Source: a virus
Length of the DNA: 64,000 bases
Virus record (IMG/VR): IMGVR_UViG_3300017971_000007
Strand: one strand, 5' to 3'
The position numbers and the translations under genes were made by a program. Below the pieces are notes generated by a model. That model did no database searches, was not told the DNA's origin, and saw only the letters and a list, made by a program, of their open reading frames with translations. Position 1 is the stretch's first letter. Each line of letters begins with the position of its first letter. Of this stretch, positions 1-64,000 are shown one piece after another.

Positions 1-21
1 AACTGATGCGATAGGCTCTGT

Positions 22-54
22 CAATGCCGAGGGAATCCCTCGGCATTGTTTTTT
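22..54 (+). terminator. Rho-independent terminator
   Basis: 13-bp inverted repeat CAATGCCGAGGGA-A-TCCCTCGGCATTG followed by T6. Confidence 0.8.
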
Positions 55-96
55 CACTGACATCAATTTTTTCTAGAAAATCGATTGGAGAAATAC

Positions 97-597
97 ATGA
101 GAGTCATAAACAAAGTTGGGGGAAATGTCGAGATATCTTGGATGTGGCTCCCGGCGTTCATAGGAAATGACATAAGAACTTTAAAAGAGATAGACAAGCA
201 GCTGGAAGAGAATTTTCCTCCTCCTATCGAATCCAGTGAGGAGTTATTAGACAAAATTCATGACTTTGTCATAGATTTTCTGGAAAAGAGATATAAATTA
301 AAGGGATTATCAGCTTATCTTGATGGAATGAGGAGTGTTAGAGATTCGGAGAGCGGGTCTGATTCTCTGAAATTCAGAATCTCTAAGACAGAAAAATACG
401 TGGTTGAGTCAGATAATGTTGTTATATCTGTGGAGTCCAGTCAGGGAATCTATAGGTGCGCTATGTTTTGTAGGGACGGGTTCATGGATTCTACTCCAGT
501 AGGTATCATAAATTCATTTAATCCAGAGTACGAGATATTGAAGGAAGTCGTTTCTGCGATAAAAGCTTTCGAAATACAGGAGAGAAAATATGGATAG
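97..597 (+). CDS. hypothetical protein
   Basis: ORF; GGAG RBS before ATG at 97; overlaps next start. Confidence 0.7.
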   Translation: MRVINKVGGNVEISWMWLPAFIGNDIRTLKEIDKQLEENFPPPIESSEELLDKIHDFVIDFLEKRYKLKGLSAYLDGMRSVRDSESGSDSLKFRISKTEKYVVESDNVVISVESSQGIYRCAMFCRDGFMDSTPVGIINSFNPEYEILKEVVSAIKAFEIQERKYG

Positions 598-1714
598 TAA
601 AGAGGCCATGGAGATATATAACGACTTAAGGTTGAGAAGCTCTAAATTCCTCTTGGCAAACGGTATGCAGCATTCTCCGTTGATGCCGCACGCTAGACTA
701 CGGCCATTTAGTAGATCTAGAAAATCTCACCCAAATGAAGAAATTTTCCCTTCTGAGGGCACAGGCATCCCAAAAGGGATACTCTACCACTTCACTGGCG
801 GTAGAAGCGGGATAAAGTCCCTCAGATGGGGTAACGATGCCAGATGGGGTAATACAGTGAGTTCCTGGCACGCGACGATATTCGACGGACTTTCTGTGGG
901 ACTAGTCGCGGACTACTGGGACCGTGTGAGTTCGGACCTCAAGAAAATTTTTCCCGCTCCTGTAATCATAAATGCTGGCTGGTTCATGGGAACATACCAC
1001 GGCGGTCCGTTAATGAATGCTCATACTCTGGGGTTCGAGGCCGTAAACTCTGGTATGTATGATGCGAACAATATCCATCGTAGAATCAGAGGAAAAGCGC
1101 TGGTCCCATACGGCGACTATCTCTGGGAGCCGTACACTGGCAGCCAACTTACCAGTATAGTCAATCTTTCCATATTAGCTAATTCACTATTCAATCTGAA
1201 CAAGAACTACATCCTTGGCCATCAATGCGTATGTGCGATAAAAAGTGACCCCGGTCCGAGTTTTCCGATTCATTCTATTAGGGATTTTACGATAAACAGT
1301 GATGATTTCCTAGAACAGGGTACGTTGCTGTCTCCATGTGATACGAATTCCGAAGACGGAAGTTATATGGATGAGGAAGATGAATGGTTTGAACCGTCAA
1401 GGGATTTCAGAGGTGATTATTATGATGCCGTCATTCCGGTATCGCAATCTAGTGCCGATAAAAATTCAAAGTCCGTGTATTACGAGAAAGTTAAGACAGG
1501 GCTCATGTATCTAGGATTCTGCGTAAGCGGGAAAGAATCTGACATGGTCCGGAATATCAAATGGTTCCAGTCAAGCACGCATGATTGGAAGACTAGCAAG
1601 AAATATAGGCATTATCGGCCTCTGAAAGTTGACGGCATTGCCGGCAGGAGAACTATAGATGCTTTGAATTTGCGATTCAAACAGCTAGGGCTCTCATACA
1701 GGAGTGCGCTATGA
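590..1714 (+). CDS. N-acetylmuramoyl-L-alanine amidase (Amidase_2) with C-terminal peptidoglycan-binding domain; probable endolysin
   Basis: Motifs GILYHFT, SWHA, N..TLGFE, ILGHQ..K.DPG (Zn ligands); C-terminal LKVDGIAGRRT PG_binding_1-like motif. Confidence 0.85.
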   Translation: MDSKEAMEIYNDLRLRSSKFLLANGMQHSPLMPHARLRPFSRSRKSHPNEEIFPSEGTGIPKGILYHFTGGRSGIKSLRWGNDARWGNTVSSWHATIFDGLSVGLVADYWDRVSSDLKKIFPAPVIINAGWFMGTYHGGPLMNAHTLGFEAVNSGMYDANNIHRRIRGKALVPYGDYLWEPYTGSQLTSIVNLSILANSLFNLNKNYILGHQCVCAIKSDPGPSFPIHSIRDFTINSDDFLEQGTLLSPCDTNSEDGSYMDEEDEWFEPSRDFRGDYYDAVIPVSQSSADKNSKSVYYEKVKTGLMYLGFCVSGKESDMVRNIKWFQSSTHDWKTSKKYRHYRPLKVDGIAGRRTIDALNLRFKQLGLSYRSAL

Positions 1715-2313
1715 ACGGATTGGGAGAGGAGAAATTTTCTGGATATGTGCTGGAAGAATTTGAATCGTATCTTCCTAAAAAGAGGTCAGACATCCTCGAT
1801 GCCATAAGTTCGATTCTATCTGAGAAGTACGTACAATCTGTGATAATCGAGATAGGGAAGCCTATTCGATACACGAAGTATGTTAAGGAGAGCGAGGAAA
1901 CATCGTCCAGAGATAGGGTAACGCGGGGTCCGGACTTGGACCAGGTTGTCCGAAATATCAGATTGGACGAAGTTTCTTTGGACGACGTTTCTTTGGATTC
2001 TGATGAAGATTTCAGAGAGAAGTCCCTGAAACTGGCCAAAATCTTTCTCGTACTCGCCACCAAGAACTTATTTCTTACTCATATCGGAACGAGCACGTCC
2101 CTAAGTTTCATAGATTGGCTTGGAGGAGGAGCTTTGACCGGAATCCACAGATCCATGTTTGATGGGATTATCAAATTCGGCGGAGCTGTACTAGTGCAGC
2201 ATGAAGATATCCCAGAGAACGTTGTAGTCTTTTGTGCCGGGAGGAAGATGGGAGGGGAGTTATCGGACGTAACCTATGCATTAAAACTCTCAACGGAGAA
2301 GTTCTGTGAATAA
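1711..2313 (+). CDS. hypothetical protein
   Basis: 200-aa ORF, ATGA-coupled to upstream gene. Confidence 0.75.
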   Translation: MNGLGEEKFSGYVLEEFESYLPKKRSDILDAISSILSEKYVQSVIIEIGKPIRYTKYVKESEETSSRDRVTRGPDLDQVVRNIRLDEVSLDDVSLDSDEDFREKSLKLAKIFLVLATKNLFLTHIGTSTSLSFIDWLGGGALTGIHRSMFDGIIKFGGAVLVQHEDIPENVVVFCAGRKMGGELSDVTYALKLSTEKFCE

Positions 2314-2731
2314 GAAACTGATTCACGCTATTCCACCGAATGCCATCCAGCAGATGGAGCAGTGGAAGACCATGCCCAAAATTCGGGATAGTGGGAAACC
2401 TGATAGTCTGGAGGATATAGAATCACACGAGTTCTTCATGGACATAAACAAAATCATGGAGAATTTACATAGAATATCCATCGTAATCGTGAACCATGAG
2501 AGTAAAACTTTCGAAAGAAAGGAACTGGATGCTGGGGTAGATAGATATTGGGGGAGGCTGTTCATACCGGTTCATGAAATAGATGACCGTAAATGGATGC
2601 TTTCATCGAACAAGGTAATGACTGAGTTTACGGAGGGGTTGTTAGATATCGAATCCATTTCCCTGAATTACATAACCAATGAGGAAAAATTGAGAGTGCC
2701 GACTCATTGGGTGGTGACTGTTAAGGAGTAA
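2306..2731 (+). CDS. hypothetical protein
   Basis: 141-aa ORF, GGAG RBS. Confidence 0.7.
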   Translation: MNKKLIHAIPPNAIQQMEQWKTMPKIRDSGKPDSLEDIESHEFFMDINKIMENLHRISIVIVNHESKTFERKELDAGVDRYWGRLFIPVHEIDDRKWMLSSNKVMTEFTEGLLDIESISLNYITNEEKLRVPTHWVVTVKE

Positions 2732-2733
2732 AC

Positions 2734-2946
2734 ATGGATTTGCCGATGAATTGCCTGCATCCGATTCAAGTTAGGAAGGTCATTAGACAGACCGACAAAG
2801 CTATTCTGGTTAAAATAGGTAGGCGGGAGGAACGTTGGATCCCTCAGAGCGTCATCGATGATAAATCTGAGGTCTGGAAGAAGGGACAGTCCGGAGAGCT
2901 CCTCATATGTTTTGAATTTGCAGAAAGAAATGGATTAGTGAGGTGA
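2734..2946 (+). CDS. small phage beta-barrel protein (TDKAIL..WIP.S type)
   Basis: AAGGAG RBS; motif common in small phage proteins. Confidence 0.7.
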   Translation: MDLPMNCLHPIQVRKVIRQTDKAILVKIGRREERWIPQSVIDDKSEVWKKGQSGELLICFEFAERNGLVR

Positions 2947-2949
2947 TTA

Positions 2950-3474
2950 ATGAATCCGTTGAATACATACGACAAGAGATTGGCTGTGTGGTCCGTCATG
3001 GACCAGGACAATGACATTTTTCAGATGGTGGCGTGGTTTTTCAAGTCCATTCCATACGATGACAGCGTCCATCCGTTTATGGAGCACAGACAAGTCTGTG
3101 CTTTTAGGTCAGATATTGCTCCGTATACCCCCATTTCTAGGGAATGCATGCTCAATCTGCAAAACAAATACGGAAACATGTTTAATTGGGCTCACAGCCC
3201 AACTTCTGCAATGTATAGAAGGGCCGCTTATAGACCAGATGCTTGGAAAGTGTTTCGTGAGTACCTTGAAAAGACATGGGGGAACTATCTTCCGAAAGAC
3301 TTAGTTCCTGTCAGCACTAACCTCCTCGTTAGTGACTATCTTCTCTATAAAGGCCTGTTTAACTTGTACAAGGATTTTACGAACGCCGCACATGACGAGA
3401 AATTACTTTCCAGGTACGATTTTGTGTTCACTCCTCCGAAACTTCCAGCTTGTTATGCGGGAGTGGGAAAATGA
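2950..3474 (+). CDS. hypothetical protein
   Basis: 174-aa ORF, GAGGTG RBS. Confidence 0.7.
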   Translation: MNPLNTYDKRLAVWSVMDQDNDIFQMVAWFFKSIPYDDSVHPFMEHRQVCAFRSDIAPYTPISRECMLNLQNKYGNMFNWAHSPTSAMYRRAAYRPDAWKVFREYLEKTWGNYLPKDLVPVSTNLLVSDYLLYKGLFNLYKDFTNAAHDEKLLSRYDFVFTPPKLPACYAGVGK

Positions 3475-4334
3475 TGAACGATTCATCTGATTTCAATTTG
3501 TTTGTAGAAGGGCCTCACGAGCACGTCCATCGTGAATTAACGGAGAGAGGTTCAATTACTAAAGGGACGAACAAGTCCGTAATAGGAAACCCTGAGTTTG
3601 CTGAGATCTTGCAACGGGTGGACTGGTATTTGGAGGCTGTCAATGGATTAATCAGGCTAAGGGATCCTCATTCTATGGACTTGTCCACTGACCGAGGAAA
3701 ATTGGATTTTATCAATGCGTTGGATAGAAGAATAGCCGGAATGGTGCGAAAAATTGCGAGGATAGGGGATTCCATAAAAGATTTTGATGATAAGAATGGT
3801 ATCGAGGAAATGAGGATGTTCAGCAGAGAGAGAATTCTTCTAGAGGAGTATAAGCGGGGATTTGAGTGTGGACGCGTAGTTAGTGCCAGACGAAGAACTA
3901 GGGTCTTGAAAAGGTGGATATCTAAAGACGGCTCTGGAATCGAGATAATAGGGGATGTAAGTAGGCCCTTTATATGGAAAAAAGTCGTTCCTGGACAGCT
4001 GGTATCTCTGGGATCCAAAATAGTGTATCTTGATTCCAAAAAGAGGCTGAACTGTTTCTCCTATAACGAGAAAGCCGAGGGCTGTCATGTAATCACTGTA
4101 GGCAGTACTGGGTTGGTAGGATTTATCCAAAAGACTGGAGTCGAGCTTGTGTGTCGTCAGTTAATTGGGGATAAGTTTCTTCACATTCTTCATGCGAATG
4201 AGGGAGGTGTCATATCTGTCAGTGGAAGATATTTCATCTTGTTTAGTGGAGAACTTTTTCCTATTCCTACGTCTATTCTACTGAGAGACGGCATCATCAA
4301 ATCTGATTCTTTTGAGGAGAGTCCGAATCAGTAA
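3471..4334 (+). CDS. hypothetical protein
   Basis: Long ORF; ATGA coupling at 3471. Confidence 0.7.
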   Translation: MMNDSSDFNLFVEGPHEHVHRELTERGSITKGTNKSVIGNPEFAEILQRVDWYLEAVNGLIRLRDPHSMDLSTDRGKLDFINALDRRIAGMVRKIARIGDSIKDFDDKNGIEEMRMFSRERILLEEYKRGFECGRVVSARRRTRVLKRWISKDGSGIEIIGDVSRPFIWKKVVPGQLVSLGSKIVYLDSKKRLNCFSYNEKAEGCHVITVGSTGLVGFIQKTGVELVCRQLIGDKFLHILHANEGGVISVSGRYFILFSGELFPIPTSILLRDGIIKSDSFEESPNQ

Positions 4335-4354
4335 TCAGATATCGAGGAACGGTT

Positions 4355-4558
4355 ATGAGTGTCATACAACCAAAAGAAGAAGTCTGTAAGTGCGAGGACA
4401 GTCAGTTTCTTGTTATCGAAAAGCACGGTGCCTACGACTACCACCGGTGTCTAACATGCAAAAATGTTATAAAGGTAGTGGACACTATGAAGGAGAAAAG
4501 AGGTGGACGAACTAGAAAAAAGAGTAAAAGAGTTCCTCCAAAAATTCATGAGCAGTAG
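4355..4558 (+). CDS. small Zn-ribbon protein
   Basis: CxC...CxxC, basic tail, GAGG RBS. Confidence 0.55.
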   Translation: MSVIQPKEEVCKCEDSQFLVIEKHGAYDYHRCLTCKNVIKVVDTMKEKRGGRTRKKSKRVPPKIHEQ

Positions 4559-4784
4559 AAGACAAAATTTTGGGATACATGGATGGATTACTCTAGATAC
4601 TGTTAAGAGAGTAGGAGCAGAGTTCATAATAAACAAAGCTGTTCCTGCCTTATCCAATAAACAAGAAATTCTGGACAAACTCAACTCCACCATCAGATCT
4701 CTCATAAAATCAGGGAAGCTGTCGTATAGAGAAGAAGTGTTATTCACTGGCGGTGAGTTATTTGAGGAGGAAGAGAATGGATAA
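4503..4784 (+). CDS. hypothetical protein, possibly winged-helix
   Basis: 93-aa ORF; IRSLIKSGKL pattern; AGGAG upstream. Confidence 0.55.
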   Translation: MDELEKRVKEFLQKFMSSRRQNFGIHGWITLDTVKRVGAEFIINKAVPALSNKQEILDKLNSTIRSLIKSGKLSYREEVLFTGGELFEEEENG

Positions 4785-5103
4785 GCTTTGTCCTTTATGT
4801 AAGAGTCCTGGGACGGACTTGATCTTCAAGTTCTATTGCTCAAATTCCGAATGTAAGAATTTCAATAAATCGGAGGAACCGTTCTCCAGGAATCCCATTA
4901 ATAAGGATATAGAGGATGATTTTCGTGTAGTATCCTCGGACATAAGAGAGCGCGTGGATATGTCCGAATCTTACCAATATATTATCGACGTGCTGTCAAA
5001 GTCGGTGTCCGTGAACCCTATTCTACCTGATGTGGATTGGACGGAAATAGGAAAGAAATGGGGTGAGATATTCAAGGAGGTTTTGAAAGATAAAAATGAG
5101 TAA
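4777..5103 (+). CDS. Zn-ribbon protein
   Basis: CPLC..CSNSEC, similar to N-terminus of 12399..12860; GAGGAGG RBS. Confidence 0.65.
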   Translation: MDKLCPLCKSPGTDLIFKFYCSNSECKNFNKSEEPFSRNPINKDIEDDFRVVSSDIRERVDMSESYQYIIDVLSKSVSVNPILPDVDWTEIGKKWGEIFKEVLKDKNE

Positions 5104-5563
5104 CGAGGATGAGATTGTGCAAGTTCTGTGTCAGGAGAACAAGATAAGTCTAGATTCTATAAGACGCGGTCTTGAGTCTTCTCTAAAATTTCATTGGATT
5201 GGGTTTCCCTGGCAGAAGGAAGTCGTAGACGTAATTTCTGAAATCGTGTACGAACATTTCCTGGAATTTGGCAGGAACAAGACCATATCAGCCTTAGAAC
5301 GTTCATTTGAACACAAGCCGCTGTGGTTGTTCGGGTCTGAGGCGAAGAATACTGAATTCGGGAAGATGCCTGTTTGGTCTAGTGAATTTGACCGCGAATC
5401 TTTCAAGAAACTAGTGAGGGCGGAGCTATATGGACATAAAAATAGAGATGAATGTCGTTTACTCGGAAGAAGAAGTAAAGGGCCTGCCAAAGAACTTAAT
5501 CCAGCAACTAGTGGCCGAGAATTCTCTGAGAACTGTGATAAAGATTCTCAGAGAAAAATATGA
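5096..5563 (+). CDS. hypothetical protein
   Basis: 155-aa ORF coupled to upstream gene; 3' end overlaps next gene. Confidence 0.55.
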   Translation: MSNEDEIVQVLCQENKISLDSIRRGLESSLKFHWIGFPWQKEVVDVISEIVYEHFLEFGRNKTISALERSFEHKPLWLFGSEAKNTEFGKMPVWSSEFDRESFKKLVRAELYGHKNRDECRLLGRRSKGPAKELNPATSGREFSENCDKDSQRKI

Positions 5564-5684
5564 TCTGAGCTTAGATTATCTTATTCAGTCTTTTGAAGGT
5601 GCTGTGGCTGATTTGGAAAAAATCAGCCACAAGAAGATGAATTGGGATTTTGAGTATATCTCAAACAAATACCGGAGGAGGTGA
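5430..5684 (+). CDS. hypothetical protein
   Basis: GGAG RBS; coupled to downstream gene. Confidence 0.6.
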   Translation: MDIKIEMNVVYSEEEVKGLPKNLIQQLVAENSLRTVIKILREKYDLSLDYLIQSFEGAVADLEKISHKKMNWDFEYISNKYRRR

Positions 5685-6361
5685 TTATGTCCGAATTTTT
5701 GAAAAAGTACTGGGTTATGTCATTATTGGCTTTCATCATTCTCTCTGTGGCCGCATCTTCCATAATATGCGCAGTTGCCAGGGGGGAAGGCGATAACGGG
5801 TTTATGCGTGTGGACTCAAAGCCCGTGGTGTGGAAAGGGACGGACCTTCCGATTTCCTGTTTCTACAGCGATGTTCTTCACTCTCATTTCCATTATATGA
5901 ATGACGCCATTCAAAGAATAAACTCTTCCACGAATAAAATAGTGTTCTTGAGCTGCTATCCGTGGTCTATGAAGACCGAATACTCCAACTCCAGGAAGAA
6001 GGTCGTAAAGGGGATTGTTTTAGTCACAAGCTCTGTAGAGGATGTAGAGGGGGAAGAATCTGTAGTGGTTACTACGAACAAATCAGTACCTATATTTTCT
6101 AGTGTCTATCACAAAAACGGAAACATTTACGGGGTGCGTGTATCTGCAGATCCTGACTACAAACCGTGGAAGGAGTCCGTCAGAGTAAAGATCATGACCA
6201 ATCTATATCTTAGAGCCTTTTTAAATGCTTTGGGTCTGGACAATGACAGGGTCAAAAAATCTATCATGTATCCGACTGGGGATGCTGGCACCATTCTTCT
6301 ACAAAAGATTACAGACAGGGACATGAAGCTTTTAAAATCTGTATATTCCGGTCCAAAATAA
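5681..6361 (+). CDS. membrane-anchored matrixin/metzincin-like protein with degenerate active site
   Basis: N-terminal TM helix; RAFLNALGLDN in place of HExxHxxGxxH, followed by SIMYP Met-turn. Confidence 0.6.
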   Translation: MIMSEFLKKYWVMSLLAFIILSVAASSIICAVARGEGDNGFMRVDSKPVVWKGTDLPISCFYSDVLHSHFHYMNDAIQRINSSTNKIVFLSCYPWSMKTEYSNSRKKVVKGIVLVTSSVEDVEGEESVVVTTNKSVPIFSSVYHKNGNIYGVRVSADPDYKPWKESVRVKIMTNLYLRAFLNALGLDNDRVKKSIMYPTGDAGTILLQKITDRDMKLLKSVYSGPK

Positions 6362-6371
6362 CTACAGAATC

Positions 6372-6405
6372 AGTACAATTGGCCTGCAATCAGGCCAATT
6401 GTACT
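6372..6405. repeat. perfect 15-bp inverted repeat
   Basis: AGTACAATTGGCCTG-CAAT-CAGGCCAATTGTACT, intergenic. Confidence 0.9.
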
Positions 6406-6446
6406 AGATATACGTCAAAATCTGTGCTTATCTACTAATTTAGAAG

Positions 6447-6911
6447 ATGGAGGCAATATTGGAAGAGATTATCAACGCAATAAATGGCACCAAATACGGG
6501 GAAGTGGTCAAAGTCACCGAGTCTGAGGAATCTTTTAGGGTTGTCCACAGGGTATATCCCGACAAGAAACCGCGGTGGAGAGAGGTTTTGGGAAGGATTA
6601 TCTTAGGGGATAGGAAGTGGCAATTTCATTCTGGAATCTTTTATTTCGCTGATAATGGGGTCGTGAAGTATGCATGGGAGATGATTGTAAGATATTGCGG
6701 GGAAGACCCCAAATCGGTTAAATCGGAAATCGTCCGATTGATTAAGAACATTCCTACGACCGGTGTGGCAGACCATGCGAAGGGTTCCCTCCTTGAAGAA
6801 TATCCCCTAATCGGAGCCGATGAAAACAGGAATAAGCCTGAAGGTCCCATAAACCCAAAAGCTCCTCATAAAATGAAGGGAGCTCATCTTGTTAGAGGAG
6901 CTACTAGATGA
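6447..6911 (+). CDS. hypothetical protein
   Basis: 154-aa ORF; no SD, TAATTT 5 nt upstream (possibly leaderless). Confidence 0.7.
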   Translation: MEAILEEIINAINGTKYGEVVKVTESEESFRVVHRVYPDKKPRWREVLGRIILGDRKWQFHSGIFYFADNGVVKYAWEMIVRYCGEDPKSVKSEIVRLIKNIPTTGVADHAKGSLLEEYPLIGADENRNKPEGPINPKAPHKMKGAHLVRGATR

Positions 6912-7660
6912 CCAGAAGCTACAACGTGATCAGCGATATCCATGCTAGAAGAGAACTTGAGTTCGGCCCTGAACATGAGATACAGAATCAGATCGAGATG
7001 GCTAGGAGGGAGATGGAGGGAAGGAAAGTAGAGCCTCTCGATTCAAGAGAAATGGAGGCCGTGAACAAGAGGATAGAGATTCTCAAGAAGCTACTTCACA
7101 GGGACCTAAGAGCGAAGTTCAAGATAGAGGTTCATTTTGATAAACACAGAACGACTGTCGTGAAACCTTTTTGCGGAGCGATTAGTGTATGGCTGTCAGG
7201 GACCATGTTTAATGGAGGAGGAGACCAAAAGCTGTACGAGTGCCCTAATCCAGAATGCGGGGCGTTGATTTATCCGTACCAGATAAGCCAGCAAAATGTT
7301 GTGGAGAATGGGTTTGAGGAGTTTAAATCAATCAGTTACTGTTCGAAATGTGGAAGGGTATGGGATTCAGAAAAAACTATTGGAGAGAGGTTGCTTAAAT
7401 TAACCCACCAGAATTGGGTGGAGGCGATTATACGGGTGATGTTGAAGTTAGATATGGATGCCGACATCTATCTCAAGTTCCACACCGAAGACATTAGATA
7501 CAGGACCATGATGGAGATGGCCCGAGACAGGGGAGGAGAGGAAATTGCCAGGGTTAGGAAAAGCAGAGCTTTGCATATCTACCCACTTAAAAATATCATT
7601 CAGGACACTAAGAACGGCGCGTCTCTGGAAAGCAGAATCAAGGCTTTTATAAGTGCTTAG
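6908..7660 (+). CDS. Zn-ribbon-containing protein
   Basis: CPNPEC...CSKC; 250 aa. Confidence 0.7.
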   Translation: MTRSYNVISDIHARRELEFGPEHEIQNQIEMARREMEGRKVEPLDSREMEAVNKRIEILKKLLHRDLRAKFKIEVHFDKHRTTVVKPFCGAISVWLSGTMFNGGGDQKLYECPNPECGALIYPYQISQQNVVENGFEEFKSISYCSKCGRVWDSEKTIGERLLKLTHQNWVEAIIRVMLKLDMDADIYLKFHTEDIRYRTMMEMARDRGGEEIARVRKSRALHIYPLKNIIQDTKNGASLESRIKAFISA

Positions 7661-8014
7661 ATGAGAGTAAAGGAAATTATCCAAACTGTTAAGGAGGGAG
7701 AGTACAGGAAGGCTGTATATTCTACTGTCATCGACTTCCTAAAAAGGTTTGTTAGTACAGACACGTTCAAACCAGAACAAGGAATACAAGCTCCGCACAT
7801 CTGCGGGGAGCTCATAGTCCCTGAATCATACATCGAGGACGTGATTGCGGAGCTGGAAAAAAAGATAAACGGAATAGACTCTGAGGTCTCAGAGCTCACT
7901 GGATTAGAAGTAGGTAAGGAGAAAAATGTCAAAAGCAAAAAGAAAGCCGCGAGGAAGAACAAGACCTCTAACCGCAAGACAGTCCGTTCGAAGTCAAAAC
8001 GAGGCCCTGTTTAA
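7661..8014 (+). CDS. hypothetical protein with basic C-terminal tail
   Basis: 117-aa ORF abutting upstream stop. Confidence 0.65.
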   Translation: MRVKEIIQTVKEGEYRKAVYSTVIDFLKRFVSTDTFKPEQGIQAPHICGELIVPESYIEDVIAELEKKINGIDSEVSELTGLEVGKEKNVKSKKKAARKNKTSNRKTVRSKSKRGPV

Positions 8015-8879
8015 GCAATTCTCGGATATTATAAAACAGATGAACGAGAATCTGAGAAAGTTCGAGAAGAAGGTTATCGAATCGAACAAGGCCTTGTGGA
8101 ATAACCAATCCAAAATGAATAGCGGATTAAGGGCTTTCGAACATCATGTGATGATTATAAGAAGAGTCTTGAACGATCTCTGCTGCGACAAGACCGAGGG
8201 TACTACAAAAACTAGGATTTTGACTTCCTCAGATCTTGAGACCCCGTTACCAGATGACAACAGAAATGTTTGCCTTAATTGGGATTGGTACACGGATCAA
8301 ATCTATTTTGCCAAGGACCATAACGCTTTTATGTGCGGTCAAACAATTCCTGATGAGGAGTTGAAAGAGCTTCTTGATAGGGAAGTAATGAAATACTGGG
8401 TATCTGTGTGGGTACCTTTTCTCAATGAGCTACGGGAGAAGACTGACTCGGAGACAATGTCTAGGTATCTGGCCTCGGAGACAGACGAACAGTTTGATGA
8501 GCTTTTTGGATACGCCATAGGTTTGCTAAGTGAGAAGCGGAGGGTAACTGACGAGGATAAGGGATTCCTGAGGAAGTATCTTCCTTCGGCATTGAATACC
8601 GTCAGGGATATGATCGCGAAGGAAAAGAAAGCTGAAGAGGAAAAGAAGGCCGAGGAAGAAAGAAAAAAGGCTGAGCAAAAGGAATTGGAGGAGAGTGAGC
8701 GTGTACATGTGGAGAATCCAGAACAGGACCTGTCCAGTCAAATCATAGCTCTTCTGCAGGCCGGGAAAGATAAAGAGGCTAGAGAACTAATTGTTCAGCA
8801 GGAACAATCCAACAAATACGAGAGGGCGGAATTCAAGGTTCCAGAGGGAGCGACAGTGTTTGGAGGCGGTAATGGGTAA
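7926..8879 (+). CDS. coiled-coil protein
   Basis: 317 aa; AAGGAG RBS; EKKAEEE repeats. Confidence 0.75.
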   Translation: MSKAKRKPRGRTRPLTARQSVRSQNEALFKQFSDIIKQMNENLRKFEKKVIESNKALWNNQSKMNSGLRAFEHHVMIIRRVLNDLCCDKTEGTTKTRILTSSDLETPLPDDNRNVCLNWDWYTDQIYFAKDHNAFMCGQTIPDEELKELLDREVMKYWVSVWVPFLNELREKTDSETMSRYLASETDEQFDELFGYAIGLLSEKRRVTDEDKGFLRKYLPSALNTVRDMIAKEKKAEEEKKAEEERKKAEQKELEESERVHVENPEQDLSSQIIALLQAGKDKEARELIVQQEQSNKYERAEFKVPEGATVFGGGNG

Positions 8880-9030
8880 GAAAGTGACTAAAAGACAGCA
8901 TCCTGCTGGGCCGGCCAAGATAAGATGTTCTGGTTGTAAGCTGGGAGTGGCTGTTCTCACCCAAACCGCAGAAGGAAAATTCTACATCTGCAACAGATGC
9001 GGTAAAAAGTACTCAGTGTCTTCCTTCTAA
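8872..9030 (+). CDS. small Zn-ribbon protein
   Basis: CSGC...CNRC; GGAGG RBS before ATG 8872. Confidence 0.65.
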   Translation: MGKKVTKRQHPAGPAKIRCSGCKLGVAVLTQTAEGKFYICNRCGKKYSVSSF

Positions 9031-9053
9031 GAAATCACAAAAAGGAGAATATT

Positions 9054-10091
9054 TTGGATCAGACAGAGAAAAATGTCATGAATACGTTTATACTTCATCA
9101 TAACGATTGGGATGGGTATGTATCGGCGTGGATCCTTAATAAAGAAATAGACAGTATTTTTGAGGATAAAGTAACAGGCGATATCTTCAAAGACGCTGCC
9201 GGACCCCACAAGATCTGGTCATTTCCAGTGAAATACGGTGATCACATCACGAAAATTGAGGAGTTGAATGATCGGCCAGATGCTCTGGTCTACATCCTGG
9301 ACTTCTCTTTCCCTTCAGACGAATTGTTCGAATTCGCGAAGAATAGGAGTGGGCTGGTAATTCTTCTGGACCATCATGTTAGTGCACGAGATAAATACTC
9401 TACCTATCTTCAGGAATTGGGGAAAGGTTTTAATATTTTTAATAGGACAGTGGAGATGGGGTTGAGATCGTACTGTACATATACGGACCTCAATTGCAGA
9501 ATCATATTCGAAGACGGCGTACCTGGATGTATAATGACTGCGGACTATCTGAACGGATTCCACCTGTCGTCAGGTCCTCCAGCAATCCCAACGTATTTGG
9601 CTGAGTACGTTGCAGAGCACGATCTGTATAAATTTGATCTCCCGCACTCAAAATCCATTAGGTCTGCATTCAGGAAATATCAATTATCCTTAGAATCGTG
9701 TGAGATCATGAATAATAGACTAGAGACTGAGTTCGGTGACGTAGTTCGTGAGGGAAAAGCTATCCGCGACTACATGGAGAGACTCAAGAAATCTGCCATA
9801 AGACGGGCTGAAGAAGTTACGATGAACGGTCTAACAGGTCTGATGACAGCGAACGTCCCAAACCAGGCATCGGATATAGCTCATCAGCTTGCTGTGGATT
9901 CTAAGGACGGTCTCGGGGTGTGTTGGTACAAGGAAAGAGGTAAAGATAGGGTCTGGCACTATGAGCTGAGGTCGGACGGAAGATTAAATGTGTCGAAGAT
10001 AGCGAAGCTGTACGGAGGAGGAGGTCATGTCCGCGCTGCTGGATTTACTAGTGAAAGACCTCCTACTTCATTCATACCCAAACAAAAATAG
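9054..10091 (+). CDS. DHH/DHHA1 family phosphoesterase (NrnB/oligoribonuclease-like)
   Basis: HHNDWDG, YILDF, LLDHH, DLY.F, ELRS and GGGGH.RAAGF motifs. Confidence 0.9.
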   Translation: MDQTEKNVMNTFILHHNDWDGYVSAWILNKEIDSIFEDKVTGDIFKDAAGPHKIWSFPVKYGDHITKIEELNDRPDALVYILDFSFPSDELFEFAKNRSGLVILLDHHVSARDKYSTYLQELGKGFNIFNRTVEMGLRSYCTYTDLNCRIIFEDGVPGCIMTADYLNGFHLSSGPPAIPTYLAEYVAEHDLYKFDLPHSKSIRSAFRKYQLSLESCEIMNNRLETEFGDVVREGKAIRDYMERLKKSAIRRAEEVTMNGLTGLMTANVPNQASDIAHQLAVDSKDGLGVCWYKERGKDRVWHYELRSDGRLNVSKIAKLYGGGGHVRAAGFTSERPPTSFIPKQK

Positions 10092-10110
10092 TCCTAATTT
10101 CAGTATAAGA
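10084..10110 (+). promoter_or_regulatory. putative phage early promoter
   Basis: AAAAATA-N12-GTATAAGA; copy of a motif recurring about 12 times in intergenic gaps. Confidence 0.6.
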
Positions 10111-10172
10111 TAGATGAATTCCTGAGTAACTTATTACTCAGGAATTCTTTTTTTCTAGAACAGGAGCGAAGA

Positions 10173-10415
10173 ATGGAAGATAAAATGGACGAACTTTTGT
10201 TATTCATGAACACCGGCCCTAAGGCTAGGAAGGAAGTAATAGACAGCGTAGGGGGTAGGATAGCAGAGATTGACTCTCTCTTGAGAGAGGCGAAGAAGTC
10301 TGGTTTGATAAAAGAGTCTGGAATGACGAAAGTACTCCCAGGCTCTGGAAAAGCTGTCAATACTTACGTTCTCACGGCTGATGGTGAGTCCAGAAACAGG
10401 AAAAGGAGAAGATGA
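10173..10415 (+). CDS. winged-helix DNA-binding protein
   Basis: LLREAKKSGLI...YVLTADG wHTH wing pattern; AGGAG RBS. Confidence 0.65.
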   Translation: MEDKMDELLLFMNTGPKARKEVIDSVGGRIAEIDSLLREAKKSGLIKESGMTKVLPGSGKAVNTYVLTADGESRNRKRRR

Positions 10416-10969
10416 TGGAAGTATCTGAAATACTGGCTCTGGTATTTGGGGGGATAGGGTTAGCGACAACTATCGTTATCTTGACCGTTCATCTGGTGAT
10501 TAAAAGGCAGTTGAACGCGGACAAGAAGAAGAACTTTCAGTGGGACCTTATATTAAATGTCGGTTTCGGGTATGTGAAGGTGAAATTGTCAAAACTGGTA
10601 TTCCCGATTTTATCCGAAGCGCTTTTCGTTGAGATTGTGGATAGGACCGTCTCTTTCTGGTCCCAGGAGCTTGGTATTCCCGAGGTGGTGCTTAGACGAA
10701 GACTTACGGCTTTAAGGATATTCTTTTACGATACAGAATATGTTCTAGCCGTCGGCTTAAAGAATTGCGGGGATTATTGGCCGAATCAACATGCGATAAG
10801 AATAGCTTCTCTGATTAAGGGCACTAGACAGACCAGTATCTTGAGGATAATCGGGCTGGTCGTTCATGAGCTCAGTCATGCCCTCACCTACGGATACATA
10901 GAGTCAGCCAAACAGGACAGTGAGTTCGAGAGGCGTGGATTGGAGAGGGTAGTCAATGATTTGGTATAA
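10412..10969 (+). CDS. membrane-anchored zincin metallopeptidase-like protein
   Basis: N-terminal TM helix; VVHELSHAL (HExxH). Confidence 0.65.
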   Translation: MMEVSEILALVFGGIGLATTIVILTVHLVIKRQLNADKKKNFQWDLILNVGFGYVKVKLSKLVFPILSEALFVEIVDRTVSFWSQELGIPEVVLRRRLTALRIFFYDTEYVLAVGLKNCGDYWPNQHAIRIASLIKGTRQTSILRIIGLVVHELSHALTYGYIESAKQDSEFERRGLERVVNDLV

Positions 10970-11525
10970 GATGACTACGTTTAATGATGATATAGAGCTT
11001 CTCGAAGTCGTGAAAGAGACTCCGCATACAGTCACTGCCAAATTTGGTGGGGTAGCTCCGAAAAGGGTTCAAAAAGAGGGTGGATATTACTTTTTTGGAA
11101 GAACTAAGAAAGAGGTTTTGGAGAAGAAGTTGAAGAGAATGAGATCTAAGGCCTCGACTCTTCATTTTCAGATTTCATCTGAGGAGATGGACCTAGCCAG
11201 ACAAATAGATTTGATTAATGCTTTTCGCGAAAAATTCGAGGAGTATCTTATGTTAAAACCAGGAACCAAAGTTAGAATAAGGAAGAACGATGAGTACAAG
11301 GACGTGTTACTTAGAACCCGTGTTTTGTCGGTGTTGGCGAAGAATTCTGATAGTTCGAGGTTGGATTTTGATCCAACATTGTACATACCAGATGAATCGA
11401 TATACGGGAAGCAGGCCACGATAAAGGTAATGGACTCAAGAAAGAACCTATACGTTGTTGAGCTAGAGGATAAGTCACGGGTCAACATCCTTCCGGAATT
11501 CTTGGAGGAGGTGTATGAACTATGA
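10956..11525 (+). CDS. beta-barrel/coiled-coil family protein with C-terminal KOW/SH3-like domain
   Basis: N-terminus resembles 15067..15342 and 20487..20777; LKPGTKVRI..V.LED..V.I..EFLE. Confidence 0.6.
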   Translation: MIWYKMTTFNDDIELLEVVKETPHTVTAKFGGVAPKRVQKEGGYYFFGRTKKEVLEKKLKRMRSKASTLHFQISSEEMDLARQIDLINAFREKFEEYLMLKPGTKVRIRKNDEYKDVLLRTRVLSVLAKNSDSSRLDFDPTLYIPDESIYGKQATIKVMDSRKNLYVVELEDKSRVNILPEFLEEVYEL

Positions 11526-11914
11526 ATGAGGTCACGGACGTCCGTTTTCATCCTCCAATTTTTATGTCTTCAGATGTCGGTCGCATCCTAGAACTTAATA
11601 ACGCTTGTTTCATACCTAAAAAATGGTTTGTTCCTATCCATAATCTTAAGTATTTGGATTCGTATCAAGTACTTAAGAATCTGATTCGAACTACCCGCTT
11701 ATTCACCTACAAACTAGTTTATTTGCATTGTAAGGATAAGATGGTGCTTCGGTTTATCGTTGAATTATGTATAAACGCAGAAATAGGATTTACTAAGATC
11801 GAGCAGGCAATATACTCGTTCATAAGCAGAAAATGTTATGAGCCATCTGAGACCACCTCTTATAAGATAAAAAAGGTCAAACCTGATGGAGGACTTAAGG
11901 TAGAAAGATTATGA
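11522..11914 (+). CDS. hypothetical protein
   Basis: 130-aa ORF, ATGA coupled. Confidence 0.6.
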   Translation: MNEVTDVRFHPPIFMSSDVGRILELNNACFIPKKWFVPIHNLKYLDSYQVLKNLIRTTRLFTYKLVYLHCKDKMVLRFIVELCINAEIGFTKIEQAIYSFISRKCYEPSETTSYKIKKVKPDGGLKVERL

Positions 11915-12240
11915 AAGCAGTTGCTATTACGTCAATTATTATTGTGATACTCATATTAATCGGTTTTTGTGTACGCGCTAGAATTGTGGAGAATGAGAGA
12001 ATAACAGAATGTTGTAGACTAGAGTGTGGGAGAGTGATTCAAGACCTTGTTGGGGTTAGATATAGGCATAAGGATTATTATTCTACTGCTGGGGATAAGA
12101 TAGTTACTTGCTATTGCTTATTAGATACCGGTCCGCCGATTGTGGTAAGATTCAATGACAGCGGGTCCCCGACCTGTGTGGGAGGAGAGAATGAGTTTGA
12201 TGAAGCATTTAACAACAGATCAGCTAGTTTCTATTTCTGA
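11911..12240 (+). CDS. Cys-rich secreted/membrane protein
   Basis: N-terminal hydrophobic helix, several Cys. Confidence 0.6.
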   Translation: MKAVAITSIIIVILILIGFCVRARIVENERITECCRLECGRVIQDLVGVRYRHKDYYSTAGDKIVTCYCLLDTGPPIVVRFNDSGSPTCVGGENEFDEAFNNRSASFYF

Positions 12241-12451
12241 AACCTGTAAGACCAATCCGAATAGGGGGATGATAGGAGAATTCAAGGCCTTTCTTGTTGG
12301 AATGAGGGTTGATGCTGAGCTACTAAAAAGAAAAATCGACTCGTTCCATTCCAGAATAAACGAGTTCGAGAAGAGAATCGCAGATTTTGAAGGAGAAGAT
12401 GATGGCAAAATGTCCACACTGCGGGAGCAACGGATATCAGGGTCTCACTAG
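12191..12451 (+). CDS. small coiled-coil protein
   Basis: GGAGGAG RBS before ATG 12191. Confidence 0.55.
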   Translation: MSLMKHLTTDQLVSISETCKTNPNRGMIGEFKAFLVGMRVDAELLKRKIDSFHSRINEFEKRIADFEGEDDGKMSTLREQRISGSH

Positions 12452-12860
12452 TTTTGAGTGCGATACTCCGGGATGTCAGAATTTTTCTGGTGTCAAGTCT
12501 GAACCGGTGCATGTTGTTTATCTTGACATCCCATATCCATTAGGACGTTTGAAGTCTTTTAGTGTGAAAGAGTTCGAACGCTACAAACGACGTTCTATTA
12601 TGTCCTTGATGGGATTAGAGGAAGGGCTCCTTGTTGATCACAAACCTTCCAAAGGTTCTTGTGAATTCAGTAAACCGGAATTTGTGGGAAAGTTTCCTTA
12701 TCCATCGAAGTCCATCTCACCTCATCTTGAGTCCACAAGCAGACTTCGCGATGAAGAGATCTTCAAACTTCCTGCTAGAGCCTACAGACTTCAGGCCAGA
12801 AATGAAATGGCCGTGGCGATACTCTCTAATTTGAGACCTGGATTTCCTACCAAGAAGTAA
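12399..12860 (+). CDS. Zn-ribbon protein
   Basis: CPHC...CDTPGC; AAGGAG RBS. Confidence 0.65.
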   Translation: MMAKCPHCGSNGYQGLTSFECDTPGCQNFSGVKSEPVHVVYLDIPYPLGRLKSFSVKEFERYKRRSIMSLMGLEEGLLVDHKPSKGSCEFSKPEFVGKFPYPSKSISPHLESTSRLRDEEIFKLPARAYRLQARNEMAVAILSNLRPGFPTKK

Positions 12861-12919
12861 ATTCAGACCGATTCGAGAATAGGGGACGGATGTCTCCTAT
12901 TCTTTATCCTGGAGGTGTT

Positions 12920-13171
12920 ATGACCAAAAAACCGGCTAGGTTTCGGTTTAAAGACGAGTCAATTAAGACCAGAGTCCAATTTGATATGAGCTCGGATGAA
13001 GTGAATGCATTGAACGAGTTCTCGAAGTGTAGGAACAGTAACAGAACGAATACAATCAAAGACGCCATAAAACTTTTGATCGAAGTACATAGATTAGAGC
13101 GGGAGTTTGGAGGAGGGAGGTTGGTGTACAGAACTGAAAAAGGTGAGGACGTCATTTTGGTGATTCTATAG
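12920..13171 (+). CDS. ribbon-helix-helix (CopG-like) DNA-binding protein
   Basis: TRVQFDM strand followed by two helices (..RTNTIKDAIKLL); GGAGG RBS. Confidence 0.65.
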   Translation: MTKKPARFRFKDESIKTRVQFDMSSDEVNALNEFSKCRNSNRTNTIKDAIKLLIEVHRLEREFGGGRLVYRTEKGEDVILVIL

Positions 13172-13179
13172 GAGGAGTC

Positions 13180-13566
13180 ATGAAAGTTTACGTTGTTTTC
13201 GCACTGAGCGGAGGTATTCCGAATAATAGATGGATAATTGGGGTTCATCCATTTAAGTTTCTCGCTGAATTTCATAGAAAATTAGCCGCGGTCTATTACT
13301 CCAGGGTCTTGTCTGAGATCATGTCCGAGATCGTACCCTCTGATGACCGTCCTCTTAGAAGGTACCTTCATCCCGACGAGATTGCAAAAGTAAAATGGCA
13401 TCTGAAAGGAGGAAGTAACCCAGCAGATCGTCTACTATCTGATAGATTTGACGGTACTCCCGTCATATATGTCGTGGAGGTAATGTCCTTAGTGGATATC
13501 AGATGGTACTTCTGGTCCACACTTTCTTATTTAATGGAAAGATTTTTGTTTGAAGCCAACCTTTAG
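13180..13566 (+). CDS. hypothetical protein
   Basis: AGGAGG RBS; 128 aa. Confidence 0.65.
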   Translation: MKVYVVFALSGGIPNNRWIIGVHPFKFLAEFHRKLAAVYYSRVLSEIMSEIVPSDDRPLRRYLHPDEIAKVKWHLKGGSNPADRLLSDRFDGTPVIYVVEVMSLVDIRWYFWSTLSYLMERFLFEANL

Positions 13567-13804
13567 CAGAATTCCGTGCCCGGTATGTGGATGCAAGAAA
13601 TTCTACCGAATAGAAATGGAACTATGTCGCGTTCCGCATAGTGATACACATTTCGAAGTATTTATGTACCGGTATCACAAATTTACCCCCTTACTGTCTG
13701 TAAGACTTCCGGATTATATCTGGGAGTCTATGATAAGAGCTTTTAGAGGTAGTGATATCCTAATAGGAGATCAATGCTTCAGATGTGAAACTATTTTCTC
13801 GTAG
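13550..13804 (+). CDS. Zn-ribbon protein
   Basis: CPVC...CFRC; TTG start uncertain. Confidence 0.5.
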   Translation: MKPTFSRIPCPVCGCKKFYRIEMELCRVPHSDTHFEVFMYRYHKFTPLLSVRLPDYIWESMIRAFRGSDILIGDQCFRCETIFS

Positions 13805-13812
13805 GAGGACCG

Positions 13813-13902
13813 ATGAAAGACATAGGTTTGTTTTTGCTTTTGATTTTGTTGGTGGCATTTGCAGTAATTGTGTATCACGGCGTAACTGGAGAGAAGAAAT
13901 GA
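13813..13902 (+). CDS. 29-aa single-pass membrane peptide (not in ORF track)
   Basis: AGGAGG RBS; MKDIGLFLLLILLVAFAVIVYHGVTGEKK*; ATGA-coupled to next gene. Confidence 0.65.
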   Translation: MKDIGLFLLLILLVAFAVIVYHGVTGEKK

Positions 13903-14165
13903 TAAGCGTATTCTGGTTTATCCCGATATCAGTAATCACGGTGATTCTGTCTGTCCTCGGGGCATGTGTGGGATATTCTTATGGGTTGGATACTCTTAAG
14001 AAAGCGTCATTATGTGCCAAAAGATTGATTAATGGCGGAGATATTGATGCGGCATTTAGTGTCATAGATGCTGCTAGCAGTATAAGAAATGGAGAAGAAC
14101 ATAAAACTTTCAACAAAAGATTAGAACTTATGCTTGCCAGTATCACCGACGAGGAATCCAAATAG
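13899..14165 (+). CDS. membrane protein
   Basis: N-terminal TM helix; GGAG RBS before ATG 13899. Confidence 0.6.
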   Translation: MISVFWFIPISVITVILSVLGACVGYSYGLDTLKKASLCAKRLINGGDIDAAFSVIDAASSIRNGEEHKTFNKRLELMLASITDEESK

Positions 14166-14172
14166 TTTGAAT

Positions 14173-14190
14173 GAGCGGCGAAAGCCGCTC
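14173..14190 (+). terminator. stem-loop (GAAA tetraloop) directly before promoter motif
   Basis: GAGCGGC-GAAA-GCCGCTC. Confidence 0.6.
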
Positions 14191-14217
14191 AAAAATAATA
14201 TTTTTTTAGGTATAAGA
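14191..14217 (+). promoter_or_regulatory. putative phage early promoter
   Basis: AAAAATA-N12-GTATAAGA, then AAGGAG and ATG 14241. Confidence 0.7.
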
Positions 14218-14240
14218 AATGTATCTGAAAGGAGAAGAAT

Positions 14241-14645
14241 ATGTCTGAAGAATTTCGAAAGAAAATGATTGAGGAGCTGAAGAACAGATATCCTAGTGAT
14301 GAGTCAGGACTTTGGGCTATCTGTGACTGGATGGGCGATTACTTTATGTTCATAGATGGTCGTCACGAGGATGTCCTAAATTACGCTGTTACTCTCGGTG
14401 AATTCTCAGCTAATAATGGTATGTTCGGGTACATTGATAAGCTGGATGTAAAGAAATTAGGCCCTGTCACGAATGAGGGAAGAGCTCTTCAGATGTTGCG
14501 AGAGAGAATGAGGGAAACTGCGGTCGAGGACACAGGTTATGATGAGGTGATAAGTTCCGAGACATTAGTTAATGACCTCATTGATACCGCGGCATCTGCG
14601 ATGGTTGGGGTTGAAAATATTCTTTCAGAGGAGGAGAACGAATGA
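14241..14645 (+). CDS. hypothetical protein
   Basis: 134 aa, AAGGAG RBS. Confidence 0.75.
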   Translation: MSEEFRKKMIEELKNRYPSDESGLWAICDWMGDYFMFIDGRHEDVLNYAVTLGEFSANNGMFGYIDKLDVKKLGPVTNEGRALQMLRERMRETAVEDTGYDEVISSETLVNDLIDTAASAMVGVENILSEEENE

Positions 14646-15019
14646 AAGCGGTTCTATTCTTCGGGATCAGTTTAACTGATTCAGAAGAAATGAAAAAGAT
14701 GTCTGGCATTTTCCTATCTCACAACAGGTACGTAACTGCAATCCCGAGACTTGAGCTTCTGTCTCTATACGTCAAGGATAACGATAATGTCGGGATCCTA
14801 TACGACTACAATGAGTACAGAGAAAATAGGATGCTCCGTTATTTGTACATCAAAGAAAGTGTACAACATATAAATGAGTTTAAATCAGTTTCTATATCCC
14901 GTGAGAGTGAATTATGGGGGCCTCAGTTATCCGAGGCTCTTACGAGGGTAGGAGCTGACTTATCTAGATTTCAAAATCCGTGTCATCACATAGTTATCTC
15001 CAATTTTGTAAATCTGTAA
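14642..15019 (+). CDS. hypothetical protein
   Basis: 125 aa, ATGA coupled. Confidence 0.7.
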   Translation: MKAVLFFGISLTDSEEMKKMSGIFLSHNRYVTAIPRLELLSLYVKDNDNVGILYDYNEYRENRMLRYLYIKESVQHINEFKSVSISRESELWGPQLSEALTRVGADLSRFQNPCHHIVISNFVNL

Positions 15020-15026
15020 TTTTCAA

Positions 15027-15054
15027 ACCTCTCCCCCCATTTGGGGGGAGAGGT
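15027..15054. repeat. perfect 13-bp inverted repeat
   Basis: ACCTCTCCCCCCA-TT-TGGGGGGAGAGGT, intergenic. Confidence 0.85.
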
Positions 15055-15066
15055 CATGGAGTGCCT

Positions 15067-15342
15067 ATGAAACTATTTAAAATAGGGACTGGTTTTACCG
15101 TAGTAGAGGTAATTGTTTCGAAAGAAACAGATGATTTAGTTCATCTGAAATCTGGTGGAGTTTGGAAGAAAAACACGGAGTCGTACGGTTTCTTCAGAAC
15201 CAGAATAGAAGCTGTTGAGTGGGGAATTAGCAAGATTGAAAAGAGATTAGCCGAAATTTCCGAGTCAATTGAGAAATTAGAGCGTGAAGTAAGGGAATTC
15301 AGAGGGTATCTGGATAATTTGAAGAGAGGAGAGCGAAAATGA
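15067..15342 (+). CDS. beta-barrel/coiled-coil family protein
   Basis: FFRTRIEA motif followed by coiled coil; GGAG RBS. Confidence 0.65.
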   Translation: MKLFKIGTGFTVVEVIVSKETDDLVHLKSGGVWKKNTESYGFFRTRIEAVEWGISKIEKRLAEISESIEKLEREVREFRGYLDNLKRGERK

Positions 15343-17633
15343 TTAAGTTGGAAGAGGAAAGTCTAAATTTGTACTATCTTCGTGCAGGTGAGTTTTCCAG
15401 CGATTACATTGACGTCACATTGCCAACTAAAGATAACATCAAGGTCGTTGATAAATTTCTCAGCGACTTGATGGAGTTCAACTATTCCGACAAATGTGAC
15501 CAGAAACTTGATAAGGCGGATGCCATAAACCTTATCTACAAAGCTCTCAAGGTGGAGTTAACAACGTTTTTCGCGGTCTTAATGAGGAAATTATGGGTCA
15601 GGCCTGATGCATATAGGTTCGACGCTAATTCTGTAAGGACCGAAATCTATGAGGCGATGATTCAGAGAAGTAACAGATTGGCAGAAATAGCCTGCTCCTG
15701 GAAAAGTGGGTGGTCGGCGTTAGAGGAAGTCGAATTCACTATCAATTACAAGAGAGACGACGAGGACGAGGATAAGCTGTATGAAGCAGGTCTTATGTTC
15801 AAGGGCCAGTCTCTTAAGAACTGGTACCTGGACCTAGATGCTACGACCAAGTGCCTGGTGACCAGCATCAAGCACTTTCTCAATGAATGCTGGGATGAAC
15901 TGAAAGAAAAAGGTTGGAAAGGGGACCAGAAACAACTTCTCCGTCTTTTCAATGAGGCAGTCCATCATGCAACAAGTCCGAGGTTAAGTGAGGTCATGGA
16001 GATTGTTTACAACGAGCGCAGAGATTCTCTCGAATTCTATATAGAGCGGCCAGATCTCGTACATTTCAGGTTCTGTTGTTCTATCAATAACGGTGGAAGG
16101 TTCTGTCATCTATGTTCTCCTCAAATGAACCTGAACCACGGTCTCCGGTCAGGGAAGGTAATTGAGAAGTTGGAGACTTTCTGCCATCAGGTACTGGGGG
16201 AATCAGAGGACCGTAATCTGGAAGTAGAAACTATATTCATGGGGGTCGTGGATGCCATGCGAAAAACCGGGCGCACGGAGTTAGTGAGATATGCCGACGA
16301 TGCCGAGACTTTTCTAAAAACGGGAAAAGTTCCAGAACCTGAGCCAATTAAATTGCCGAGGGAGCTGGGTGAGGTTCTCAGTACGCAGATTGTTCATACC
16401 GAGGATAATTGTTATATCAGTACCTCACTAGAAAAATTCGGCACCATGAGCTCTTCACTAATAACTCCCAGTACATCTATCTTCGAAATCGATGAGCTTA
16501 TCTATGACCATTCAAAGTCCGTCTATCACGCCATAACAGGACTGGGGATGACATACGGACTAGATGATGTTTATAGGTACTTGTTAAAATTTGCCGAGGA
16601 ATCTGATTCCAGTTTCCTATCAGAAGCCGCCAAAACATGTTTGACGGTGAGGACGTATCTAAATAATACCTGCTCGCCGAACAAGATAGACCTTCACGCG
16701 GAAGTGACGCTTCATAATATGACAATAGAGGGGAAGCTGACGTTGATGTTGGGCGAAATTCCAGCCGATGTAATGGCTACCCGTCTCATGAAAGCCTTCC
16801 GTGACCACTTCCATTCCATTCCGTATGAAAACTTCGTGCTTCTCAGGACCTCAGCTTACAGGACCTTGATGAACTCATCGATAACGAAATTAGTGGATAT
16901 AGGCCGTTCTCTTAAAGATCTAGTCCATAAAGAGGATCACGAAATTTCTGTAAAGAAAGGCGTTTCTCTTGAGAATTCTGATACCGAGGAATTAGATACC
17001 AAGAAATTGGACTCTGTACCTGATTCTTTGAAGGAGTCAGTGGGTTTTGATGTGGCTCTAAAAAATTCAGAGCCTGTTTTAATTTGTGACCTGTACGTCG
17101 AAACTCCTTTTTCTGTGGAATCAAAGGCCGTGGACTTAAATAATGCAGGTTCAGTGATAGAAGAGTTCATTACCGAAATCCAAAGCAGCTTGAGACGATT
17201 CGGACGAGTATTTGAGAAGGACTCAATCAGAGAACTTATGGCCCGTACTTACGAAACGGATAAGGATACAGACGCCGAAGATATTTTTGGGGAGAACTTG
17301 GTGAAGCTAGTCAATTTCATCAGGAACCCAAAAAATTTAGAGCCTGAGAACACGAACCTGACGTTCTCGGCGAATGTGGATTCAGATGGAAACAAACGTC
17401 TGGTTTGTGATATTGACTTCGAGGATCATTTCTGTACTATCCAAACTCATCCCGTTACACCTAAAAACGCTAGTGATCGAATCAAGTCTTTCATCTCCGA
17501 CATCTACAACGAGTTGTACAGCAGCAGAACCGAACATCCGACCTACGACCAGATTCTGGAGCAGTTTCTTGAGAGTTGTGACGGAGACAGTATCAAGTCC
17601 GTGTTTCCTGACATAAACCAGTTCATTGCCTGA
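15339..17633 (+). CDS. large hypothetical protein with diverged internal repeats
   Basis: 764-aa ORF; recurring strand-strand-helix units (e.g. LICDLYVE..VIEEFITEI / LVCDIDFE..RIKSFISDI). Confidence 0.8.
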   Translation: MIKLEEESLNLYYLRAGEFSSDYIDVTLPTKDNIKVVDKFLSDLMEFNYSDKCDQKLDKADAINLIYKALKVELTTFFAVLMRKLWVRPDAYRFDANSVRTEIYEAMIQRSNRLAEIACSWKSGWSALEEVEFTINYKRDDEDEDKLYEAGLMFKGQSLKNWYLDLDATTKCLVTSIKHFLNECWDELKEKGWKGDQKQLLRLFNEAVHHATSPRLSEVMEIVYNERRDSLEFYIERPDLVHFRFCCSINNGGRFCHLCSPQMNLNHGLRSGKVIEKLETFCHQVLGESEDRNLEVETIFMGVVDAMRKTGRTELVRYADDAETFLKTGKVPEPEPIKLPRELGEVLSTQIVHTEDNCYISTSLEKFGTMSSSLITPSTSIFEIDELIYDHSKSVYHAITGLGMTYGLDDVYRYLLKFAEESDSSFLSEAAKTCLTVRTYLNNTCSPNKIDLHAEVTLHNMTIEGKLTLMLGEIPADVMATRLMKAFRDHFHSIPYENFVLLRTSAYRTLMNSSITKLVDIGRSLKDLVHKEDHEISVKKGVSLENSDTEELDTKKLDSVPDSLKESVGFDVALKNSEPVLICDLYVETPFSVESKAVDLNNAGSVIEEFITEIQSSLRRFGRVFEKDSIRELMARTYETDKDTDAEDIFGENLVKLVNFIRNPKNLEPENTNLTFSANVDSDGNKRLVCDIDFEDHFCTIQTHPVTPKNASDRIKSFISDIYNELYSSRTEHPTYDQILEQFLESCDGDSIKSVFPDINQFIA

Positions 17634-17814
17634 AAAATGATTACGATGTGGACCCGATAAAGAAACTCGGTTCCTAATCCGCGTAGTTTGAATTTCCCGG
17701 CTGAGAATGAAATCCAGTGCAATACAGATTCTATATTCAACGAGTTCCCCAAGGACATGGATGGTGATTCAGATACCATGAGAGTGTTCTGGAGGAACTT
17801 GTATAGGAGGACCG

Positions 17815-18366
17815 ATGAGAAGAATCTTGATTCTGACACTGCTACTCTGCGCGTGCGCAGAAGGGAAACCAGTTTACGTCGTTGATTCCGCTGTTGATTC
17901 CGCTGTTGAGGATGCGGGAAAGGTTCACTATGTCGATTCAGGAATTAACGCGGATGTATCAACTGAAGTAGACTCCAGTGACAGCAGTCCTAAACCGGGT
18001 TGTGAGAGCGACATAGGAGGATGTTGGAAACCATTCGAGTACGAGTACTACGGTGAGAACCATCTGGTAAGCGGTTCTCACATGATGGAACTTGAGAGAA
18101 TTGATTGCGGCCTGTACTCAGAGGTCTTGACCGGACCTTTTCATGTCTTCGAAAACCGTGGTTGTGAAAGGAGGGAGTATCTTCTCAAACTAGAAGATGA
18201 CCTGGTTATCATGAGGGAGATGCTATACGATGCCGGGTGCGAGGAAGTGAAGTCCAGTCACATGAGAATGTTTGTGGTTGATTCGGTGTTGTACCGAGTC
18301 ATTTTCCCTGATGATTGTCTTTGCGACCCCGAGATTCTGAAGTACAGGAGGGTTGGTTGTAGGTAG
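17815..18366 (+). CDS. putative lipoprotein
   Basis: MRRILILTLLLCAC lipobox-like signal; AGGAGG RBS; Cys-rich. Confidence 0.65.
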   Translation: MRRILILTLLLCACAEGKPVYVVDSAVDSAVEDAGKVHYVDSGINADVSTEVDSSDSSPKPGCESDIGGCWKPFEYEYYGENHLVSGSHMMELERIDCGLYSEVLTGPFHVFENRGCERREYLLKLEDDLVIMREMLYDAGCEEVKSSHMRMFVVDSVLYRVIFPDDCLCDPEILKYRRVGCR

Positions 18367-18407
18367 CTAAAAAAAGTGGAAGGGAGTCCTTCCACTTTTT
18401 TTAGCTA
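18364..18407. terminator. bidirectional terminator at convergence of + and - blocks
   Basis: Perfect 20-bp inverted repeat TAGCTAAAAAAAGTGGAAGG-GAGT-CCTTCCACTTTTTTTAGCTA. Confidence 0.9.
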
Positions 18408-18635
18408 TTCCGTGATCACGGTCATCAACGTCTCAATCTGAGATGTTGTTCTTTTGATTTCCTTCTCAATCAGCTCATTTATTTTATTATAGGTAGCCGC
18501 CTCCGCCACCAGCTCCTCCTTCATCTCTGCTGTAATTCCTCGTCTGTTCGCCTCGTAAATGCTTCTGGCGTGCGCATTCCTGATGATTCTCATGGCACTA
18601 AGAAGTCCGGGGATTCTTGCTATCTCATCATTCAT
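18405..18635 (-). CDS. helical hypothetical protein
   Basis: GGAGG RBS before ATG 18635; N-terminus resembles 23972..24412. Confidence 0.65.
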   Translation of the reverse strand: MNDEIARIPGLLSAMRIIRNAHARSIYEANRRGITAEMKEELVAEAATYNKINELIEKEIKRTTSQIETLMTVITE

Positions 18636-18934
18636 TTTTTCCTCCGCGGTAGCTCCAGTTGCACGCACTCCTCGTTACGACGTCCTTTGCACAAGATAGT
18701 TGTCTGTTTGTTAGAGGATGTAACTGAGCCATCTAAACCGGTTTCTATCTCTGTGATATGCTCGATGTGGAAATCACGGATATCAACATCAAACGAGTAC
18801 GCTATCAGATAATCAGGGGTCTCGAATTCCACAATGACCGTGATTTTGGTCGTCATGACCGGTATCTGTATGGAACTCTTGATCGTGTTTTCTCTCAGGG
18901 CTTTTATTAATACAGGAGTCCCGAGGTCACTCAT
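18632..18934 (-). CDS. hypothetical protein
   Basis: 100 aa, coupled. Confidence 0.65.
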   Translation of the reverse strand: MSDLGTPVLIKALRENTIKSSIQIPVMTTKITVIVEFETPDYLIAYSFDVDIRDFHIEHITEIETGLDGSVTSSNKQTTILCKGRRNEECVQLELPRRKK

Positions 18935-19236
18935 CTCTCCTCCGTCTCTTCGTTCTCGCTTCTCGGACCCCAGCCAATGGTTTCGAATTCCCTTATCTCG
19001 CTTAGGATATGTTGGCAGGCTTCGATAATTTGCTCGTATGCTCTCTTTTGCTTACTGAAGTCCGCATTCGCCAGTCTCTTTGCTTTGAGTTCTCTGTCGA
19101 TGGTAGAAACTTCCACCCCATCGAAAAGCCGTAATTTGACAATCTTCGATCTAGTGTATGGGTCTTGAGATACGGGAGTTGTAATTTGCGCGCTTACGAA
19201 CTCCGTGTGCTCGGCACCTTCTAGAAACTGTTTCAT
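18931..19236 (-). CDS. hypothetical protein
   Basis: 101 aa, AAGGA RBS. Confidence 0.65.
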   Translation of the reverse strand: MKQFLEGAEHTEFVSAQITTPVSQDPYTRSKIVKLRLFDGVEVSTIDRELKAKRLANADFSKQKRAYEQIIEACQHILSEIREFETIGWGPRSENEETEER

Positions 19237-19260
19237 TTTACATCCTTGTTGTCTTGTGAT

Positions 19261-19286
19261 AGGATGGCATCAATTGATGCCATCCT
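19261..19286. repeat. perfect 26-nt palindrome
   Basis: AGGATGGCATCAATTGATGCCATCCT, intergenic. Confidence 0.9.
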
Positions 19287-19291
19287 GAGAT

Positions 19292-19522
19292 CTACTTAGT
19301 TATTCCAACAAACCCAACGGGGTTCCCGTTGGAGTCACGTAATTTATCGTCCTCCTCCAACTCCTTACAGATACACTGTTCGCTACGTTCGAGTTGACCG
19401 AGAATTTTGCCGGGGACCTTATCCAATATTTTTTTCAGCTCCATGTAAATGTCTTGAAAGGCTTCGCCACTACAATCTATATCTATCCTCACTCTCACCA
19501 CAGTCCTCCTTTCTCCAGACAT
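19292..19522 (-). CDS. hypothetical protein
   Basis: LRDSNGNPVG motif; probable start MSGERR. Confidence 0.6.
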   Translation of the reverse strand: MSGERRTVVRVRIDIDCSGEAFQDIYMELKKILDKVPGKILGQLERSEQCICKELEEDDKLRDSNGNPVGFVGITK

Positions 19523-19818
19523 TGTTTTCCTTCGGTCGTGATAACCCACATTATCTTGCCGTTACAGTGTTTGAACCTCCTTTTCTTGCTGTTGTCTATT
19601 CTTTGTACAAGACCCGCGGATTTGGCTTCTCTAGCGAGTTTAGTGATAGAAACGTAGGTCATATTCCCTACCAATCTCAGGACCTCATCTGTAGTCCTTG
19701 GCTCTGTCACAGATTCTAGGAGAGCCCTTCTTCTCCTCATTCTTTCTTCTGCAGTAGGTCTTGATGTTTTCACAGTGGATATCGCATGGGATAGAGGAAC
19801 TAGTCGTCTCACCAACAT
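19495..19818 (-). CDS. winged-helix protein (paralogue 1)
   Basis: LAREAKSAGLV...WVITTEG; aligns with 19809..20129. Confidence 0.7.
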   Translation of the reverse strand: MLVRRLVPLSHAISTVKTSRPTAEERMRRRRALLESVTEPRTTDEVLRLVGNMTYVSITKLAREAKSAGLVQRIDNSKKRRFKHCNGKIMWVITTEGKQCLEKGGLW

Positions 19819-20129
19819 CCCTCCTTTTTCCTGTACTCAATTCCTTTTTCGGTAATGATCCATGTGACTTGAGGCCTGAAGAAGTTATGCGTTCTTACTC
19901 CCTTCGGTTTTCCCTTCACTACCAACCCCAGTTTCTTGGCCTTGCGGATGAGCCCCCAGATTCCCTCAAAGTCTAGATTCTTTATGTCCTTAGTTAGCTC
20001 GTCTTTGGTTTTCGGGGAATCGAGGGCCAGTAGAAACGCCTTCTGTCTTCTAATAACTTCCTCCTTAGAAGGTCTCGTGATTCTTAGCGGAGACGGTCCA
20101 GTCCCTTTGTTCGAATACGGTGCTCTCAT
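19809..20129 (-). CDS. winged-helix protein (paralogue 2)
   Basis: LIRKAKKLGLV...WIITEKG. Confidence 0.7.
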   Translation of the reverse strand: MRAPYSNKGTGPSPLRITRPSKEEVIRRQKAFLLALDSPKTKDELTKDIKNLDFEGIWGLIRKAKKLGLVVKGKPKGVRTHNFFRPQVTWIITEKGIEYRKKEGCW

Positions 20130-20601
20130 ACCTTTTCCCTTTCTCCGTCAAAACATACTTTCTGCAACTCAATGAGTTATCAACCAGTCCCTTGTTCTTC
20201 AATCTAGCAAGTACAGATTTTAGTTTCCTTGATTCGAGCATTGTGTGAGCTTGAATTTGCTTGAACGTCATGGGCTCGTACAACACTCCCATCACTAATA
20301 ACGACCTCCTGTTCATCTCCTTCTTTCCGGCTTTGGTGAATTGCTTCTCCCTGGCCTTAGCCAGGCCGTGTAAGGTATTTATTAACTCGACCGCGAATTT
20401 TCCCATGCCCTTATCCAGAGCCTTCTTTAGGGACGCTTCTTGGATGTCGTTGAGGAGGTCACAGTGATTGAGTATTCGGATTTGTTCTACGAACCACGAA
20501 TCTGTAGGAGCGATTCCTGTAGTATTAGCAGGATTGCGTTTAAGCTTATTATTCTTTTTCTGTGTCCCGCCATTTCCTTTTTTATGAGCTCGGCCTTCCA
20601 T
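20065..20601 (-). CDS. protein with C-terminal winged-helix domain
   Basis: PMTFKQI..LARLKNKGLV..YVLTEKG; start uncertain. Confidence 0.65.
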   Translation of the reverse strand: MEGRAHKKGNGGTQKKNNKLKRNPANTTGIAPTDSWFVEQIRILNHCDLLNDIQEASLKKALDKGMGKFAVELINTLHGLAKAREKQFTKAGKKEMNRRSLLVMGVLYEPMTFKQIQAHTMLESRKLKSVLARLKNKGLVDNSLSCRKYVLTEKGKRYESTVFEQRDWTVSAKNHETF

Positions 20602-20777
20602 TCGATGGCCTCCTCCTTGGTCTGAAATATACCTCGCTGGAAATTGATTCTGGGGGATTTTAACCCGATTTCATGGTCTGTTATCGTGTGGTCATCGAAA
20701 TCTTCTATTTCGACTTCAGTGATTTCATTATCCTCGTAATACGTTTCTATTCTGTACCAAGTTACAGTCTGTTCCAT
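20487..20777 (-). CDS. beta-barrel/coiled-coil family protein
   Basis: IFQTKEEAIEW followed by coiled coil. Confidence 0.65.
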   Translation of the reverse strand: MEQTVTWYRIETYYEDNEITEVEIEDFDDHTITDHEIGLKSPRINFQRGIFQTKEEAIEWKAELIKKEMAGHRKRIISLNAILLILQESLLQIRGS

Positions 20778-21253
20778 ATTTTTTCGTACACCTTATCTAC
20801 GGTTTCCACGAACTTTCTCTCTCGAGCCCCTCCCTTATCCAATGCCACCAGCACCATATCTCTTACTTCGTCTAGTAGGTCCACGCACATACCTAGTATC
20901 GTCGCCTTCTCGATCTCCGATTGCAGAAGACTTGAGAGATACGTTGTCATGTCCGTGTATATTGTTCCTATGATGGTATTCATGTCACGGGCCTCATTCT
21001 TGAGGTGTTGTAGAAATAGGCACCGGAGATAGACGGATTCAAGTTTTTTCTTCTTATTTGTCTTGTTGATTCCCTCCAGATGGTCCTTTAATACCTGAAT
21101 TCCGCCATGACCCCACCCTACGAACAATTCCGATGGCATTCCCAGGAACTCGACTAACGGCATCTCCGGTCTTTCAGATACCCAGAAATTTACGTATTCT
21201 GCTATATCTTCTGGTTTTATTCGCCCCTCAATCATTTTCTCGTAGAATGTCAT
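20762..21253 (-). CDS. hypothetical protein
   Basis: 163 aa, AGGAGG RBS; L.EFLGM motif. Confidence 0.7.
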   Translation of the reverse strand: MTFYEKMIEGRIKPEDIAEYVNFWVSERPEMPLVEFLGMPSELFVGWGHGGIQVLKDHLEGINKTNKKKKLESVYLRCLFLQHLKNEARDMNTIIGTIYTDMTTYLSSLLQSEIEKATILGMCVDLLDEVRDMVLVALDKGGARERKFVETVDKVYEKIWNRL

Positions 21254-21298
21254 TTGTCCTCCTGCTTGGGTTTATTTTCTTGGTCTGGGGGATATCCT

Positions 21299-22213
21299 TT
21301 ATAGGTCATCTTCGTACCCGACGACTATTTCCGCTCTAATAGATTGTAGGTCTTTGATCATCAGGATGCATAGCTTCAGTTGTTCAAATCTCTTTGGCCC
21401 GATGCTGTGATTTTCAGCGATTGATTCCCCTCTCTCAATCCATTCATCTACGGAATGGACCTCACATCCTATTTTTACTGTGTTTGGACTGCAAATCCGT
21501 ATCAGCTCTCCCGCATTTATCATTAGGGGGCGTTGTCTCCAAATTCCTCCGTTTATGAAACAGCCGGGATATGAGCCACAGAGTAATTTAGAGGTACCTA
21601 CTATGAAACTATTGAACAGGTACGAGTTCCTTATGTCAGCATTCTGAGAAACACGAGACTGTCTGCTGATTCTAGAGAAACCGCTTATTATGGCGTAGTC
21701 ACATACTGTTGATTTCTCTTCTACCTGCACATTTCCATGAATAACGGCGTGTCCATTAATATACGAGTCGCGTATTTCCACGTTCTCTCCATCTATAATC
21801 ACATTACCGGTGATTATAGATTCACCGTTTATGGACGTCCCGTCCTTTATTATGGCTTCATCAAACACAACGGATTTCGGCCCTACAAATACCTCATCAT
21901 CTACAGATGCCGTGTTTTTCACCCACCCACCTCCCAGTGGATGTCTGTGCCAATCGGACTCTCGTTCCCTCTCAGAAAAATTACTCACGTGTGAGAACGG
22001 GACTTCTTCTCGCTCATCATCTGATTCCCAGTCAGGAGTGTAATCGAGTTTGACTTCAGAAGAATCCTTTATCTCCGTTATGGTATATGTCCCGGAATTG
22101 GGGCTGTCGAAGTATTCTAGTAATCTTTTTGGGATTCCCCCGATTGTATGGAGGATGTTTTTCGCTACCTCTGTTGGTAGCCAATGTACATCTGATTTTG
22201 TGAACGGCTTCAT
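21299..22213 (-). CDS. hexapeptide-repeat (left-handed beta-helix) protein
   Basis: H..GGGWV..TASV...VFVGPKSVVFDEA.I and repeated IxGxAxI units; IGCEVHS..EW tail. Confidence 0.8.
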   Translation of the reverse strand: MKPFTKSDVHWLPTEVAKNILHTIGGIPKRLLEYFDSPNSGTYTITEIKDSSEVKLDYTPDWESDDEREEVPFSHVSNFSERERESDWHRHPLGGGWVKNTASVDDEVFVGPKSVVFDEAIIKDGTSINGESIITGNVIIDGENVEIRDSYINGHAVIHGNVQVEEKSTVCDYAIISGFSRISRQSRVSQNADIRNSYLFNSFIVGTSKLLCGSYPGCFINGGIWRQRPLMINAGELIRICSPNTVKIGCEVHSVDEWIERGESIAENHSIGPKRFEQLKLCILMIKDLQSIRAEIVVGYEDDL

Positions 22214-22536
22214 TTCTTCCCTCCGATAAAATCCGTGAACGGGATGCGGTAGTCCCTCAATATCCTCTTCCAGGCTCTTTTGTGAAGAAGTCTTTCTAGA
22301 GGTCCCGGCTCCCTGAATGTTGTCATCTCATAGCCGGTACTGGCTGTAGTTTTTGTTTGGAGTCCTATGGCCCTGTTGATGATTTCCAGCTCAGCTAATC
22401 TATCTTTTATTTCTCTTACTAATGCCTTTCTTCTTGCTATCATGCCGGCTGAATCGATATACGGCCTGCCTCTAATGGTCCATTGTCGGTATTCCTCGGA
22501 CGATGGAACCACTACATACTCAAATATTCTCTTCAT
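22210..22536 (-). CDS. hypothetical protein
   Basis: GAGGAG RBS before ATG 22536; avoids overlap with upstream gene. Confidence 0.6.
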   Translation of the reverse strand: MKRIFEYVVVPSSEEYRQWTIRGRPYIDSAGMIARRKALVREIKDRLAELEIINRAIGLQTKTTASTGYEMTTFREPGPLERLLHKRAWKRILRDYRIPFTDFIGGKK

Positions 22537-22565
22537 CTCACTCCTCAGGGCTCTGATAGATTTCC

Positions 22566-22856
22566 TTACTTCTTTATTTCTCCTGACATGACCGGCACAC
22601 ACTTCAGTAAGTTCTCTAAGCTTTTTATTGATTTCTTGTGCGAGGCTATTTTCCTCCGTATCAGGTCTCTCTGTCTTGATTGAGCTCCCTCTATCGTATA
22701 GAACCAATCCCTCGTCGCATATAGGACAGAGTTTCCGTTCGTATTCCATACTGTCGCATATCCTTTCTCGTCCACATCAGCTTCTGTATGGATGATTCCT
22801 TTTGTGAGCGCGTATTTGGCGATAAAGACTTTCTCCTTCATTGCTTCTCCAACCAA
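22566..22856 (-). CDS. beta-barrel/coiled-coil family protein
   Basis: VFIAKYALTKGI...DWFYTIEGA..RKIASHKKSIKSLE. Confidence 0.7.
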   Translation of the reverse strand: MVGEAMKEKVFIAKYALTKGIIHTEADVDEKGYATVWNTNGNSVLYATRDWFYTIEGAQSRQRDLIRRKIASHKKSIKSLENLLKCVPVMSGEIKK

Positions 22857-22896
22857 AAAAACGAATCTAAGGCGATTATTACCCTAGATTCGTTTT

Positions 22897-22925
22897 TCTT
22901 ATACCGAAATGCCGGCGGTTATTCT
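22897..22925 (-). promoter_or_regulatory. putative early promoter (core only)
   Basis: TCGGTATAAGA on - strand; upstream A-tract weak. Confidence 0.5.
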
Positions 22926-23509
22926 TTAAGTATGCACTCCATATAAGGTACTTTTATCCATCCGCTGAAGCCCACGGCTTTACAGAAGTGTCGGTTTTTG
23001 GGGAGCGTTGAAGTGAAACTGACCATCGAGTCCCAGTCTCCTGCCAACGCACTTTTAAGCATCGCAAGCATCTTTTGATATATCTTGTGATAGGGATGAG
23101 ATTTGTTGATAGTCGAGGCGATGTTCCTAAATACATGGAATAGGTTCTTGTTCATATTAGACATGAACAAGTATATATACGCGGCTCTCCTCTTTTCTTC
23201 CGTGCTTATGTCGATGACACGCAGACATCCTCCATCATTGTGCACAATAGCTGTTGTTTTGGCGTCAAAATTCATGTCCATTTGGATACCATTCCATCGT
23301 GGATGACTCCAATTTACGGCGCAATTCGTTAGGTCATCGTGGGTAATTTCTCTGCCTAATCGCTTTTCCATGCACGCTAAGCACAGCATCCCCTTTTCGT
23401 TACCGAATTCGGACCACAGCTCATCCTTAATCATGTAGTAGTCTGCCCTATCTATTACAGTCTTCCCACAATCATCGCACACGTTAACGTTTTTCATTAC
23501 TCCTCCCAT
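22919..23509 (-). CDS. protein with N-terminal Zn finger
   Basis: CDDC..YYM...LW...MLCLACME.RLGR.I. Confidence 0.7.
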   Translation of the reverse strand: MGGVMKNVNVCDDCGKTVIDRADYYMIKDELWSEFGNEKGMLCLACMEKRLGREITHDDLTNCAVNWSHPRWNGIQMDMNFDAKTTAIVHNDGGCLRVIDISTEEKRRAAYIYLFMSNMNKNLFHVFRNIASTINKSHPYHKIYQKMLAMLKSALAGDWDSMVSFTSTLPKNRHFCKAVGFSGWIKVPYMECILKE

Positions 23510-23532
23510 CAGAATTTGAATTACTGACCTCT

Positions 23533-23970
23533 TTATAAGTCGGTCTTGGTACTAACTTCAAATCTTCTATTAAGAATCTTCTCGACCTCCTGTCTGGATT
23601 TCACAAATATTTCGTTTAATCCAGCAGTCATTGATTTAAGGTGCAGATACACAAGACTCCCCTCTTTTTCTTTATCCAGTCTATCATTGCACTCGACGAG
23701 TGATTTCAGTATATATCTCTGCGCGTCTAGAAGGTTGATAATTTTCAGAGATTCATCAGATAATTCAGTTTGATAACCGCGTATGATGTCGCAAAATTTA
23801 ACCTTCAGTGTATTTATAATACCTTCAACCCCCAGCAACATATCGGAGTACAATTCCGCGGCCGTTGTATCGCCATCTTCTTGTGCAGTGGTTACTTTCC
23901 TGGACAGAGAGTCCCATTCTTTTTTGGCGCATTCTAGTGCTACCAACATACCTCTAATCTCATTTTCCAT
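23533..23970 (-). CDS. helical protein (tandem paralogue A)
   Basis: Aligns end to end with 23972..24412. Confidence 0.75.
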   Translation of the reverse strand: MENEIRGMLVALECAKKEWDSLSRKVTTAQEDGDTTAAELYSDMLLGVEGIINTLKVKFCDIIRGYQTELSDESLKIINLLDAQRYILKSLVECNDRLDKEKEGSLVYLHLKSMTAGLNEIFVKSRQEVEKILNRRFEVSTKTDL

Positions 23971-23971
23971 T

Positions 23972-24412
23972 TTATCTCCTTGTACTGGTAAAGGTCCTGT
24001 CTATTCGAAATTTATTGTTAAGAAGGACCATTATTTCCTGTCCCACGATCCTGAAAATCTGGATAAGACCGTCACGCCTAGATCTGAGTGTTTGACAGAC
24101 TTGTCCATCCTGTATTTTGTCTAATTCGTCCTCACACTGCACAATCAATTTCGATACAAATTCTTTGGCGTTTATGAGGTCAATGATTTTTGAAGACTCC
24201 TTAGACAGCGGTTTCTGTTCTGTCAGAGCGTGGTCGAACTCTATTTTCAGTTCCACGATGATGTCATCGACTTCTAGTAGGGACTTGGCATGCATTTCTG
24301 CTGCTTCTGTCTCTTTTGCTTCATTGGCATCGTTTATTAGCTTTACCAGCTTTTCGTGTTCCCCGAACACTCGTTCTAGAGCTCTCAATAAGCCCGGTAT
24401 TTCATCGTTCAT
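23972..24412 (-). CDS. helical protein (tandem paralogue B)
   Basis: Aligns end to end with 23533..23970. Confidence 0.75.
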   Translation of the reverse strand: MNDEIPGLLRALERVFGEHEKLVKLINDANEAKETEAAEMHAKSLLEVDDIIVELKIEFDHALTEQKPLSKESSKIIDLINAKEFVSKLIVQCEDELDKIQDGQVCQTLRSRRDGLIQIFRIVGQEIMVLLNNKFRIDRTFTSTRR

Positions 24413-24788
24413 CTTTATTCTCCCGGTTTAGTCTCCATTCTCGTCCACAGTTTTCACATCTAATTTCGGCTCCGTCAGGAATCGGGAACTCAGTAGAAAC
24501 CATATCCCGTTTATCGATTACATGGCTTTCCCTTCCACTCCAGATGAAAACTGCTGGCAGGCATACGCGCAGGTCTGTACTACCGCAAACACATACTTCC
24601 CGGTGTTCTTCCATGAGATTGAGGTTATGAAGTTTCATGAGGTCCTCAATCTTGAAGAGTTCCTCTTCTCCGTTGCACTTTTTTTGATCCCAGATATTTC
24701 CGTCTTTGTACAGGATTTCTCGAATAGCCTCCACTATTCCTAATAACTCCTCGTACGTGAAGATTTGTGGTGAGTATTTTGGTTTCAT
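24402..24788 (-). CDS. Zn-ribbon protein
   Basis: CVCGS...CENCG; GGAGG RBS. Confidence 0.65.
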   Translation of the reverse strand: MKPKYSPQIFTYEELLGIVEAIREILYKDGNIWDQKKCNGEEELFKIEDLMKLHNLNLMEEHREVCVCGSTDLRVCLPAVFIWSGRESHVIDKRDMVSTEFPIPDGAEIRCENCGREWRLNRENKDER

Positions 24789-24858
24789 TTACTTCCTCCA
24801 TCAAAGTGGCCATCACAGAACCATGATTTACATGCTCTCACCTCCACTTGGTCATGTC

Positions 24859-25452
24859 TCATTGGGTGTATTTCTCCGCCCCTTGGTTTTGGACGTCGTA
24901 GAATTCCTGTTTGTGTCCCAGTTTTTCCCTCATTCTTCTCATTATATTGGATGGCAGGTAGTAGGTGAGACTTTGTCCGCTCACATTCTCCTCGCTCCAT
25001 TCACTCTCCACTAAACACATTCTCAGCTCTACTCTCGTTCCGGGGTTCGATGGAGTGAGAATCCAAGACCCTTGAGCAAGGACTCTTGCCGCCCCTTTTA
25101 CCGCATCAAATAATTTCAAGGGAACGGAACAGAAGTTAATTATCTGACTGTTACTGTCCACACCCCAATTTATCTCCACTATCATGTCTCTGTACCCTGT
25201 CCTCACCTTTGTCATGATATGGACGTAGCATCTCTCGCAGATTCTTCTAAAATGAGTTTTTATGACACCGGTCATCCATCGCGGATATGACCTCGTATCT
25301 CTTAGTAGAAGAAGAACCTGATTAATATCCGCGTTTATGAGTGTCGAGTCTTTAAATCCCAGCAGCCCGCTCTCGTGCTTCCTGTATTTATAGATGTCGT
25401 ACGCGTATTCAATAAATACCCATCTCTCGTTATTCATGAAATCGTCAAACAT
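24859..25452 (-). CDS. START/SRPBCC lipid- or ligand-binding domain protein
   Basis: FK.S..INA.INQV..LL.D..SYPRW, RDMIV, RV..QGSW.LTP..PGTRV and C-terminal helix, typical of helix-grip START fold. Confidence 0.7.
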   Translation of the reverse strand: MFDDFMNNERWVFIEYAYDIYKYRKHESGLLGFKDSTLINADINQVLLLLRDTRSYPRWMTGVIKTHFRRICERCYVHIMTKVRTGYRDMIVEINWGVDSNSQIINFCSVPLKLFDAVKGAARVLAQGSWILTPSNPGTRVELRMCLVESEWSEENVSGQSLTYYLPSNIMRRMREKLGHKQEFYDVQNQGAEKYTQ

Positions 25453-25817
25453 TTGTTCACCTCGTACAGGGTTTCAGCTAGTTCTTCTTTCGTGCGGAAG
25501 GAGTCGGTTGTTACTCCGAACATCAATTCCGGTTTGTCTTCGAACAGAAGATAGACAAGTTTTCCAGAGGCCGCGGCGTATCCGATTTCTACGCACATTC
25601 CTCTTCCTCCAGGCAGCAACGCGACAACAACATCTGATTTCCTCAGGGCATTCATGTCCCTGTCAAAGAATTTCCTGTCTTCCTTCCTGTAATCCTCTTT
25701 TTCTGAGGCCCTCTCTAAGTTCTTGCTGGAATAGACTTGATATCCTAGATACATCAGAAACTGCCTTATTTCGTCAATTCTTGGATGTGTATGTTTCGCG
25801 GATAAGAATATTTTCAT
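25434..25817 (-). CDS. nucleoside 2-deoxyribosyltransferase-like (NDT/Rcl) protein
   Basis: KIFLS, F.RD..AL.KSDVVVA, G..G...EIGYA.A.GK.V motifs. Confidence 0.85.
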   Translation of the reverse strand: MKIFLSAKHTHPRIDEIRQFLMYLGYQVYSSKNLERASEKEDYRKEDRKFFDRDMNALRKSDVVVALLPGGRGMCVEIGYAAASGKLVYLLFEDKPELMFGVTTDSFRTKEELAETLYEVNKCLTIS

Positions 25818-25845
25818 TGTCTCTCCTAAGTAATGAGTTCATCTT

Positions 25846-25875
25846 TCTTATACCGAGAAGGCGCTAATTATTAGC
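25846..25875 (-). promoter_or_regulatory. putative early promoter
   Basis: TCGGTATAAGA on - strand immediately downstream of a terminator. Confidence 0.6.
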
Positions 25876-25906
25876 CAAAAAGAATAGAAGAGGGACTTCT
25901 ATTCTT
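25871..25906 (-). terminator. Rho-independent terminator
   Basis: AAGAATAGAAG/CTTCTATTCTT stem with T-tract on - strand. Confidence 0.7.
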
Positions 25907-25916
25907 ATTCACAGGC

Positions 25917-26396
25917 CTAGGCGTGTTTCCTGAGATATGATTGTCGTAGTGCGTATTTTATGAAGGTTAGTGTCGGCGGGAATAGTTTAATGTTTCTTGT
26001 CTCATCCAGAGTAAGCCATAACCAGGTTTCGCATTTGTCCGGCTCACATTGGTTGGCGAATGTCTCTTCCTTGACTCCTATTTCAAAAAACAACGTGACC
26101 CAGTGTCCGCCATTGAATTTCCCGGAGTCGTATACAGGAAGGATGTCATGGTTTATGAAGGTAGCATCGTCAGGTGTTATGCCAGTTTCTTCTCTGCACT
26201 CCCTGAGAGCGCATTCGAATGGATTTTCTCCAAATTCCAGTCTTCCTCCAGGAAGACCCCAGCATTCATACTCGTCGAACTCGTTCTTTGGACGCAGACC
26301 GAGCAGTATCTCTTCTCCCTTCCACACCGCCAGGGATACCCCTATTCTAGGATTGCTTTGCCGGTCCGGTGTCTGTTTTGTTAGGTATTCAATCAT
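25917..26396 (-). CDS. Nudix hydrolase (MutT/NUDT15-like)
   Basis: Nudix box GGRLEFGENPFECALRECREETGI; PRIGV, HWVTLF, EPDKCE.W. Confidence 0.92.
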   Translation of the reverse strand: MIEYLTKQTPDRQSNPRIGVSLAVWKGEEILLGLRPKNEFDEYECWGLPGGRLEFGENPFECALRECREETGITPDDATFINHDILPVYDSGKFNGGHWVTLFFEIGVKEETFANQCEPDKCETWLWLTLDETRNIKLFPPTLTFIKYALRQSYLRKHA

Positions 26397-26721
26397 CTCT
26401 CCTCCTGCGAAGTTTCCCTTCTTTTATCGATAGCTCGAATCTGATGGAAGAACACTTCCGGTCTATATTTCTTAGTTTTCTCCTTATGACAGTGAGTAAG
26501 TCCTTGGTCTTGATTTCACTGTCCCCTAGCTTTTTCCTGAATTGTTCGCACTTGTCATGGAGCTCCTGGGTCAATTTCTTAGTATCTTCAGAGTCGAATA
26601 TGTCTACTTGAAACGCTGGATCGAATCTATACAAGACAATCAGGAAAACGTCATTTCTGCATGTTATTATCTGGATATCAAGCTTCTTCCACAATTCACT
26701 AATCATCGAAGGATTTGACAC
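26389..26721 (-). CDS. hypothetical protein
   Basis: 110-aa ORF in operon. Confidence 0.55.
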   Translation of the reverse strand: MSNPSMISELWKKLDIQIITCRNDVFLIVLYRFDPAFQVDIFDSEDTKKLTQELHDKCEQFRKKLGDSEIKTKDLLTVIRRKLRNIDRKCSSIRFELSIKEGKLRRRRDD

Positions 26722-26878
26722 TTTTCTTAAACTTCTCCAAATCGGCTTCTTTTTCTTGAATACTTCCTACTTTGGCGGATAACAAGTTGTTGATTCTTTC
26801 ACAAACTTCTTCCATCCGCTCTTCGATCCGCTCTTCGATTACCGTCTCTCATTTTTCCGTATTCCGTCACTTCTTCCT

Positions 26879-27109
26879 CTATCTTTCCTTGAGATGGTTC
26901 CTGAAGGCTTCTATTTTTTTCACCAATTCAGGTTTTGTTCTCGGTTTCTCCAATTCCTTAATCTCATCCGCGGTCAAGGCATAGTACTCGACGTCCATTT
27001 CGTCTAGGACATCGTCTTCTTCACCACTTTCCTCCCAGTTGTTCTTCTCCCTTATGTCGAATAATTTCTCTTCGAGCTCAAAATATCTGCGCAAAGCATG
27101 TTCAGACAT
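26879..27109 (-). CDS. hypothetical protein
   Basis: AGGAGG RBS; 76 aa. Confidence 0.65.
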   Translation of the reverse strand: MSEHALRRYFELEEKLFDIREKNNWEESGEEDDVLDEMDVEYYALTADEIKELEKPRTKPELVKKIEAFRNHLKER

Positions 27110-27118
27110 TCTCTCCTC

Positions 27119-27583
27119 CTACGGTCTGTTTGTGATGCATTGCCCACAATCTCCGCCCACCAACTTATTTCCGCATACCAGGCATCTTCCTTGTTTTTTG
27201 GCGATATTGTCTAGGATATCTTCTTTAAACAATTTGGTCAGTGTATTCAGAATAATGGGAGTATTGAGAAGACCTGGATTCTTCTCAATTTTCGACATTA
27301 TCCCCAAAATACTAGCTTTTATGTCATCCTGATTTACCCATCTCCAAGTTCCGATCCTTCTTCTCCACAATACCTTTTTATCTTCCTCTGGAATGTCCTT
27401 GTACGGTTTCTCTGACCTGATTTCGACTATCCTCGAGCACCAAATTGGCGGAGCTCCGTTCCAGATAAGTGATGCCCCTGTCAGTCCTCCTATTACTCCG
27501 TTTATGATGAATACGTCTTTTGGAGGCAGGCTCACTATTACCTCCATTTTCCTATCCAACAACGCTATGTAATGATTTACCAC
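27119..27583 (-). CDS. protein with C-terminal Zn ribbon
   Basis: CLVC..CGQC. Confidence 0.65.
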   Translation of the reverse strand: MVNHYIALLDRKMEVIVSLPPKDVFIINGVIGGLTGASLIWNGAPPIWCSRIVEIRSEKPYKDIPEEDKKVLWRRRIGTWRWVNQDDIKASILGIMSKIEKNPGLLNTPIILNTLTKLFKEDILDNIAKKQGRCLVCGNKLVGGDCGQCITNRP

Positions 27584-28197
27584 GGCTCTGATTTCTCCTT
27601 ATTTAAGCAGATACCTGCGCTTTTCGCGCATTCTGATACGAATGAGGCTAAATTTACTGCTTCTCTTATGTCATATGACAGGTATTTCGATACAGACAAG
27701 TCTGCTTGAGTATTAGGTCCCCATGTGGCTTTGATACCCAAGAAATTCTCAAATAGGCATGGTTGTAGGATAACAGACGGTAGTACGAGCATGTATGGGT
27801 AGTTTTTATCTTCGTGAGTTCGTATCTCTATTATTATGTCCATAGAGACGTTCTGTTTATTTAGTCCATCATTCAGGACTTTTTTAGACCCCTCTGTGAT
27901 ACTTTTGGAGAACCCTCCATCAAGAATCCTTTTTATAAGAAGTTTCATCTTATCATTTCTGCCGCAGATCACGAGATCTCTATCTATCTCCCTTTTTTCT
28001 TTCATAGTGTATTCTGAGTACACACGCTCTGCGGCCCATGACTTTTTCTTATACTTTTCGGCTCCCAATCCAATCTGTACCCCATTTTCATTCACTGGAA
28101 TAAATGATTGATATCCTCTTCTTATTACCTCCCCTATTGTTTTTTTATCTTTTCTAGTGACAACAGCACCATCTTTTTTTAATATGAACTCTCTCAT
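27577..28197 (-). CDS. hypothetical protein
   Basis: 206 aa, AGGAGG RBS. Confidence 0.7.
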   Translation of the reverse strand: MREFILKKDGAVVTRKDKKTIGEVIRRGYQSFIPVNENGVQIGLGAEKYKKKSWAAERVYSEYTMKEKREIDRDLVICGRNDKMKLLIKRILDGGFSKSITEGSKKVLNDGLNKQNVSMDIIIEIRTHEDKNYPYMLVLPSVILQPCLFENFLGIKATWGPNTQADLSVSKYLSYDIREAVNLASFVSECAKSAGICLNKEKSEPW

Positions 28198-28215
28198 TAA
28201 TCCTCCTGTATCCGT

Positions 28216-28246
28216 GAAAACCCTCTGGGATTCCCAGAGGGTTTTC
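28216..28246. repeat. perfect 15-bp inverted repeat
   Basis: GAAAACCCTCTGGGA-T-TCCCAGAGGGTTTTC, intergenic. Confidence 0.9.
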
Positions 28247-28248
28247 TC

Positions 28249-28539
28249 TTATTTACTGGTTGTCTTGAAAACTAGTAAATCAGTGAAGTCACCCACTTCT
28301 ATGCGGTAAACCTTATCTCTGCGCTCGTATTTGCATTTATCTCTTTCCATTATCTCGTCCAGAGCAATCTCCGGCATTATGTCCTCTGGGTCCTCTCCCG
28401 GGAAAAGATCTTCGCAGATGGCATCCCATTGTTCATCAGGAACACTTATCAGAGCCTGCCAGATGGATGTAGGGGTTTCTGACTTTTCTGTCTCTTCTGG
28501 CTCGTTCTTGTTGTAGATAATCTCTTTCGGTATCTTCAT
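28249..28539 (-). CDS. acidic hypothetical protein
   Basis: 96 aa, coupled. Confidence 0.65.
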   Translation of the reverse strand: MKIPKEIIYNKNEPEETEKSETPTSIWQALISVPDEQWDAICEDLFPGEDPEDIMPEIALDEIMERDKCKYERRDKVYRIEVGDFTDLLVFKTTSK

Positions 28540-29105
28540 TTCCCCTCCTCGCTCCTCAAAACTGGTATTTCGGCAGTCTCTGTTGACCTATCCCATAATT
28601 CTGGGAATACAGGAACGTACCTGGCGAAGGTCTTGTGTGATAAGATCATGGCCGGTTCCCCGAATATAAGTTTCATCCCTAAGAATGAAACTGGGACAGA
28701 CTGAATTTTGAGTCGATTAGACTCTATTGACTCAGAGACTACTGGTATATTTACCCCTCTTGTTAGTGGATCTTTCCATGATTCATGAATTTTCAGATAC
28801 GCGCCTTCGACATTCATTTGATTCAATACATTACGAGCTGTGATCACCTTCTCAGTTAGCTGATGCACTCTTTCGACCACATAAGCCCAACATTGATTGG
28901 ATAAAGGCTCGAGAATATTTTCCCATTTGGCTATAGGAAAATAAGGATTGAAGTACTCTCCTTCCGGGATTTTCATCAACTCAGTCCAATCATCTACGAC
29001 TATCTTCTCCGTGTAGTTGAATCTTGCTATGTCCCAAAATTTCTGAGGGATGAGTGGATTGGCTTTTTTGATGTACTCAATTAACTCAAATCTGTCTTGT
29101 CTCAT
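28536..29105 (-). CDS. hypothetical protein
   Basis: GGAGG RBS before ATG 29105. Confidence 0.65.
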   Translation of the reverse strand: MRQDRFELIEYIKKANPLIPQKFWDIARFNYTEKIVVDDWTELMKIPEGEYFNPYFPIAKWENILEPLSNQCWAYVVERVHQLTEKVITARNVLNQMNVEGAYLKIHESWKDPLTRGVNIPVVSESIESNRLKIQSVPVSFLGMKLIFGEPAMILSHKTFARYVPVFPELWDRSTETAEIPVLRSEEGK

Positions 29106-29500
29106 GTATCCTCCGAGATAATTATTGTCAGTGAGCAATGAGGGCAAAAAATTCTGTTCCGTTGTCTGCTGTCTTGCCATAGATGGTATTCTCTTCCTTG
29201 TTCGGAGCATCTCGGGCATGGTAGACCGAGATCGCATATTCTCCATGCTAATTTTTCGGAGTTTTCGGAGAGAATTGTTTCAGATTCGATGCATTGCTTG
29301 CATCTCTGTACCCATCCGTTTACTTCTTCCAGGACGGTATGAGATTGCTGTTCATTGCTAGTTGGATATTTTGAGGGAAACAGTGTACATACACTGATAC
29401 TACCGGATTTTATCGTGCCTAAATACTTGCAATGCGGTCCTTGCTTCTGAAGGCACGACTTTTCCCCGCATTCTATTTCTAATGATAGATTTTTCACCAT
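29102..29500 (-). CDS. Cys-rich/Zn-ribbon protein
   Basis: Multiple CxxC motifs; start MVKN at 29500. Confidence 0.6.
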   Translation of the reverse strand: MVKNLSLEIECGEKSCLQKQGPHCKYLGTIKSGSISVCTLFPSKYPTSNEQQSHTVLEEVNGWVQRCKQCIESETILSENSEKLAWRICDLGLPCPRCSEQGREYHLWQDSRQRNRIFCPHCSLTIIISEDT

Positions 29501-29727
29501 TTTTCTCTTTCTGGTAGTTTCTCGTATATCTTGTCGCAAATCTTTTCGTAGAACAGCGCCGTCTCTATGTTTCCCTTCTCTCTGTTATCAACAGCAATGG
29601 CCTTGTTAAAGGCGTATCTTCTGATGAGCATTTTCTCGTGATTATCCTTTTCTCCTTTTTTGGGAATCTTAGACGACCAGAATTCGATTAGTTCGTCGAA
29701 GCTCATGCAGTCTAAATTAACCATCAT
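29494..29727 (-). CDS. hypothetical protein
   Basis: 77 aa, GAGG RBS. Confidence 0.65.
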   Translation of the reverse strand: MMVNLDCMSFDELIEFWSSKIPKKGEKDNHEKMLIRRYAFNKAIAVDNREKGNIETALFYEKICDKIYEKLPEREKW

Positions 29728-29744
29728 CTTCCTCGTAGTAGAAA

Positions 29745-29772
29745 ATCAGGCCCTGGTATACCAGGGCCTGAT
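29745..29772. repeat. perfect 28-nt palindrome
   Basis: ATCAGGCCCTGGTATACCAGGGCCTGAT, intergenic. Confidence 0.9.
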
Positions 29773-29789
29773 AACTGTATCAATTAGTC

Positions 29790-30911
29790 TTATTGCTTAT
29801 TCTTGGAATCTGAGAGGGAGGTCAAGATATGTGAAGTATTCGGATTTAGCACGTACTCTCTCAGCAGAACAAAATTGTAGAATTCCAAAGTTACTCTCGC
29901 TACGTTGACGACGATTTCTCCGTCAGGGATTCCGCTGCTATAACAGGTTCTGCATCCTTTTACGTAGGAGATGACCTCCACCGCAGCATCTCCGTGATTA
30001 AACAGTTTCCGTATTCGTTTAAGAGTTCCGAACTCCTCACTCGTTATTCCACGTCTAGTACCTTCAAACTCGCATATTTCCACGTCACCGTATCCTCCAC
30101 CACCACATCCACAACTAACAGGTCTTATAAACTGTTTTCCGCGAAATACAGTGAAGTCGTGACCAAAGAACTCAAATACTCTCTCTGTGACTTTCGCGAG
30201 TAATTCCTTTTCCGGGAGTAGGTTCTCCTTGTACCTTTCCATGAGCTCTGGAAGATTATCAGACATCCATTTTCTGAATCCGGCCTCAATTTCTTCCTGT
30301 TCTTGTTTTTCTTTAGCCCTTTGCTCGTCATACTGCAGATTCAATTTCTTTTTCAGTTCCGCTGACTCTTCTAGAGCCTTCTTTTCCAGCGGAGCGTTGT
30401 GGGTGTTAACGATGTTCTTGGCATCCATAATCATTCTCTGAACCCGTGGGTCATCGTGCAGAGGAAATGGGATGGAGTTTTGTGCCACTCTCAGGCCGTT
30501 GTATGACACTAATATTCCGCCAAAATGCGGGTCTGCCGTAACGGATATCGAAGATTCATGAATGATATTTTTAGTACCTTTATTTAAGTACTTTAGAATC
30601 ATCTTCTCTCTCTCATCCTCCTTTATCCGTACTTCCTCTACTCTCTCCTCCAGCCATTTCTTGAGCCCACTTAAATCGTCGAAACAACCTACTAGAACTG
30701 GAACATGCTTCGTTTTTGTTTTGTGCCCGTTTTTGGAATCTTGACTCACGACGTCTACGGCTTTGACATACGATGCCAGGCAATCGGCCTCATCTTCGGA
30801 CAATGAGTTCAGCCATTCCTTGGTCATGTGGATATCTACCAGCCCGTTTGCCGGTACTATTATTCTCTGTTTTATGGCTTCTTTCGTGTCCACTTTCACT
30901 CTTGCGAACAT
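29790..30911 (-). CDS. hypothetical protein
   Basis: 373-aa ORF, GAGG RBS. Confidence 0.8.
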   Translation of the reverse strand: MFARVKVDTKEAIKQRIIVPANGLVDIHMTKEWLNSLSEDEADCLASYVKAVDVVSQDSKNGHKTKTKHVPVLVGCFDDLSGLKKWLEERVEEVRIKEDEREKMILKYLNKGTKNIIHESSISVTADPHFGGILVSYNGLRVAQNSIPFPLHDDPRVQRMIMDAKNIVNTHNAPLEKKALEESAELKKKLNLQYDEQRAKEKQEQEEIEAGFRKWMSDNLPELMERYKENLLPEKELLAKVTERVFEFFGHDFTVFRGKQFIRPVSCGCGGGGYGDVEICEFEGTRRGITSEEFGTLKRIRKLFNHGDAAVEVISYVKGCRTCYSSGIPDGEIVVNVARVTLEFYNFVLLREYVLNPNTSHILTSLSDSKNKQ

Positions 30912-30987
30912 TTCTCTTCCTCTCTTGTTTGGGTTTACAAGCTATATAAAAATTCTAGTCTATGGAGTTATTGACTATGATTATTTG

Positions 30988-31015
30988 TCTTATACCGACA
31001 GGAATCGGATTTTTT
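30988..31015 (-). promoter_or_regulatory. putative early promoter
   Basis: AAAAAAT-N13-GTATAAGA on - strand. Confidence 0.6.
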
Positions 31016-31045
31016 GATTATGATTCGTCTTTTTTTCTCCATATC

Positions 31046-31762
31046 TCATCTTTTTTCGGCGTTCTCTCTCCTTCGAAGTCCCTTTAGGATATTCACTACA
31101 ATGACCGGGATAGTGAACTTCGGGGGGGTCTCATTTGTCATTACCAGAAGATTCTTTTTGGTAAGGTTGTTTAGTATTACCTTAGCCCACGAACATGATC
31201 TCTCGGTCAGTGACCTCTCATGTTCCGTGAGCTTGGAACTTGGGCACATCTTCAAGTACAGCGCATCCCCGACTTCTTCCTTAGTTACAGATAACTCAGA
31301 CTCTGCCACATATCTCAATACAGCGGCTTGTCTGGGATTTAGTTTGTCTATCTTATTCTGGAATTGTATTCGTTCTCTTTCGACAACTTCATTTAAAGGC
31401 ATTCTCTCTTCCTTAGGTATAAAATCAAGCACTACCGCATCCTTCTCTTGTATTACCTTCTCGCTGGGGAATATCAGCTGAACGTTTTTCCCTTTCTCAT
31501 CCACTATCCTTTCTCGATTGAGGATATATTTCGAGGCCATGGATTTCATGATCAATAGCTTGTGAATTAGCTCTCTCCTAACAAATACAAGTGCGTCGTC
31601 TATGTCCTCAAAAAATTCTTCCGGTTCCAGTTTTATCGTATTTGGTACTCCCGGTATCTCTAACTCATTTACTAGCAGCACACTCCCGTCATTAAATCGC
31701 CGCTCAACATACGCAGCGATAATTCCAGTTTTCTCCCACCAGGCTGTGATAAATACGGTCAT
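31046..31762 (-). CDS. beta-barrel family domain fused to winged-helix domain
   Basis: N-terminal VFITAWW..GII; C-terminal LNPRQAAVLRYV..ILNNLTKKNLL. Confidence 0.65.
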   Translation of the reverse strand: MTVFITAWWEKTGIIAAYVERRFNDGSVLLVNELEIPGVPNTIKLEPEEFFEDIDDALVFVRRELIHKLLIMKSMASKYILNRERIVDEKGKNVQLIFPSEKVIQEKDAVVLDFIPKEERMPLNEVVERERIQFQNKIDKLNPRQAAVLRYVAESELSVTKEEVGDALYLKMCPSSKLTEHERSLTERSCSWAKVILNNLTKKNLLVMTNETPPKFTIPVIVVNILKGLRRRENAEKR

Positions 31763-32037
31763 CCCTTTGTTCCCATGAATAAGAATTTCGGTTTCATATC
31801 TTGAAGAGTCTCTATCTCTTTTCTTAGCTTCTCTATGGATTTTCTCTTAGCAGCGTCCAGAAACTGGTTCAGCTCGTTCTCAGATTCGCAATAATTTTTT
31901 CTTGTCACTCTCTTACACGGACCTAGTTTGTCGTAATTGATTATGTTCGCGACAGAATCCTCTATATAGGCATCGGCGACGATGATTCCTCTGGATTTCC
32001 ACCACGTCGTTATATAGATTCTCTTGACTTCTGGCAC
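31759..32037 (-). CDS. beta-barrel/coiled-coil family protein
   Basis: IYITTWWKSRGII...KSIEKLRKEIETL. Confidence 0.7.
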   Translation of the reverse strand: MPEVKRIYITTWWKSRGIIVADAYIEDSVANIINYDKLGPCKRVTRKNYCESENELNQFLDAAKRKSIEKLRKEIETLQDMKPKFLFMGTKG

Positions 32038-32175
32038 TATTCTCCTCCAAATAAAAAACGGTGTCTCCTGGTGACACCGCTACCAATCAGATATTTTGTC
32101 TAGTACCTTGGACTGCCTCCTTGTTCATCTATTCCTGCCTGCAGCGAGCTCACCAGGATAACTCGCCAATTAACT

Positions 32176-32397
32176 CTATTTTTGTTTCTTAGTTTGAAGT
32201 TTTTTTAGTCTTCTTGAAGCATTTGACCTGTTTGCGTAGGTTCTTACTTTGGTGTTGGTGGATAGTTCTTCTATGGTATGCCCGACAGCGAAGCAGTTTC
32301 CTATGGGGTCGTCAGCTATCCATTTGTTTAGCTTATTGTCTTTATGGGCTAAAAGAAATCTCCCAGCAAATTTCCCGTTCTCTATTTTCTGGACCAT
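32176..32397 (-). CDS. hypothetical protein
   Basis: AGGAGG RBS; 73 aa. Confidence 0.65.
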   Translation of the reverse strand: MVQKIENGKFAGRFLLAHKDNKLNKWIADDPIGNCFAVGHTIEELSTNTKVRTYANRSNASRRLKKLQTKKQK

Positions 32398-32520
32398 TCT
32401 GTCCTCCTGGTTCGGTCATAGGCAGTATACAGAGAATGGTGGCTCTAGTGACAGATGTTTCTGTATCTGGTCGAGTCCTCAGATATTTTCTCACATTAAA
32501 TCTGAGGACTCGACCACGTT

Positions 32521-33087
32521 CTAAATAGGTGACCTCATCTCCAACTTCCTAGTTCTGTGCCTGTTCATCTTTACAGTATGTATTATCGCTGTCGGATTCT
32601 CTTCCTTGTTCTCAAACAAGACCAACGGTCTGTAATTTTTAGTTTTGACCGAGCTGAACACATACGTATCAGTTTCTCCTTCAAATACAGACCTGTATAT
32701 CTGAAGGTATTCGCTTTTTACTCCATTTCTTATGTGGGAGTGGCTGGACGAGAAGACTCTCAGGCCGTACTCACTCACGGCCGCATATTCCTCTTTTCTT
32801 GGTATCGATTCCCAGGCAAGGTCCATGGTTCCACACCCCAAAAGTATGCCCGTCCATCCTCTTTTATATATGTGCCAGATTATGTCACTGTACGCTCTGG
32901 AGTTAGAGGCCATAAAGTCGGCAGCAGCCTCCAATTCATTGAGTTCCGGGCATAGTTGGATGTGTTGCTTCTTAACACAGAACCCAAACACCCAATTGAA
33001 TATAAATAGGCTATCTCCCTGTTCTATTGCGAAGAAAGGGAATTCCGTGAAGCTAAGTAAAGTTTCCATCGTGTCTCTAGTTAGCAT
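32521..33087 (-). CDS. hypothetical protein
   Basis: AGGAGG RBS; 188 aa. Confidence 0.7.
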   Translation of the reverse strand: MLTRDTMETLLSFTEFPFFAIEQGDSLFIFNWVFGFCVKKQHIQLCPELNELEAAADFMASNSRAYSDIIWHIYKRGWTGILLGCGTMDLAWESIPRKEEYAAVSEYGLRVFSSSHSHIRNGVKSEYLQIYRSVFEGETDTYVFSSVKTKNYRPLVLFENKEENPTAIIHTVKMNRHRTRKLEMRSPI

Positions 33088-33112
33088 TGCTTCCTCCTAC
33101 TGATTTCTCTAC

Positions 33113-33142
33113 TCTTATACCGACAAAGAATTTGTTATTTTG
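33113..33142 (-). promoter_or_regulatory. putative early promoter
   Basis: AAAATA...TCGGTATAAGA on - strand, 26 nt before ATG 33087. Confidence 0.6.
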
Positions 33143-33150
33143 GAGGAACG

Positions 33151-33357
33151 ATGAAGATAGACATAGATTTGGACATCACGGCCGAGGAATTCAAGGAATT
33201 GGCTAAAAAGGATAAGGTAGCGGCTGGAAGGAAATTGAGAAATGAGGTCATGAGATTCAGTGATTATCTGGTCTCAAACGGAGTTTCGCCTCTGGCTGAA
33301 TGGGAAATGGTACTAATCATCGAATTTTTGGGAAAAAAGATAGTCGAGGGATCTTGA
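33151..33357 (+). CDS. hypothetical protein
   Basis: GGAGG RBS; 68 aa. Confidence 0.65.
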   Translation: MKIDIDLDITAEEFKELAKKDKVAAGRKLRNEVMRFSDYLVSNGVSPLAEWEMVLIIEFLGKKIVEGS

Positions 33358-33459
33358 CTTTTGCGATCTTGGCGTCACTATATGGGTGTAATGAAGATTC
33401 TCCTACGTAGATTCCCCGCCTGAAGGATTGGCGGGTCTTCTGTAGGAAGGAGGTTCGCC

Positions 33460-33645
33460 ATGATCAGATGTGAAAAATGTGGTGGTTTTGCGACTCCGGG
33501 ATTGGCAGGCTTGCATGGCAATCCTTTAGTACCTCTGTGTCTACAATGCACGAAAGAGGTGCTAGAAAAAATGGAGAATGCGGAGAAATCCCCCAAACCT
33601 GAAGTAGTCGATGAATGGGCCAGAGTACTGGCTCTTGTTGCATAG
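33460..33645 (+). CDS. small Zn-finger protein
   Basis: CEKC...CLQC; AGGAGG RBS. Confidence 0.65.
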   Translation: MIRCEKCGGFATPGLAGLHGNPLVPLCLQCTKEVLEKMENAEKSPKPEVVDEWARVLALVA

Positions 33646-33765
33646 CTAAAAAATACTCCTGTATTTATCTTAATTACGACTACCAATTAGATAACCAAAA
33701 ACATCCCATACACAAACCACTGTTTCATTATCACAACACTCCTTTTGTGCACTTTCACGGGAATT

Positions 33766-34331
33766 AAAAACACGCGCATACTCGAAACCAGTATACGAGC
33801 GTTCCGACCCCGGTTTGTCCTCTCACACTGTCATCTTCGCTTCTTAGCACGGACGGACGTGCTTAGTTGCTCAGACGACGGTGCCCGTCGAGAGGAGCGG
33901 GGCCTATAGCCCTCGCATCGGTATCCAGGAACAGAGAGAAAGCCAGAAAGGCTTTCTTGTAGCTTTAAGACACTGCGCATCTGAGCTCGCTACGTACTCG
34001 GATGAGGAGGGACTCTCCCAGAGCGTTCGAGGTTCGTCCTCTTGCTCTCGCGCCGTGCTATCCCCGGAAATACCTCTCGGCATTTCTTGTATAGCTCTAG
34101 CCTCGGCCAGGCTGCTGGATTCCTGTCCAGCTCAGTCCTACCCTGCTTGACGTCACATGTGAAAGCCTTCATGTGACGCGGCGCTTGGACAGCACCCACT
34201 CCGTGACTGCGTAATCTTCACAATTACGCGGCCTCCCGTTTCACGGGGACGGCGGTACTACTGCCTGCTTGATGAGCCCGTTTAGCAGAACGGCGGTGGC
34301 TTAGGGCTCTCCCACAGGGTCCGGCTCCGGA
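33766..34331 (-). ncRNA. putative large structured RNA, 3' part (~560 nt), ending in a terminator-like hairpin and U-tract
   Basis: GC-rich, no credible ORF; roughly 15-18 consecutive stems, e.g. 34151-34159/34170-34178 (9 bp), 33937-33944/33950-33957 (8 bp), GAAAUGCC-GAGA-GGUAUUUC. Confidence 0.65.
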
Positions 34332-35180
34332 TTAAACCAGGGCGGCCTTGACCATCTCCAAGGCTTCGCCTGCATCCACGCCCTCGGCCAACTTCGCGAT
34401 GAAGCCGCCTTTGTGGGCGAAGATAACCCGGGAATCGTCACTCAATCGGCTGAAGTCCACCCGTGGGTGGTCATCATACCGATAGAGCGCCCAACTCTCA
34501 CCAGCTCGATCACTTTTGGTAATCGAGAAGGCGACGTCTGGGCATTCTCGGGCGCGGTATTGAGCCATCGCCTTCGAAAGTTCGAAGGTTATAGTCTCTT
34601 CCGCTATGAAGCCCTGAAGGTCGTCAACTTCAACCACCTTGGCCAGCTCCCGGATAGACGAATGCACTTTACTGTAATCGTCTATCCTGGCGAGGAGATC
34701 CATTCCGAAGTCGACTAGGAATTCCGTAACGGAATCCCCCATCTCGTCTCCGAATTCCTCTCGCGCACCGAACCATCCGATTAGGACGGTTTCGATTGGG
34801 GAGAAGATCTCCTCAGGGAGCTTTTCCATCCCCAGAGCCTTGGCCGTTACAAACGGTCCCTTGGAGTCCAAGAGAACGGTTGTTCGGTACCAGCTCTGAA
34901 GCTGGAAATGCTCCTCTAATCCAAGATGCCGAACGAATAGCGACAATGCGCATTCTGGATCGGCATCCCGAGGGAGCTGGTGGTGGTCGAAGTTTAGCCG
35001 CTCCGGTTCATGACGCCCGCCGCAGTCGAGCACAAGGACTTCAGCGTCCTCAAGCTCTTCTTGCGTGGGGTCACGCCGGAAGACCGGCACGCACCCGTAC
35101 AGGGCAAGCGCGATTGCGACGGATAGAAAGTCGTCGCGGTGCGCTGCACCGGGGTGCGTGATGATCTTTTTGATCATCAT
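34332..35180 (-). CDS. MYG1-family (UPF0160, DHH-superfamily) hydrolase/exonuclease
   Basis: ITH.G.AH.DD, RRDP, LD.GG.H.P...NFDHHQ and C-terminal FAHK.GFIA motifs. Confidence 0.85.
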   Translation of the reverse strand: MMIKKIITHPGAAHRDDFLSVAIALALYGCVPVFRRDPTQEELEDAEVLVLDCGGRHEPERLNFDHHQLPRDADPECALSLFVRHLGLEEHFQLQSWYRTTVLLDSKGPFVTAKALGMEKLPEEIFSPIETVLIGWFGAREEFGDEMGDSVTEFLVDFGMDLLARIDDYSKVHSSIRELAKVVEVDDLQGFIAEETITFELSKAMAQYRARECPDVAFSITKSDRAGESWALYRYDDHPRVDFSRLSDDSRVIFAHKGGFIAKLAEGVDAGEALEMVKAALV

Positions 35181-35182
35181 TT

Positions 35183-35638
35183 CGACCTAGCACCGAGACG
35201 TTGGTGCTGCGCTCGTCTATTTACCTCGACGAGTGAGGCAGTCCCAAAACCGGGGGAGAACTCCGGTATACTGAGTTGACCAGACTCAGCAGTTTACACG
35301 CGTTTCATCCCGCTGGTATTGCCAGGAATCCCCGCGATCTCCTCTTTCCCCTTTTTTGCTGCCGGGGGACATCGGCTTCTGTTCCCACGCCCTAGCTCGC
35401 GTCGGGCGCGGCGGGACTGATTACCCGCAGTGCGGCCTCAGAGCCTACTCTTCGCAAGAGCAGCTCTCCCACCGTTCTTTACACGAACGGCAGTAGAGAA
35501 CTGCTTGGAAAGAGTTGACTCCGACTGGCTCGTTCCTGACATAGCAGGTCGAGTTCCAGTCGACCACCCCGATGCCCTCGGGGTGGTTCTCGGCCAAATC
35601 CTCTCTGAATTCAGAGGGGATTTCTTTCTGTTTCATTC
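35183..35638 (-). ncRNA. putative large structured RNA, 5' part (~450 nt)
   Basis: Begins right after promoter motif; nearly continuous stems, e.g. 35563-35572/35578-35587 (10 bp), 35522-35528/35556-35562; H-type pseudoknot at 35347-35376. Confidence 0.6.
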
Positions 35639-35643
35639 ATATA

Positions 35644-35672
35644 TCTTATACAGAAAACTGCGTATATTTTTG
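35644..35672 (-). promoter_or_regulatory. putative early promoter of the RNA-MYG1 unit
   Basis: AAAAATA-N13-GTATAAGA on - strand. Confidence 0.7.
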
Positions 35673-35676
35673 CGTA

Positions 35677-35701
35677 TAGCTAAAAAAGGGGTTTCCCCCT
35701 A
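35677..35701 (-). terminator. terminator
   Basis: AGGGG-GAAA-CCCCT then TTTTTAGCTA on - strand. Confidence 0.7.
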
Positions 35702-35703
35702 TT

Positions 35704-35928
35704 TTATTTATATGGTCCGAGCACGACCGAGTCGTGCTCATATTCCGGAGTTTTGAAACACTCCGGAATAATTCCAGACTGGGTATTTGAAAATACCCAG
35801 TCTGCCTCCTCTGCTAGATATATATAATCTAAGTCAACTAACTCTAAATATACTTCATCATAGTCGGCCAGTCCGACTATGACTTCATCCTCTCCCCCAG
35901 GAGCTGTGATGATGTCATACACCTTCAT
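35704..35928 (-). CDS. acidic hypothetical protein
   Basis: GGAGG RBS before ATG 35928; own promoter (GTATAAG at 35945-35951) and terminator. Confidence 0.7.
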   Translation of the reverse strand: MKVYDIITAPGGEDEVIVGLADYDEVYLELVDLDYIYLAEEADWVFSNTQSGIIPECFKTPEYEHDSVVLGPYK

Positions 35929-35975
35929 TTTTACCTCCATAAATCTTATACAGATATTCGCGTATGATTTATAGA

Positions 35976-36019
35976 AGCTAAAAATATGGAGGGGGAAGAT
36001 GCCGGAAACCCCCTCCATA
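35976..36019 (-). terminator. terminator
   Basis: TATGGAGGGG/CCCCTCCATA stem then TTTTTAGCT on - strand. Confidence 0.7.
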
Positions 36020-36023
36020 AATC

Positions 36024-36563
36024 TTATCCAAATATGTGGTCGACTATCTTTATGGCGAGTATACGCCTAAACTGTCTATCGTCTAACATTTTGTCGATTT
36101 CTCTATGCGTTAGGAGATCTGCTATTGTTATTTCATGGCCTGATATATCATACTCCGCCATAAAACTATCAACCCCGCCTTTACACAATTTTTCAACGGC
36201 CCAATTGTATTCTAGTGTTATATCTTTGTACGTTTCTAATATTTTAGTTAAGTTATCTTTTTTAGTGTATTGAGTAATTAATTTATTTTCGGATTTTTTT
36301 CTCAGCTTTTCAGAGAAGTAATCCGCCCACACTTTCCCATCATCAAACCAGTCTATTATTGAGATTCCTTCCTCGCAATGATACACGAATTCGTTTTCTT
36401 GGGCGCACACGGCGTCTGGTAAGACAGCGTCAATGTACTCCTCGGAAAACGCTTCTACGGTGTTCCCTCTGCGTCTCCAGTATAGATTGCAGTTGGGGTC
36501 TGCGGTCCACCCGTCGACAATTTCTCCCACAGCGTATCTCGGATCCTCATAGTCAGACCACAT
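36024..36563 (-). CDS. hypothetical protein
   Basis: 179-aa ORF. Confidence 0.7.
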   Translation of the reverse strand: MWSDYEDPRYAVGEIVDGWTADPNCNLYWRRRGNTVEAFSEEYIDAVLPDAVCAQENEFVYHCEEGISIIDWFDDGKVWADYFSEKLRKKSENKLITQYTKKDNLTKILETYKDITLEYNWAVEKLCKGGVDSFMAEYDISGHEITIADLLTHREIDKMLDDRQFRRILAIKIVDHIFG

Positions 36564-36564
36564 T

Positions 36565-37227
36565 CTATCTACCCATCCGTATCTGTTGAGGTGGAAATGT
36601 AGGTCCCCTTTTTGATATATTTTTTAGAGCGCTGCAGAAATACGACTCTCTGCAGCGCTCGTCCGCCGTTTCCGTTACAAGCCTCCCGTACCTCTTCTCC
36701 GTTTCCATCAGCAGGAAACGGCGGATATCTACGTGCGCCCACTTGTAATCAGCCATCAGCTTCACTTTTTTAGTGAACTCCTGCCCGTCCGATGAGAACC
36801 AAGACAGTTCCACTGTCTTATTTTTTATAAAATCTTCTCCGTTCAAATTTTCCCAATTTCTGAGATAGTGTATTATGCAGGAAATTGAGTTTGATAGAAT
36901 AACAGTATTGTCGTCTGCGATGACAAACGGACCTTCACTAGGTCCATGAGACTTAATCGGTACGTATATCCTGTATCCGTCTACTCGGATATGACGTTGT
37001 TCTGCGGCATCGGTTCTGTAATAACCCACTTCCAGGAGGTCATTCTCACTAGTGGGCGGGTTCAGGTAACCCGCTCCGCTAAGTCCGGTTATTGATGTAT
37101 AGTACTGCTCTCCTCCATATAGGTTATGCATAACCTCTCGATCATGCTCATAGTGCCATACACGGTTATCTTTGAGAGATACGAAGCAGCTGGATTCTCC
37201 GCCTTTGTAGTTTACATCGATTCTCAT
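36565..37227 (-). CDS. hypothetical protein
   Basis: 220 aa, AAGGAG RBS, promoter motif upstream. Confidence 0.75.
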   Translation of the reverse strand: MRIDVNYKGGESSCFVSLKDNRVWHYEHDREVMHNLYGGEQYYTSITGLSGAGYLNPPTSENDLLEVGYYRTDAAEQRHIRVDGYRIYVPIKSHGPSEGPFVIADDNTVILSNSISCIIHYLRNWENLNGEDFIKNKTVELSWFSSDGQEFTKKVKLMADYKWAHVDIRRFLLMETEKRYGRLVTETADERCRESYFCSALKNISKRGPTFPPQQIRMGR

Positions 37228-37259
37228 TTTTTCTCCTTGTTGTTTTTTGGTTACATAAT

Positions 37260-37287
37260 TCTTATACCGATAAATCAGTATTTTTTT
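37260..37287 (-). promoter_or_regulatory. putative early promoter
   Basis: AAAAATA-N11-GTATAAGA on - strand. Confidence 0.7.
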
Positions 37288-37295
37288 GGATGAGT

Positions 37296-37500
37296 TAAAA
37301 AATTTCGAGTGCCCTTTTCACGACAACCCTGGATCGGTTTCCCGTCACTGATTGTCAGGCACTCGTGGCTGCCGTCGGCTTGGTGGATGTCCTCCACTCC
37401 TTAGGCCCCCTTCGGGCATCTCTGCCGGGGACGACATCCGTTACCAGATGCGGTCGTCTCCAACAAGCCTGCGCTGTCCACATCCTCAAAGGGAGGACAT
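37296..37500 (-). ncRNA. putative ~200-nt structured small RNA with own promoter and terminator
   Basis: Promoter motif at 37505-37531; 5' AUGUCCUCC pairs with GGAGGACAU (37492-37500/37387-37395); GUAA and GAAA tetraloop hairpins; closing CGAGUGCC/GGCACUCG stem and U-tract. Confidence 0.65.
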
Positions 37501-37519
37501 AGGTCTTATAACGAAAAAG

Positions 37520-37684
37520 TCATACTTTTTTCACCTTCCCCATGATGGGATTTTCTACATACTCGAACCATTCTTTATAATCTTCGAGACATTGCTCATG
37601 AAAAAAACATTTTTTCCCTGTTAAATCCACTCTAATGACTGCATCTTTTCCGACTTCTTTTTTGCACCAATGACATTTATCCAT
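37520..37684 (-). CDS. small Zn-finger (TRASH/YHS-like) protein
   Basis: CHWC...FFHEQC; AAGGAG RBS before ATG 37684. Confidence 0.6.
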   Translation of the reverse strand: MDKCHWCKKEVGKDAVIRVDLTGKKCFFHEQCLEDYKEWFEYVENPIMGKVKKV

Positions 37685-37699
37685 CGTCTGCTCCTTAGC

Positions 37700-37903
37700 A
37701 AAAAAGAAGCCGTGCACTTGGGCGTTTTGGATGGCAAGCAATCATCCCTGTGATTGCAGTCTGTGCACGGCTTCTATGCGTTTATCAGCCCTGCTTTCCC
37801 AAGCAGGTAAGTTCACGCGTTCTCGTCAGCCTTTTTTGGGGAGTGCGGCTTACTTCACTCCATCTATTTATTTTCTAAAGAATGAGGAGACGGTCTCCTC
37901 GTT
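37700..37903 (-). other. structured intergenic RNA element/terminator
   Basis: 13-bp stem 37705-37717/37763-37775 with internal hairpin and U-tract; three further hairpins upstream. Confidence 0.5.
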
Positions 37904-37915
37904 TTATTGCACTTT

Positions 37916-38230
37916 TCAACGAGTGCATCTGCGACTCTCCGTTTTTATAATCTCTTCCAGTCTAAATTTAAACAGTGACGGAGACGTATTCGCCAGCGCG
38001 AACTCCGCCTCCGTCAAGGCGTAGATCTCCCCCCCTTCCGTTTCGAAGAAGAAGGGGTCGGAAATAGGCTGACCAGTGGAATCGAAAAACGACTCCACTG
38101 GGACGTTGAGACCGTCTTCGGTCTCAACGTGAGTTGCGGTCTTCGGTTTAAAGGCCGCTTTCACGGCCCCGTATGATTTCAGATAAGGGGCCGCAATCGC
38201 AGCCCCCAGAATACATAGTTCGATGAGCAT
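37916..38230 (-). CDS. hypothetical protein with hydrophobic N-terminus
   Basis: AAGGAG RBS before ATG 38230; promoter motif at 38249-38275. Confidence 0.7.
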   Translation of the reverse strand: MLIELCILGAAIAAPYLKSYGAVKAAFKPKTATHVETEDGLNVPVESFFDSTGQPISDPFFFETEGGEIYALTEAEFALANTSPSLFKFRLEEIIKTESRRCTR

Positions 38231-38302
38231 GTTTTCTCCTTTATAGCTCTTATACCTACACAAACGTTTATTTTTCGGGCGCTTGTGTGCTAACTTAGAC
38301 GT

Positions 38303-41300
38303 ATGCCTATTTCAAGTACAGAAATTAATAGTTTGATGGCCGGGCAGAACCAGATGTTCGGAACCGCCGTGTCTTCATTCGGTCCGATGGATGCTCCCGG
38401 AGTTAGCGAATACAATACCGGTACCCAGGCCGCTCCATCTATGATAGCTGGAGCAGCTACCTTCGGAGCTCCGATTGCCATGGGAATTGGGGGAATGATG
38501 GGAGGACCTATTGGCGGGATGTTGGACCCAACAACAGGAGCTCTTAGGGGATTTGGTAGGGGAGTTGGATGGAGATCTGGAGCGGGTTTTGGGGCGAATA
38601 TAGGGAATGTGTTTAGAGGAGGGGTAGGAGGAATAGCTAGGGGTGTTGGAATGGGGGCACTAGGATTCCTTCCAGGAGCGGCAATATACGGGGCTGCGAA
38701 CTATGCCGCAGGTCAGATGGTGGAAGGTGCCCAATTCCAAAACCAAATGGGTTCTTTTCTGCAAAGAAACTTCAGATTTACTAACCCAGCCAGCGAAACC
38801 GGATACGGGTTCGGGACCTCTCAGAGACAGCAAATAGGAAGGATGGTTCAGGAGATGGGCATCAAGGACGTGATGTCTACTCCCCAGGAATTGATGAACA
38901 TCATGAAGGGCGGGACCCAAATGGGGTTGTTCCGTGGAATTCAAGATGCCAGACAATTCAAGAACCGATTTAAGGAAGTCAAGGACACTCTCCAAGAGAT
39001 AGCTCAGACATTTAATAGTACATTGTCTGATGCCCTTCCGTTTCTAGGACAAGCCCGCCAAATGGGATTTTGGACTCCACAAGATATTACCAAGCACGCT
39101 GGTCAGGTTAGACAGGTACAATCTGCGACCGGCATGAATGCTCAACAGGTCCAACAAACAATGGCTGTCGGTGCTCAGATGGTTAGGTCAATAGGAGGGA
39201 CCGGTCAGCAGGGTGCACAGATGATGGCCCGGGCGCACATGATGGCGGGCTCGGCCGCATTTGGGAACGTTGTATCTGAGCGAGAACTTGGGGAGGCTGG
39301 ATTTGGGATAGGCGAGCAAGGGACCATGAACTTAGGCAATATGCTTGGTGGTCTAAGCGCAAGATTTGCCAGGGGCAGAACCGGACGATGGGCATTGGCT
39401 GCCATGATGAATAGAGAAGGTACTGGTTTAGACCCTGCTGCCCTAGCCGCATTTACGTCAGGCGGTCTTAGTATCGGAAGAATAGGTTCTCTAGCCAGAA
39501 GAAATGTTGGTGGGGGAAGAGCATACAAATTTGTGCAGAATGAGGAGGAACTCCGCGGACAACTCGCCCAAGCCGGCCCACAAGCTGCTTTGGGAATTGT
39601 ACAGTCTCTAGCCGGTCAAAGACTTTGGGGGGAGGGCGATAGAGACAAGTTGGTCACAAATAGAGTTATTCGGAGATTCTTTGGAGGAACCAAGAGGCAG
39701 GCGGAGATAATCGCCAAAATGGCTAGAGAGATGCCCCGTATTATGGCCATTCAATCTGCCCGTTCAGAATCTTCGTTAGACGCTCAAGAGCGTCAACGAG
39801 AGCAGATGATGAATAACACCTATGAGGGATTTAAAAGGAAGATAGGGCAATGGTGGAGCCAGAATGTAGATGGTCCGCTCCAACAAGCTGGAGCTGAAAT
39901 CAGCAATACTGTCGGCCGGTCCTATCAAAATTTTGTGGATAAGTTGACGGGACAGAGAGGAAGAGGGCTTGGTGTAAGCCCGGCTGCTGTCCGCTCGATG
40001 GTGAGGGCGGCTCAGACTGGAAATCTTGAGTACATCCAGGAGACGATGGCTGGTCCCGGAGCCATGCAGGAATTTCTTGGAGGAGCCGGCGGAGGTGTCG
40101 GGATGGAGGCTGCAGAAAGAATGAGGAACTTAGGGTTTAGCCCGACCCAAACAGAGCAGTTATTCGGGGCCAGGGGCATGGGAATAGCCAACGCCATAGC
40201 TCCTGGAATTGGTGGACTGGCGGTTATGGGAATGAACAAAATCGCTTCTGCCTTTGGATATGGACAGGAATTCGGTGCCGGACAGATAGATGAGATGCGC
40301 GGACTAACCCAGGGCAGTCGTGGAATTGTTGGAGCTGGATCTGCTAAGGCACTAGGATTCGGAACCACTGAGGCCATGACTGAGGCTTTGGGAGGTACTG
40401 GGGCCAGGAACATACAGACGTTTTTAAGAAGCTCAGAAGTCCAGCGCATGCGCATGCGCATGGGAATGGGGACCCTAAGCGAATCAGACAGGATGAAGTA
40501 TGCCCGGGGAGTGCTTCAGAGAGTTCAAGCTGGAGCTGCGGGAGAAGCTGCTCAAAGATTGGTTTCTGGATTAAGTGAGAGACAGGCTTTAGCCAGATTG
40601 ATGGCCGCTCAAGGAAAAGTTGGTGGTGAGTTCACTGCATTAGGTGATATGGGAGCTGGTATCGGAGAAGGAAATATAAGAGAGAGGATAGCGGAAGCAC
40701 AGGAACAGGCTGACCAGGGTCTGGCAGAAGTTCTTGGAGGAGGCTCGGCTATGGGCGGACTACTAGGAAGGGCAGGGGCTGCAATCGCCGGTTTAGCGAC
40801 TGCTCCATTTGGCGGCGCAGGTCTACTAAAAAGAGCGTTTGAAGGTGGCGAGAAACCTACCGAGGCCGGAATAGAGGAACTCAGAAAAGATCCACGCGGG
40901 GCTGAGGCATTCCGCCTTTTTCACAGCGCAGAAGAAGCTGAAAAAGATGGAGACATGGATAAGGCCAGGGCTTTAAGAGAGAAAGCCAGAGGTCGGATGA
41001 GTGAATTGGCCCAGGATACAGAATCTGGGATATCCAAGTCTGCTAGGTCAGCGGCTATTCTCTTAGGAGATGCCTCAGACCCGAGATCTAAGGCAGCTGC
41101 TAAAGCATCTGCTAATATCGGTCTCGGTATAAAAACATCCAACAGTCATATGTTTGCTAAGCAATTAGCTAGAAGGCGTAGGAGGGTAGTTGAGCAATTA
41201 GGCGGGGAGGGAGGACAGGGCAGGTTTAATCTGATGCAATTGGCTGGAAAAGATTCTGAGATTGGTAAGGCTTTGTCTAGTGCTCTGCGAGTGGGGACAG

Positions 41301-41980
41301 AGAAAGACCCTATAACAGCTAAAGAACACGTCACCCAGATGACAAACTTAGCCAGATTAGCCATAGAGGACCCCGACAAGGCTGCCAGGATGGCGGCTCT
41401 TCTACAACAAGAGGGTTTGGCTGGGACTGAATTGGAATACATTCTCTCTGGGGCCGGAAGAGTATCCACTATGGCAGAGTTGGGGATATCAGCAGAGGCC
41501 GAGGAAGGACTCGCCACTGGCGGAAGAAGGGGGTTAGGAAAAGCGCGAAAAGGTCTCAAGGCAATGCTCACTGGAATGGGACTTGGAGGCATAGATCAGA
41601 AGACGATAACAGGCCTCATACGTGGAGATGAGACCGCTAAGGAAACATTCACCGAGATAATGAGGTCTAAGAGATTCGGAGACCCAGATATCAAAAAATT
41701 CATTGAGGAGGCCCGCGGGGGACTGACAGAGGCGGAGATGAGAAGTAGAGGAGCTGGATTGCTTGTTGGTGGGGGAGTAACCACTCACAGTGAGCAAGTT
41801 GCCAAGGAAGCCGGTCTTAAGAAAGGCGAGCTTCATCTAACTGGCAGAGAAGGTTCTTCTAAAGGAATGCATGAGACATTAAAAGTTCACACTGTATATT
41901 TTAGGCAGATGGTAGATGCCCTAGGAAAAATATCCAGAAACGAGAAAATCACAAAGAAGGGTCCGGAAGGAGAAGAATAA
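38303..41980 (+). CDS. tape-measure-like virion protein
   Basis: 1225 aa, Gly/Ala/Met/Gln-rich and helical, with almost no Cys; heads the structural block before tube/hub-like genes. Confidence 0.6.
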   Translation: MPISSTEINSLMAGQNQMFGTAVSSFGPMDAPGVSEYNTGTQAAPSMIAGAATFGAPIAMGIGGMMGGPIGGMLDPTTGALRGFGRGVGWRSGAGFGANIGNVFRGGVGGIARGVGMGALGFLPGAAIYGAANYAAGQMVEGAQFQNQMGSFLQRNFRFTNPASETGYGFGTSQRQQIGRMVQEMGIKDVMSTPQELMNIMKGGTQMGLFRGIQDARQFKNRFKEVKDTLQEIAQTFNSTLSDALPFLGQARQMGFWTPQDITKHAGQVRQVQSATGMNAQQVQQTMAVGAQMVRSIGGTGQQGAQMMARAHMMAGSAAFGNVVSERELGEAGFGIGEQGTMNLGNMLGGLSARFARGRTGRWALAAMMNREGTGLDPAALAAFTSGGLSIGRIGSLARRNVGGGRAYKFVQNEEELRGQLAQAGPQAALGIVQSLAGQRLWGEGDRDKLVTNRVIRRFFGGTKRQAEIIAKMAREMPRIMAIQSARSESSLDAQERQREQMMNNTYEGFKRKIGQWWSQNVDGPLQQAGAEISNTVGRSYQNFVDKLTGQRGRGLGVSPAAVRSMVRAAQTGNLEYIQETMAGPGAMQEFLGGAGGGVGMEAAERMRNLGFSPTQTEQLFGARGMGIANAIAPGIGGLAVMGMNKIASAFGYGQEFGAGQIDEMRGLTQGSRGIVGAGSAKALGFGTTEAMTEALGGTGARNIQTFLRSSEVQRMRMRMGMGTLSESDRMKYARGVLQRVQAGAAGEAAQRLVSGLSERQALARLMAAQGKVGGEFTALGDMGAGIGEGNIRERIAEAQEQADQGLAEVLGGGSAMGGLLGRAGAAIAGLATAPFGGAGLLKRAFEGGEKPTEAGIEELRKDPRGAEAFRLFHSAEEAEKDGDMDKARALREKARGRMSELAQDTESGISKSARSAAILLGDASDPRSKAAAKASANIGLGIKTSNSHMFAKQLARRRRRVVEQLGGEGGQGRFNLMQLAGKDSEIGKALSSALRVGTEKDPITAKEHVTQMTNLARLAIEDPDKAARMAALLQQEGLAGTELEYILSGAGRVSTMAELGISAEAEEGLATGGRRGLGKARKGLKAMLTGMGLGGIDQKTITGLIRGDETAKETFTEIMRSKRFGDPDIKKFIEEARGGLTEAEMRSRGAGLLVGGGVTTHSEQVAKEAGLKKGELHLTGREGSSKGMHETLKVHTVYFRQMVDALGKISRNEKITKKGPEGEE

Positions 41981-41981
41981 A

Positions 41982-42227
41982 ATGGGTATCAGGAGATTAG
42001 ATGGAACTAATAAGATACCGGTTAGGAATGAGGCTTTCTTCAGAGTTCCTATCCGGGACGGGACGATTAGGACTGTTATTGTCAGGGACCTTCTGGCAGT
42101 CGAGGACCCTTATTTGAAATTAGTTCGGGCGAAGCTTTATACTGTTCTTACGGGGGATGATTTTAAGGCTGAGATAACGGACAGGTCCATAAAGGATGAC
42201 CTGATTAAATCAAATATCCAGATTTAG
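41982..42227 (+). CDS. hypothetical protein (structural operon)
   Basis: 81 aa, TAAAATG junction. Confidence 0.65.
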   Translation: MGIRRLDGTNKIPVRNEAFFRVPIRDGTIRTVIVRDLLAVEDPYLKLVRAKLYTVLTGDDFKAEITDRSIKDDLIKSNIQI

Positions 42228-42235
42228 GAGAGCGT

Positions 42236-42325
42236 ATGGAAGAGTTTCTGAAAAGTCTGGTTCCGTTGATAGAAGTTTTGACGGCATTGGCTATCACTGC
42301 CTTATTAATTAGTTGGTGTAAATAA
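42236..42325 (+). CDS. 29-aa membrane peptide (not in ORF track)
   Basis: AGGAG RBS; MEEFLKSLVPLIEVLTALAITALLISWCK*; TAATG overlap with next gene. Confidence 0.6.
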   Translation: MEEFLKSLVPLIEVLTALAITALLISWCK

Positions 42326-43758
42326 TGTCCACGTATATCGAAATGAGAACAGATGGATTCGCCAGAAACCTTGACTCAATTGTGGAGACCGAGGCGTTAG
42401 ATTATTCAGGGGTCAGACGTCCATTACGAGGCGTTGAGATAAAAGATGACACCTACGCGATCATCAAAGTGCTTCGTTCTGATGGGTCGGAAGTAGCTTT
42501 GACTGATGCCGGTTCCAAAAGAACGGCCTCTAGCGCCAGCGCTAGGTCCTTGAGGAATCTTAAATCAAACCCAAAGGCCGACTTAGACCAGCCCCCAGCG
42601 GGGTCGACCTTCAATTACAGCAATTTCATTGCCCAGAGAGTTGTGGATTCCAGGGCAGAGAAACAACAAATCATTGAAACATTTGGGGAGCCGTATATTT
42701 TCTTCTACGGAGAGAAGCCCAGGATTATGAATGTCCAGGGCCTTCTCATGAACACCGCGGATTTCAACTGGAAGAATGAATTCTGGAAGAACTACGAAAA
42801 TTACCTTCGCGGGACGAAGCTGGTGGAGCTAGATGCTAGAGTGTATTTCTACTTCGATGACCAGATTGTCGAGGGTTACTTATTAGATGCTTCAGCGTCC
42901 CATGATGCAAGTCTCCCTTATCAAGTTCCCTTCCAATTTACTTTGTTTGTTACGTCTCATACATATCTTAGTCTTATCGATGACACTGGTATGTATCCCG
43001 TCTCCGCAAATGTACGGGTTCCAGTCGATAATCTCAGGGACAAAGACAATTTAGATAACACCATCAAACAGCTTAGGGCCAGGATGGATTCCTTAAGACC
43101 GGATGAACTCCTTAGCACAACATGGGCAGTACAACAGGCGGCAGAAAAAGCTGCAGGGGGAGTAATCGGAAAACAGGCAATTATGAGTGCCGTCATAAGC
43201 GGATTGTCTGATTTTGAGGCAAAGACGGTAGCTTTTTTTGAGAATATCAAAACCTACTTCTATGGCCGTAGGATGGTTGTTCCGAAGGGAATAGCGGGTT
43301 CAGAAAATCTTACTTCTCGAGCCGAATTTGCGAATAAGGCAACATTTCCTGGAGAACCTATAGAGAGAGACTTGCCGCTGAGAACTTTCATCTCGGATAA
43401 TGTCGATGAATATATCGGTGGATGGGCCTATGACTTGCCAAAGTCTGTCATGGAGGAAGATATAGACCTAAACGAGATATACGAAGAAGATATTGAGAAA
43501 GCCTTACTAGCTCAGTTAGCTTCCATGGGAGTAGATATTAGCGACCCCACTCCGGCCCAGAATTGGAGGTCGAGCCTGACTCATACTCTGACAAAAACGG
43601 CGGATAGGATAGATTTCTATGCCGGTCTCGGTCGAGGCGTAACAACGAGTCTGAGAGAGAAGGCATTCCAGGCAGCGGATTTGGCTCAGTCCGTACCTAG
43701 CTTGCTACAAGCTCCTGTTGGGGCCTTAAAGGCTACGGTGCCGTTCTACATTCCTTAG
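42325..43758 (+). CDS. putative tail-tube-initiator/baseplate protein
   Basis: EKQQIIETFGE.YIFFYGE.PR....G.L..F.F.LFV tube-like beta pattern; position after tape measure. Confidence 0.5.
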   Translation: MSTYIEMRTDGFARNLDSIVETEALDYSGVRRPLRGVEIKDDTYAIIKVLRSDGSEVALTDAGSKRTASSASARSLRNLKSNPKADLDQPPAGSTFNYSNFIAQRVVDSRAEKQQIIETFGEPYIFFYGEKPRIMNVQGLLMNTADFNWKNEFWKNYENYLRGTKLVELDARVYFYFDDQIVEGYLLDASASHDASLPYQVPFQFTLFVTSHTYLSLIDDTGMYPVSANVRVPVDNLRDKDNLDNTIKQLRARMDSLRPDELLSTTWAVQQAAEKAAGGVIGKQAIMSAVISGLSDFEAKTVAFFENIKTYFYGRRMVVPKGIAGSENLTSRAEFANKATFPGEPIERDLPLRTFISDNVDEYIGGWAYDLPKSVMEEDIDLNEIYEEDIEKALLAQLASMGVDISDPTPAQNWRSSLTHTLTKTADRIDFYAGLGRGVTTSLREKAFQAADLAQSVPSLLQAPVGALKATVPFYIP

Positions 43759-43767
43759 GAGACGAAC

Positions 43768-44175
43768 ATGGAAGTTAGTAAACTAGCCGGGATATTCGAT
43801 GAGTTAGAGAAAATATCCGCGACTGTGTTAATGAAAGAGCTGACCCCGGCGGCCAAAAAGTTTATGAACAGGCTGACGGGATTTAGTGGTGTCGAAAAAC
43901 ATGCTCCTCCCACAGCCAGAAAATTGAAAAAGCTGTTAACAGGCCCAGGCTCCCCCCCTCTCACTACCGGAATCTCACACTCCAAATCCCTCACGGATAA
44001 GGCTGTAAAGGAGCAGAGCAGGAAGGTGTTTGAGGATGTATTATCCAAATCCGGTAAAGTTTATAAGAGAGGGGTCCCATCCAAGGCCGAAAAAATATTA
44101 CCGAAAAAAGTCAGCACAAAAGTAACAGAAGTCATGCCGATTTCACCGAGTATTGTGGGAAAGATTCCTGAATAA
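43768..44175 (+). CDS. basic protein with FDELEKI tag; putative internal head protein
   Basis: MEVSKLAGIFDELEKISA. Confidence 0.6.
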   Translation: MEVSKLAGIFDELEKISATVLMKELTPAAKKFMNRLTGFSGVEKHAPPTARKLKKLLTGPGSPPLTTGISHSKSLTDKAVKEQSRKVFEDVLSKSGKVYKRGVPSKAEKILPKKVSTKVTEVMPISPSIVGKIPE

Positions 44176-47100
44176 ATGGCACAAGGTCATCATCTAAGAA
44201 TTAGGTTGTTTTTGGAGGGCGTCGAAGTTCCTGTGGTCGCCACCTCCATACAGGTTGCGGCTAATGTCCCGGCTACAGCCTCCATTCAGGTAATAGCTAC
44301 AGATAAGGTACTGGACCTCCTCCCAAGAACAGTTATTCACCTTTTTTATTATGACTATGTGGAAGCTGGGCACGTGGCTCTAGACAGAAAGAAGGCCAAT
44401 CTCTCCAAAGAGAGTTACGAAGACTGGTTCAATTCCAGATACAAGCTCTTATTTATGGGGGAACTAGTAACTATAAAATTCCAGAAGCAGACCGGCCAGA
44501 GAGCAGTTGTACTAGAATGCGCAGATTTCTCCAATTACTGGGATACAACTTTCCAATACAACTTCAATGGGTCCTTGTTTGGTGGAAGAAGGAAGGCAGC
44601 ATTTATTGGGGCGAATAGTAATTTCTTTACAAGCCCGCTGGGTCACGGAACAGGAACTATTTCCAGGCTGTTGAATGGAAGGTCGGTTAACTTCCCAGAG
44701 CTCCGCGGTCTCCTAGCAGGAGTGGTGAGGATGCTAGAGGCGATTGGCGGGAGCTATTACGGTAAGAATACGTTTAGGGGATGTAACGATTTCACATCTA
44801 TCGCAGAACTAAGACTAAAAATCCTTCAACAAATTACTGCCGCTGAAAAAGATACTAGTACGGCGAAGCTATTCGCCAGGAAATCATTTAATGCCTGGAT
44901 GAATAGGTCCACTCAGAGTCTAGGGCAGTTAGTCAGTTTCAGGGGTTTAGTGAAGACGTGTTTTGGTTTCATCTTTCATGAAGTTTATCCTTGCCCGGTA
45001 GCCAAATATGTCCCAGCCGGAAACAGGTCAGAAACCAGAAAATGGAATGTGGGATTACATCAATCAAACAAATACGCCGGTTTTGCTGCAAAAGCTAGGA
45101 ATTCACTAAATCTAGTCAACACAGCCAGGGAATGGCTCGGGAATTGGAGACAGGCTGTAGCTGGAGACGGGAACCCTCCAGCGTTTGCATCGGCTTATGT
45201 TAGGTCGTGGATAGCGGCAGAAAAATCAGTCAATGAGCTGTATGCTCTTGGAGCGGCGACTGCACCAAAAGGAGCTCAAAAGGGACTGGCTATAATTAAG
45301 GAGAAAATGGGGAAGATAAGAGCCTTGTCTGTTAATAATGGCTTAATTAGCGCAAATTGGGGACCGGGGTACGGAACCTTAGATAGGAACTATTCCCAGA
45401 TAGATATCGAATATCAGGGCATCATAACTGCTCTGAAAGACATCCTCGGTATCAGATTAGCTAGGAGCAAAAACGTTACGGTAGATACCCAGCCGCGAGT
45501 CAATAATCAGATATTCAGGCCGGATGTATGGTTTACTGCCCCCCCAAGATGTAATGTTCTATTCCCCGAGATGTACAATCAGTTTGATTTTTCCAGACAA
45601 TATCTTCGGGAAGTGTCTAGGATAGAGCTTCAAACCCACAACGAAATTCTAGGCAATGATGCTTTATTTAATGGCAGATACTACGCTCCGAATGTGGAAG
45701 ATGTTCGTAGAGGAGCGAAATTAAGCTCCAGAAGATTTGCTCGCATCATTATGGACCACGAGCTCTATACTGGAATTATCCCTATGTTCGAGAATATGAG
45801 CGAGGCTAATTTATTTGCGATGCGTTCTGGTAAGGTGAATAAATCTGGCGCGAAAGTCAGCTATGCTCAGCGAGCGGTTAACTTCCAGTACTTCAAGTAC
45901 AGATTTGACAGTAGGGCAATGTCTGCCTCTGGAAGATTCAATCCCCAATTTGTAGCCGGATTCCCTTCTCTCATCATAGACAGACCGATGACTCAGAAGG
46001 ACTTATTAATTTCCTCGTTACCAACTGCAGAGCAGATAAAAGCTTTGGAGGATGCCGGAAAGACCGTCGGGGAAAATACCAGCAGGGGAGAAATTCTTAA
46101 GGAATTGGTAGGTCCGCAATATCTTGGAGTGTGCGCTTCGTTGTCCCATGTCGTATCTCAGGGCGGGGGAATCACGAGCTATCAATTCATGCAAGCGAGA
46201 GTGCATAGGGAGAGTACGGAATTTCTGGGGGTGGATAAGGTAGATACGTACAAGCAGGTCGGTCCAGGTATCACTGACACGATAGTTGCTACTCCAGAGG
46301 GAAGCCCTCCAAAAATAGGAGGGCGCGGCCCAAAAGGGGGAAAGATAACCAGAATTATTCCTATGTCATCTTTTGTAAAAGGAAGGATTTTCCCAGTTCT
46401 CGGTAATGGGACCCGTGTAATCATCGGCGAACTTTATCCAGAACCGACATATAAGCCGGCATATTTCGAGATTTTTCAAGACAGAAGCATAATGCTTAAA
46501 GCAGAAGCTTATTCTGTCAAAGAAGGGTATACGAGATATGTGAAATCCGGACAGGCAGATCTTCCCATGGAAGAGGCGGTGGCCCCGCCGTGGATTTGGG
46601 ATGGGTGGAGAGTTCCCAAAATCAACGAAACATATGATCAGATATTGGGAACGACTTCCATAACAGATATTTCTGGATACAGCGCGATGCAGACTGATGA
46701 ATCAGGAGCTCAAAGATTTTATGTAGGAGACGACCAACAAGCTGTAATCCAAGACCAGAACGATGTCTACGCATCTGGAAAAGGTAAAAGGTCTATTGCC
46801 TCCAAAACCGATACCAGGAGCCAGGAAATAAATAAGGCTAAGAAAAATAGCAAATCGCTGTTCCTAATGGATAACGAACTTACTGTAGAAAATTCTGTGG
46901 ATTATTTGGTCAGGGCCTATAGTTTTGTGAAGGCAAACAATCTGGATGTCGGGGATTTTCTTAAGTCGTATGGATGGCGTCCCGTGGCTACGATGGTTGA
47001 TATTCTTGGAGGCCAGGACCTTGAGATAAAACAGGTCACTAGAAAAGCGAGGAAGGTAGTAAAGCAGAAATTTCTGAAGAAGGAAGCCGTTGTCGTAACA

Positions 47101-47463
47101 TACGGTTTGGAGGAAAAAGACCCTATATACCCGTTTGAAGTGACTCCTAAGTCGTATCTCCCGAAGGATTTTAATACAGAGACTGAGGTCCTGGCCAAGG
47201 CTGTATACGGTACTAGGTACGTCACCAAGCTCGTAGACCAAATTGGATATGAGGCCGTAGGGAAAGAAGGATTTCACAGTCGCGCCTACGGAGATGTTGA
47301 GGACCTATTTGGGTTGGTAAGCCCGACAGTTAAAAAGGTCCTTCGGCTGTCTCAAGGGAAACAGAGAAAGGTAGCAGCTCGATTGGATGTGAGGAAGAGA
47401 AGAAGGGCGGCAGTTAAATTGTACGTGGCTGAATTAACACATTCCAAGGGATTGCTCGGGTAG
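44176..47463 (+). CDS. putative baseplate hub protein
   Basis: 1095 aa; N-terminal RLFLEGVEVPV..A.A.I..LFMGE..C.D pattern and FNP.FV.GFP.LI..G....L.H beta-barrel pattern; tail-module position. Confidence 0.5.
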   Translation: MAQGHHLRIRLFLEGVEVPVVATSIQVAANVPATASIQVIATDKVLDLLPRTVIHLFYYDYVEAGHVALDRKKANLSKESYEDWFNSRYKLLFMGELVTIKFQKQTGQRAVVLECADFSNYWDTTFQYNFNGSLFGGRRKAAFIGANSNFFTSPLGHGTGTISRLLNGRSVNFPELRGLLAGVVRMLEAIGGSYYGKNTFRGCNDFTSIAELRLKILQQITAAEKDTSTAKLFARKSFNAWMNRSTQSLGQLVSFRGLVKTCFGFIFHEVYPCPVAKYVPAGNRSETRKWNVGLHQSNKYAGFAAKARNSLNLVNTAREWLGNWRQAVAGDGNPPAFASAYVRSWIAAEKSVNELYALGAATAPKGAQKGLAIIKEKMGKIRALSVNNGLISANWGPGYGTLDRNYSQIDIEYQGIITALKDILGIRLARSKNVTVDTQPRVNNQIFRPDVWFTAPPRCNVLFPEMYNQFDFSRQYLREVSRIELQTHNEILGNDALFNGRYYAPNVEDVRRGAKLSSRRFARIIMDHELYTGIIPMFENMSEANLFAMRSGKVNKSGAKVSYAQRAVNFQYFKYRFDSRAMSASGRFNPQFVAGFPSLIIDRPMTQKDLLISSLPTAEQIKALEDAGKTVGENTSRGEILKELVGPQYLGVCASLSHVVSQGGGITSYQFMQARVHRESTEFLGVDKVDTYKQVGPGITDTIVATPEGSPPKIGGRGPKGGKITRIIPMSSFVKGRIFPVLGNGTRVIIGELYPEPTYKPAYFEIFQDRSIMLKAEAYSVKEGYTRYVKSGQADLPMEEAVAPPWIWDGWRVPKINETYDQILGTTSITDISGYSAMQTDESGAQRFYVGDDQQAVIQDQNDVYASGKGKRSIASKTDTRSQEINKAKKNSKSLFLMDNELTVENSVDYLVRAYSFVKANNLDVGDFLKSYGWRPVATMVDILGGQDLEIKQVTRKARKVVKQKFLKKEAVVVTYGLEEKDPIYPFEVTPKSYLPKDFNTETEVLAKAVYGTRYVTKLVDQIGYEAVGKEGFHSRAYGDVEDLFGLVSPTVKKVLRLSQGKQRKVAARLDVRKRRRAAVKLYVAELTHSKGLLG

Positions 47464-47498
47464 TTGCCATAACCTAAACACAGGGGTTAGAGTAAGAT

Positions 47499-47945
47499 AT
47501 GGATATAACAGCATTAGAGGGTTTGTTTGATGAGGTCATAAAGATTGCGGCATCTAAAAGGATGGCTTCGTATATGCAGTCACGAACCGGCACGAGACCA
47601 ATTCGAGTACAGACTCTTTTGGATAAAGAAAATAATCAAACACAACAACCTGATTTGACGATTCAGGAACCGGATACTCAACCTATAGATAAAGAAGCTG
47701 CAGAAGAGGGATGGCAAGAAAAGACAATCCGTCCCTTTGCCGTCGCCAGACCTTATGTGGCTAGCGCTGCCAAAGGAGCTGTCCCAGGTTCCATTATCGG
47801 TACGGTATTAGGCGGAGGGAAAGCCGGGAAGATGACTTTGATTGGAGCCGGGGTTGGAGCAGGTCTAGGAACTCTGGATGCGGCTTTGCAAAAATGGGCC
47901 AAAGATAATCCGAGACAAGCCAAAAAAGCTCTAAAAGGAGTATGA
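47499..47945 (+). CDS. FDE..KIA-tagged protein with glycine-zipper hydrophobic hairpin
   Basis: GLFDEVIKIAA; GAVPGSIIGTVLGG..IGAGVGAGLG. Confidence 0.65.
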   Translation: MDITALEGLFDEVIKIAASKRMASYMQSRTGTRPIRVQTLLDKENNQTQQPDLTIQEPDTQPIDKEAAEEGWQEKTIRPFAVARPYVASAAKGAVPGSIIGTVLGGGKAGKMTLIGAGVGAGLGTLDAALQKWAKDNPRQAKKALKGV

Positions 47946-48457
47946 TGAGGAAGGTAGCTGAACCTCCCCCGCCAAAGGGTGTATCCTCTAGTGAATGGGA
48001 CAGGATACTGTCCGGTCCTCCAAAGAAAGGAACTACAATGCCTGGAAATTTTGGACCTGGCGGAAAGTGGATTCATGACCGTGCTCACCGAATAATGTCT
48101 GAATCACCTGACACAAAAAAAGAGACTGCCTATGCTGTAGCTACTCAGCAGGCCCATAAAGTCGGAAAAAGTCCCAAGGGATTTAAGACGTCTGCTGGTG
48201 TACAGGAAGCCAAACAAAAGTATGGACTTCCAAAAAAAGAATATCAGAAAACCGCTATGCTGGCCGGATTCTTCGACGAGTTGAGTAAATTATCAGCTAT
48301 GGGGATGGATTTGAGGATGAAAGGTCCTGGAGGTGTAAAGAGGCCGCCATTTCCGACTGAGGGGTCCAAAGCATTAGCGAATCAAAAATTAAAGCAGACT
48401 TCCAAGCCTATAAGTCCGCCAAATGTAACTCTTAAATCAGTCACTACGAGGGTGTAA
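47942..48457 (+). CDS. basic protein with internal FFDELSKL tag
   Basis: KTAMLAGFFDELSKLSA. Confidence 0.65.
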   Translation: MMRKVAEPPPPKGVSSSEWDRILSGPPKKGTTMPGNFGPGGKWIHDRAHRIMSESPDTKKETAYAVATQQAHKVGKSPKGFKTSAGVQEAKQKYGLPKKEYQKTAMLAGFFDELSKLSAMGMDLRMKGPGGVKRPPFPTEGSKALANQKLKQTSKPISPPNVTLKSVTTRV

Positions 48458-48458
48458 T

Positions 48459-49004
48459 ATGACTGTTTCAGCAGAAAGATTTATTAACTTCATAAAACAG
48501 GCCAAGCAGGATAATCCCGGAGAAATGAGCGATGTCTCTGGAGAGCAGAACCCAGAGCCGCACGCTATCAAGTATCCAGAAGATGACAGCATGAACGGGA
48601 ATAGACCAGGTCAAGAGTCTCTCACAGGCGGCGCAGAGAGTGAGGCGCGGGAAGGAAAGACTGACTATCTTCGCGAGGCCTTCGAGAATTTTGATTCTGG
48701 TGCAAAGGAAACTGGAGATGTTCTAAACGAGGCCCTGGATAGTTTCGGAGATGAGAGCAACGTTCTGTCCAAACCTCAAACAGAAGTTGCTGGGGAGAAG
48801 TATAGTTCAGCAATAGGTGAGGCGTTTTTGGATGAGTTGTCCAGAATTAAGGAAGCTGGAGGATTGGTCGGTAAGATGCTGACGCATAATATCACTCCAG
48901 GTTCTGGTCCTATTCACAAGAGACTGGTGAAAGGTTTCAAAGGTTTAGGACAATTGGTGAAGTCTCAAGTTAAGCGTCACGGTGCGAAGGGCGCAATAGA
49001 CTGA
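48459..49004 (+). CDS. protein with FLDELSRIKEA tag
   Basis: FINFIKQA; AFLDELSRIKEAG. Confidence 0.65.
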   Translation: MTVSAERFINFIKQAKQDNPGEMSDVSGEQNPEPHAIKYPEDDSMNGNRPGQESLTGGAESEAREGKTDYLREAFENFDSGAKETGDVLNEALDSFGDESNVLSKPQTEVAGEKYSSAIGEAFLDELSRIKEAGGLVGKMLTHNITPGSGPIHKRLVKGFKGLGQLVKSQVKRHGAKGAID

Positions 49005-49007
49005 GAA

Positions 49008-49772
49008 ATGAACCCATTAGACGAAGCATATGAACTTCTCGAAAAAGAGGCTATGGCGAAAAAGCCTCTTACTCCACGCGCCCAGAAAGAAATTCAACTG
49101 TGGCATGACTGGAACAATAGCGGAAGAAAGCCTGATAAATTACGCCCGCTGTTAAAATCATTAGACCCTCTCATCAAAAACAAGCAGAGGTTGTACGAAA
49201 ATAGGTTGAGGGATATTCCTCCACCTGCTATCGCGGCGGAGTTCCAGGACCAGGCCGTAAACGCTATCAAGACCTTTGACCCGAATAGAGCTCAGCTTAA
49301 TACGTGGGTGAATAGTCAACTACGTAAGGTCAACAGATTTGTTGATACATACAGGAATACGGCGAGAATTGGGGAGAAGCGTATCAATCAAATAACTCAA
49401 TTCCAGAACGCGGAATCTCAACTAAAAGATGAACTTGGTAGATCCCCAACTGCATTTGAAATATCAGATTTCGCCAAACTTCCTCTTGGAGATGTCCAGA
49501 AGCTTCAATCGGAGATAAGGAGGACATATCCTACGAGTCAATTCGGCGATGCCAGTCCAGCGGCTGTAGTTCCTTCAAAAACAGATCATATCATGCGTCT
49601 TCTTCCTTATGAACTTACGCCGGAAGAAAACGCGGTGTTTGAGTATGTCTACGGAGTGGGAGGGAAACCAAGTCTCAGCACGAACGAGATAGCAAAAAAA
49701 TTAAATGTCAGCGCTCCAAAAATCTCAAGGCTGAAGCAGAATATCGCTAAAAAGTGGGGTGAATACGAATGA
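49008..49772 (+). CDS. RNA polymerase sigma-70 family factor (group 3, FliA/SigB-like architecture)
   Basis: Region 2 AIKTFDPNR..LNTWV, region 3 ELGRSPTAFEI, region 4 LTPEE..V...STNEIAKKLNVSAPKISRLK. Confidence 0.88.
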   Translation: MNPLDEAYELLEKEAMAKKPLTPRAQKEIQLWHDWNNSGRKPDKLRPLLKSLDPLIKNKQRLYENRLRDIPPPAIAAEFQDQAVNAIKTFDPNRAQLNTWVNSQLRKVNRFVDTYRNTARIGEKRINQITQFQNAESQLKDELGRSPTAFEISDFAKLPLGDVQKLQSEIRRTYPTSQFGDASPAAVVPSKTDHIMRLLPYELTPEENAVFEYVYGVGGKPSLSTNEIAKKLNVSAPKISRLKQNIAKKWGEYE

Positions 49773-49981
49773 CAAAAGCAGCCAGAGACGCAAGGCTTGA
49801 TGAATTAGAAAAAGCTAGTAAAGATTACGGAGAAAAGAAGCTGGAGCAGTTAGACTATGAAGCCCAGTTTCTAGAATCTGTAATCAATAGCAGAACCGGT
49901 GCCGGTCAGCTTGCTGATCAAGGGATATTCGGTTCTGTTGATTTACTGGCTGATTCGATAAAGCAATTTTTGGAGGGATAA
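49769..49981 (+). CDS. hypothetical protein
   Basis: 70 aa, ATGA coupled. Confidence 0.65.
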   Translation: MTKAARDARLDELEKASKDYGEKKLEQLDYEAQFLESVINSRTGAGQLADQGIFGSVDLLADSIKQFLEG

Positions 49982-50277
49982 TGACTGAACAACGTGACGA
50001 GAAAGTCGATGGCGGCGGTAGTTTCGTGATGACAGAAATGGAAGTCCTTCGTGTAAGATTAGCGACTTCCGAGACAGAGATAGTAGCGAGGCAGATAGAG
50101 AAGCATCAATCTGAAATTAAGTATCTGGCTCTGAGAATCAAGGAATTGAATCAAGAGCTATCAAAAAAGAAAGCGAATGAACAAGAAACTATTTCCTCTC
50201 TGTTCTTATCGAGAGGTCTTGGTAGTTGTAAGATAGTCGGTGTCAAGGCCAACATCATCTCATACGAAAAAATTTAG
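49981..50277 (+). CDS. coiled-coil protein
   Basis: 98 aa, GGAGG RBS. Confidence 0.65.
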   Translation: MTEQRDEKVDGGGSFVMTEMEVLRVRLATSETEIVARQIEKHQSEIKYLALRIKELNQELSKKKANEQETISSLFLSRGLGSCKIVGVKANIISYEKI

Positions 50278-50315
50278 TTCCTCCTTCGAGGTATCTCCTT
50301 TTACAATTAGATATT

Positions 50316-50606
50316 ATGGCGGTAACAGTACGAAGAAGAGATCCGTTAGAAGATAGGATAAGGGAGAATATCCTCCTAACCGGAGCATACGATAACTCAA
50401 ATTTAGTGTTCTATCTTCCGGAGTTAGCTGTCCATAATCCTCCCAAGCGACAGGTGAAAATTGTTCATTGTGGAAGATGGGTACAGCCTACAGAGTACGA
50501 GGTGTTGGAGATCGTTCCTGGGAGCGGATTGTATAATAGGATTAAATTGAGGTTCCCTCCGGGACCCACAAGTAGACTGTACGGACATTACGTTACTGCA
50601 GTCTAG
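50316..50606 (+). CDS. small beta-rich virion protein
   Basis: L.G..D.SN..F...G....EY......I..FPP....L.G.Y domain, similar to C-terminus of next gene. Confidence 0.6.
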   Translation: MAVTVRRRDPLEDRIRENILLTGAYDNSNLVFYLPELAVHNPPKRQVKIVHCGRWVQPTEYEVLEIVPGSGLYNRIKLRFPPGPTSRLYGHYVTAV

Positions 50607-50618
50607 AAGGAGTTTTAG

Positions 50619-52802
50619 ATGCCAGTTTATCCAGGACGTATTGACCAACGGTATGACATTAAAGGGTCCTTGAATGTAGACCAAGCCAAGACCCTGTCCG
50701 AAGAGAATGCTAGTACCGGTCCGGAGGTTTCAACTGGGACCGGTGACAGTATTACGATGGATGGCAGCGAAGCCACACTTGTCGATGCCGGGGCCACATT
50801 TACTGATGACATCATCGGTGATTTCATTACCATCGCAGGTGCTACTAACGGCGGTAATAATGGAACATTTATGGTGGAAAGTAGGGTTAGTGGGACTAGT
50901 ATCACATATACCAACGCCTCGGGCGTAACCGAGACGAGTTCTTTCACGTGGACTATCAATCGACCCTACTCTCTTGAAGACGACCTCAATTTTGAGAGAA
51001 CAGACAGAAAATTAATCAAAGGGACGACAAACTACTACGATGACGTTCCCACGTATCAGCGGCCAAGTGCTATCGGGACAGATGTTCCGGCGAATTTGAC
51101 GAATATCGCCGGAAACACTCTCGATGCCAAAACAGAAGTTATTCCAGTCAAGCAGCCTGGAATAAAACTTCGCCCGGATATCACAGACACAGACGGAAAT
51201 GTTCTTGTTTCTGATGAGACTTTTTCTACGACCAACTACCATTTCGTGGCAGACGATCTCGGTTCATTCATCACATTGACCGACGGTACGGCTGTCGGGG
51301 CCACCGGAACCTACAGAATCAAGACCGTGACTGACGGACAGACTGTCGAGCTCGAAGGCCTGGCGGCGACCGGTGCCGGAACAGTCACATGGAAACTTGA
51401 ATCTGATTTGAAAGAGGTACTGTCCAGCAGAAGTTACGCGGATGCGGTGGACCGGAGAGGAGTTCCGATTGCGGATTCCGGAGCATATGACGAAACGAAC
51501 TACGATGCTACGTACGTTGAGATCATAAACGCCAATCCTCTCGGGACTCCTGTAGAGGAAGACGGGGACATTATCTTCGGTCGCAGTTTTGGCGATGAGA
51601 AGGATTCTGGTTCTGGTAATGAAGGAACTAGATTCTTTGTCCAACTTCTGACCGGAGATAATGATGGAACCGCGACTGACAGTAGCCTGGAAGATATCTC
51701 AGGGAAATCGGGGACGGCAGCCAGTGTCACTAACGCTGCCAATACTATCACCGGAGTTGTCGGAGCCCAGCAATCGACAGGTACTGGGGATTCAGTAACG
51801 GCAGCTGATGGAAACAACAAACAGACTCTGGCTGATTCCGGGGCCACGTTCAGTGCCGCCGATATCGGGAGAGTCATTACCATCTCCGGAATGACCAACC
51901 CCAATAACAACGGCGCATTCCTTATCACTGATTATATCGATGCCAACACCATCAAATTTATCAATGCGAGCGGCGGGGCAGAAACTAGTGCCTTTACCTG
52001 GACAATCAATACCAGAGTTGCTACCGAGGCCGATATCGGTAGGTACATTACCGTCTTCGATACCGGAGTTGATGGAAATCAACGACACGCGCTCATTACG
52101 GCCTTTGCCGAAGGTCAGTACACTGTAAGCGGTTCGGCATTTGCTACCGACGCCAATGACGGTTCAATCAAATGGCAGCTTTCTCGTCACCCCGGAACTT
52201 GGGATTTCTACAACGGTGACAGATACCGTAAGGATGAAGTTCCTGAGACTGCTGGCAGAAGAATCCTCATCGGCGGGATTGTCGGTGATGCGGAATTGAC
52301 GGCCGACGTTTCAGAAATCAGGGAATTTCTGGGGGCCGCTGATGGGGATACTGCACCGTCACTGTCCAATACCGGCAACTACTACCCGTTCAGTGATATC
52401 CCCAATCCATCTGATTCTGATGTTGAGGAAGCTCTTAATATCCTGAATAGGGAAATCGGTTCCAGAGATTATAGCGGGACTATATTGACAGATGGACAGT
52501 CTGTCACGGACAGTCTCCAGGCTTTGTCTACTGCTATTGAGAGCGCGAATATGGTGAGGACTATCGAACGCCTGACTTCTGGAATTTCGAAGTACTCCTT
52601 GCATACTCTTCCTGGGAGTATCTCTTATACACTGGACGGGACGAATAATGGGCGGAACATGATCGTGGTTTGGAGAAAACAAATCAGGGTTCCTGGTTCT
52701 GTAGCTAATAACGACGACTATGAAGAATACAGCACAACTCAGATTCGCCCATTTGAAAACATCATCATCGGAGACGCTGTAGAATACTGGATCTATAACT
52801 AA
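50619..52802 (+). CDS. virion structural protein with repeated beta domains (fibre/decoration-like)
   Basis: 727 aa, Thr/Asp/Gly-rich; about 4 copies of F...DIG..ITI.G.T...NNG.F.I unit. Confidence 0.7.
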   Translation: MPVYPGRIDQRYDIKGSLNVDQAKTLSEENASTGPEVSTGTGDSITMDGSEATLVDAGATFTDDIIGDFITIAGATNGGNNGTFMVESRVSGTSITYTNASGVTETSSFTWTINRPYSLEDDLNFERTDRKLIKGTTNYYDDVPTYQRPSAIGTDVPANLTNIAGNTLDAKTEVIPVKQPGIKLRPDITDTDGNVLVSDETFSTTNYHFVADDLGSFITLTDGTAVGATGTYRIKTVTDGQTVELEGLAATGAGTVTWKLESDLKEVLSSRSYADAVDRRGVPIADSGAYDETNYDATYVEIINANPLGTPVEEDGDIIFGRSFGDEKDSGSGNEGTRFFVQLLTGDNDGTATDSSLEDISGKSGTAASVTNAANTITGVVGAQQSTGTGDSVTAADGNNKQTLADSGATFSAADIGRVITISGMTNPNNNGAFLITDYIDANTIKFINASGGAETSAFTWTINTRVATEADIGRYITVFDTGVDGNQRHALITAFAEGQYTVSGSAFATDANDGSIKWQLSRHPGTWDFYNGDRYRKDEVPETAGRRILIGGIVGDAELTADVSEIREFLGAADGDTAPSLSNTGNYYPFSDIPNPSDSDVEEALNILNREIGSRDYSGTILTDGQSVTDSLQALSTAIESANMVRTIERLTSGISKYSLHTLPGSISYTLDGTNNGRNMIVVWRKQIRVPGSVANNDDYEEYSTTQIRPFENIIIGDAVEYWIYN

Positions 52803-52854
52803 AAAAAGAAACGGTACGTGAGACGACCTCACCAGCTACCGTGTTTCTTTTTTT
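52801..52854. terminator. bidirectional terminator
   Basis: AAAAAAAGAAAC...GTTTCTTTTTTT stem between convergent genes. Confidence 0.75.
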
Positions 52855-52873
52855 GTCAGCCATTAATTCCGCA

Positions 52874-53083
52874 TCAGAGCAGGTGTTTCACCAGCTCTGA
52901 TGTTGTCTGGGGGAGTCCCTCCTCCCGTTCACCTGAGTGAACGGGGTTCGAGATCCCAGTTCCGCGCCATTTAAACCAGACTCCGTGGTTCTCGATGTAC
53001 TCTACATCCCAGATGCTGGTTGGCTTCCAATCCCGACCATTCAAATAATTTACAATTACCAAATTCATCAAAACTTTCTTCAT
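52874..53083 (-). CDS. hypothetical protein; antisense early-type cassette inside structural block
   Basis: AAGGAG RBS before ATG 53083; promoter motif at 53110-53137. Confidence 0.65.
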   Translation of the reverse strand: MKKVLMNLVIVNYLNGRDWKPTSIWDVEYIENHGVWFKWRGTGISNPVHSGEREEGLPQTTSELVKHLL

Positions 53084-53151
53084 TATTTTCTCCTTTTCTG
53101 ATTCATTATTCTTATACAGAAAAAGGTGTATATTTTTGCAAATAACGTTTC

Positions 53152-53181
53152 TTGACATAGGGAGATGCAGATTCGTAGTAT
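53152..53181 (+). promoter_or_regulatory. sigma70-like promoter
   Basis: TTGACA-N18-TAGTAT, 6 nt before ATG 53188. Confidence 0.55.
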
Positions 53182-53187
53182 CTCTCT

Positions 53188-53430
53188 ATGTTTTCTAAAA
53201 AAGCAGATCTCAGTTTCAATCAAATAAAACCCCTGAATCATAAGGGACAGCCTAACGAGGACTATCCAAAAGATAGAGTTTGCAAGTCCGGTCATGTAGC
53301 CGCTGAGGGTGCCGTATTCTATGACGTAGGTGGAGATGCACTACCCAGAAGACTTTGGGGAAAGTATTGTGAGTTTTGCGTAAAAGTGGCTCAGGCTAGA
53401 GCTAGACAACGTAGGAGTAATGATGTCTGA
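53188..53430 (+). CDS. small Zn-finger protein
   Basis: CKSGH...YCEFC. Confidence 0.65.
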   Translation: MFSKKADLSFNQIKPLNHKGQPNEDYPKDRVCKSGHVAAEGAVFYDVGGDALPRRLWGKYCEFCVKVAQARARQRRSNDV

Positions 53431-54091
53431 AAATAGAGGAGCAGGATTAAGAGAGAACTTTCTTCGGCTGCAATCTAATCTGGATTCTTTTTTCCAGGCC
53501 GGTGGAGGGGGGAAAGAGGATTTTAGAAGTTTCTGTTACAGACTACTAAGGAATTTTGAGAATGAGATTGTCAAGAACAGGAACCAAATAACCAAGCTAA
53601 AATCAGAGATCTCATTCTGTGAAGCCACGATGAAGGCCTGCGAGACCCAAGCTAATCTAATCGTCAGTATGGTGACGATTATGGCCAATACTCAGAAAAA
53701 AGGCCTTGCCCAAGAGAAAGCCAAAAAACAAGAGGACTATTTTGGAGATAGACCCCTTACAGATAAGGAGATGCTGGAGAAGGTTTGTTCCTGCTTGTGC
53801 CAGGATGAGGAGGACATGGCCAAATGTGACTGTCCCTGCCATGATGGGAAGCCATGTGGTAACGAAGAGTGTAAGGTCTGTTATTCTCCCGATAAAAGTG
53901 GCAAAATTATTGTGTTGAGGGATAAAGCCAAGAAGAAAACTAAGAAAAAGACCTCGACAAAGAAAACTTCCAAAAGGAAGAAGAAATGCCCGGAGGAATC
54001 ACAAACAAAGACATCGAAGACGGATCTATCATCGATGCCGAAGAACTCGCCTCAGACGGAACCTCAGAGTACAACACCGGGGTCTCAGTAG
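53420..54091 (+). CDS. coiled-coil/Cys-cluster/Lys-rich protein
   Basis: CSCLC..CDCPCH..C...C..C cluster; KKKTKKK tail. Confidence 0.65.
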   Translation: MMSENRGAGLRENFLRLQSNLDSFFQAGGGGKEDFRSFCYRLLRNFENEIVKNRNQITKLKSEISFCEATMKACETQANLIVSMVTIMANTQKKGLAQEKAKKQEDYFGDRPLTDKEMLEKVCSCLCQDEEDMAKCDCPCHDGKPCGNEECKVCYSPDKSGKIIVLRDKAKKKTKKKTSTKKTSKRKKKCPEESQTKTSKTDLSSMPKNSPQTEPQSTTPGSQ

Positions 54092-54714
54092 TATCAACTA
54101 CTGCATCTACCAAAGAGGTACTGTTTACTGGTACCAATCTCTACCTAATCCGAGACAAAGACGCCAGAGCCGAATCAGGAGACAAGATAGTTCTGTCCGG
54201 GACTACCGGAGCTGATGGTACATACACCATCGATGAGGTTCTTACAGATACGAAAGTAACTGTAGTCGAATCTATAAATGATTCTACTGGAGGTACGGCA
54301 TCCTTTAGGTACCCGCCCGGGGCATCGAAAGTCGGGGTAGACCCGTCCAGTATAGCTGGAACATCCGCGACGAATGTTCAGCAAGTTCTTGAAGAGATAA
54401 GTGCTGGAAGTGGATGGGGTGAGGACGACCATGAAAATGCTGATACACTGGTACATGAAATCGCTGAAGATAGTGAGGGAGTCATCACGTACAACTCCGA
54501 TGGCGAGGTAACTAATGTTGTTATTAGGGATCAATCAGATACCCCCAAAATAAGAGAAGTAGATATCACGTGGTCAGACGGAGAAATCTCTTCTTTTACT
54601 GAGACTCAGTATAAAGGTGATGGAAGCGAAAAATATCACCTAGACACTACTCTATCTAAAGATGGGGATGGGAACATAATTGGGTGGTCAACAGATAAGG
54701 TGATTCCGACATGA
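53986..54714 (+). CDS. virion structural protein
   Basis: Acidic, beta-rich; GDKIVLSGT.GADGTYTI domain shared with 50619..52802; ATNVQQVLEEI. Confidence 0.65.
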   Translation: MPGGITNKDIEDGSIIDAEELASDGTSEYNTGVSVVSTTASTKEVLFTGTNLYLIRDKDARAESGDKIVLSGTTGADGTYTIDEVLTDTKVTVVESINDSTGGTASFRYPPGASKVGVDPSSIAGTSATNVQQVLEEISAGSGWGEDDHENADTLVHEIAEDSEGVITYNSDGEVTNVVIRDQSDTPKIREVDITWSDGEISSFTETQYKGDGSEKYHLDTTLSKDGDGNIIGWSTDKVIPT

Positions 54715-55280
54715 GTGTTGTTACTATAGTTGCTGCATCCCCTTTTACGATCCGTTCGAATCGTATTAGATATGCAGATTTTTATAAAAATCCGTCCTCG
54801 ACTACATACTATGTCCTCGTCGATTTGGATAATGGCGGCAGTTCATATAGCCATACCTACTCTGCTGGGAAATGGATAAAAATAGTCAGGACTGAGGGTT
54901 CTCTAGTTAAAGCGAAAGTTGCGGATGTATGGGACTCAAAATTGGGGGTCATTGTCTCCATAGACGGTACATCTGCAAACGTTATCTGGATAAATCCCGG
55001 CTCCATACAAGCCAGAGATACCGGAAAATTTGAGGGACGTTCTAGCGTCTCTTTCTTTGTGGACCCCGTACCTCTGGAAGTATCAGCTGGCGATCTGTCG
55101 GACATGGCTGCTGGTAATGAGGAGACTGGGATAACTGCCATCAATACCGGAATAACTTTGAAGGACGTTAAAGATGTGGATGTCACTCCAGCAGTAGGAG
55201 ATCTGATATTGAAAGCAACAAGAACTAGTGGAACCGGTTCTGCTGAGATAAGTCTTCTAGCCGGGTATTTGGTGATGTAA
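54711..55280 (+). CDS. putative virion protein
   Basis: Beta-rich, 189 aa, coupled. Confidence 0.6.
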   Translation: MSVVTIVAASPFTIRSNRIRYADFYKNPSSTTYYVLVDLDNGGSSYSHTYSAGKWIKIVRTEGSLVKAKVADVWDSKLGVIVSIDGTSANVIWINPGSIQARDTGKFEGRSSVSFFVDPVPLEVSAGDLSDMAAGNEETGITAINTGITLKDVKDVDVTPAVGDLILKATRTSGTGSAEISLLAGYLVM

Positions 55281-56650
55281 TGGCTAGAAGAGATAATGAA
55301 CCGTTTGGCGGAGTCCTGTTATACGATGCCTATGATAATCCAATAACCTACAGGCACGGGGATTCTGTAGATTCTGAGAGTTCTGCCATAGCTATTGGTG
55401 GAAGAGATTCATCCTCCCTATTCAGATGGATTAGAACCGATAGATACGGGAATATCCAATCAACTCCATCAGAAAATACCCAGTCAGCTTTCGGAGAGAC
55501 TAAGGTTTCCGAGCCATACCAACTTGCTAATCTGCTGTTCAAGTACAACATCGACCCCCTGGCTTGGGGGACGGATGTTGTCGGCAGTGCAACCGTAACT
55601 CATGTCGCAGCAAAATCCGCGGCTCAGTTATACGTGTCCTCAGCTGATGCGGATAACGCGAGGTTGAGAACTCACGACTATTACCAATACAGATTCGGTC
55701 TAGGGTTATTTGTCAGACTCAATGTCTGGCATTCTGATGAAGGCCAGACAAACCAGGTCAGAGAGTGGGGTATCTTCACTGAAAATGATGGCCTACTCTG
55801 GAAGTTAGATGGTACGGCTTTAAAGATAGTCGTTCGGACTTCAACCAGTGGGTCCCCAGTGGAGACGGTCTATACTCAGGCGAATTGGAGCAATGATCCC
55901 ATGGACGGGACAGGTCCCAGCGGCCTAGACTTGGATATAACCAAAAATAGCACCTACGAAATACAGTTTCAGTGGGGGGCCGGGATAATCAACTTTTTCA
56001 TTGACGGTGTGTTAACTCACAAAATCGAGGGATTCAACAAAAACGCCAGTCCGTTTATGCAGACAGCAGATTTACCGATATCATTCTCCATGAAAAATAA
56101 CGGAGCGTCCACTGCCGGATACATGTATACATGTGGCTCGGCAGCGATGATAGAAAGCGGAGAAGATCTTCCAGATTATTCATTCGGGGCCTATATACCG
56201 TCATATGTCCTTGTCAGTCCAACCGAACGTCCTATTCTGTCCATAAGACCTAAATTAACGTTTAACGGTATTGAGAATAGAATGAGGGTAATTCCAGTAC
56301 TAGGGAAAATAGCCAATGACGGGAAACGAGCTAGCTATAGGGTCATATTAGACGGAACATTAGGGGGAGGAACTAATTTTAATTCCGTCGCAGATGATTC
56401 GGGAGTCGAGTTTGATTATGAATCAACTACTATAAGTGGGGGATTGACGATGCTGGCCGGTCTACTTCCACAGGCAATAGATTCTGACGAAATAAAATTA
56501 TCGATGCTGTTCCATGACGTAAGTAGAGCATTAAGAAGAGAAGCGTTTACGTCGAATGTAAATACCCTGACGATAACAGCAAAAAATGATGGTTCCAGTG
56601 GCGGTGATGTTGAAATGAGAGCATCCATAAATTGGTGGGAAAGCAGATGA
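55280..56650 (+). CDS. virion protein with ConA-lectin-like jelly-roll domain
   Basis: SAFGE..VSEP, WG.F..NDG, Q.NW..D.MDGTGPSG..LD.TK, I.FQWG.G motifs of a widespread phage structural family. Confidence 0.65.
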   Translation: MARRDNEPFGGVLLYDAYDNPITYRHGDSVDSESSAIAIGGRDSSSLFRWIRTDRYGNIQSTPSENTQSAFGETKVSEPYQLANLLFKYNIDPLAWGTDVVGSATVTHVAAKSAAQLYVSSADADNARLRTHDYYQYRFGLGLFVRLNVWHSDEGQTNQVREWGIFTENDGLLWKLDGTALKIVVRTSTSGSPVETVYTQANWSNDPMDGTGPSGLDLDITKNSTYEIQFQWGAGIINFFIDGVLTHKIEGFNKNASPFMQTADLPISFSMKNNGASTAGYMYTCGSAAMIESGEDLPDYSFGAYIPSYVLVSPTERPILSIRPKLTFNGIENRMRVIPVLGKIANDGKRASYRVILDGTLGGGTNFNSVADDSGVEFDYESTTISGGLTMLAGLLPQAIDSDEIKLSMLFHDVSRALRREAFTSNVNTLTITAKNDGSSGGDVEMRASINWWESR

Positions 56651-57405
56651 GCGACGGATATCCAATAACGACTCTAGATGCTCCAAAAGAGAGCGACAAG
56701 AAAATAGTCTTTGTTAATAGTCCGGCTAGAGAGGGTTCATATACGTGGCTGACTGGAAGAGGTGATGATCTGGACCCGGAGTCCGGTTCCGGGCGTGGAG
56801 AAGGTCAACAGCTTTATCTTAACTTCACCGGGGCCGGCGAAAATACTGTCACTATCCAATTCAACGAAGCAGTGGAAATACATGACGCTCAACTAAGTTG
56901 GAGACCCGTAGATAATTGGGGATTTAATGATGAATGGAGCGCCTATCTGTATCTTCCAGCTACGACTATTGTCGAAAACGGTGGCGGGACCGGAAATTGT
57001 GACAGAGTAGAAATAATACCTAGTTCCGGCTTATACATCATTGTCCCGGCAGCTGGAGATGGCGCATATGATGTGGATTTAGATGAAGCTGTACCTATCC
57101 CCGATGGCAAGACAGCGAGTAGTCCTGATTCCACAGGTTATTGGGATGTCGATAAGTACTGGTCTGAGGAGGTGACGGTCAATGCAGCTGGAGACGGTGA
57201 ATTCAACTTCTACACCTTTCCCGCCGAATTTTATTTTTGTAAGAGAATGAATTGTGGACATCCTCGCGGGTTCTGGGACTTAGATGCCTACAAAGCAGAA
57301 TGGTTATCTTCGAAATGGCAATTCAAACTATTTGTCGACAAAAACACGGATAGTGCAGGGGAGATAGGCGGATACGTCATGGTTTTCAGACCAGGAGCAA
57401 TATAA
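56647..57405 (+). CDS. putative virion protein
   Basis: Acidic, beta-rich; ATGA start at 56647. Confidence 0.6.
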   Translation: MSDGYPITTLDAPKESDKKIVFVNSPAREGSYTWLTGRGDDLDPESGSGRGEGQQLYLNFTGAGENTVTIQFNEAVEIHDAQLSWRPVDNWGFNDEWSAYLYLPATTIVENGGGTGNCDRVEIIPSSGLYIIVPAAGDGAYDVDLDEAVPIPDGKTASSPDSTGYWDVDKYWSEEVTVNAAGDGEFNFYTFPAEFYFCKRMNCGHPRGFWDLDAYKAEWLSSKWQFKLFVDKNTDSAGEIGGYVMVFRPGAI

Positions 57406-58043
57406 TGAGCGATCTAAGAATAGGATTCTCTGTTTCGGATTCTATCGTGTCTAAAATAGTCTTATGGGGGTCCGGTGCCGAGGTAGATATCAGCCATTCC
57501 CTATTTATAGCGAAGACTGTGTTCGTTCCATCTACTTTGCATATTTCTGCTTTAGATTACGGTCATGTTGACAATGCAGGAATAAAGGGCGGTTTCGTGG
57601 ACTACTTGACTGTCGGTGCAGAAGGCAGCGGCGTAGATTGGGTACCAAAAAAACAATTCTCAGAGAATAACAGTCTGAAAGCTGAGTTTGATATATTAGG
57701 AGATAGGCAGAAGCTTATCGAAGTAATAAAAACAGTTTCCACTAAATACGGAAATGCCCCGTATGATCATCTAGCGGCAGGAGGGGTCGGGATAAAACAC
57801 AGATTAAAGTGGTTATGGAGAAAAATCGGAAGATGGTTTCGCTCTAAGCTAAGCAAGAATTCTGTCACGTGCACGGAATTGGTTATTCGTCCTCTACAAA
57901 AAGTCGGGTATCAAGGTGTTCAACTTCTGGACCCCGAGCTGACAACAGCCCCAGAGCTCATGAAAGCCCTCTATCTAGCCAAGGACGAGTTTAGATTAGT
58001 CAGAGCCACTAGAGACGTTATGGATTATTTGGAGAGTCTGTAA
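57405..58043 (+). CDS. permuted papain-like amidase (YaeF/YiiX, NlpC/P60 superfamily)
   Basis: His (ISHS) precedes PYD and Cys (TCTELV), then ..P.EL; permuted catalytic order. Confidence 0.7.
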   Translation: MSDLRIGFSVSDSIVSKIVLWGSGAEVDISHSLFIAKTVFVPSTLHISALDYGHVDNAGIKGGFVDYLTVGAEGSGVDWVPKKQFSENNSLKAEFDILGDRQKLIEVIKTVSTKYGNAPYDHLAAGGVGIKHRLKWLWRKIGRWFRSKLSKNSVTCTELVIRPLQKVGYQGVQLLDPELTTAPELMKALYLAKDEFRLVRATRDVMDYLESL

Positions 58044-58583
58044 ATGTCCGTTAATGGAAAAGTTGGCAGCCCGGTTCAAATTGTGATGATTCTGGAGGAT
58101 GGGGTAGAGAATCATTATCCACAGGCAGAAATATACGATGCTGGAGGGACTGTCCCGTTAAGCGTTGTGGATTTGGAGCACAAAGCAAAGGGGAGATACG
58201 AAGGGTCGTGGACTCCCAGTTCAGTGGGGACCTACTCTTCACATTTTTTTGTTTACACGGATATAGCCCATACTGTGGAAAGCATTGCCTACTTCCGGGA
58301 AGTGGAGCAGATTTTCGTAACATCCTCTGACGTAGATGATTTAGCTGCCGCAATTCTCAGGGTCTTGGGCCTGTCTCACGAGAACGCTTTCATCGACAAC
58401 ACCAATTTCTCTGCTAACGGCCAGCTTATAAGTGCAAGGATTAGGATATTCGATTCCAAGGCAAATGCCGAGTTGGCGACTGATGGAGGGACAGAAACGA
58501 CTGGTTTGGTAGCCACATATAGTATGACAGCGGATTACGAAGGTCTTGGAAGATTGAAGTCTTATAGGTACTTAAAGGATTAA
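58044..58583 (+). CDS. Ig-like virion protein
   Basis: GRYEGSWTP..VGTY; ILRVLGLSHEN. Confidence 0.6.
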   Translation: MSVNGKVGSPVQIVMILEDGVENHYPQAEIYDAGGTVPLSVVDLEHKAKGRYEGSWTPSSVGTYSSHFFVYTDIAHTVESIAYFREVEQIFVTSSDVDDLAAAILRVLGLSHENAFIDNTNFSANGQLISARIRIFDSKANAELATDGGTETTGLVATYSMTADYEGLGRLKSYRYLKD

Positions 58584-58585
58584 AA

Positions 58586-58894
58586 ATGAGCATATGCGCT
58601 ACGAGTTTAGTGACGAACGGATTCATCTGCTGCCAGATAGCAGAAGACCAACTTGTCAGTTGTGACAAGCCGGAAATACCAAGCATACTGGAGGTCAGAC
58701 CTAGACTAAGATATGCAGTGAAGCAGGTAGAGCCGGAAGCTGATGAACCGATAATAGTGGCTTCTAGGGAATTAGTACCGACTATCGTAGGGAAAGAACA
58801 GCCTCCCTCTACCCCAGAGCCGGATGACGCGCCGGCAAATACTTCAGCTTTCGAGTTAAGACCGACAATAACTTCGGCCAAAGAAGAAGAATAA
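58586..58894 (+). CDS. Pro-rich hypothetical protein
   Basis: 102 aa; three E(L/V)xP repeats. Confidence 0.6.
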   Translation: MSICATSLVTNGFICCQIAEDQLVSCDKPEIPSILEVRPRLRYAVKQVEPEADEPIIVASRELVPTIVGKEQPPSTPEPDDAPANTSAFELRPTITSAKEEE

Positions 58895-59847
58895 TGGCGA
58901 CTATAAAACTTACCATCTACGTTTCGAATATAGATAATGTTTTGACACTGTATGACACCATGCAGGTCAGACGTTCCGCCACAGCTCCTCCAGCAGCGGA
59001 CCTAGTCTTCCTGACGGATACGACGGCTGCACCGGCCGAGCTCGTCGGTACTGAGGAGGGTCCGTTTATCTTAAACGGGAAAACCATGACCCTTAAGATA
59101 AACGGTACGGAGATGTCCGTGACGTTCGTGTCCCCAGACCCTATAGCTATTCCCGATGTCATTGACGAGCTGAATACTGCGTTCGGAGGGGCCGGCCTTC
59201 CAGCTACAGCCTCAGATGATGGAACAGGGAAACTGAAAATTGAGACAGATGATAGCGGAACTCAATTTACTATCGAGATGATTAGCGGGACAGCTCTTTC
59301 AGTTCTTGGATTTAGTATCGGGGATAAGGATAACGGAGAGGCGGCTCATATACCATTGGTTGCCGGAACCACGAGCTATGAATTCGATGATGGAAGCGGA
59401 CAACCAAGTTATTATTACTCGACGAGATTTTTTAATACCGCAAACGGTACGTACAGTGCCTGGTCAGACTGGATTCAGGGCCAGACAGTATCTGCAGTCG
59501 ATTCCGTTAATCTCATTATCGGAAAAATAAAATTGTCCGACCTGGACGGAAACGCACTATCTGGGGTGAAGGTCGTCATAGCCAATGCCTGGGAAGTACA
59601 GAAAGTCAACGGCTATGGAATTTTTGGAAGGTCCATCAGTATCGAAACCGATAGTACCGGCCAAGCTGAAACGACTTTGGTTAAGGGATCCAAAGTCGAT
59701 GTTATCATTTCCGGGACTTCAATCATCAGAAGGATAGTTGTGCCTAGCACTGGTACAGAGTTTGACTTACTGGATGATAGTCTGGTTGTAGCAGACGAGT
59801 TCGAAATCCAGAGACCGGATATCCCATATGCCGTCAGAAGATCGTAA
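58894..59847 (+). CDS. virion structural protein with C-terminal carboxypeptidase-regulatory-like Ig domain
   Basis: G..SDLDGNALSGVKV...ETDSTGQAE..L; sheath-insert-like beta domain. Confidence 0.6.
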   Translation: MATIKLTIYVSNIDNVLTLYDTMQVRRSATAPPAADLVFLTDTTAAPAELVGTEEGPFILNGKTMTLKINGTEMSVTFVSPDPIAIPDVIDELNTAFGGAGLPATASDDGTGKLKIETDDSGTQFTIEMISGTALSVLGFSIGDKDNGEAAHIPLVAGTTSYEFDDGSGQPSYYYSTRFFNTANGTYSAWSDWIQGQTVSAVDSVNLIIGKIKLSDLDGNALSGVKVVIANAWEVQKVNGYGIFGRSISIETDSTGQAETTLVKGSKVDVIISGTSIIRRIVVPSTGTEFDLLDDSLVVADEFEIQRPDIPYAVRRS

Positions 59848-60394
59848 AGAATTCCATATCGAGAAAGGTAAGCAGGCCACGGTTGACTCATTTTTCGATG
59901 AGTTAGAGAAAATATGCGGAGTAGATTTGTCAGCGAAAATTTTTCTGAGAGAAAAAATAGCTGGGGTAGGTTTGGATATACACGGATATAGAAAAGATCC
60001 GTTCAATCCTCCGAAAAAACTAGTAGATGTGTATGAAGGAGACACTAGTTCTGCCAGAATAGATTGGCAGGACAATAACAGACAAAAAACTAAATTCGAT
60101 AACGAGTCTGGTCGCGGATATAAATTACATCTGGACAACCTACTAGGAGTGAGATGGGATAAACGCGATTTTTCTAGATTCAGCCAACCCAGTAAGTTTT
60201 TAGATAAAGCTACAGATGAGGCTTATACTGACACTCCCGTAAGCAGGAATCTATCTAGAAATGAAGTGCGTGATTTGATTCAGGATTATTCAAACAGGTC
60301 TGGAAACCATCCATATGAAAAGGCCTTCGTGAATAAAGCTAAGGAACTACTCAAAAACAGAGGCGTGAAATTTATCAGATTGGAATATGAATAA
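59828..60394 (+). CDS. FFDELEKI-tagged protein; putative injected head protein
   Basis: GKQATVDSFFDELEKIC..EKIAG. Confidence 0.65.
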   Translation: MPSEDRKEFHIEKGKQATVDSFFDELEKICGVDLSAKIFLREKIAGVGLDIHGYRKDPFNPPKKLVDVYEGDTSSARIDWQDNNRQKTKFDNESGRGYKLHLDNLLGVRWDKRDFSRFSQPSKFLDKATDEAYTDTPVSRNLSRNEVRDLIQDYSNRSGNHPYEKAFVNKAKELLKNRGVKFIRLEYE

Positions 60395-61335
60395 TGGCAA
60401 GTGAGACAGTAAGGATTTTTGTGGTAGATCAGGAAACCCCGACTCCTGGAGCAATAGAGGATGTGCTCGTTAGAGTCTTCGATTCCACGGGCTCGACTTT
60501 CATTACCCAGAATACGACCACGCTCGTGGGATCAGATGCTATCGCGGACTTTACTTTAGATGGGGATGACCCTCCGATAGAGTATCAGGTACGACTGTCC
60601 AAAGTCGGTGTCGCGTTTGATGGATTATTAGGGGATGATAGCAAGACACCTCAATTGATAGAGGTGTACAGCCCTCCAGCGAATGCTCCGAGCGGAACCA
60701 ATGATTTCATTGTCAAAGGACAGACATTCGTCAGGCCGACAGCCGCAGATGATAAATTGTGTAGGGTAAGCGGATTCTTTAAAAGAGGGGACTCTTTACC
60801 TTATCCGAATCTGGATATTATATTCATTCCGCTATTCAATCCGACAATCGTTTCCGGTAACGCTGTAATGGGAGGTCAGATAGTTGCTAGGACGGACGAG
60901 GATGGGTACATCGAAGTAGATTTATACAGAGGCGGCACATATTCGGCTATTATCGAAACATTAGAAGATAATGCTATGGAATTGGTCGTCCCTGATAGTT
61001 CGTCATTCAATATCGTGGATCTAATCTTCCCGGTCGTGAAAGAAGTGATATTTAATCCGTCGTCTGTTAATCTGGCGGTGGGAGGCACCGAGGAAATAGT
61101 TCCTACGGTTACTGCATCTAATACAGTCGTACTGGAGGGAGCAGCTCCAGCCGACGTGGAATACGTTGTTGATGATGAGTCAATAGCTACGGTCCTGGTT
61201 ATGGATGACAGGCTCGTTATAACCGGCGTATCCGCTGGGACAACTCAATTGAGCGCATCTAGGAAAGATAGTTCCATTGTAGTTGTTCCGGATTCAGGAA
61301 TTGTGCAGACTCCTTTGTCTGTTGTTGTGAGTTAA
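60394..61335 (+). CDS. virion protein with Ig-like (Big_2) domain
   Basis: C-terminal PSSVNLAVGGT..Y..DDESIATV..ITGVSAGTT.L.AS. Confidence 0.7.
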   Translation: MASETVRIFVVDQETPTPGAIEDVLVRVFDSTGSTFITQNTTTLVGSDAIADFTLDGDDPPIEYQVRLSKVGVAFDGLLGDDSKTPQLIEVYSPPANAPSGTNDFIVKGQTFVRPTAADDKLCRVSGFFKRGDSLPYPNLDIIFIPLFNPTIVSGNAVMGGQIVARTDEDGYIEVDLYRGGTYSAIIETLEDNAMELVVPDSSSFNIVDLIFPVVKEVIFNPSSVNLAVGGTEEIVPTVTASNTVVLEGAAPADVEYVVDDESIATVLVMDDRLVITGVSAGTTQLSASRKDSSIVVVPDSGIVQTPLSVVVS

Positions 61336-61351
61336 TGAAAGATGACCAAGG

Positions 61352-61642
61352 ATGTTGTTGGATGACGAAAGAGGGGTGAAATTACTTCTGGCCTCAATTA
61401 TCAGAAGAGCCGCTTACGACATAGCGCTGTACAAAAACGACTCCCGCCTAAACTTCAGATTGATAGCAAAACATGCTTACGACTGGATGTTCGAGGATAT
61501 AACTCCAGATTGTAGATTGGATAGATTCACCGCTTTCTTGAATATATGTGAAGTTCTAGGAATAAGCCCGGAAAAGATAAGAAGAGATACCCTCAAGATG
61601 CAGCGCACGGACGTTTCCAGAATTGACAGGGGAAAGCTATGA
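61352..61642 (+). CDS. conserved-type phage hypothetical protein
   Basis: LL.SII.RA..D..A.DW.F..F.NICEVLGI.PE.IR pattern. Confidence 0.7.
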   Translation: MLLDDERGVKLLLASIIRRAAYDIALYKNDSRLNFRLIAKHAYDWMFEDITPDCRLDRFTAFLNICEVLGISPEKIRRDTLKMQRTDVSRIDRGKL

Positions 61643-64000
61643 GTAATTTTACCGACCTTGAGCTAAAAGACGCGGTAAGCAAGTTCGTAAAGTCTGAAAT
61701 AAAGACCCTGCGGACTGATTTAGGACCAATTGATGTTGATTATGTATATGACGAGGTTAAAGAGTTTGCGGCTTCAACCTTCTTATATGATTCAAGCTCC
61801 ATCTTCTACCTTCTCTCTCTTTCAGCTAACCGAATCAATCGAGATGTTCTTCTAGGAATAGAATATCTTGAGGAGATGATAACGGCGATAGGGGAGCTAG
61901 GAAGGGATACTAAGAAGATAACCCAAACTAGTTTGCTAGAAGATGCTGCATCTTCTCTGTCAGATGTTGAGAGATCAATCAACGAGAAAAATGTTGTCGG
62001 AAGTTCACAATTTAACAGATACAACCGGAATGTCGACAGATTTATAAACAATTCCCTATTGCCGAATGTCAGAAGATTCAGCGGCCAATCGTTTCCCAAC
62101 CTCTATGAAATATCTAGAACTCCGCAGGAGGCGAGGACGTATTTAAAAAATACGATACCGGCGCTAAAAGAGATTCACGGCAATGTCATCGATGAGGTTG
62201 AACAGGTAAGACAGTCGCTGTCGGAGCTCATATCACTAAATCTCCCAATTATAGCCGTTAAGAACAGTGCAAGGAATGTAAGACTGGACTTGCGTTCCAT
62301 AAAGAAGGAGCTAGATGCAGAGGATGTAGATGGGGCGATTGGATTGGCTAGAGATGCTTTTCTTAGAATAAATGCCGGAAAAGCTGTAGTTAATAACTTA
62401 ATGAACTTCAATGACCCGAGAGAGGTTCTGATGAGTTCATCGAGCTCTAGCTCCGACAGGGCGGCCGCGGTATACCCATCAAATAGCTCTACTCCAGCAA
62501 AGATAATTTCCGCATATTCCGGTCCGTTTCACATAATACCTAGTGCTCAGGATGAATTCTTGCTGTCAGCGAATAGCGGGCTAGAGCAGAGTGTTACGTT
62601 GTCACCTCTCCCTCCAGCTTCTATATCCGGATATTTAGGAGAGACGTTCGATATTCATACGGCTCAGAAAGCTAATTTGTCCTGCTCAGCCGGACCATAT
62701 ACTATTCCAGCTTCTCCAAACAACGTGTTCGAAATCTATGTCGATGGGCTGGGATATAGAGTTACTCTCACATCAGGCTCTAGGACTGCCGCGCAGGTAA
62801 CTGCCGAGGTTAATCTAGCAACAAAAATAAACGGGGACCCGGGTACGTTTGACGATGTAGCAACGGCGTTAGACGATTCAGGAACACTCAAATTCGAACA
62901 CGATACATTAGGAGACGGCTCTATAGTTATAGGCGAACAGAATACGCTGAATTCAAGCTTAGGGCTCACAGACGGAAGAGACTCAAATGATGATACACAC
63001 CCAGACTACGAGCAGAGTAGGGGGGTGGACGCAAACAATGTCATCAGATTTTTAGTCGACGATATCAATTTTGTGGAGGTATCCCTTTCTCAGGATATTG
63101 CTAAGACAGCATCACAGATAGCATCGGAAATAGTAGCGGCATCTGCTTTAATTGACGCCGAGGAACTGGAAGTAGAAGCTTCACCATCTAACATCAAGGT
63201 CCTGAAGGTATCCTCCAAATCGTATGGAGATGGCTCTTTCATAGCTCTTTCTCCGAATACTCAAATCCATTTGGATTGTATGGAGACATTGGGTTTCACC
63301 GAAAATCAGGAGTCCAGGTCCAGTTACGTAAGTTCTGATGATGTTGCGCAGGACATCGATACCATGGGAGGAGTTTCCTCGTATGCCGTTGATGAGATAT
63401 TGAGTTCAGGGGACAGCGGAACTGCGGAATATACTGGATTGCTGTACAGATTATCTCTTCCGTCAGGTTCTCTATCAGGTAATGAGAATACGTACAACAA
63501 ACTCAGAATAACTGGGGGACCTAATACCGGATGGTATCCAATAACAGACGTAGAGATTCTCCCATCCAGGGAATACGTCTATGTCGGCCGCCCTTTTAAT
63601 ACATCAACTGGGGATGGGTCCCAAAATCAAGCATGGGAAATACATCAGAACTCAGTAGTAATAGAGTCTGACGACGTCTCAACATTCTCTTCGTTGGTAC
63701 CTGGATTGGGGAACGCGAACGCAGAATTAGGGATTCAGACACAGGCTGTAGGTAGTGTGTCTGGGGTCAGAATAACTGACGGAGGTTCGTATCTAAGGTT
63801 CTCTAGATATGATGTTAGAGCCGGTGATATCCTGACTCTCGTTAGTCCGGTAAGCAGTGTCCACACAATAACAGAAGTTGCTGACGATGGTTATCGATTA
63901 GAAGTAGACCCGGAGGTCCCATCTGATTTGGTATCAAATCAATACAAAATAGAGAATTCAGGTCTTACGGCCTATAACCAATTCATCGAGGACCTCAACA
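61639..64000 (+). CDS. large virion structural protein, truncated by window end (not in ORF track)
   Basis: ATG 61639 (ATGA overlap); frame open in the stretches translated by hand up to the window end (>780 codons); helical N-terminus, then repeated GP(F/Y).I..TA.Q(V/I)..E(V/I) beta domains. Confidence 0.75.
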   Translation, partial: MSNFTDLELKDAVSKFVKSEIKTLRTDLGPIDVDYVYDEVKEFAASTFLYDSSSIFYLLSLSANRINRDVLLGIEYLEEMITAIGELGRDTKKITQTSLLEDAASSLSDVERSINEKNVVGSSQFNRYNRNVDRFINNSLLPNVRRFSGQSFPNLYEISRTPQEARTYLKNTIPALKEIHGNVIDEVEQVRQSLSELISLNLPIIAVKNSARNVRLDLRSIKKELDAEDVDGAIGLARDAFLRINAGKAVVNNLMNFNDPREVLMSSSSSSSDRAAAVYPSNSSTPAKIISAYSGPFHIIPSAQDEFLLSANSGLEQSVTLSPLPPASISGYLGETFDIHTAQKANLSCSAGPYTIPASPNNVFEIYVDGLGYRVTLTSGSRTAAQVTAEVNLATKINGDPGTFDDVATALDDSGTLKFEHDTLGDGSIVIGEQNTLNSSLGLTDGRDSNDDTHPDYEQSRGVDANNVIRFLVDDINFVEVSLSQDIAKTASQIASEIVAASALIDAEELEVEASPSNIKVLKVSSKSYGDGSFIALSPNTQIHLDCMETLGFTENQESRSSYVSSDDVAQDIDTMGGVSSYAVDEILSSGDSGTAEYTGLLYRLSLPSGSLSGNENTYNKLRITGGPNTGWYPITDVEILPSREYVYVGRPFNTSTGDGSQNQAWEIHQNSVVIESDDVSTFSSLVPGLGNANAELGIQTQAVGSVSGVRITDGGSYLRFSRYDVRAGDILTLVSPVSSVHTITEVADDGYRLEVDPEVPSDLVSNQYKIENSGLTAYNQFIEDLN

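Follow-up and report, generated by a model that had tools for sequence, protein, structure and literature searches.

A phage MYG1-family gene with a predicted messenger folded over its whole length and a candidate RNA family in its 3' untranslated region

Structured untranslated regions (UTRs) on nuclease genes are familiar, and feedback through the enzyme's own messenger is common among ribonucleases. In the E. coli rne 5' UTR (Rfam rne5) and the RNase III-cut pnp leader, a nuclease gene carries a long, conserved and structured UTR by its ribosome-binding site. In lambda sib retroregulation of int, it is a 3' structure, a single RNase III hairpin, that decides 3'-5' exonucleolytic decay. Eukaryotic MYG1 proteins are themselves 3'-5' RNA exonucleases. 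To our knowledge, ribonuclease genes are generally not known for hyper-structured coding regions. The phage cassette described here resembles rne and pnp in its logic, and feedback via the enzyme's own mRNA is plausible by this analogy; it differs from them in having no Rfam match, in carrying its main conserved element in the 3' UTR and in that the coding region itself is folded. The likeness to lambda sib suggests that the fate of the phage gene could be set downstream of its stop codon by structure and 3'-5' exonucleases, but the place of the sib hairpin is taken by a ~136-nt multi-helix element with invariant loops, within a 180-560-nt structured tail. GOLLD, ROOL and HEARO/omega RNA (IscB-TnpB) are also ornate conserved RNAs of hundreds of nucleotides, on mobile DNA and joined to a nuclease ORF, whereas the cassette has no covariance-model match, guide-like variable segment or transposon ends, and encodes a predicted DHH phosphoesterase rather than the RuvC/HNH protein of IscB-TnpB. 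Finally, MS2/Qbeta, HDV and Obelisks share with the cassette synonymous sites arranged for very high conserved pairing and long-range closing helices; by contrast, the cassette is a dsDNA-phage gene with a promoter-like site and a terminator, and nothing in it points to RNA replication or circularity. We found no description in the literature of a DNA-phage protein gene with synonymous-site-encoded, conserved and gene-specific folding over the whole messenger (z -8 to -20) and, attached to it, a new conserved 3' RNA element.

The nuclease cassette occupies positions 33766-35672, on the minus strand, of the 64,000-nt stretch of DNA analysed here (the window), which belongs to an uncultured 175-kb phage, and would give a ~1.9-kb transcript. 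As initially proposed, it forms a single unit running from a recurrent promoter-like motif, through an intact MYG1/DHH-DHHA1 gene, to an intrinsic-terminator-like hairpin. Its upstream boundary is the terminator-like hairpin and U-tract (35700-35686) that closes a small-ORF unit. The promoter-like site (35639-35672) contains the motif TATAAGAnnTAT (35639-35650), found 18 times in the whole window against 5.9 expected; the related loci L002, L004, L005 and L103 have a -10-like word resembling it at 75-90 nt upstream of their MYG1 start. That the cassette may be expressed early, as the preliminary description had it, we infer from the promoter-like motif alone. The downstream boundary (33766-33802) consists of the second intrinsic-terminator-like hairpin (33797-33775) and its U-tract. 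Between these limits lie a distal 5' UTR, a proximal leader, the 282-aa gene (34332-35180) and a 3' UTR divided into part a', a conserved core and part c'. The cassette is a GC-rich island (55-60% GC compared to ~43% around it; 0.56 at 34-35 kb), as had been noticed. Sense ORFs in the flanks do not exceed 63 aa (5') and 69 aa (3'), none of the flank ORFs scored above cut-off against Pfam, and gene callers placed no gene in the flanks of the three identical public contigs (L114-L116), which are copies of the window's own contig and therefore bring no extra variation. The genes that neighbour the cassette vary between phages. These features support a self-contained, transcription-unit-like cassette with its own promoter-like site and terminator. 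Regarding the phage itself, the neighbouring proteins of the window gave almost no matches to PHROGs and Pfam, which indicates a very novel phage, and blastn and megablast against 50,697 phage records returned no match to the window.

The folding stability of the predicted transcript was compared to that of shuffled controls, which preserved either dinucleotides or codons (synonymous shuffling, with protein and codon usage kept). Both flanks beat their shuffles, with a z-score of -7.40 for the 5' flank (35181-35650) and -5.64 for the 3' flank (33766-34331), none of 100 shuffles being equally stable in either case. This confirms the dense stems first noticed there, and the two that had been quoted (35563-72/35578-87 and 34151-59/34170-78) can be traced in the sequence and recur in the folds predicted for it. 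The structure had been ascribed to the flanks around the ORF, however, and here the picture changes: although the flanks are highly folded, structure is not confined to them, and the two halves of the coding sequence (CDS; z -8.5 and -7.8) are the most structured part of the cassette. Synonymous-codon shuffling costs the CDS of the window ~120 kcal/mol (z -11.1), and the same shuffling gave z -14 to -21 in L102, L004 and L001. In a sliding-window scan, z stayed below about -3 throughout the cassette (mostly -5 to -9) compared to about 0 for most other genes. The sense strand gave stronger z-scores than the antisense strand; in the distal 5' UTR (35271-35638, ~370 nt of dense, lineage-specific stems) the values were -5.9 and -4.5, respectively. 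Moreover, four-fold degenerate sites at invariant residues were more conserved when predicted to be paired (0.70 versus 0.44, p 6e-4). These results point to selection on the RNA, not the protein, written into the synonymous sites of the CDS. The minimum free energy (MFE) fold of the whole 1875-nt transcript (-902 kcal/mol, 70% of bases paired) presents the CDS as a closed domain with 313 internal pairs, around which, in this single-sequence prediction, the 5' and 3' UTRs are zipped by 45 inter-UTR pairs. Part a' of the 3' UTR (34116-34331) begins at the stop codon; the clade conserves its initial ~11 nt, and what follows is a ~190-nt expansion compared to relatives. In the whole-transcript fold, part a' pairs with the 5' UTR. 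Part c' (33803-33983) contributes additional stems (z -4.6 for 33766-33983).

Composition offers another explanation, in which the cassette was recently acquired from a GC-rich phage and its stems simply follow from base composition or from flanking genes that have decayed. Such an import would account for a GC content of 0.56-0.60 in a host phage at 0.43, no homologue was detected for the distal part of the 5' flank or for a' and c' of the 3' flank, and neither part a' (z -1.7) nor the 3' core (z -1.1) is significantly stable when folded alone. But stability is abolished by both dinucleotide- and codon-preserving shuffles, and genes of equal GC in donor-like phages, as well as a 51-57% GC ORF at 38.3-42 kb of the window, fold like shuffles. 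The MYG1 gene is furthermore GC-richer than its neighbours in every genome examined, even inside GC-rich phages, and covariation was found in the core, the leader and the CDS, as described below. We consider a compositional by-product highly improbable; it is largely refuted for the ORF, the leader and the core, and survives just for those ~800 nt of the flanks that are not conserved.

Eight related MYG1 loci, referred to here as the clade, share the ~136-nt 3' UTR element, a two-hairpin leader, a hairpin holding the start codon and a CDS-wide fold, conservation of the flanks being limited to ~130-150 nt on the 3' side and ~70-90 nt on the 5' side. The 3' core (33984-34115) is a compact multi-helix junction with a long stem capped by a GNRA loop and with invariant unpaired bases in loops and junction. 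A covariance model of it, R1, matched the window with 99.9 bits in cmsearch (E 2e-25) and seven other MYG1 loci with 117-148 bits, among them L108, which had been left out of the seed; all eight matches lie directly after the MYG1 stop codon. Pairing holds in 99.2% of the cells of the core alignment, and compensatory changes occur in 18 of its 33 pairs compared to 2-6 in slid controls, a result matched by none of 500 shuffles. The proximal leader (35190-35233), present in 8/8 clade loci, consists of hairpin 1 (35233-35212), a short spacer and hairpin 2 (35207-35190; seven pairs, two with compensatory changes), directly followed by Shine-Dalgarno-like purines (35189-35181). The AUG is buried in a 7-10-bp stem in all eight clade sequences, through two different sequence solutions; in the window the start codon(s) lie in the 5' arm of this hairpin (35159-35179), 35179-35172 pairing with 35166-35159. 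For the CDS, the consensus fold comprises 252 pairs and is 93% paired; compensatory pairs number 55 versus 6-18 in slid controls, the structure conservation index is 0.62-0.68 at 72% nucleotide identity, and some of the predicted pairs are G-U in 8/8 sequences on the sense strand. It should be noted that the covariation counts are inflated because the consensus folds were built from the same sequences that were counted. R1 can be proposed as a candidate new RNA family of eight members with a covarying consensus in independent sequences, and the data support a genuine RNA structure whose conservation includes covariation and which goes with the MYG1 clade of the window.

The covariation expected among homologues was accordingly found in the 3' core, the leader and the CDS, but the distal 5' UTR and parts a' and c' have no detectable relatives. 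For the distal 5' UTR, nhmmer and blastn found no homologue in any fetched locus, including L102 with its similarly long 5' gap, and pairwise alignment of the 5' flank beyond its last ~90 nt was unconvincing. Part c' could not be aligned to the 3' extension common to L102, L108, L004 and L005. Altogether, the sequence for which relatives were not detected amounts to ~370-380 nt on the 5' side of the ORF and ~400 nt on the 3' side. Outside the clade, R1 gave no match on MYG1 loci at 55% identity or less, even with filters off. A specific word pattern of the 3' core was absent from IMG/VR and from GTDB genomes, and none of the five IMG/VR matches to a looser pattern was confirmed by R1.

These data bear on whether the RNA works in trans. 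The folded transcript as a whole, or the RNA of its flanks, could scaffold, guide or inhibit the MYG1 protein or serve as its substrate. The strict co-occurrence of the 3' core with the MYG1 clade, eight times out of eight directly after the stop codon, would fit such a ribonucleoprotein, as would invariant loop and junction bases of a kind typical of partner-binding RNAs and the joint transfer of the entire cassette, high GC included. The exclusive linkage between core and MYG1 is, however, partly circular, because R1 was searched only in loci of MYG1 homologues and in the five loose-pattern loci, and the two word-pattern scans, which are independent of MYG1, yielded no member. In addition, hyper-structured MYG1 genes with merely ~100-140-nt flanks exist (L001), and the AUG hairpin and leader resemble ordinary cis control. 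On balance we hold a trans-acting ribonucleoprotein to be unlikely. The proposal that a giant non-coding RNA captured the ORF in a variable loop fits poorly, because in the close relatives the ORF is accompanied by no more than a ~70-nt leader and a tail of ~180-350 nt; the ORF's own conserved structure in synonymous sites, and the equal structure of the more distant, short-flanked MYG1 gene L001/L090, speak against it as well.

The cassette RNA matches no described RNA family in our searches, which bears out the initial impression that it is unlike known RNAs, introns, tmRNA and RNase P included. Rfam gave no match at gathering score in the 64-kb window, and nothing relevant in the unit at E<=10 or in seven homologous loci at E<=1; at these thresholds GOLLD, ROOL, HEARO, OLE, raiA, Y RNA/YrlA, tmRNA and RNase P were all without covariance-model match. 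Although T-arm-like words occur in L002, L004 and L005, scans for tRNA and tmRNA were negative. A group I or II intron was rejected: the unit matches neither RF00028 nor RF00029, it lies between a terminator and a promoter-like site, and its neighbours vary by phage; the same search recovered a real group I intron in thyX of L005. A permuted group I intron or a group II domain V in the leader or core showed neither model match nor defining motif, and a type III toxin-antitoxin (ToxIN-like) was rejected since the unit holds no direct-repeat family, merely short two-copy chance matches.

Processing of the RNA was also considered. The leader and 3' core could be cleavage or ligation signals, either a new self-cleaving ribozyme or RNase III/P sites, that excise a stable and possibly circular MYG1 RNA from longer transcripts. 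The 3' element begins exactly at the stop codon with conserved bases, the MFE fold zips the UTRs around a closed CDS domain, and the seven-sequence consensus contains long-range closing helices, all of which would suit excision. Yet the inter-UTR pairing is a single-sequence prediction, the 10-bp arms of a long 5'-3' inverted repeat are within chance expectation for 2 kb, and, given a promoter-like site and terminator of its own, the cassette does not obviously need excision. No Rfam ribozyme family was found at E<=10. A hammerhead-flanked cassette was rejected, there being no Rfam hammerhead match and the core word CUGANGA (with GAAA) being absent from the flanks of the window and seven relatives, bar one occurrence at the cut end of L108. 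We find excision improbable.

The protein encoded by the cassette is, from its sequence and predicted structure, a MYG1-family DHH/DHHA1 phosphoesterase and a putative nuclease, in agreement with the first identification of the ORF. Pfam MYG1_exonuc (PF03690, UPF0160) matched residues 5-68 only, with 36.4 bits against a cut-off of 22.1 (E 5.9e-9), and a PDB profile search matched MYG1 exonuclease chains across the same 70 residues. The DHH motif (D65-H66-H67) and the remaining metal ligands (H9, D16, D52 and H256) are unchanged across 24 homologues. The AlphaFold model (pLDDT 94.6) has a two-domain DHH/DHHA1-like fold for which Foldseek returned PggH, NrnA, exopolyphosphatase, pAp phosphatase and RecJ (E 1e-5 to 1e-3); the low TM-scores with these enzymes (~0.3) are consistent with a differing domain angle. 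For mammalian MYG1, 3'-5' RNA exonuclease activity is known (PMC6582341). The closest solved folds are those of dinucleotide, nanoRNA and pAp phosphoesterases, acting on pGpG, nanoRNA and pAp. This raises the prospect of a riboswitch-like aptamer in the 3' core, or else in the leader, coupling nuclease expression to the nucleotide or oligonucleotide that the enzyme degrades, for which the compact junction, the GNRA loop and the invariant unpaired bases would be suitable. A known riboswitch was nevertheless rejected, with no Rfam riboswitch match: the conserved core lies 3' of the ORF, has no expression platform and faces a convergent gene in L103, L004 and L005, so that it is not a leader for anything. 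A sensor of this kind seems very unlikely to us.

Taken together, the evidence points to the messenger's own fate, that is its stability, translation and possibly processing. The reading that we favour, while giving it slightly less than an even chance, is that of a horizontally mobile, moron-like MYG1 cassette whose mRNA is folded over its whole length by selection and acts in cis on its stability and translation. It builds on what was observed directly: anatomy, excess stability, dependence on synonymous codons, conservation with covariation and gene specificity. Transcription, protection, translational restriction and protein binding are steps that we infer. The leader and the AUG-burying hairpin would restrict translation initiation, and the folded CDS and 3' UTR element would shield the transcript from enzymes attacking single-stranded RNA, among which may be RNases of the host and possibly the cassette's own product. 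The nearest folds argue against shielding from the cassette's own enzyme, since long mRNA would not be threatened by activities on dinucleotides, nanoRNA or pAp. In the 3' element, the loops and junctions that do not vary are probably a site of specific recognition, perhaps by the MYG1 protein as part of a feedback loop. Unpaired bases of such constancy count against plain protection, for which a hairpin does not need them; they point to a specific partner or a tertiary fold, and would also be compatible with a ribozyme, a sensor or an RNA acting in trans. There is also a small chance that the cassette gives a discrete RNA of exceptional stability which serves as messenger and as functional RNA at once, either processed, end-closed or even circular and viroid-like, or carrying or restraining its own nuclease; in that case the conserved leader and the 3' core would represent modules of a new class, for processing or for protein docking.

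Should the structure protect or gate the nuclease message, the cassette would be a clear natural case of mRNA 'armouring', with a bearing on phage takeover of host RNA metabolism and on the design of stable mRNAs. If the RNA instead works with the protein or is processed to a stable species, it would represent a new phage RNA-protein system. Under either reading R1, with its eight members, is a defined and testable RNA family, and z-scores against synonymous-codon shuffles suggest themselves as a simple screen for similar cases.

The extent to which the folding is specific to the gene can be judged from its surroundings. The CDSs of the clade gave z -3.9 to -14.7, with 13 of 14 halves below -7.5, compared to z +0.5 to -3.2 for 11 of 14 neighbouring genes. 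The distant MYG1 gene of L001, 44% identical, gave z -8.9 to -11, and its four control stretches +2.0 to -1.4. Many other MYG1 genes (L086, L091, L095, L011, L018 and L036) fold like shuffles, and hence the nuclease does not need hyper-structure. Nor is the feature exclusive to MYG1, since it is shared by two downstream genes of L102 and by a response-regulator gene of L004.

The window comes from an uncultured phage of about 174.5 kb, and three public contigs are identical across the region; no DNA match was found among deposited phages, and PHROG or Pfam matches of the phage's proteins are almost nil. A GC-rich island on the minus strand (33.77-35.65 kb; 0.51-0.56 per kb and at most 0.61 in 300-nt windows, versus about 0.43 around it) lies next to the terminator that closes the preceding unit (35700-35686, minus strand). 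It holds a promoter-like site whose word TATAAGAnnTAT occurs 18 times in the window versus 5.9 expected, a 5' flank of about 460 nt, a MYG1-type ORF of 282 aa (34332-35180) and a 3' flank of about 560 nt that ends with a terminator-like hairpin followed by a U-tract (33797-33766), all on the minus strand, neither flank having a credible ORF. These two end elements agree with the single minus-strand unit seen in the preliminary description, and the cassette is probably transcribed. It behaves as an autonomous unit. Its neighbours vary between phages and no host gene is interrupted, which speaks against an intron-type insertion.

The assignment of the ORF to the MYG1 family was confirmed by a match to Pfam MYG1_exonuc above the cut-off, with an alignment limited to the N-terminal 64 residues. 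Among 465 protein homologues, the closest 24 keep the DHH motif and the other ligands invariant. The structure model, a confident one (pLDDT 94.6), matches two-domain DHH/DHHA1 phosphoesterases, among them PggH, NrnA, pAp phosphatase and RecJ. Judged by predicted fold and motifs, the product is an intact MYG1-type DHH enzyme. The same phage encodes a second DHH/DHHA1-family protein (9054-10091, plus strand, 345 aa) with NrnA-like Pfam matches just around the cut-offs, and the coding RNA of this gene is no more stably folded than shuffled sequence (z -1.3 and +1.6).

The RNA structure of the cassette exceeds chance. The stems quoted in the preliminary description are present, and the flanks it called densely structured gave folding z-scores of -7.4 (5') and -5.6 (3') against dinucleotide-preserving shuffles. 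Its picture of an ORF embedded in structured RNA stood for the flanks and failed in confining structure to them, the ORF halves (z -8.5 and -7.8) being even more structured. In a 300-nt scan of 26-42.6 kb, strong structure was unbroken from about 33.65 to about 36.05 kb, and most other genes, including an ORF of 51-57% GC at 38.3-42 kb, were near z 0. When the codons of each amino acid were redistributed over its positions, keeping protein and codon usage, the folding energy went from -442 to -322 +/- 11 kcal/mol (z -11); the synonymous-codon arrangement therefore builds the structure. The sense strand folds better than the antisense strand and some predicted CDS pairs are G-U on the sense strand in every sequence, which points to RNA and not to DNA cruciforms. 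In the window's MFE structure, the two UTRs are zipped together around a closed CDS domain, which would suit processing modules releasing a defined, perhaps end-closed RNA; this zipping is, however, a single-sequence prediction, and we regard such modules as improbable.

The closest MYG1 proteins (60-66% identity) are encoded on GC-rich phage-like metagenome contigs. A clade of eight MYG1 loci, comprising the window and the comparison loci L002, L004, L005, L101, L102, L103 and L108, shows that relatives preserve the coding fold and that it is specific to the gene. The consensus fold of the eight CDSs (72% mean nucleotide identity) has an energy of -307 kcal/mol and 252 pairs, with 93% paired, and 55 compensatory pairs were counted versus 6-18 in slid controls, codon-phase-preserving slides included. 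The first and last CDS thirds have a structure conservation index of 0.62-0.68. At invariant residues, four-fold degenerate sites have a conservation of 0.70 if predicted paired versus 0.44 (p 6e-4), in a test that is partly circular because consensus folding favours conserved columns. Long-range helices close the CDS in full-length alignments, and a candidate long-range helix pairs conserved bases just past the stop codon with a CDS segment about 800 nt upstream.

Clade CDSs gave z -3.9 to -14.7, with 13 of 14 halves below -7.5, and 11 of 14 neighbouring genes lay between +0.5 and -3.2; the exceptions were two genes downstream in L102 and one response-regulator gene in L004. The former are non-MYG1 genes with unannotated products (2223-2744, z -8.2; 3078-3788, z -14.1), and the latter is a receiver gene (5760-6164, minus strand, z -6.1). 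Most of the more distant MYG1 genes fold like shuffles; that of L001/L090 (44% identity) reached z -9 to -11 with its own controls at +2.0 to -1.4, and those of L010 and L007 are strongly structured too. Since the MYG1 gene is GC-richer than its neighbours in each genome checked, this composition travels with the gene and is not merely a trace of recent import.

An nhmmer search first revealed that the window's 3' flank contains about 130-150 nt conserved downstream of relatives' MYG1 genes. The covariance model of this 3' core, R1 (136 positions; window 33984-34115, minus strand), matches exactly the eight clade loci with 100-148 bits, L108 having been outside the seed, and every match lies a short way past the stop codon of MYG1. 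In its alignment 99.2% of cells pair, 18 of 33 pairs are changed on both sides versus 2-6 with slid partners, and 0 of 500 shuffles reached the observed values. The core includes a long stem capped by a GNRA loop, several of its loop and junction bases are invariant, and the relatives' conserved 3' RNA begins at the stop codon and is 180-370 nt long. A sensor located in this 3' RNA is a very doubtful alternative. T-arm-like words occur downstream of the MYG1 3' RNA in L002 (about 4340-4380) and L004/L005 (about 4290-4330), where ARAGORN found no tRNA.

All eight loci also have a leader of about 70 nt with two hairpins ahead of Shine-Dalgarno-like purines, and in each the AUG is inside a predicted 7-10-bp hairpin, reached by two different sequence solutions. 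Within the flanks, conservation and covariation back the structured RNA for the 3' core and leader; no relatives were detectable of the window's distal 5' RNA (35271-35638, about 370 nt) or of the 3' parts a' (34116-34331) and c' (33803-33983; about 400 nt together). The 5' gap of L102 is about as long as the window's but differently filled. A compositional by-product, whose remaining scope is only these unconserved 800 nt or so of flank, is the least probable explanation.

Overall, the analysis confirms and extends the earlier observation and partly supports its interpretation, and a trans-acting RNA-protein particle now appears unlikely. We tentatively favour a reading in cis, namely a moron-like nuclease cassette with selection for structure acting on the entire mRNA. 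In this scheme the leader, together with the AUG hairpin, would control initiation, the transcript would owe its protection from single-strand-specific decay to the folded body and 3' element, and the invariant 3' core bases may form a specific recognition site, possibly for protein feedback.

That the RNA resembles no known family was borne out: no Rfam family reached gathering score in the 64 kb, and nothing relevant appeared in the unit up to an E-value of 10 or in seven relatives up to an E-value of 1. This search did recover a true group I intron (RF00028, 63.9 bits) splitting thyX (Thy1) in L005 (964-1225). No tRNA or tmRNA genes were found, nor tandem repeats in the unit, nor hammerhead cores in the flanks, and the literature searched held no description of these elements, which are new when compared with Rfam 15.

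Another conserved RNA motif, 'X', of about 95 nt, lies at 37700-37864 (minus strand), with copies in L102 (about 604-702), L106 (about 113-203 and 2054-2142), L107 (about 147-247) and L108 (1262-1317). Its invariant 16-nt hairpin-loop word is perfect between the 43%-GC phage and GC-rich phages, and the motif has no match in Rfam. Its copy in the window precedes an intrinsic terminator and then the ribosome-binding site of a small ORF, an attenuator-like order; in L106 and L107 the motif stands directly ahead of several genes, MYG1 included. Its role may be that of a leader or of an antitermination-type element. Directly after another TATAAGAnnTAT promoter-like copy, a GC-rich, ORF-free, stem-rich stretch at about 37300-37500 (minus strand), with a U-tract at its end, is another candidate small RNA (scan z about -4). 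A 74-aa acidic ORF immediately upstream of the cassette (35704-35928, minus strand) is AT-rich with dense perfect 9-13-bp hairpins (z -10.5 for a 351-nt stretch) and has its own promoter-like motifs (35939-35950 and 36017-36028) and terminator. Three minus-strand segments (32300-32750, 37850-38300 and 27950-28250; scan z about -6 to -9) overlap small ORFs in the same block of leftward genes, and hyper-structured RNA may be more widespread in this region.

Follow-up and report, generated by a model that had tools for sequence, protein, structure and literature searches.

The 64,000-nt stretch of DNA analysed here (the window), which comes from a large uncultured phage, carries a sigma-70-family gene in the midst of virion genes, which raises the question of which RNA polymerase (RNAP) this sigma factor serves, which promoters it reads, and at what point of infection it acts. 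The gene (49008..49772, plus strand, 254 aa, start MNPLDEAYELLEKEAMAKK) was defined from the list of open reading frames (ORFs), profile searches and a structural model. Its product is a complete but divergent sigma-70-family factor with regions 2, 3 and 4. Pfam Sigma70_r3 (PF04539) matches it at 27.0 bits, above the cut-off of 25.3, and is annotated in precomputed form on 21 of 22 homologues, while Sigma70_r4 (PF04545) reaches 20.1 bits, under the cut-off of 24.1. Sigma70_r2 does not match the window sigma itself, and its relatives reach 13.5–21 bits. PHROG 351 ('sigma factor') matches at 3.6e-8, and a family profile built from 39 homologues can be aligned to SigA, RpoS and RpoD from region 2.1 to region 4.2 with an E value of about 1e-15. 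The AF2 model has a pLDDT of 84.9, and its top Foldseek matches are all sigma factors.

The protein can be divided into five parts, all encoded on the plus strand. The N-terminal leader (49008..49088) is composed of an acidic helix at aa 3–16 (MNPLDEAYELLEKEAM) and a basic linker at aa 17–27, and precedes the conserved E-x-x-(L/M)-W with which the sigma body starts. The profile alignment and the model place a region-1.2-like helix and sigma domain 2 at 49074..49355 (aa 23–116), where FDPxxxxxLxTW corresponds to regions 2.2–2.4. Specifically, the profile puts residues 48–120 on domain 2 of SigA, RpoS and RpoD, in agreement with the AF2 helices at residues 42–116 and with Foldseek. Domain 3 (49374..49514, aa 123–169) is identified by the PF04539 match, the profile alignment and the model, and is followed by a low-confidence linker (49515..49577, aa 170–190, pLDDT about 50) that occupies the place of the region 3.2 'finger'. 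Domain 4, including its helix-turn-helix (49578..49766, aa 191–253), falls below the PF04545 cut-off and is assigned from the profile alignment to SigA and RpoS region 4, with the family profile reaching RpoD and RpoS region 4.2, and from model helices at residues 191–253 with pLDDT above 90. In the sigma-70 family, domain 2 binds core and recognises the −10 element, while domain 4 contacts the −35 element and the flap. Membership of the FliA/WhiG (sigma-28) subfamily was rejected, as its TIGR02479 score of 32.7 bits is far under the cut-off of 189.6; the RpoD/SigA, SigB/F/G and ECF models leave the protein equally far under their cut-offs, and no curated subgroup fits. In profile, the window sigma is nearest to group 1 and 2 sigmas, which bind bacterial core.

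The sigma gene lies in an uninterrupted virion operon of 14.5 kb (38303..52802, plus strand), which contains no plus-strand GTATAAG and ends at a bidirectional terminator at about 52797–52850. Its ORF starts 3 nt past the stop of the upstream ORF and shares an ATGA overlap with the next one, and it is translationally coupled on both sides. Upstream lies a 1095-aa virion protein (44176..47463, plus strand) with a conserved LRLFLEGVEVPV N-terminus, which is syntenic in nearly all relatives and may be baseplate-hub-like (Mu gp44 / GpP-like), a likeness taken as a lead only. Downstream, alignment reveals a conserved helical ORF of 70 aa (49769..49981, plus strand) that is translationally coupled to sigma and sits 3′ of the sigma gene at 15 or more related loci; its product is a candidate for an anti-sigma or other partner of sigma. 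The order of an about 450-aa protein, an about 1100-aa hub-like protein, small tag proteins or polyvalent enzymes, sigma and an about 70-aa ORF is kept in 28 viral contigs. Further along, ORF 55280 has a match to PHROG 1645 ('virion structural protein', 9.5e-63), and ORF 60394 bears an Ig-like tail domain. Pfam, PHROG and NCBIfam put names on almost none of the proteins neighbouring sigma, and megablast of the sigma region against phage genomes gave no match. Generic sigma-70 promoter and terminator scans of 37500–54000 gave results at chance level. The continuous virion operon, the coupled neighbours and the lack of an early-type promoter on this strand place the sigma gene in the late/virion class. 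Two elements of the original prediction are thus borne out: a sigma-70 protein sits among morphogenesis genes right after three FDEL-tagged ORFs, with exact ORF coordinates and with profiles, fold and motif in agreement, and its expression context is of late type, in a virion operon without a promoter of its own.

The promoters assigned to this sigma by the original prediction, of the form AAAAATA-N~12-GTATAAG, also proved real. AAAAATA-N10-14-GTATAAG occurs six times in the window versus 0 expected, upstream of non-structural genes. One promoter-like site with a 13-nt spacer (38249..38275, minus strand) serves the leftward block of non-structural genes; further exact matches of this class are found at 10084–10109 and 14191–14216 on the plus strand and at 35645–35671, 37261–37285 and 53111–53137 on the minus strand. 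Sites with the −10-like element alone are found on the minus strand at 22898, 25847, 30989, 33114 and 35945. The GTATAAG element stands before non-structural genes only, and the plus strand holds none between 14210 and 64000. The element is enriched at differing base composition, in the window (44% GC), in relative G001 (57% GC) and also in relative G006; relative G002 has 17 sites versus 1 in the control. Salmonella phage Arash has 30 copies of GGTATAAG on the minus strand versus 1 on the plus strand, with 2–3 in the control. No GGTATAAG enrichment was found in relative G007 or Vibrio phage D69. The −10-like TATAAG is frequently preceded by TG, as (T)G-GTATAAG, and resembles an extended −10; the analogy to sigma-28 promoters drawn earlier is abandoned on this ground and on that of the FliA/WhiG score. 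Because TATAAG differs little from the universal −10 consensus, these promoters could also be read by host sigma-70.

Judged from sequence, the phage probably belongs to the RNAP-encoding 'mReC' clade, in which the window sigma is a signature gene and a predicted promoter-specificity factor; the RNAP gene was read in the relatives, this genome being represented by the 64-kb window. Weinheimer & Aylward 2020 (PMC7481178) describe mReC phages as 100–200-kb tailed phages defined by deep-branching β and β′ RNAP genes. Our analysis concerns the same phage group and adds to its description the sigma gene, the location of this gene in the virion module and the class of promoter; the words 'sigma', 'virion' and 'promoter' have 0 occurrences in the text of that paper. 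The mReC phages considered here are tailed phages of 130–210 kb with a bacterial-type, single-chain β-β′ RNAP. A fused β-β′ ORF of 2067–2594 aa is present in 8 of the 8 relatives that have sigma and are at least 64% complete, and the Arash genome likewise encodes a β-β′-type RNAP, split over two genes (Gp206/Gp216). The phage RNAP, in which Pfam domains were found, aligns to E. coli β′ 179–464, the stretch holding the sigma-binding clamp helices. Since all sufficiently complete sigma-bearing relatives encode an RNAP, the likely partner of sigma is the phage β-β′ enzyme rather than host core. A second sigma gene is present in G001 and Arash.

The partner named by the original prediction was host core: a packaged sigma, its leader cut off by a prohead protease, would redirect it to AAAAATA-N12-GTATAAG. 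We consider this version improbable. It accords with the −10-like TATAAG in the promoter, with the profile similarity to group 1 and 2 sigmas, and with the detection of sigma by mass spectrometry in Arash. Against it, every sufficiently complete sigma-bearing genome has a bacterial-type RNAP, which is the most-detected virion protein in Arash, and the same −10-like element recurs across phages of 44–57% GC and a Salmonella phage, which points to a phage-borne reader. Furthermore, the motif coexists with leaderless sigmas, and neither protease nor cleavage evidence was found. In particular, a search for an S77 or S78 prohead protease gave none in five related genomes, the S77 control matching nowhere, and leader cleavage is unsupported. 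Of the proposed redirection, the promoters stand, while the clade's own β-β′ RNAP is the likelier reader.

Whether the sigma travels in the particle can be approached through Arash, the only cultured relative with mass spectrometry (PMC10585845). Arash Gp10, 'RNA polymerase sigma factor', is a homologue of the window sigma with 28% identity (E 1e-14 to 5e-19). As in the window, it is encoded inside a structural-gene block, and GGTATAAG-type promoters serve non-structural genes. Unlike the window sigma, Gp10 has no leader, and there are no FFDELEKIA tags in the 117 kb of Arash examined; Arash also differs in its split RNAP, its second sigma gene, and a possible promoter directly ahead of gp9-gp10. 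In the Arash virion preparation, Gp10 was detected at 100% coverage with 24 peptides and 467 spectra, Gp206 was the most-detected protein, and Gp216 was also found (PMC10585845). The spectra per residue, which we computed from the published table, are 2.0 for sigma, 2.3 for Gp206 and 2.0 for Gp216, compared with 4.3 for the major capsid protein and 0.3–1.4 for the annotated metabolic enzymes, every one of which lies below sigma. The particles were purified by sucrose gradient only, and 116 of the 272 proteins were detected in them, ribonucleotide reductases and kinases among these; the authors allow for carry-over of abundant proteins, and mention a possible use in early transcription (PMC10585845). 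Packaging of sigma, as claimed in the original prediction, thus gains a homologue in a virion preparation, but that preparation is rich in metabolic enzymes and its sigma is leaderless. Virion-delivered transcription machinery is, in our assessment, plausible but unproven. A literature search on packaged sigma or on transcription in mReC phages turned up the Arash proteome table and nothing else.

A rival reading is that of an ordinary intracellular sigma. It would turn on middle or late genes together with the phage RNAP or host core, its position among virion genes would be historical, its detection in Arash would be carry-over, and its N-terminal helix would be part of sigma function. Most phage sigmas indeed act inside the cell and are not packaged (PMC13282480), and many plainly non-structural enzymes appear in the Arash virion list. 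In addition, the conserved small ORF coupled to sigma recalls sigma/anti-sigma pairs, and the lone plus-strand GGTATAAG of Arash sits directly ahead of gp9-gp10 as a possible promoter, such that sigma may also be made early in that phage. What does not fit is that the sigma and RNAP operons both lack the sole recurrent promoter class, the G001 RNAP operon having no plus-strand GTATAAG; if sigma and RNAP were the drivers of late genes, they would first have to transcribe themselves. Nor does carry-over readily explain why the per-residue spectra of the Arash sigma equal those of both RNAP chains and exceed those of all annotated metabolic enzymes. We regard an unpackaged sigma as possible but doubtful.

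Our preferred reading, to which we assign a probability of roughly one half, is that the sigma serves the phage RNAP, reads GTATAAG and is delivered by the virion, with the leader probably used for loading. The sigma would be the specificity subunit of the phage's own RNAP and would recognise the GTATAAG promoters. As the sigma and RNAP genes are both of the late, GTATAAG-less class, the holoenzyme would be made late, loaded into the particle, delivered with the DNA, and start transcription in the next cell.

The same logic, in which a late or virion-encoded RNAP is packaged and injected for host-independent early transcription, is known from the N4 virion RNAP (vRNAP), the multisubunit vRNAPs of phiKZ and AR9, gp66 of crAss-like phi14:2, and the RNAP fused to the tape-measure protein (TMP) of P23-45. 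The N4 vRNAP is a single-subunit enzyme. None of these systems has a canonical sigma-70-family subunit, and the phiKZ and AR9 RNAPs lack sigma homologues (PMC13282480). The clade of the window differs from them in having a near-bacterial β-β′ fusion and a sigma with domains 2, 3 and 4, its packaging being inferred here. On the other hand, T4 gp55, SPO1 gp28 and gp34, and phiEco32 gp36 are likewise phage sigma-family specificity factors for phage-specific promoters; they are made early or in the middle of infection from promoters of the previous RNAP form and act on host core, whereas the gene of the window sigma is part of a late virion operon, and its phage clade has a core enzyme of its own. 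In the multisubunit phage RNAPs known so far (phiKZ, AR9) a recognisable sigma has been lost, and the phage sigmas known so far take over host core. The phages of this clade possess a core close to the bacterial one together with a sigma that can still be recognised and a promoter that is simple and conserved, and they encode both proteins in the midst of virion genes. A packaged holoenzyme would be the first sigma-dependent RNAP delivered by a virion and a compact, orthogonal bacterial-type system of one core chain, one sigma and one 8-bp element; it would also have a bearing on the ancient origin that has been proposed for the mReC polymerase. The cultured members, Arash and Vibrio phages D69, D148 and D181, make such packaging directly testable.

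The last part of the question concerns the leader and its relation to a peptide on neighbouring proteins. The motif [F/L][F/L]DE[L/V]x[K/R][I/L] occurs in only five ORFs of the window, all in the plus-strand virion block, and three of them directly precede sigma. Of these three, the first (47499..47945, 148 aa) carries the tag at aa 4–22 (LEGLFDEVIKIAA, 26.1 bits) and a C-terminal glycine zipper weakly like that of the P22 gp7 ejection protein; the second (47942..48457, 171 aa) has an internal tag at aa 104–122 (LAGFFDELSKLSA, 28.4 bits) after a 'PGxxGPGGKWIHDRAH' domain; and the third (48459..49004, 181 aa) has an internal tag at aa 118–135 (GEAFLDELSRIKEA, 19.7 bits). The other two are at 43768..44175 (135 aa; tag at aa 4–22, LAGIFDELEKISA, 27.1 bits) and 59828..60394 (188 aa; tag at aa 16–33, DSFFDELEKICG, 26.3 bits). 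The tag profile scores 18–31 bits on tag bearers, comprising the five window ORFs and at least nine in G001. In relatives, tags are also borne by an SNF2 helicase and occur within polyvalent SNF2-NUDIX-LigD proteins adjoining sigma. A tag was sought on the phage RNAP and is absent, the N-terminal 'EEGFA' being the conserved β N-terminus.

The leader helix is predicted for residues 3–16 with a pLDDT of about 65, has a net charge of about −4 (aa 1–16), and is conserved as NPxDEaLxxL...(L)EK(E/L/Q)(G/A/S)(F/A)A in about 30 homologues; it is missing from the sigmas of Arash, D69 and L029-31. An internal start at Met16, which would leave the leader untranslated, was rejected because the leader is conserved at the protein level and homologues have no Met there. 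The HMM of the neighbours' tags, run against all ORFs, scores the window leader below −1 bit, so its likeness to the tags rests on a short Phi-E-K-x-A core, and the claim that sigma carries the tag, as originally worded, was rejected in favour of a weak relation. A BLAST search of the window proteome with the leader as query gave nothing significant, with weak HSPs on four of the five tags. In the reverse search, tag sites make up about 12 of the top 25 non-sigma matches of the sigma-leader HMM, at 2–10 bits. Across relatives, the association of tag, sigma and promoter motif holds in part: the motif is enriched in several, G007 and D69 excepted, and within ±10 kb of sigma (31 loci) tag and leader pair imperfectly, several loci having a leader and no strict tag. 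The predicted leader stands as an acidic helix conserved in homologues, while its tag likeness is weak and not significant alone. As a requirement it is not supported, as the Arash sigma is leaderless, yet that genome has its 30 GGTATAAG sites, the combination that the original prediction itself named as refuting; with tags absent from the 117 kb of Arash examined as well, the leader is not needed for the presence of sigma in that preparation.

Both peptides might instead be docking helices for a common intracellular partner such as the phage RNAP, in which case RNAP would have as accessory factors sigma, the RapA-like SNF2 helicase and the product of the small ORF that follows the RNAP gene. 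The tag on the helicase agrees with this idea, as does the best non-sigma match of the leader HMM, a small ORF coupled to the G001 RNAP gene (10.4 bits, E 0.05). These scores are weak, however, and many tag bearers are tiny proteins that are encoded beside hub and other virion genes and have glycine zippers of the kind usual in ejection or membrane proteins; we judge a docking role very improbable. If sigma is not packaged, the helix could be, for example, a mini region-1.1-like autoinhibitory helix or a dock for the co-transcribed 70-aa protein, for which its acidity and its failure on the tag profile would speak. A region-1.1-like role does not fit relative G006, from a distant lineage, whose sigma shares a different, basic N-terminal peptide of 23 aa with a LigD-like ligase encoded four genes from it; the ligase match is unique in the G006 proteome (E 3.5e-5). 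That a sigma and a ligase share another N-terminal peptide supports modular targeting peptides.

Under our preferred reading of a virion-delivered sigma, the acidic helix would be a lineage-specific addition, akin to the FFDELEKIA peptide on small proteins and enzymes encoded nearby. It would most likely serve virion loading, the weakest step of the model; proteolytic removal is not supported. The leader as a tag survives as a hypothesis, helped by the independent shared peptide in G006. A more specific proposal is that an exchangeable N-terminal cargo peptide loads sigma and is shared with an injected SNF2 helicase, a LigD-type ligase/phosphoesterase and NUDIX, and that the packaged β-β′ and sigma holoenzyme reads GTATAAG as early promoters. 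We hold this fuller form only tentatively and think the odds are against it; if true, the particle would carry a self-contained copy of bacterial transcription initiation. Shared peptides of this kind would amount to a sequence-addressable means of getting enzymes into tailed-phage particles. The tags are like the T4 capsid targeting sequence (IPI-III) and encapsulin cargo-loading peptides in being short peptides on otherwise unrelated proteins whose genes accompany virion genes, and in lying N-terminally or where two domains meet. They differ from both in showing no sequence relation and no protease or cleavage evidence, and in that the sigma leader matches the shared peptide weakly. Finally, the tags of the window occur in a neighbourhood of tail hub and ejection proteins, whereas the T4 sequence belongs to the head core.

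The open reading frame (ORF) at 49008-49772 (+ strand, 254 aa, N-terminus MNPLDEAYELLEKEAMAKK) encodes a true sigma-70-family member, as originally predicted. In Pfam, Sigma70_r3 matches at 27.0 bits (cut-off 25.3) and Sigma70_r4 at 20.1 bits, below its cut-off of 24.1; PHROG 351 'RNA polymerase sigma factor' matches at 3.6e-8. A profile of 39 homologues (alignment A2) aligns with SigA, RpoS and RpoD over regions 2.1-4.2 (E ~1e-15), covering residues 375-598 of E. coli sigma-70. The AlphaFold2 model (pLDDT 84.9) contains helical domains 2, 3 and 4 and a disordered 3.2-type linker, and its top Foldseek matches are sigma factors without exception. No curated sigma subfamily fits the protein: the FliA/WhiG model reaches 32.7 bits where the cut-off is 189.6, and those for RpoD and SigB/F/G score comparably low.

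The sigma has 22 metagenomic homologues (39-61% identity), and 28 sigma loci were found on viral contigs of 18-210 kb; among cultured phages, the only matches are Gp10 of Salmonella phage Arash (28% identity) and Vibrio phages D69, D148 and D181. The gene order is kept: a ~75-aa ORF, a ~450-aa ORF resembling Arash gp6, an 1100-aa LRLFLEGVEVPV protein, small tag proteins or large polyvalent enzymes, the sigma, and a ~70-aa ORF. The 1095-aa protein of the window (44176-47463, +), with the conserved N-terminus LRLFLEGVEVPV, lies upstream of the sigma and is syntenic in nearly all relatives; its likeness to baseplate-hub proteins of the Mu gp44/GpP type (ESM-Atlas feature search 0.93, with few shared features) is a lead only. 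The last gene of the order, a 70-aa helical ORF (49769-49981, +), overlaps the sigma stop codon through ATGA and is translationally coupled to it. In at least 15 related loci, some from lineages that lack the FDEL tag, this ORF comes next after the sigma gene (alignment A3); it is a candidate for an anti-sigma or for a chaperone of the sigma.

All eight relatives that are at least 64% complete encode a fused bacterial-type beta-beta' RNA polymerase (RNAP), with open frames of 2067-2594 aa in the sigma-bearing relatives, and Arash has one split into Gp206 and Gp216. In the related genome G001, the RNAP carries Rpb2_3, Rpb2_6, Rpb1_2, Rpb1_3 and Rpb1_5 domains and an intein, and aligns to E. coli beta' 179-464, a span that in the E. 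coli enzyme includes the clamp coiled-coil bound by sigma region 2. The original prediction had the sigma redirecting host core; given how regularly a phage RNAP occurs, the phage enzyme is the likelier partner, by a modest preference. The sigma-bearing relatives belong to the 'mReC' phages described by Weinheimer & Aylward in 2020, whose paper mentions no sigma factor, no virion association and no promoter (PMC7481178). A second, more canonical sigma gene occurs in G001 (9247-9405, +; region 4 at 66 bits) and in Arash (120974-121165, +; region 2 at 42 bits); it is absent from G002-G004, and none was seen in the window.

The predicted promoter motif holds. AAAAATA-N10-14-GTATAAG occurs six times in the window against 0 expected, and GTATAAG 18 times against 5.9. 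About 13 GTATAAG sites are intergenic, with a ribosome-binding site and start codon 17-30 nt downstream, and point towards non-structural genes: those of the + block (1-18 kb), those of the - block (18-38 kb) and the - strand ORF 52874-53158; no virion gene is faced by a GTATAAG site in the window. The last of these ORFs, a lone 94-aa frame with its own AAAAATA-N13-GTATAAG promoter, is wedged between two + strand virion operons. The -10-like element recurs in G001 (57% GC), and in upstream regions of G006 it is the top word other than Shine-Dalgarno. Specifically, GGTATAAG has 17 sites in G002 against one in the control, and in Arash 30 on the strand of the non-structural genes and tRNAs and one on the opposite strand (control 2-3); G007 and Vibrio phage D69 show no enrichment of GGTATAAG. 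The upstream A-rich box is confined to the window's lineage. Many sites read TGGTATAAG, an extended -10 form in which an invariant G takes the place of the bacterial T-7. This form fits sigma-70-type recognition and not a sigma-28 layout; together with the low FliA/WhiG score, it speaks against the sigma-28 analogy first drawn. The sole + strand GGTATAAG of Arash (L001:8680-8700; Arash 11588-11595, +) is placed 4 nt ahead of the gp9 start and directly upstream of gp10, the sigma gene; it may allow the sigma to be expressed early or under autoregulation, or it may give a leaderless transcript.

The sigma gene itself begins 3 nt past the stop codon of ORF 48459, within a + strand stretch of unbroken coding (38303-52802). 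Scans of this stretch for generic promoters and terminators gave chance-level results, and a bidirectional terminator closes it near 52800 (52797-52850). Directly downstream of the terminator, a perfect TTGACA with an 18-nt spacer and TAGTAT (53152-53181, +) precedes the second virion operon (53188 onwards) and may be a host-type late promoter. ORF 55280 matches PHROG 1645 'virion structural protein' at 9.5e-63, and ORF 60394 carries an Ig-like tail domain.

There are two classes of genes: GTATAAG precedes non-structural genes, and virion genes, RNAP and sigma lie in operons without it; in G001, neither the RNAP operon nor the sigma operon has a GTATAAG-type promoter on its own strand. If RNAP and sigma drove the GTATAAG-less class, they would first have to transcribe their own genes; if instead they serve the GTATAAG class, both must be present at DNA entry, and hence packaged. 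We favor the latter, and put packaging at roughly 55-60%: packaged RNAP and sigma would be in place when the DNA enters the cell and would drive the non-structural genes, by the same logic of machinery already present at entry as in N4 and phiKZ.

Direct support for packaging comes from one phage, Arash, by homology at 28% identity. Its virion preparation contained Gp10 at 100% coverage (24 peptides, 467 spectra), with RNAP Gp206 the most-detected protein (3516 spectra) and Gp216 at 1210 (PMC10585845). Dividing such spectra by protein length, taken from the gene lengths, gives 2.0 per residue for both the sigma and Gp216, 2.3 for Gp206, 2.4 for the adjacent helicase Gp217 and 4.3 for the major capsid protein; the range is 0.3-1.4 for annotated metabolic enzymes and 0.5-1.0 for several bona fide structural proteins. 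However, the preparation was purified by sucrose gradient only, 116 of 272 proteins were detected, and the authors allow for carry-over of abundant proteins (PMC10585845). Current reviews describe phage multisubunit RNAPs as lacking sigma homologues, and phage sigmas as occurring in RNAP-less phages and acting on host core (PMC13282480). In the literature searched, no clade was described as such that joins a core close to the bacterial one to a recognisable sigma and a simple promoter and that has both proteins seen in one virion proteome. In the Arash paper, Gp10 and the RNAP appear in the list of virion proteins, and early transcription is raised as one possibility (PMC10585845), so the core idea was already hinted in print; the additions here are the synteny across the clade, the link to the promoter, the reasoning from operon layout and the modular N-terminal peptides. 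The window sigma is a candidate, unproven, for virion-delivered transcription machinery.

The sigma starts with a leader, a predicted helix (residues 3-16, pLDDT ~65) followed by a basic linker. Its pattern, NPxDE(A/F)LxxL...(L)EK(E/Q/L)(G/A/S)(F/A)A, is kept in ~30 homologues, and K13 is invariant across the 23-sequence alignment A1. The neighbours' tag, an FFDELxKIA-type peptide, matches [FLIVM]DE[LVIA]x[KR][ILVE] in ORFs 47499, 47942, 48459, 43768 and 59828 only, all in the + strand virion block; the first three lie directly upstream of the sigma, as predicted. The tag is strong and specific (18-31 bits on the five window ORFs and at least nine G001 proteins), is N-terminal or follows a 'GPGGKWIHDRAH' domain, and occurs also on an SNF2 helicase and, degenerate, inside SNF2-NUDIX-LigD polyvalent proteins just upstream of the sigma. 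The 70-aa ORF contains a weak tag-like stretch, RLDELEKAS (6.1 bits). The tag profile gives the window leader no score, and BLAST of the leader against the window proteome gave no significant match. The reverse search with a sigma-leader profile does recover tag sites, about 12 of the 25 best non-sigma matches; the best is a small ORF coupled to the end of the G001 RNAP gene (L052:17517-17897, G001 137517-137897; N-terminus AFLSELSEIEKQGFAPL; 10.4 bits, E 0.05). The claimed likeness thus appears real but weak, being a shared Phi-E-K-x-A core.

The sigmas of Arash, D69 and loci L029-31 have no leader, and the same sequences have no tags, a joint absence that fits a linked system. Arash pairs a leaderless sigma with GGTATAAG enrichment, so neither the pairing of sigma and promoter nor the mass-spectrometry signal in Arash requires the leader. 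In G006, a basic 23-aa peptide, KVRAHIRRTAGGTPTIVKAHTRK, replaces the leader and is 65% identical (E 3.5e-5, the proteome's only such match) to the N-terminus of a LigD-like 3'-phosphoesterase/ATP-dependent DNA ligase four genes off. The pair (L025:4676-6499 and L025:9893-10792; KV(K/R)AHxRxxAGxPTIV(K/R)AHxRK) is unique within the 183-kb genome. By sequence, G006 is an independent second case of a sigma N-terminal peptide common to a virion-module enzyme, which argues against a region-1.1-type role. No S77 or S78 prohead protease was found in five related genomes (the S77 control was also silent), leaving the predicted leader cleavage unsupported, and no tag was found on the RNAP. That the leader is a loading peptide is a tentative reading, somewhat short of even odds.

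Further variants were seen in this neighbourhood. In G006, a GNAT acetyltransferase directly precedes the sigma. In L014 (5311-9993; also L015 and L013), a 1460-1560-aa SNF2 helicase, NUDIX and LigD_N protein takes this place, with a tag-like LITDLEKEAA just before the helicase domain, and looks like injected multi-enzyme cargo. Homologues of the ORF 47499 protein (L011:8412-9989, L013:4816-9201) start M-EK(D/I)(A/G)V, which corresponds to the latter half of the tag; it is as though FFDEL could be dispensed with, or as though the start matched a processed end.
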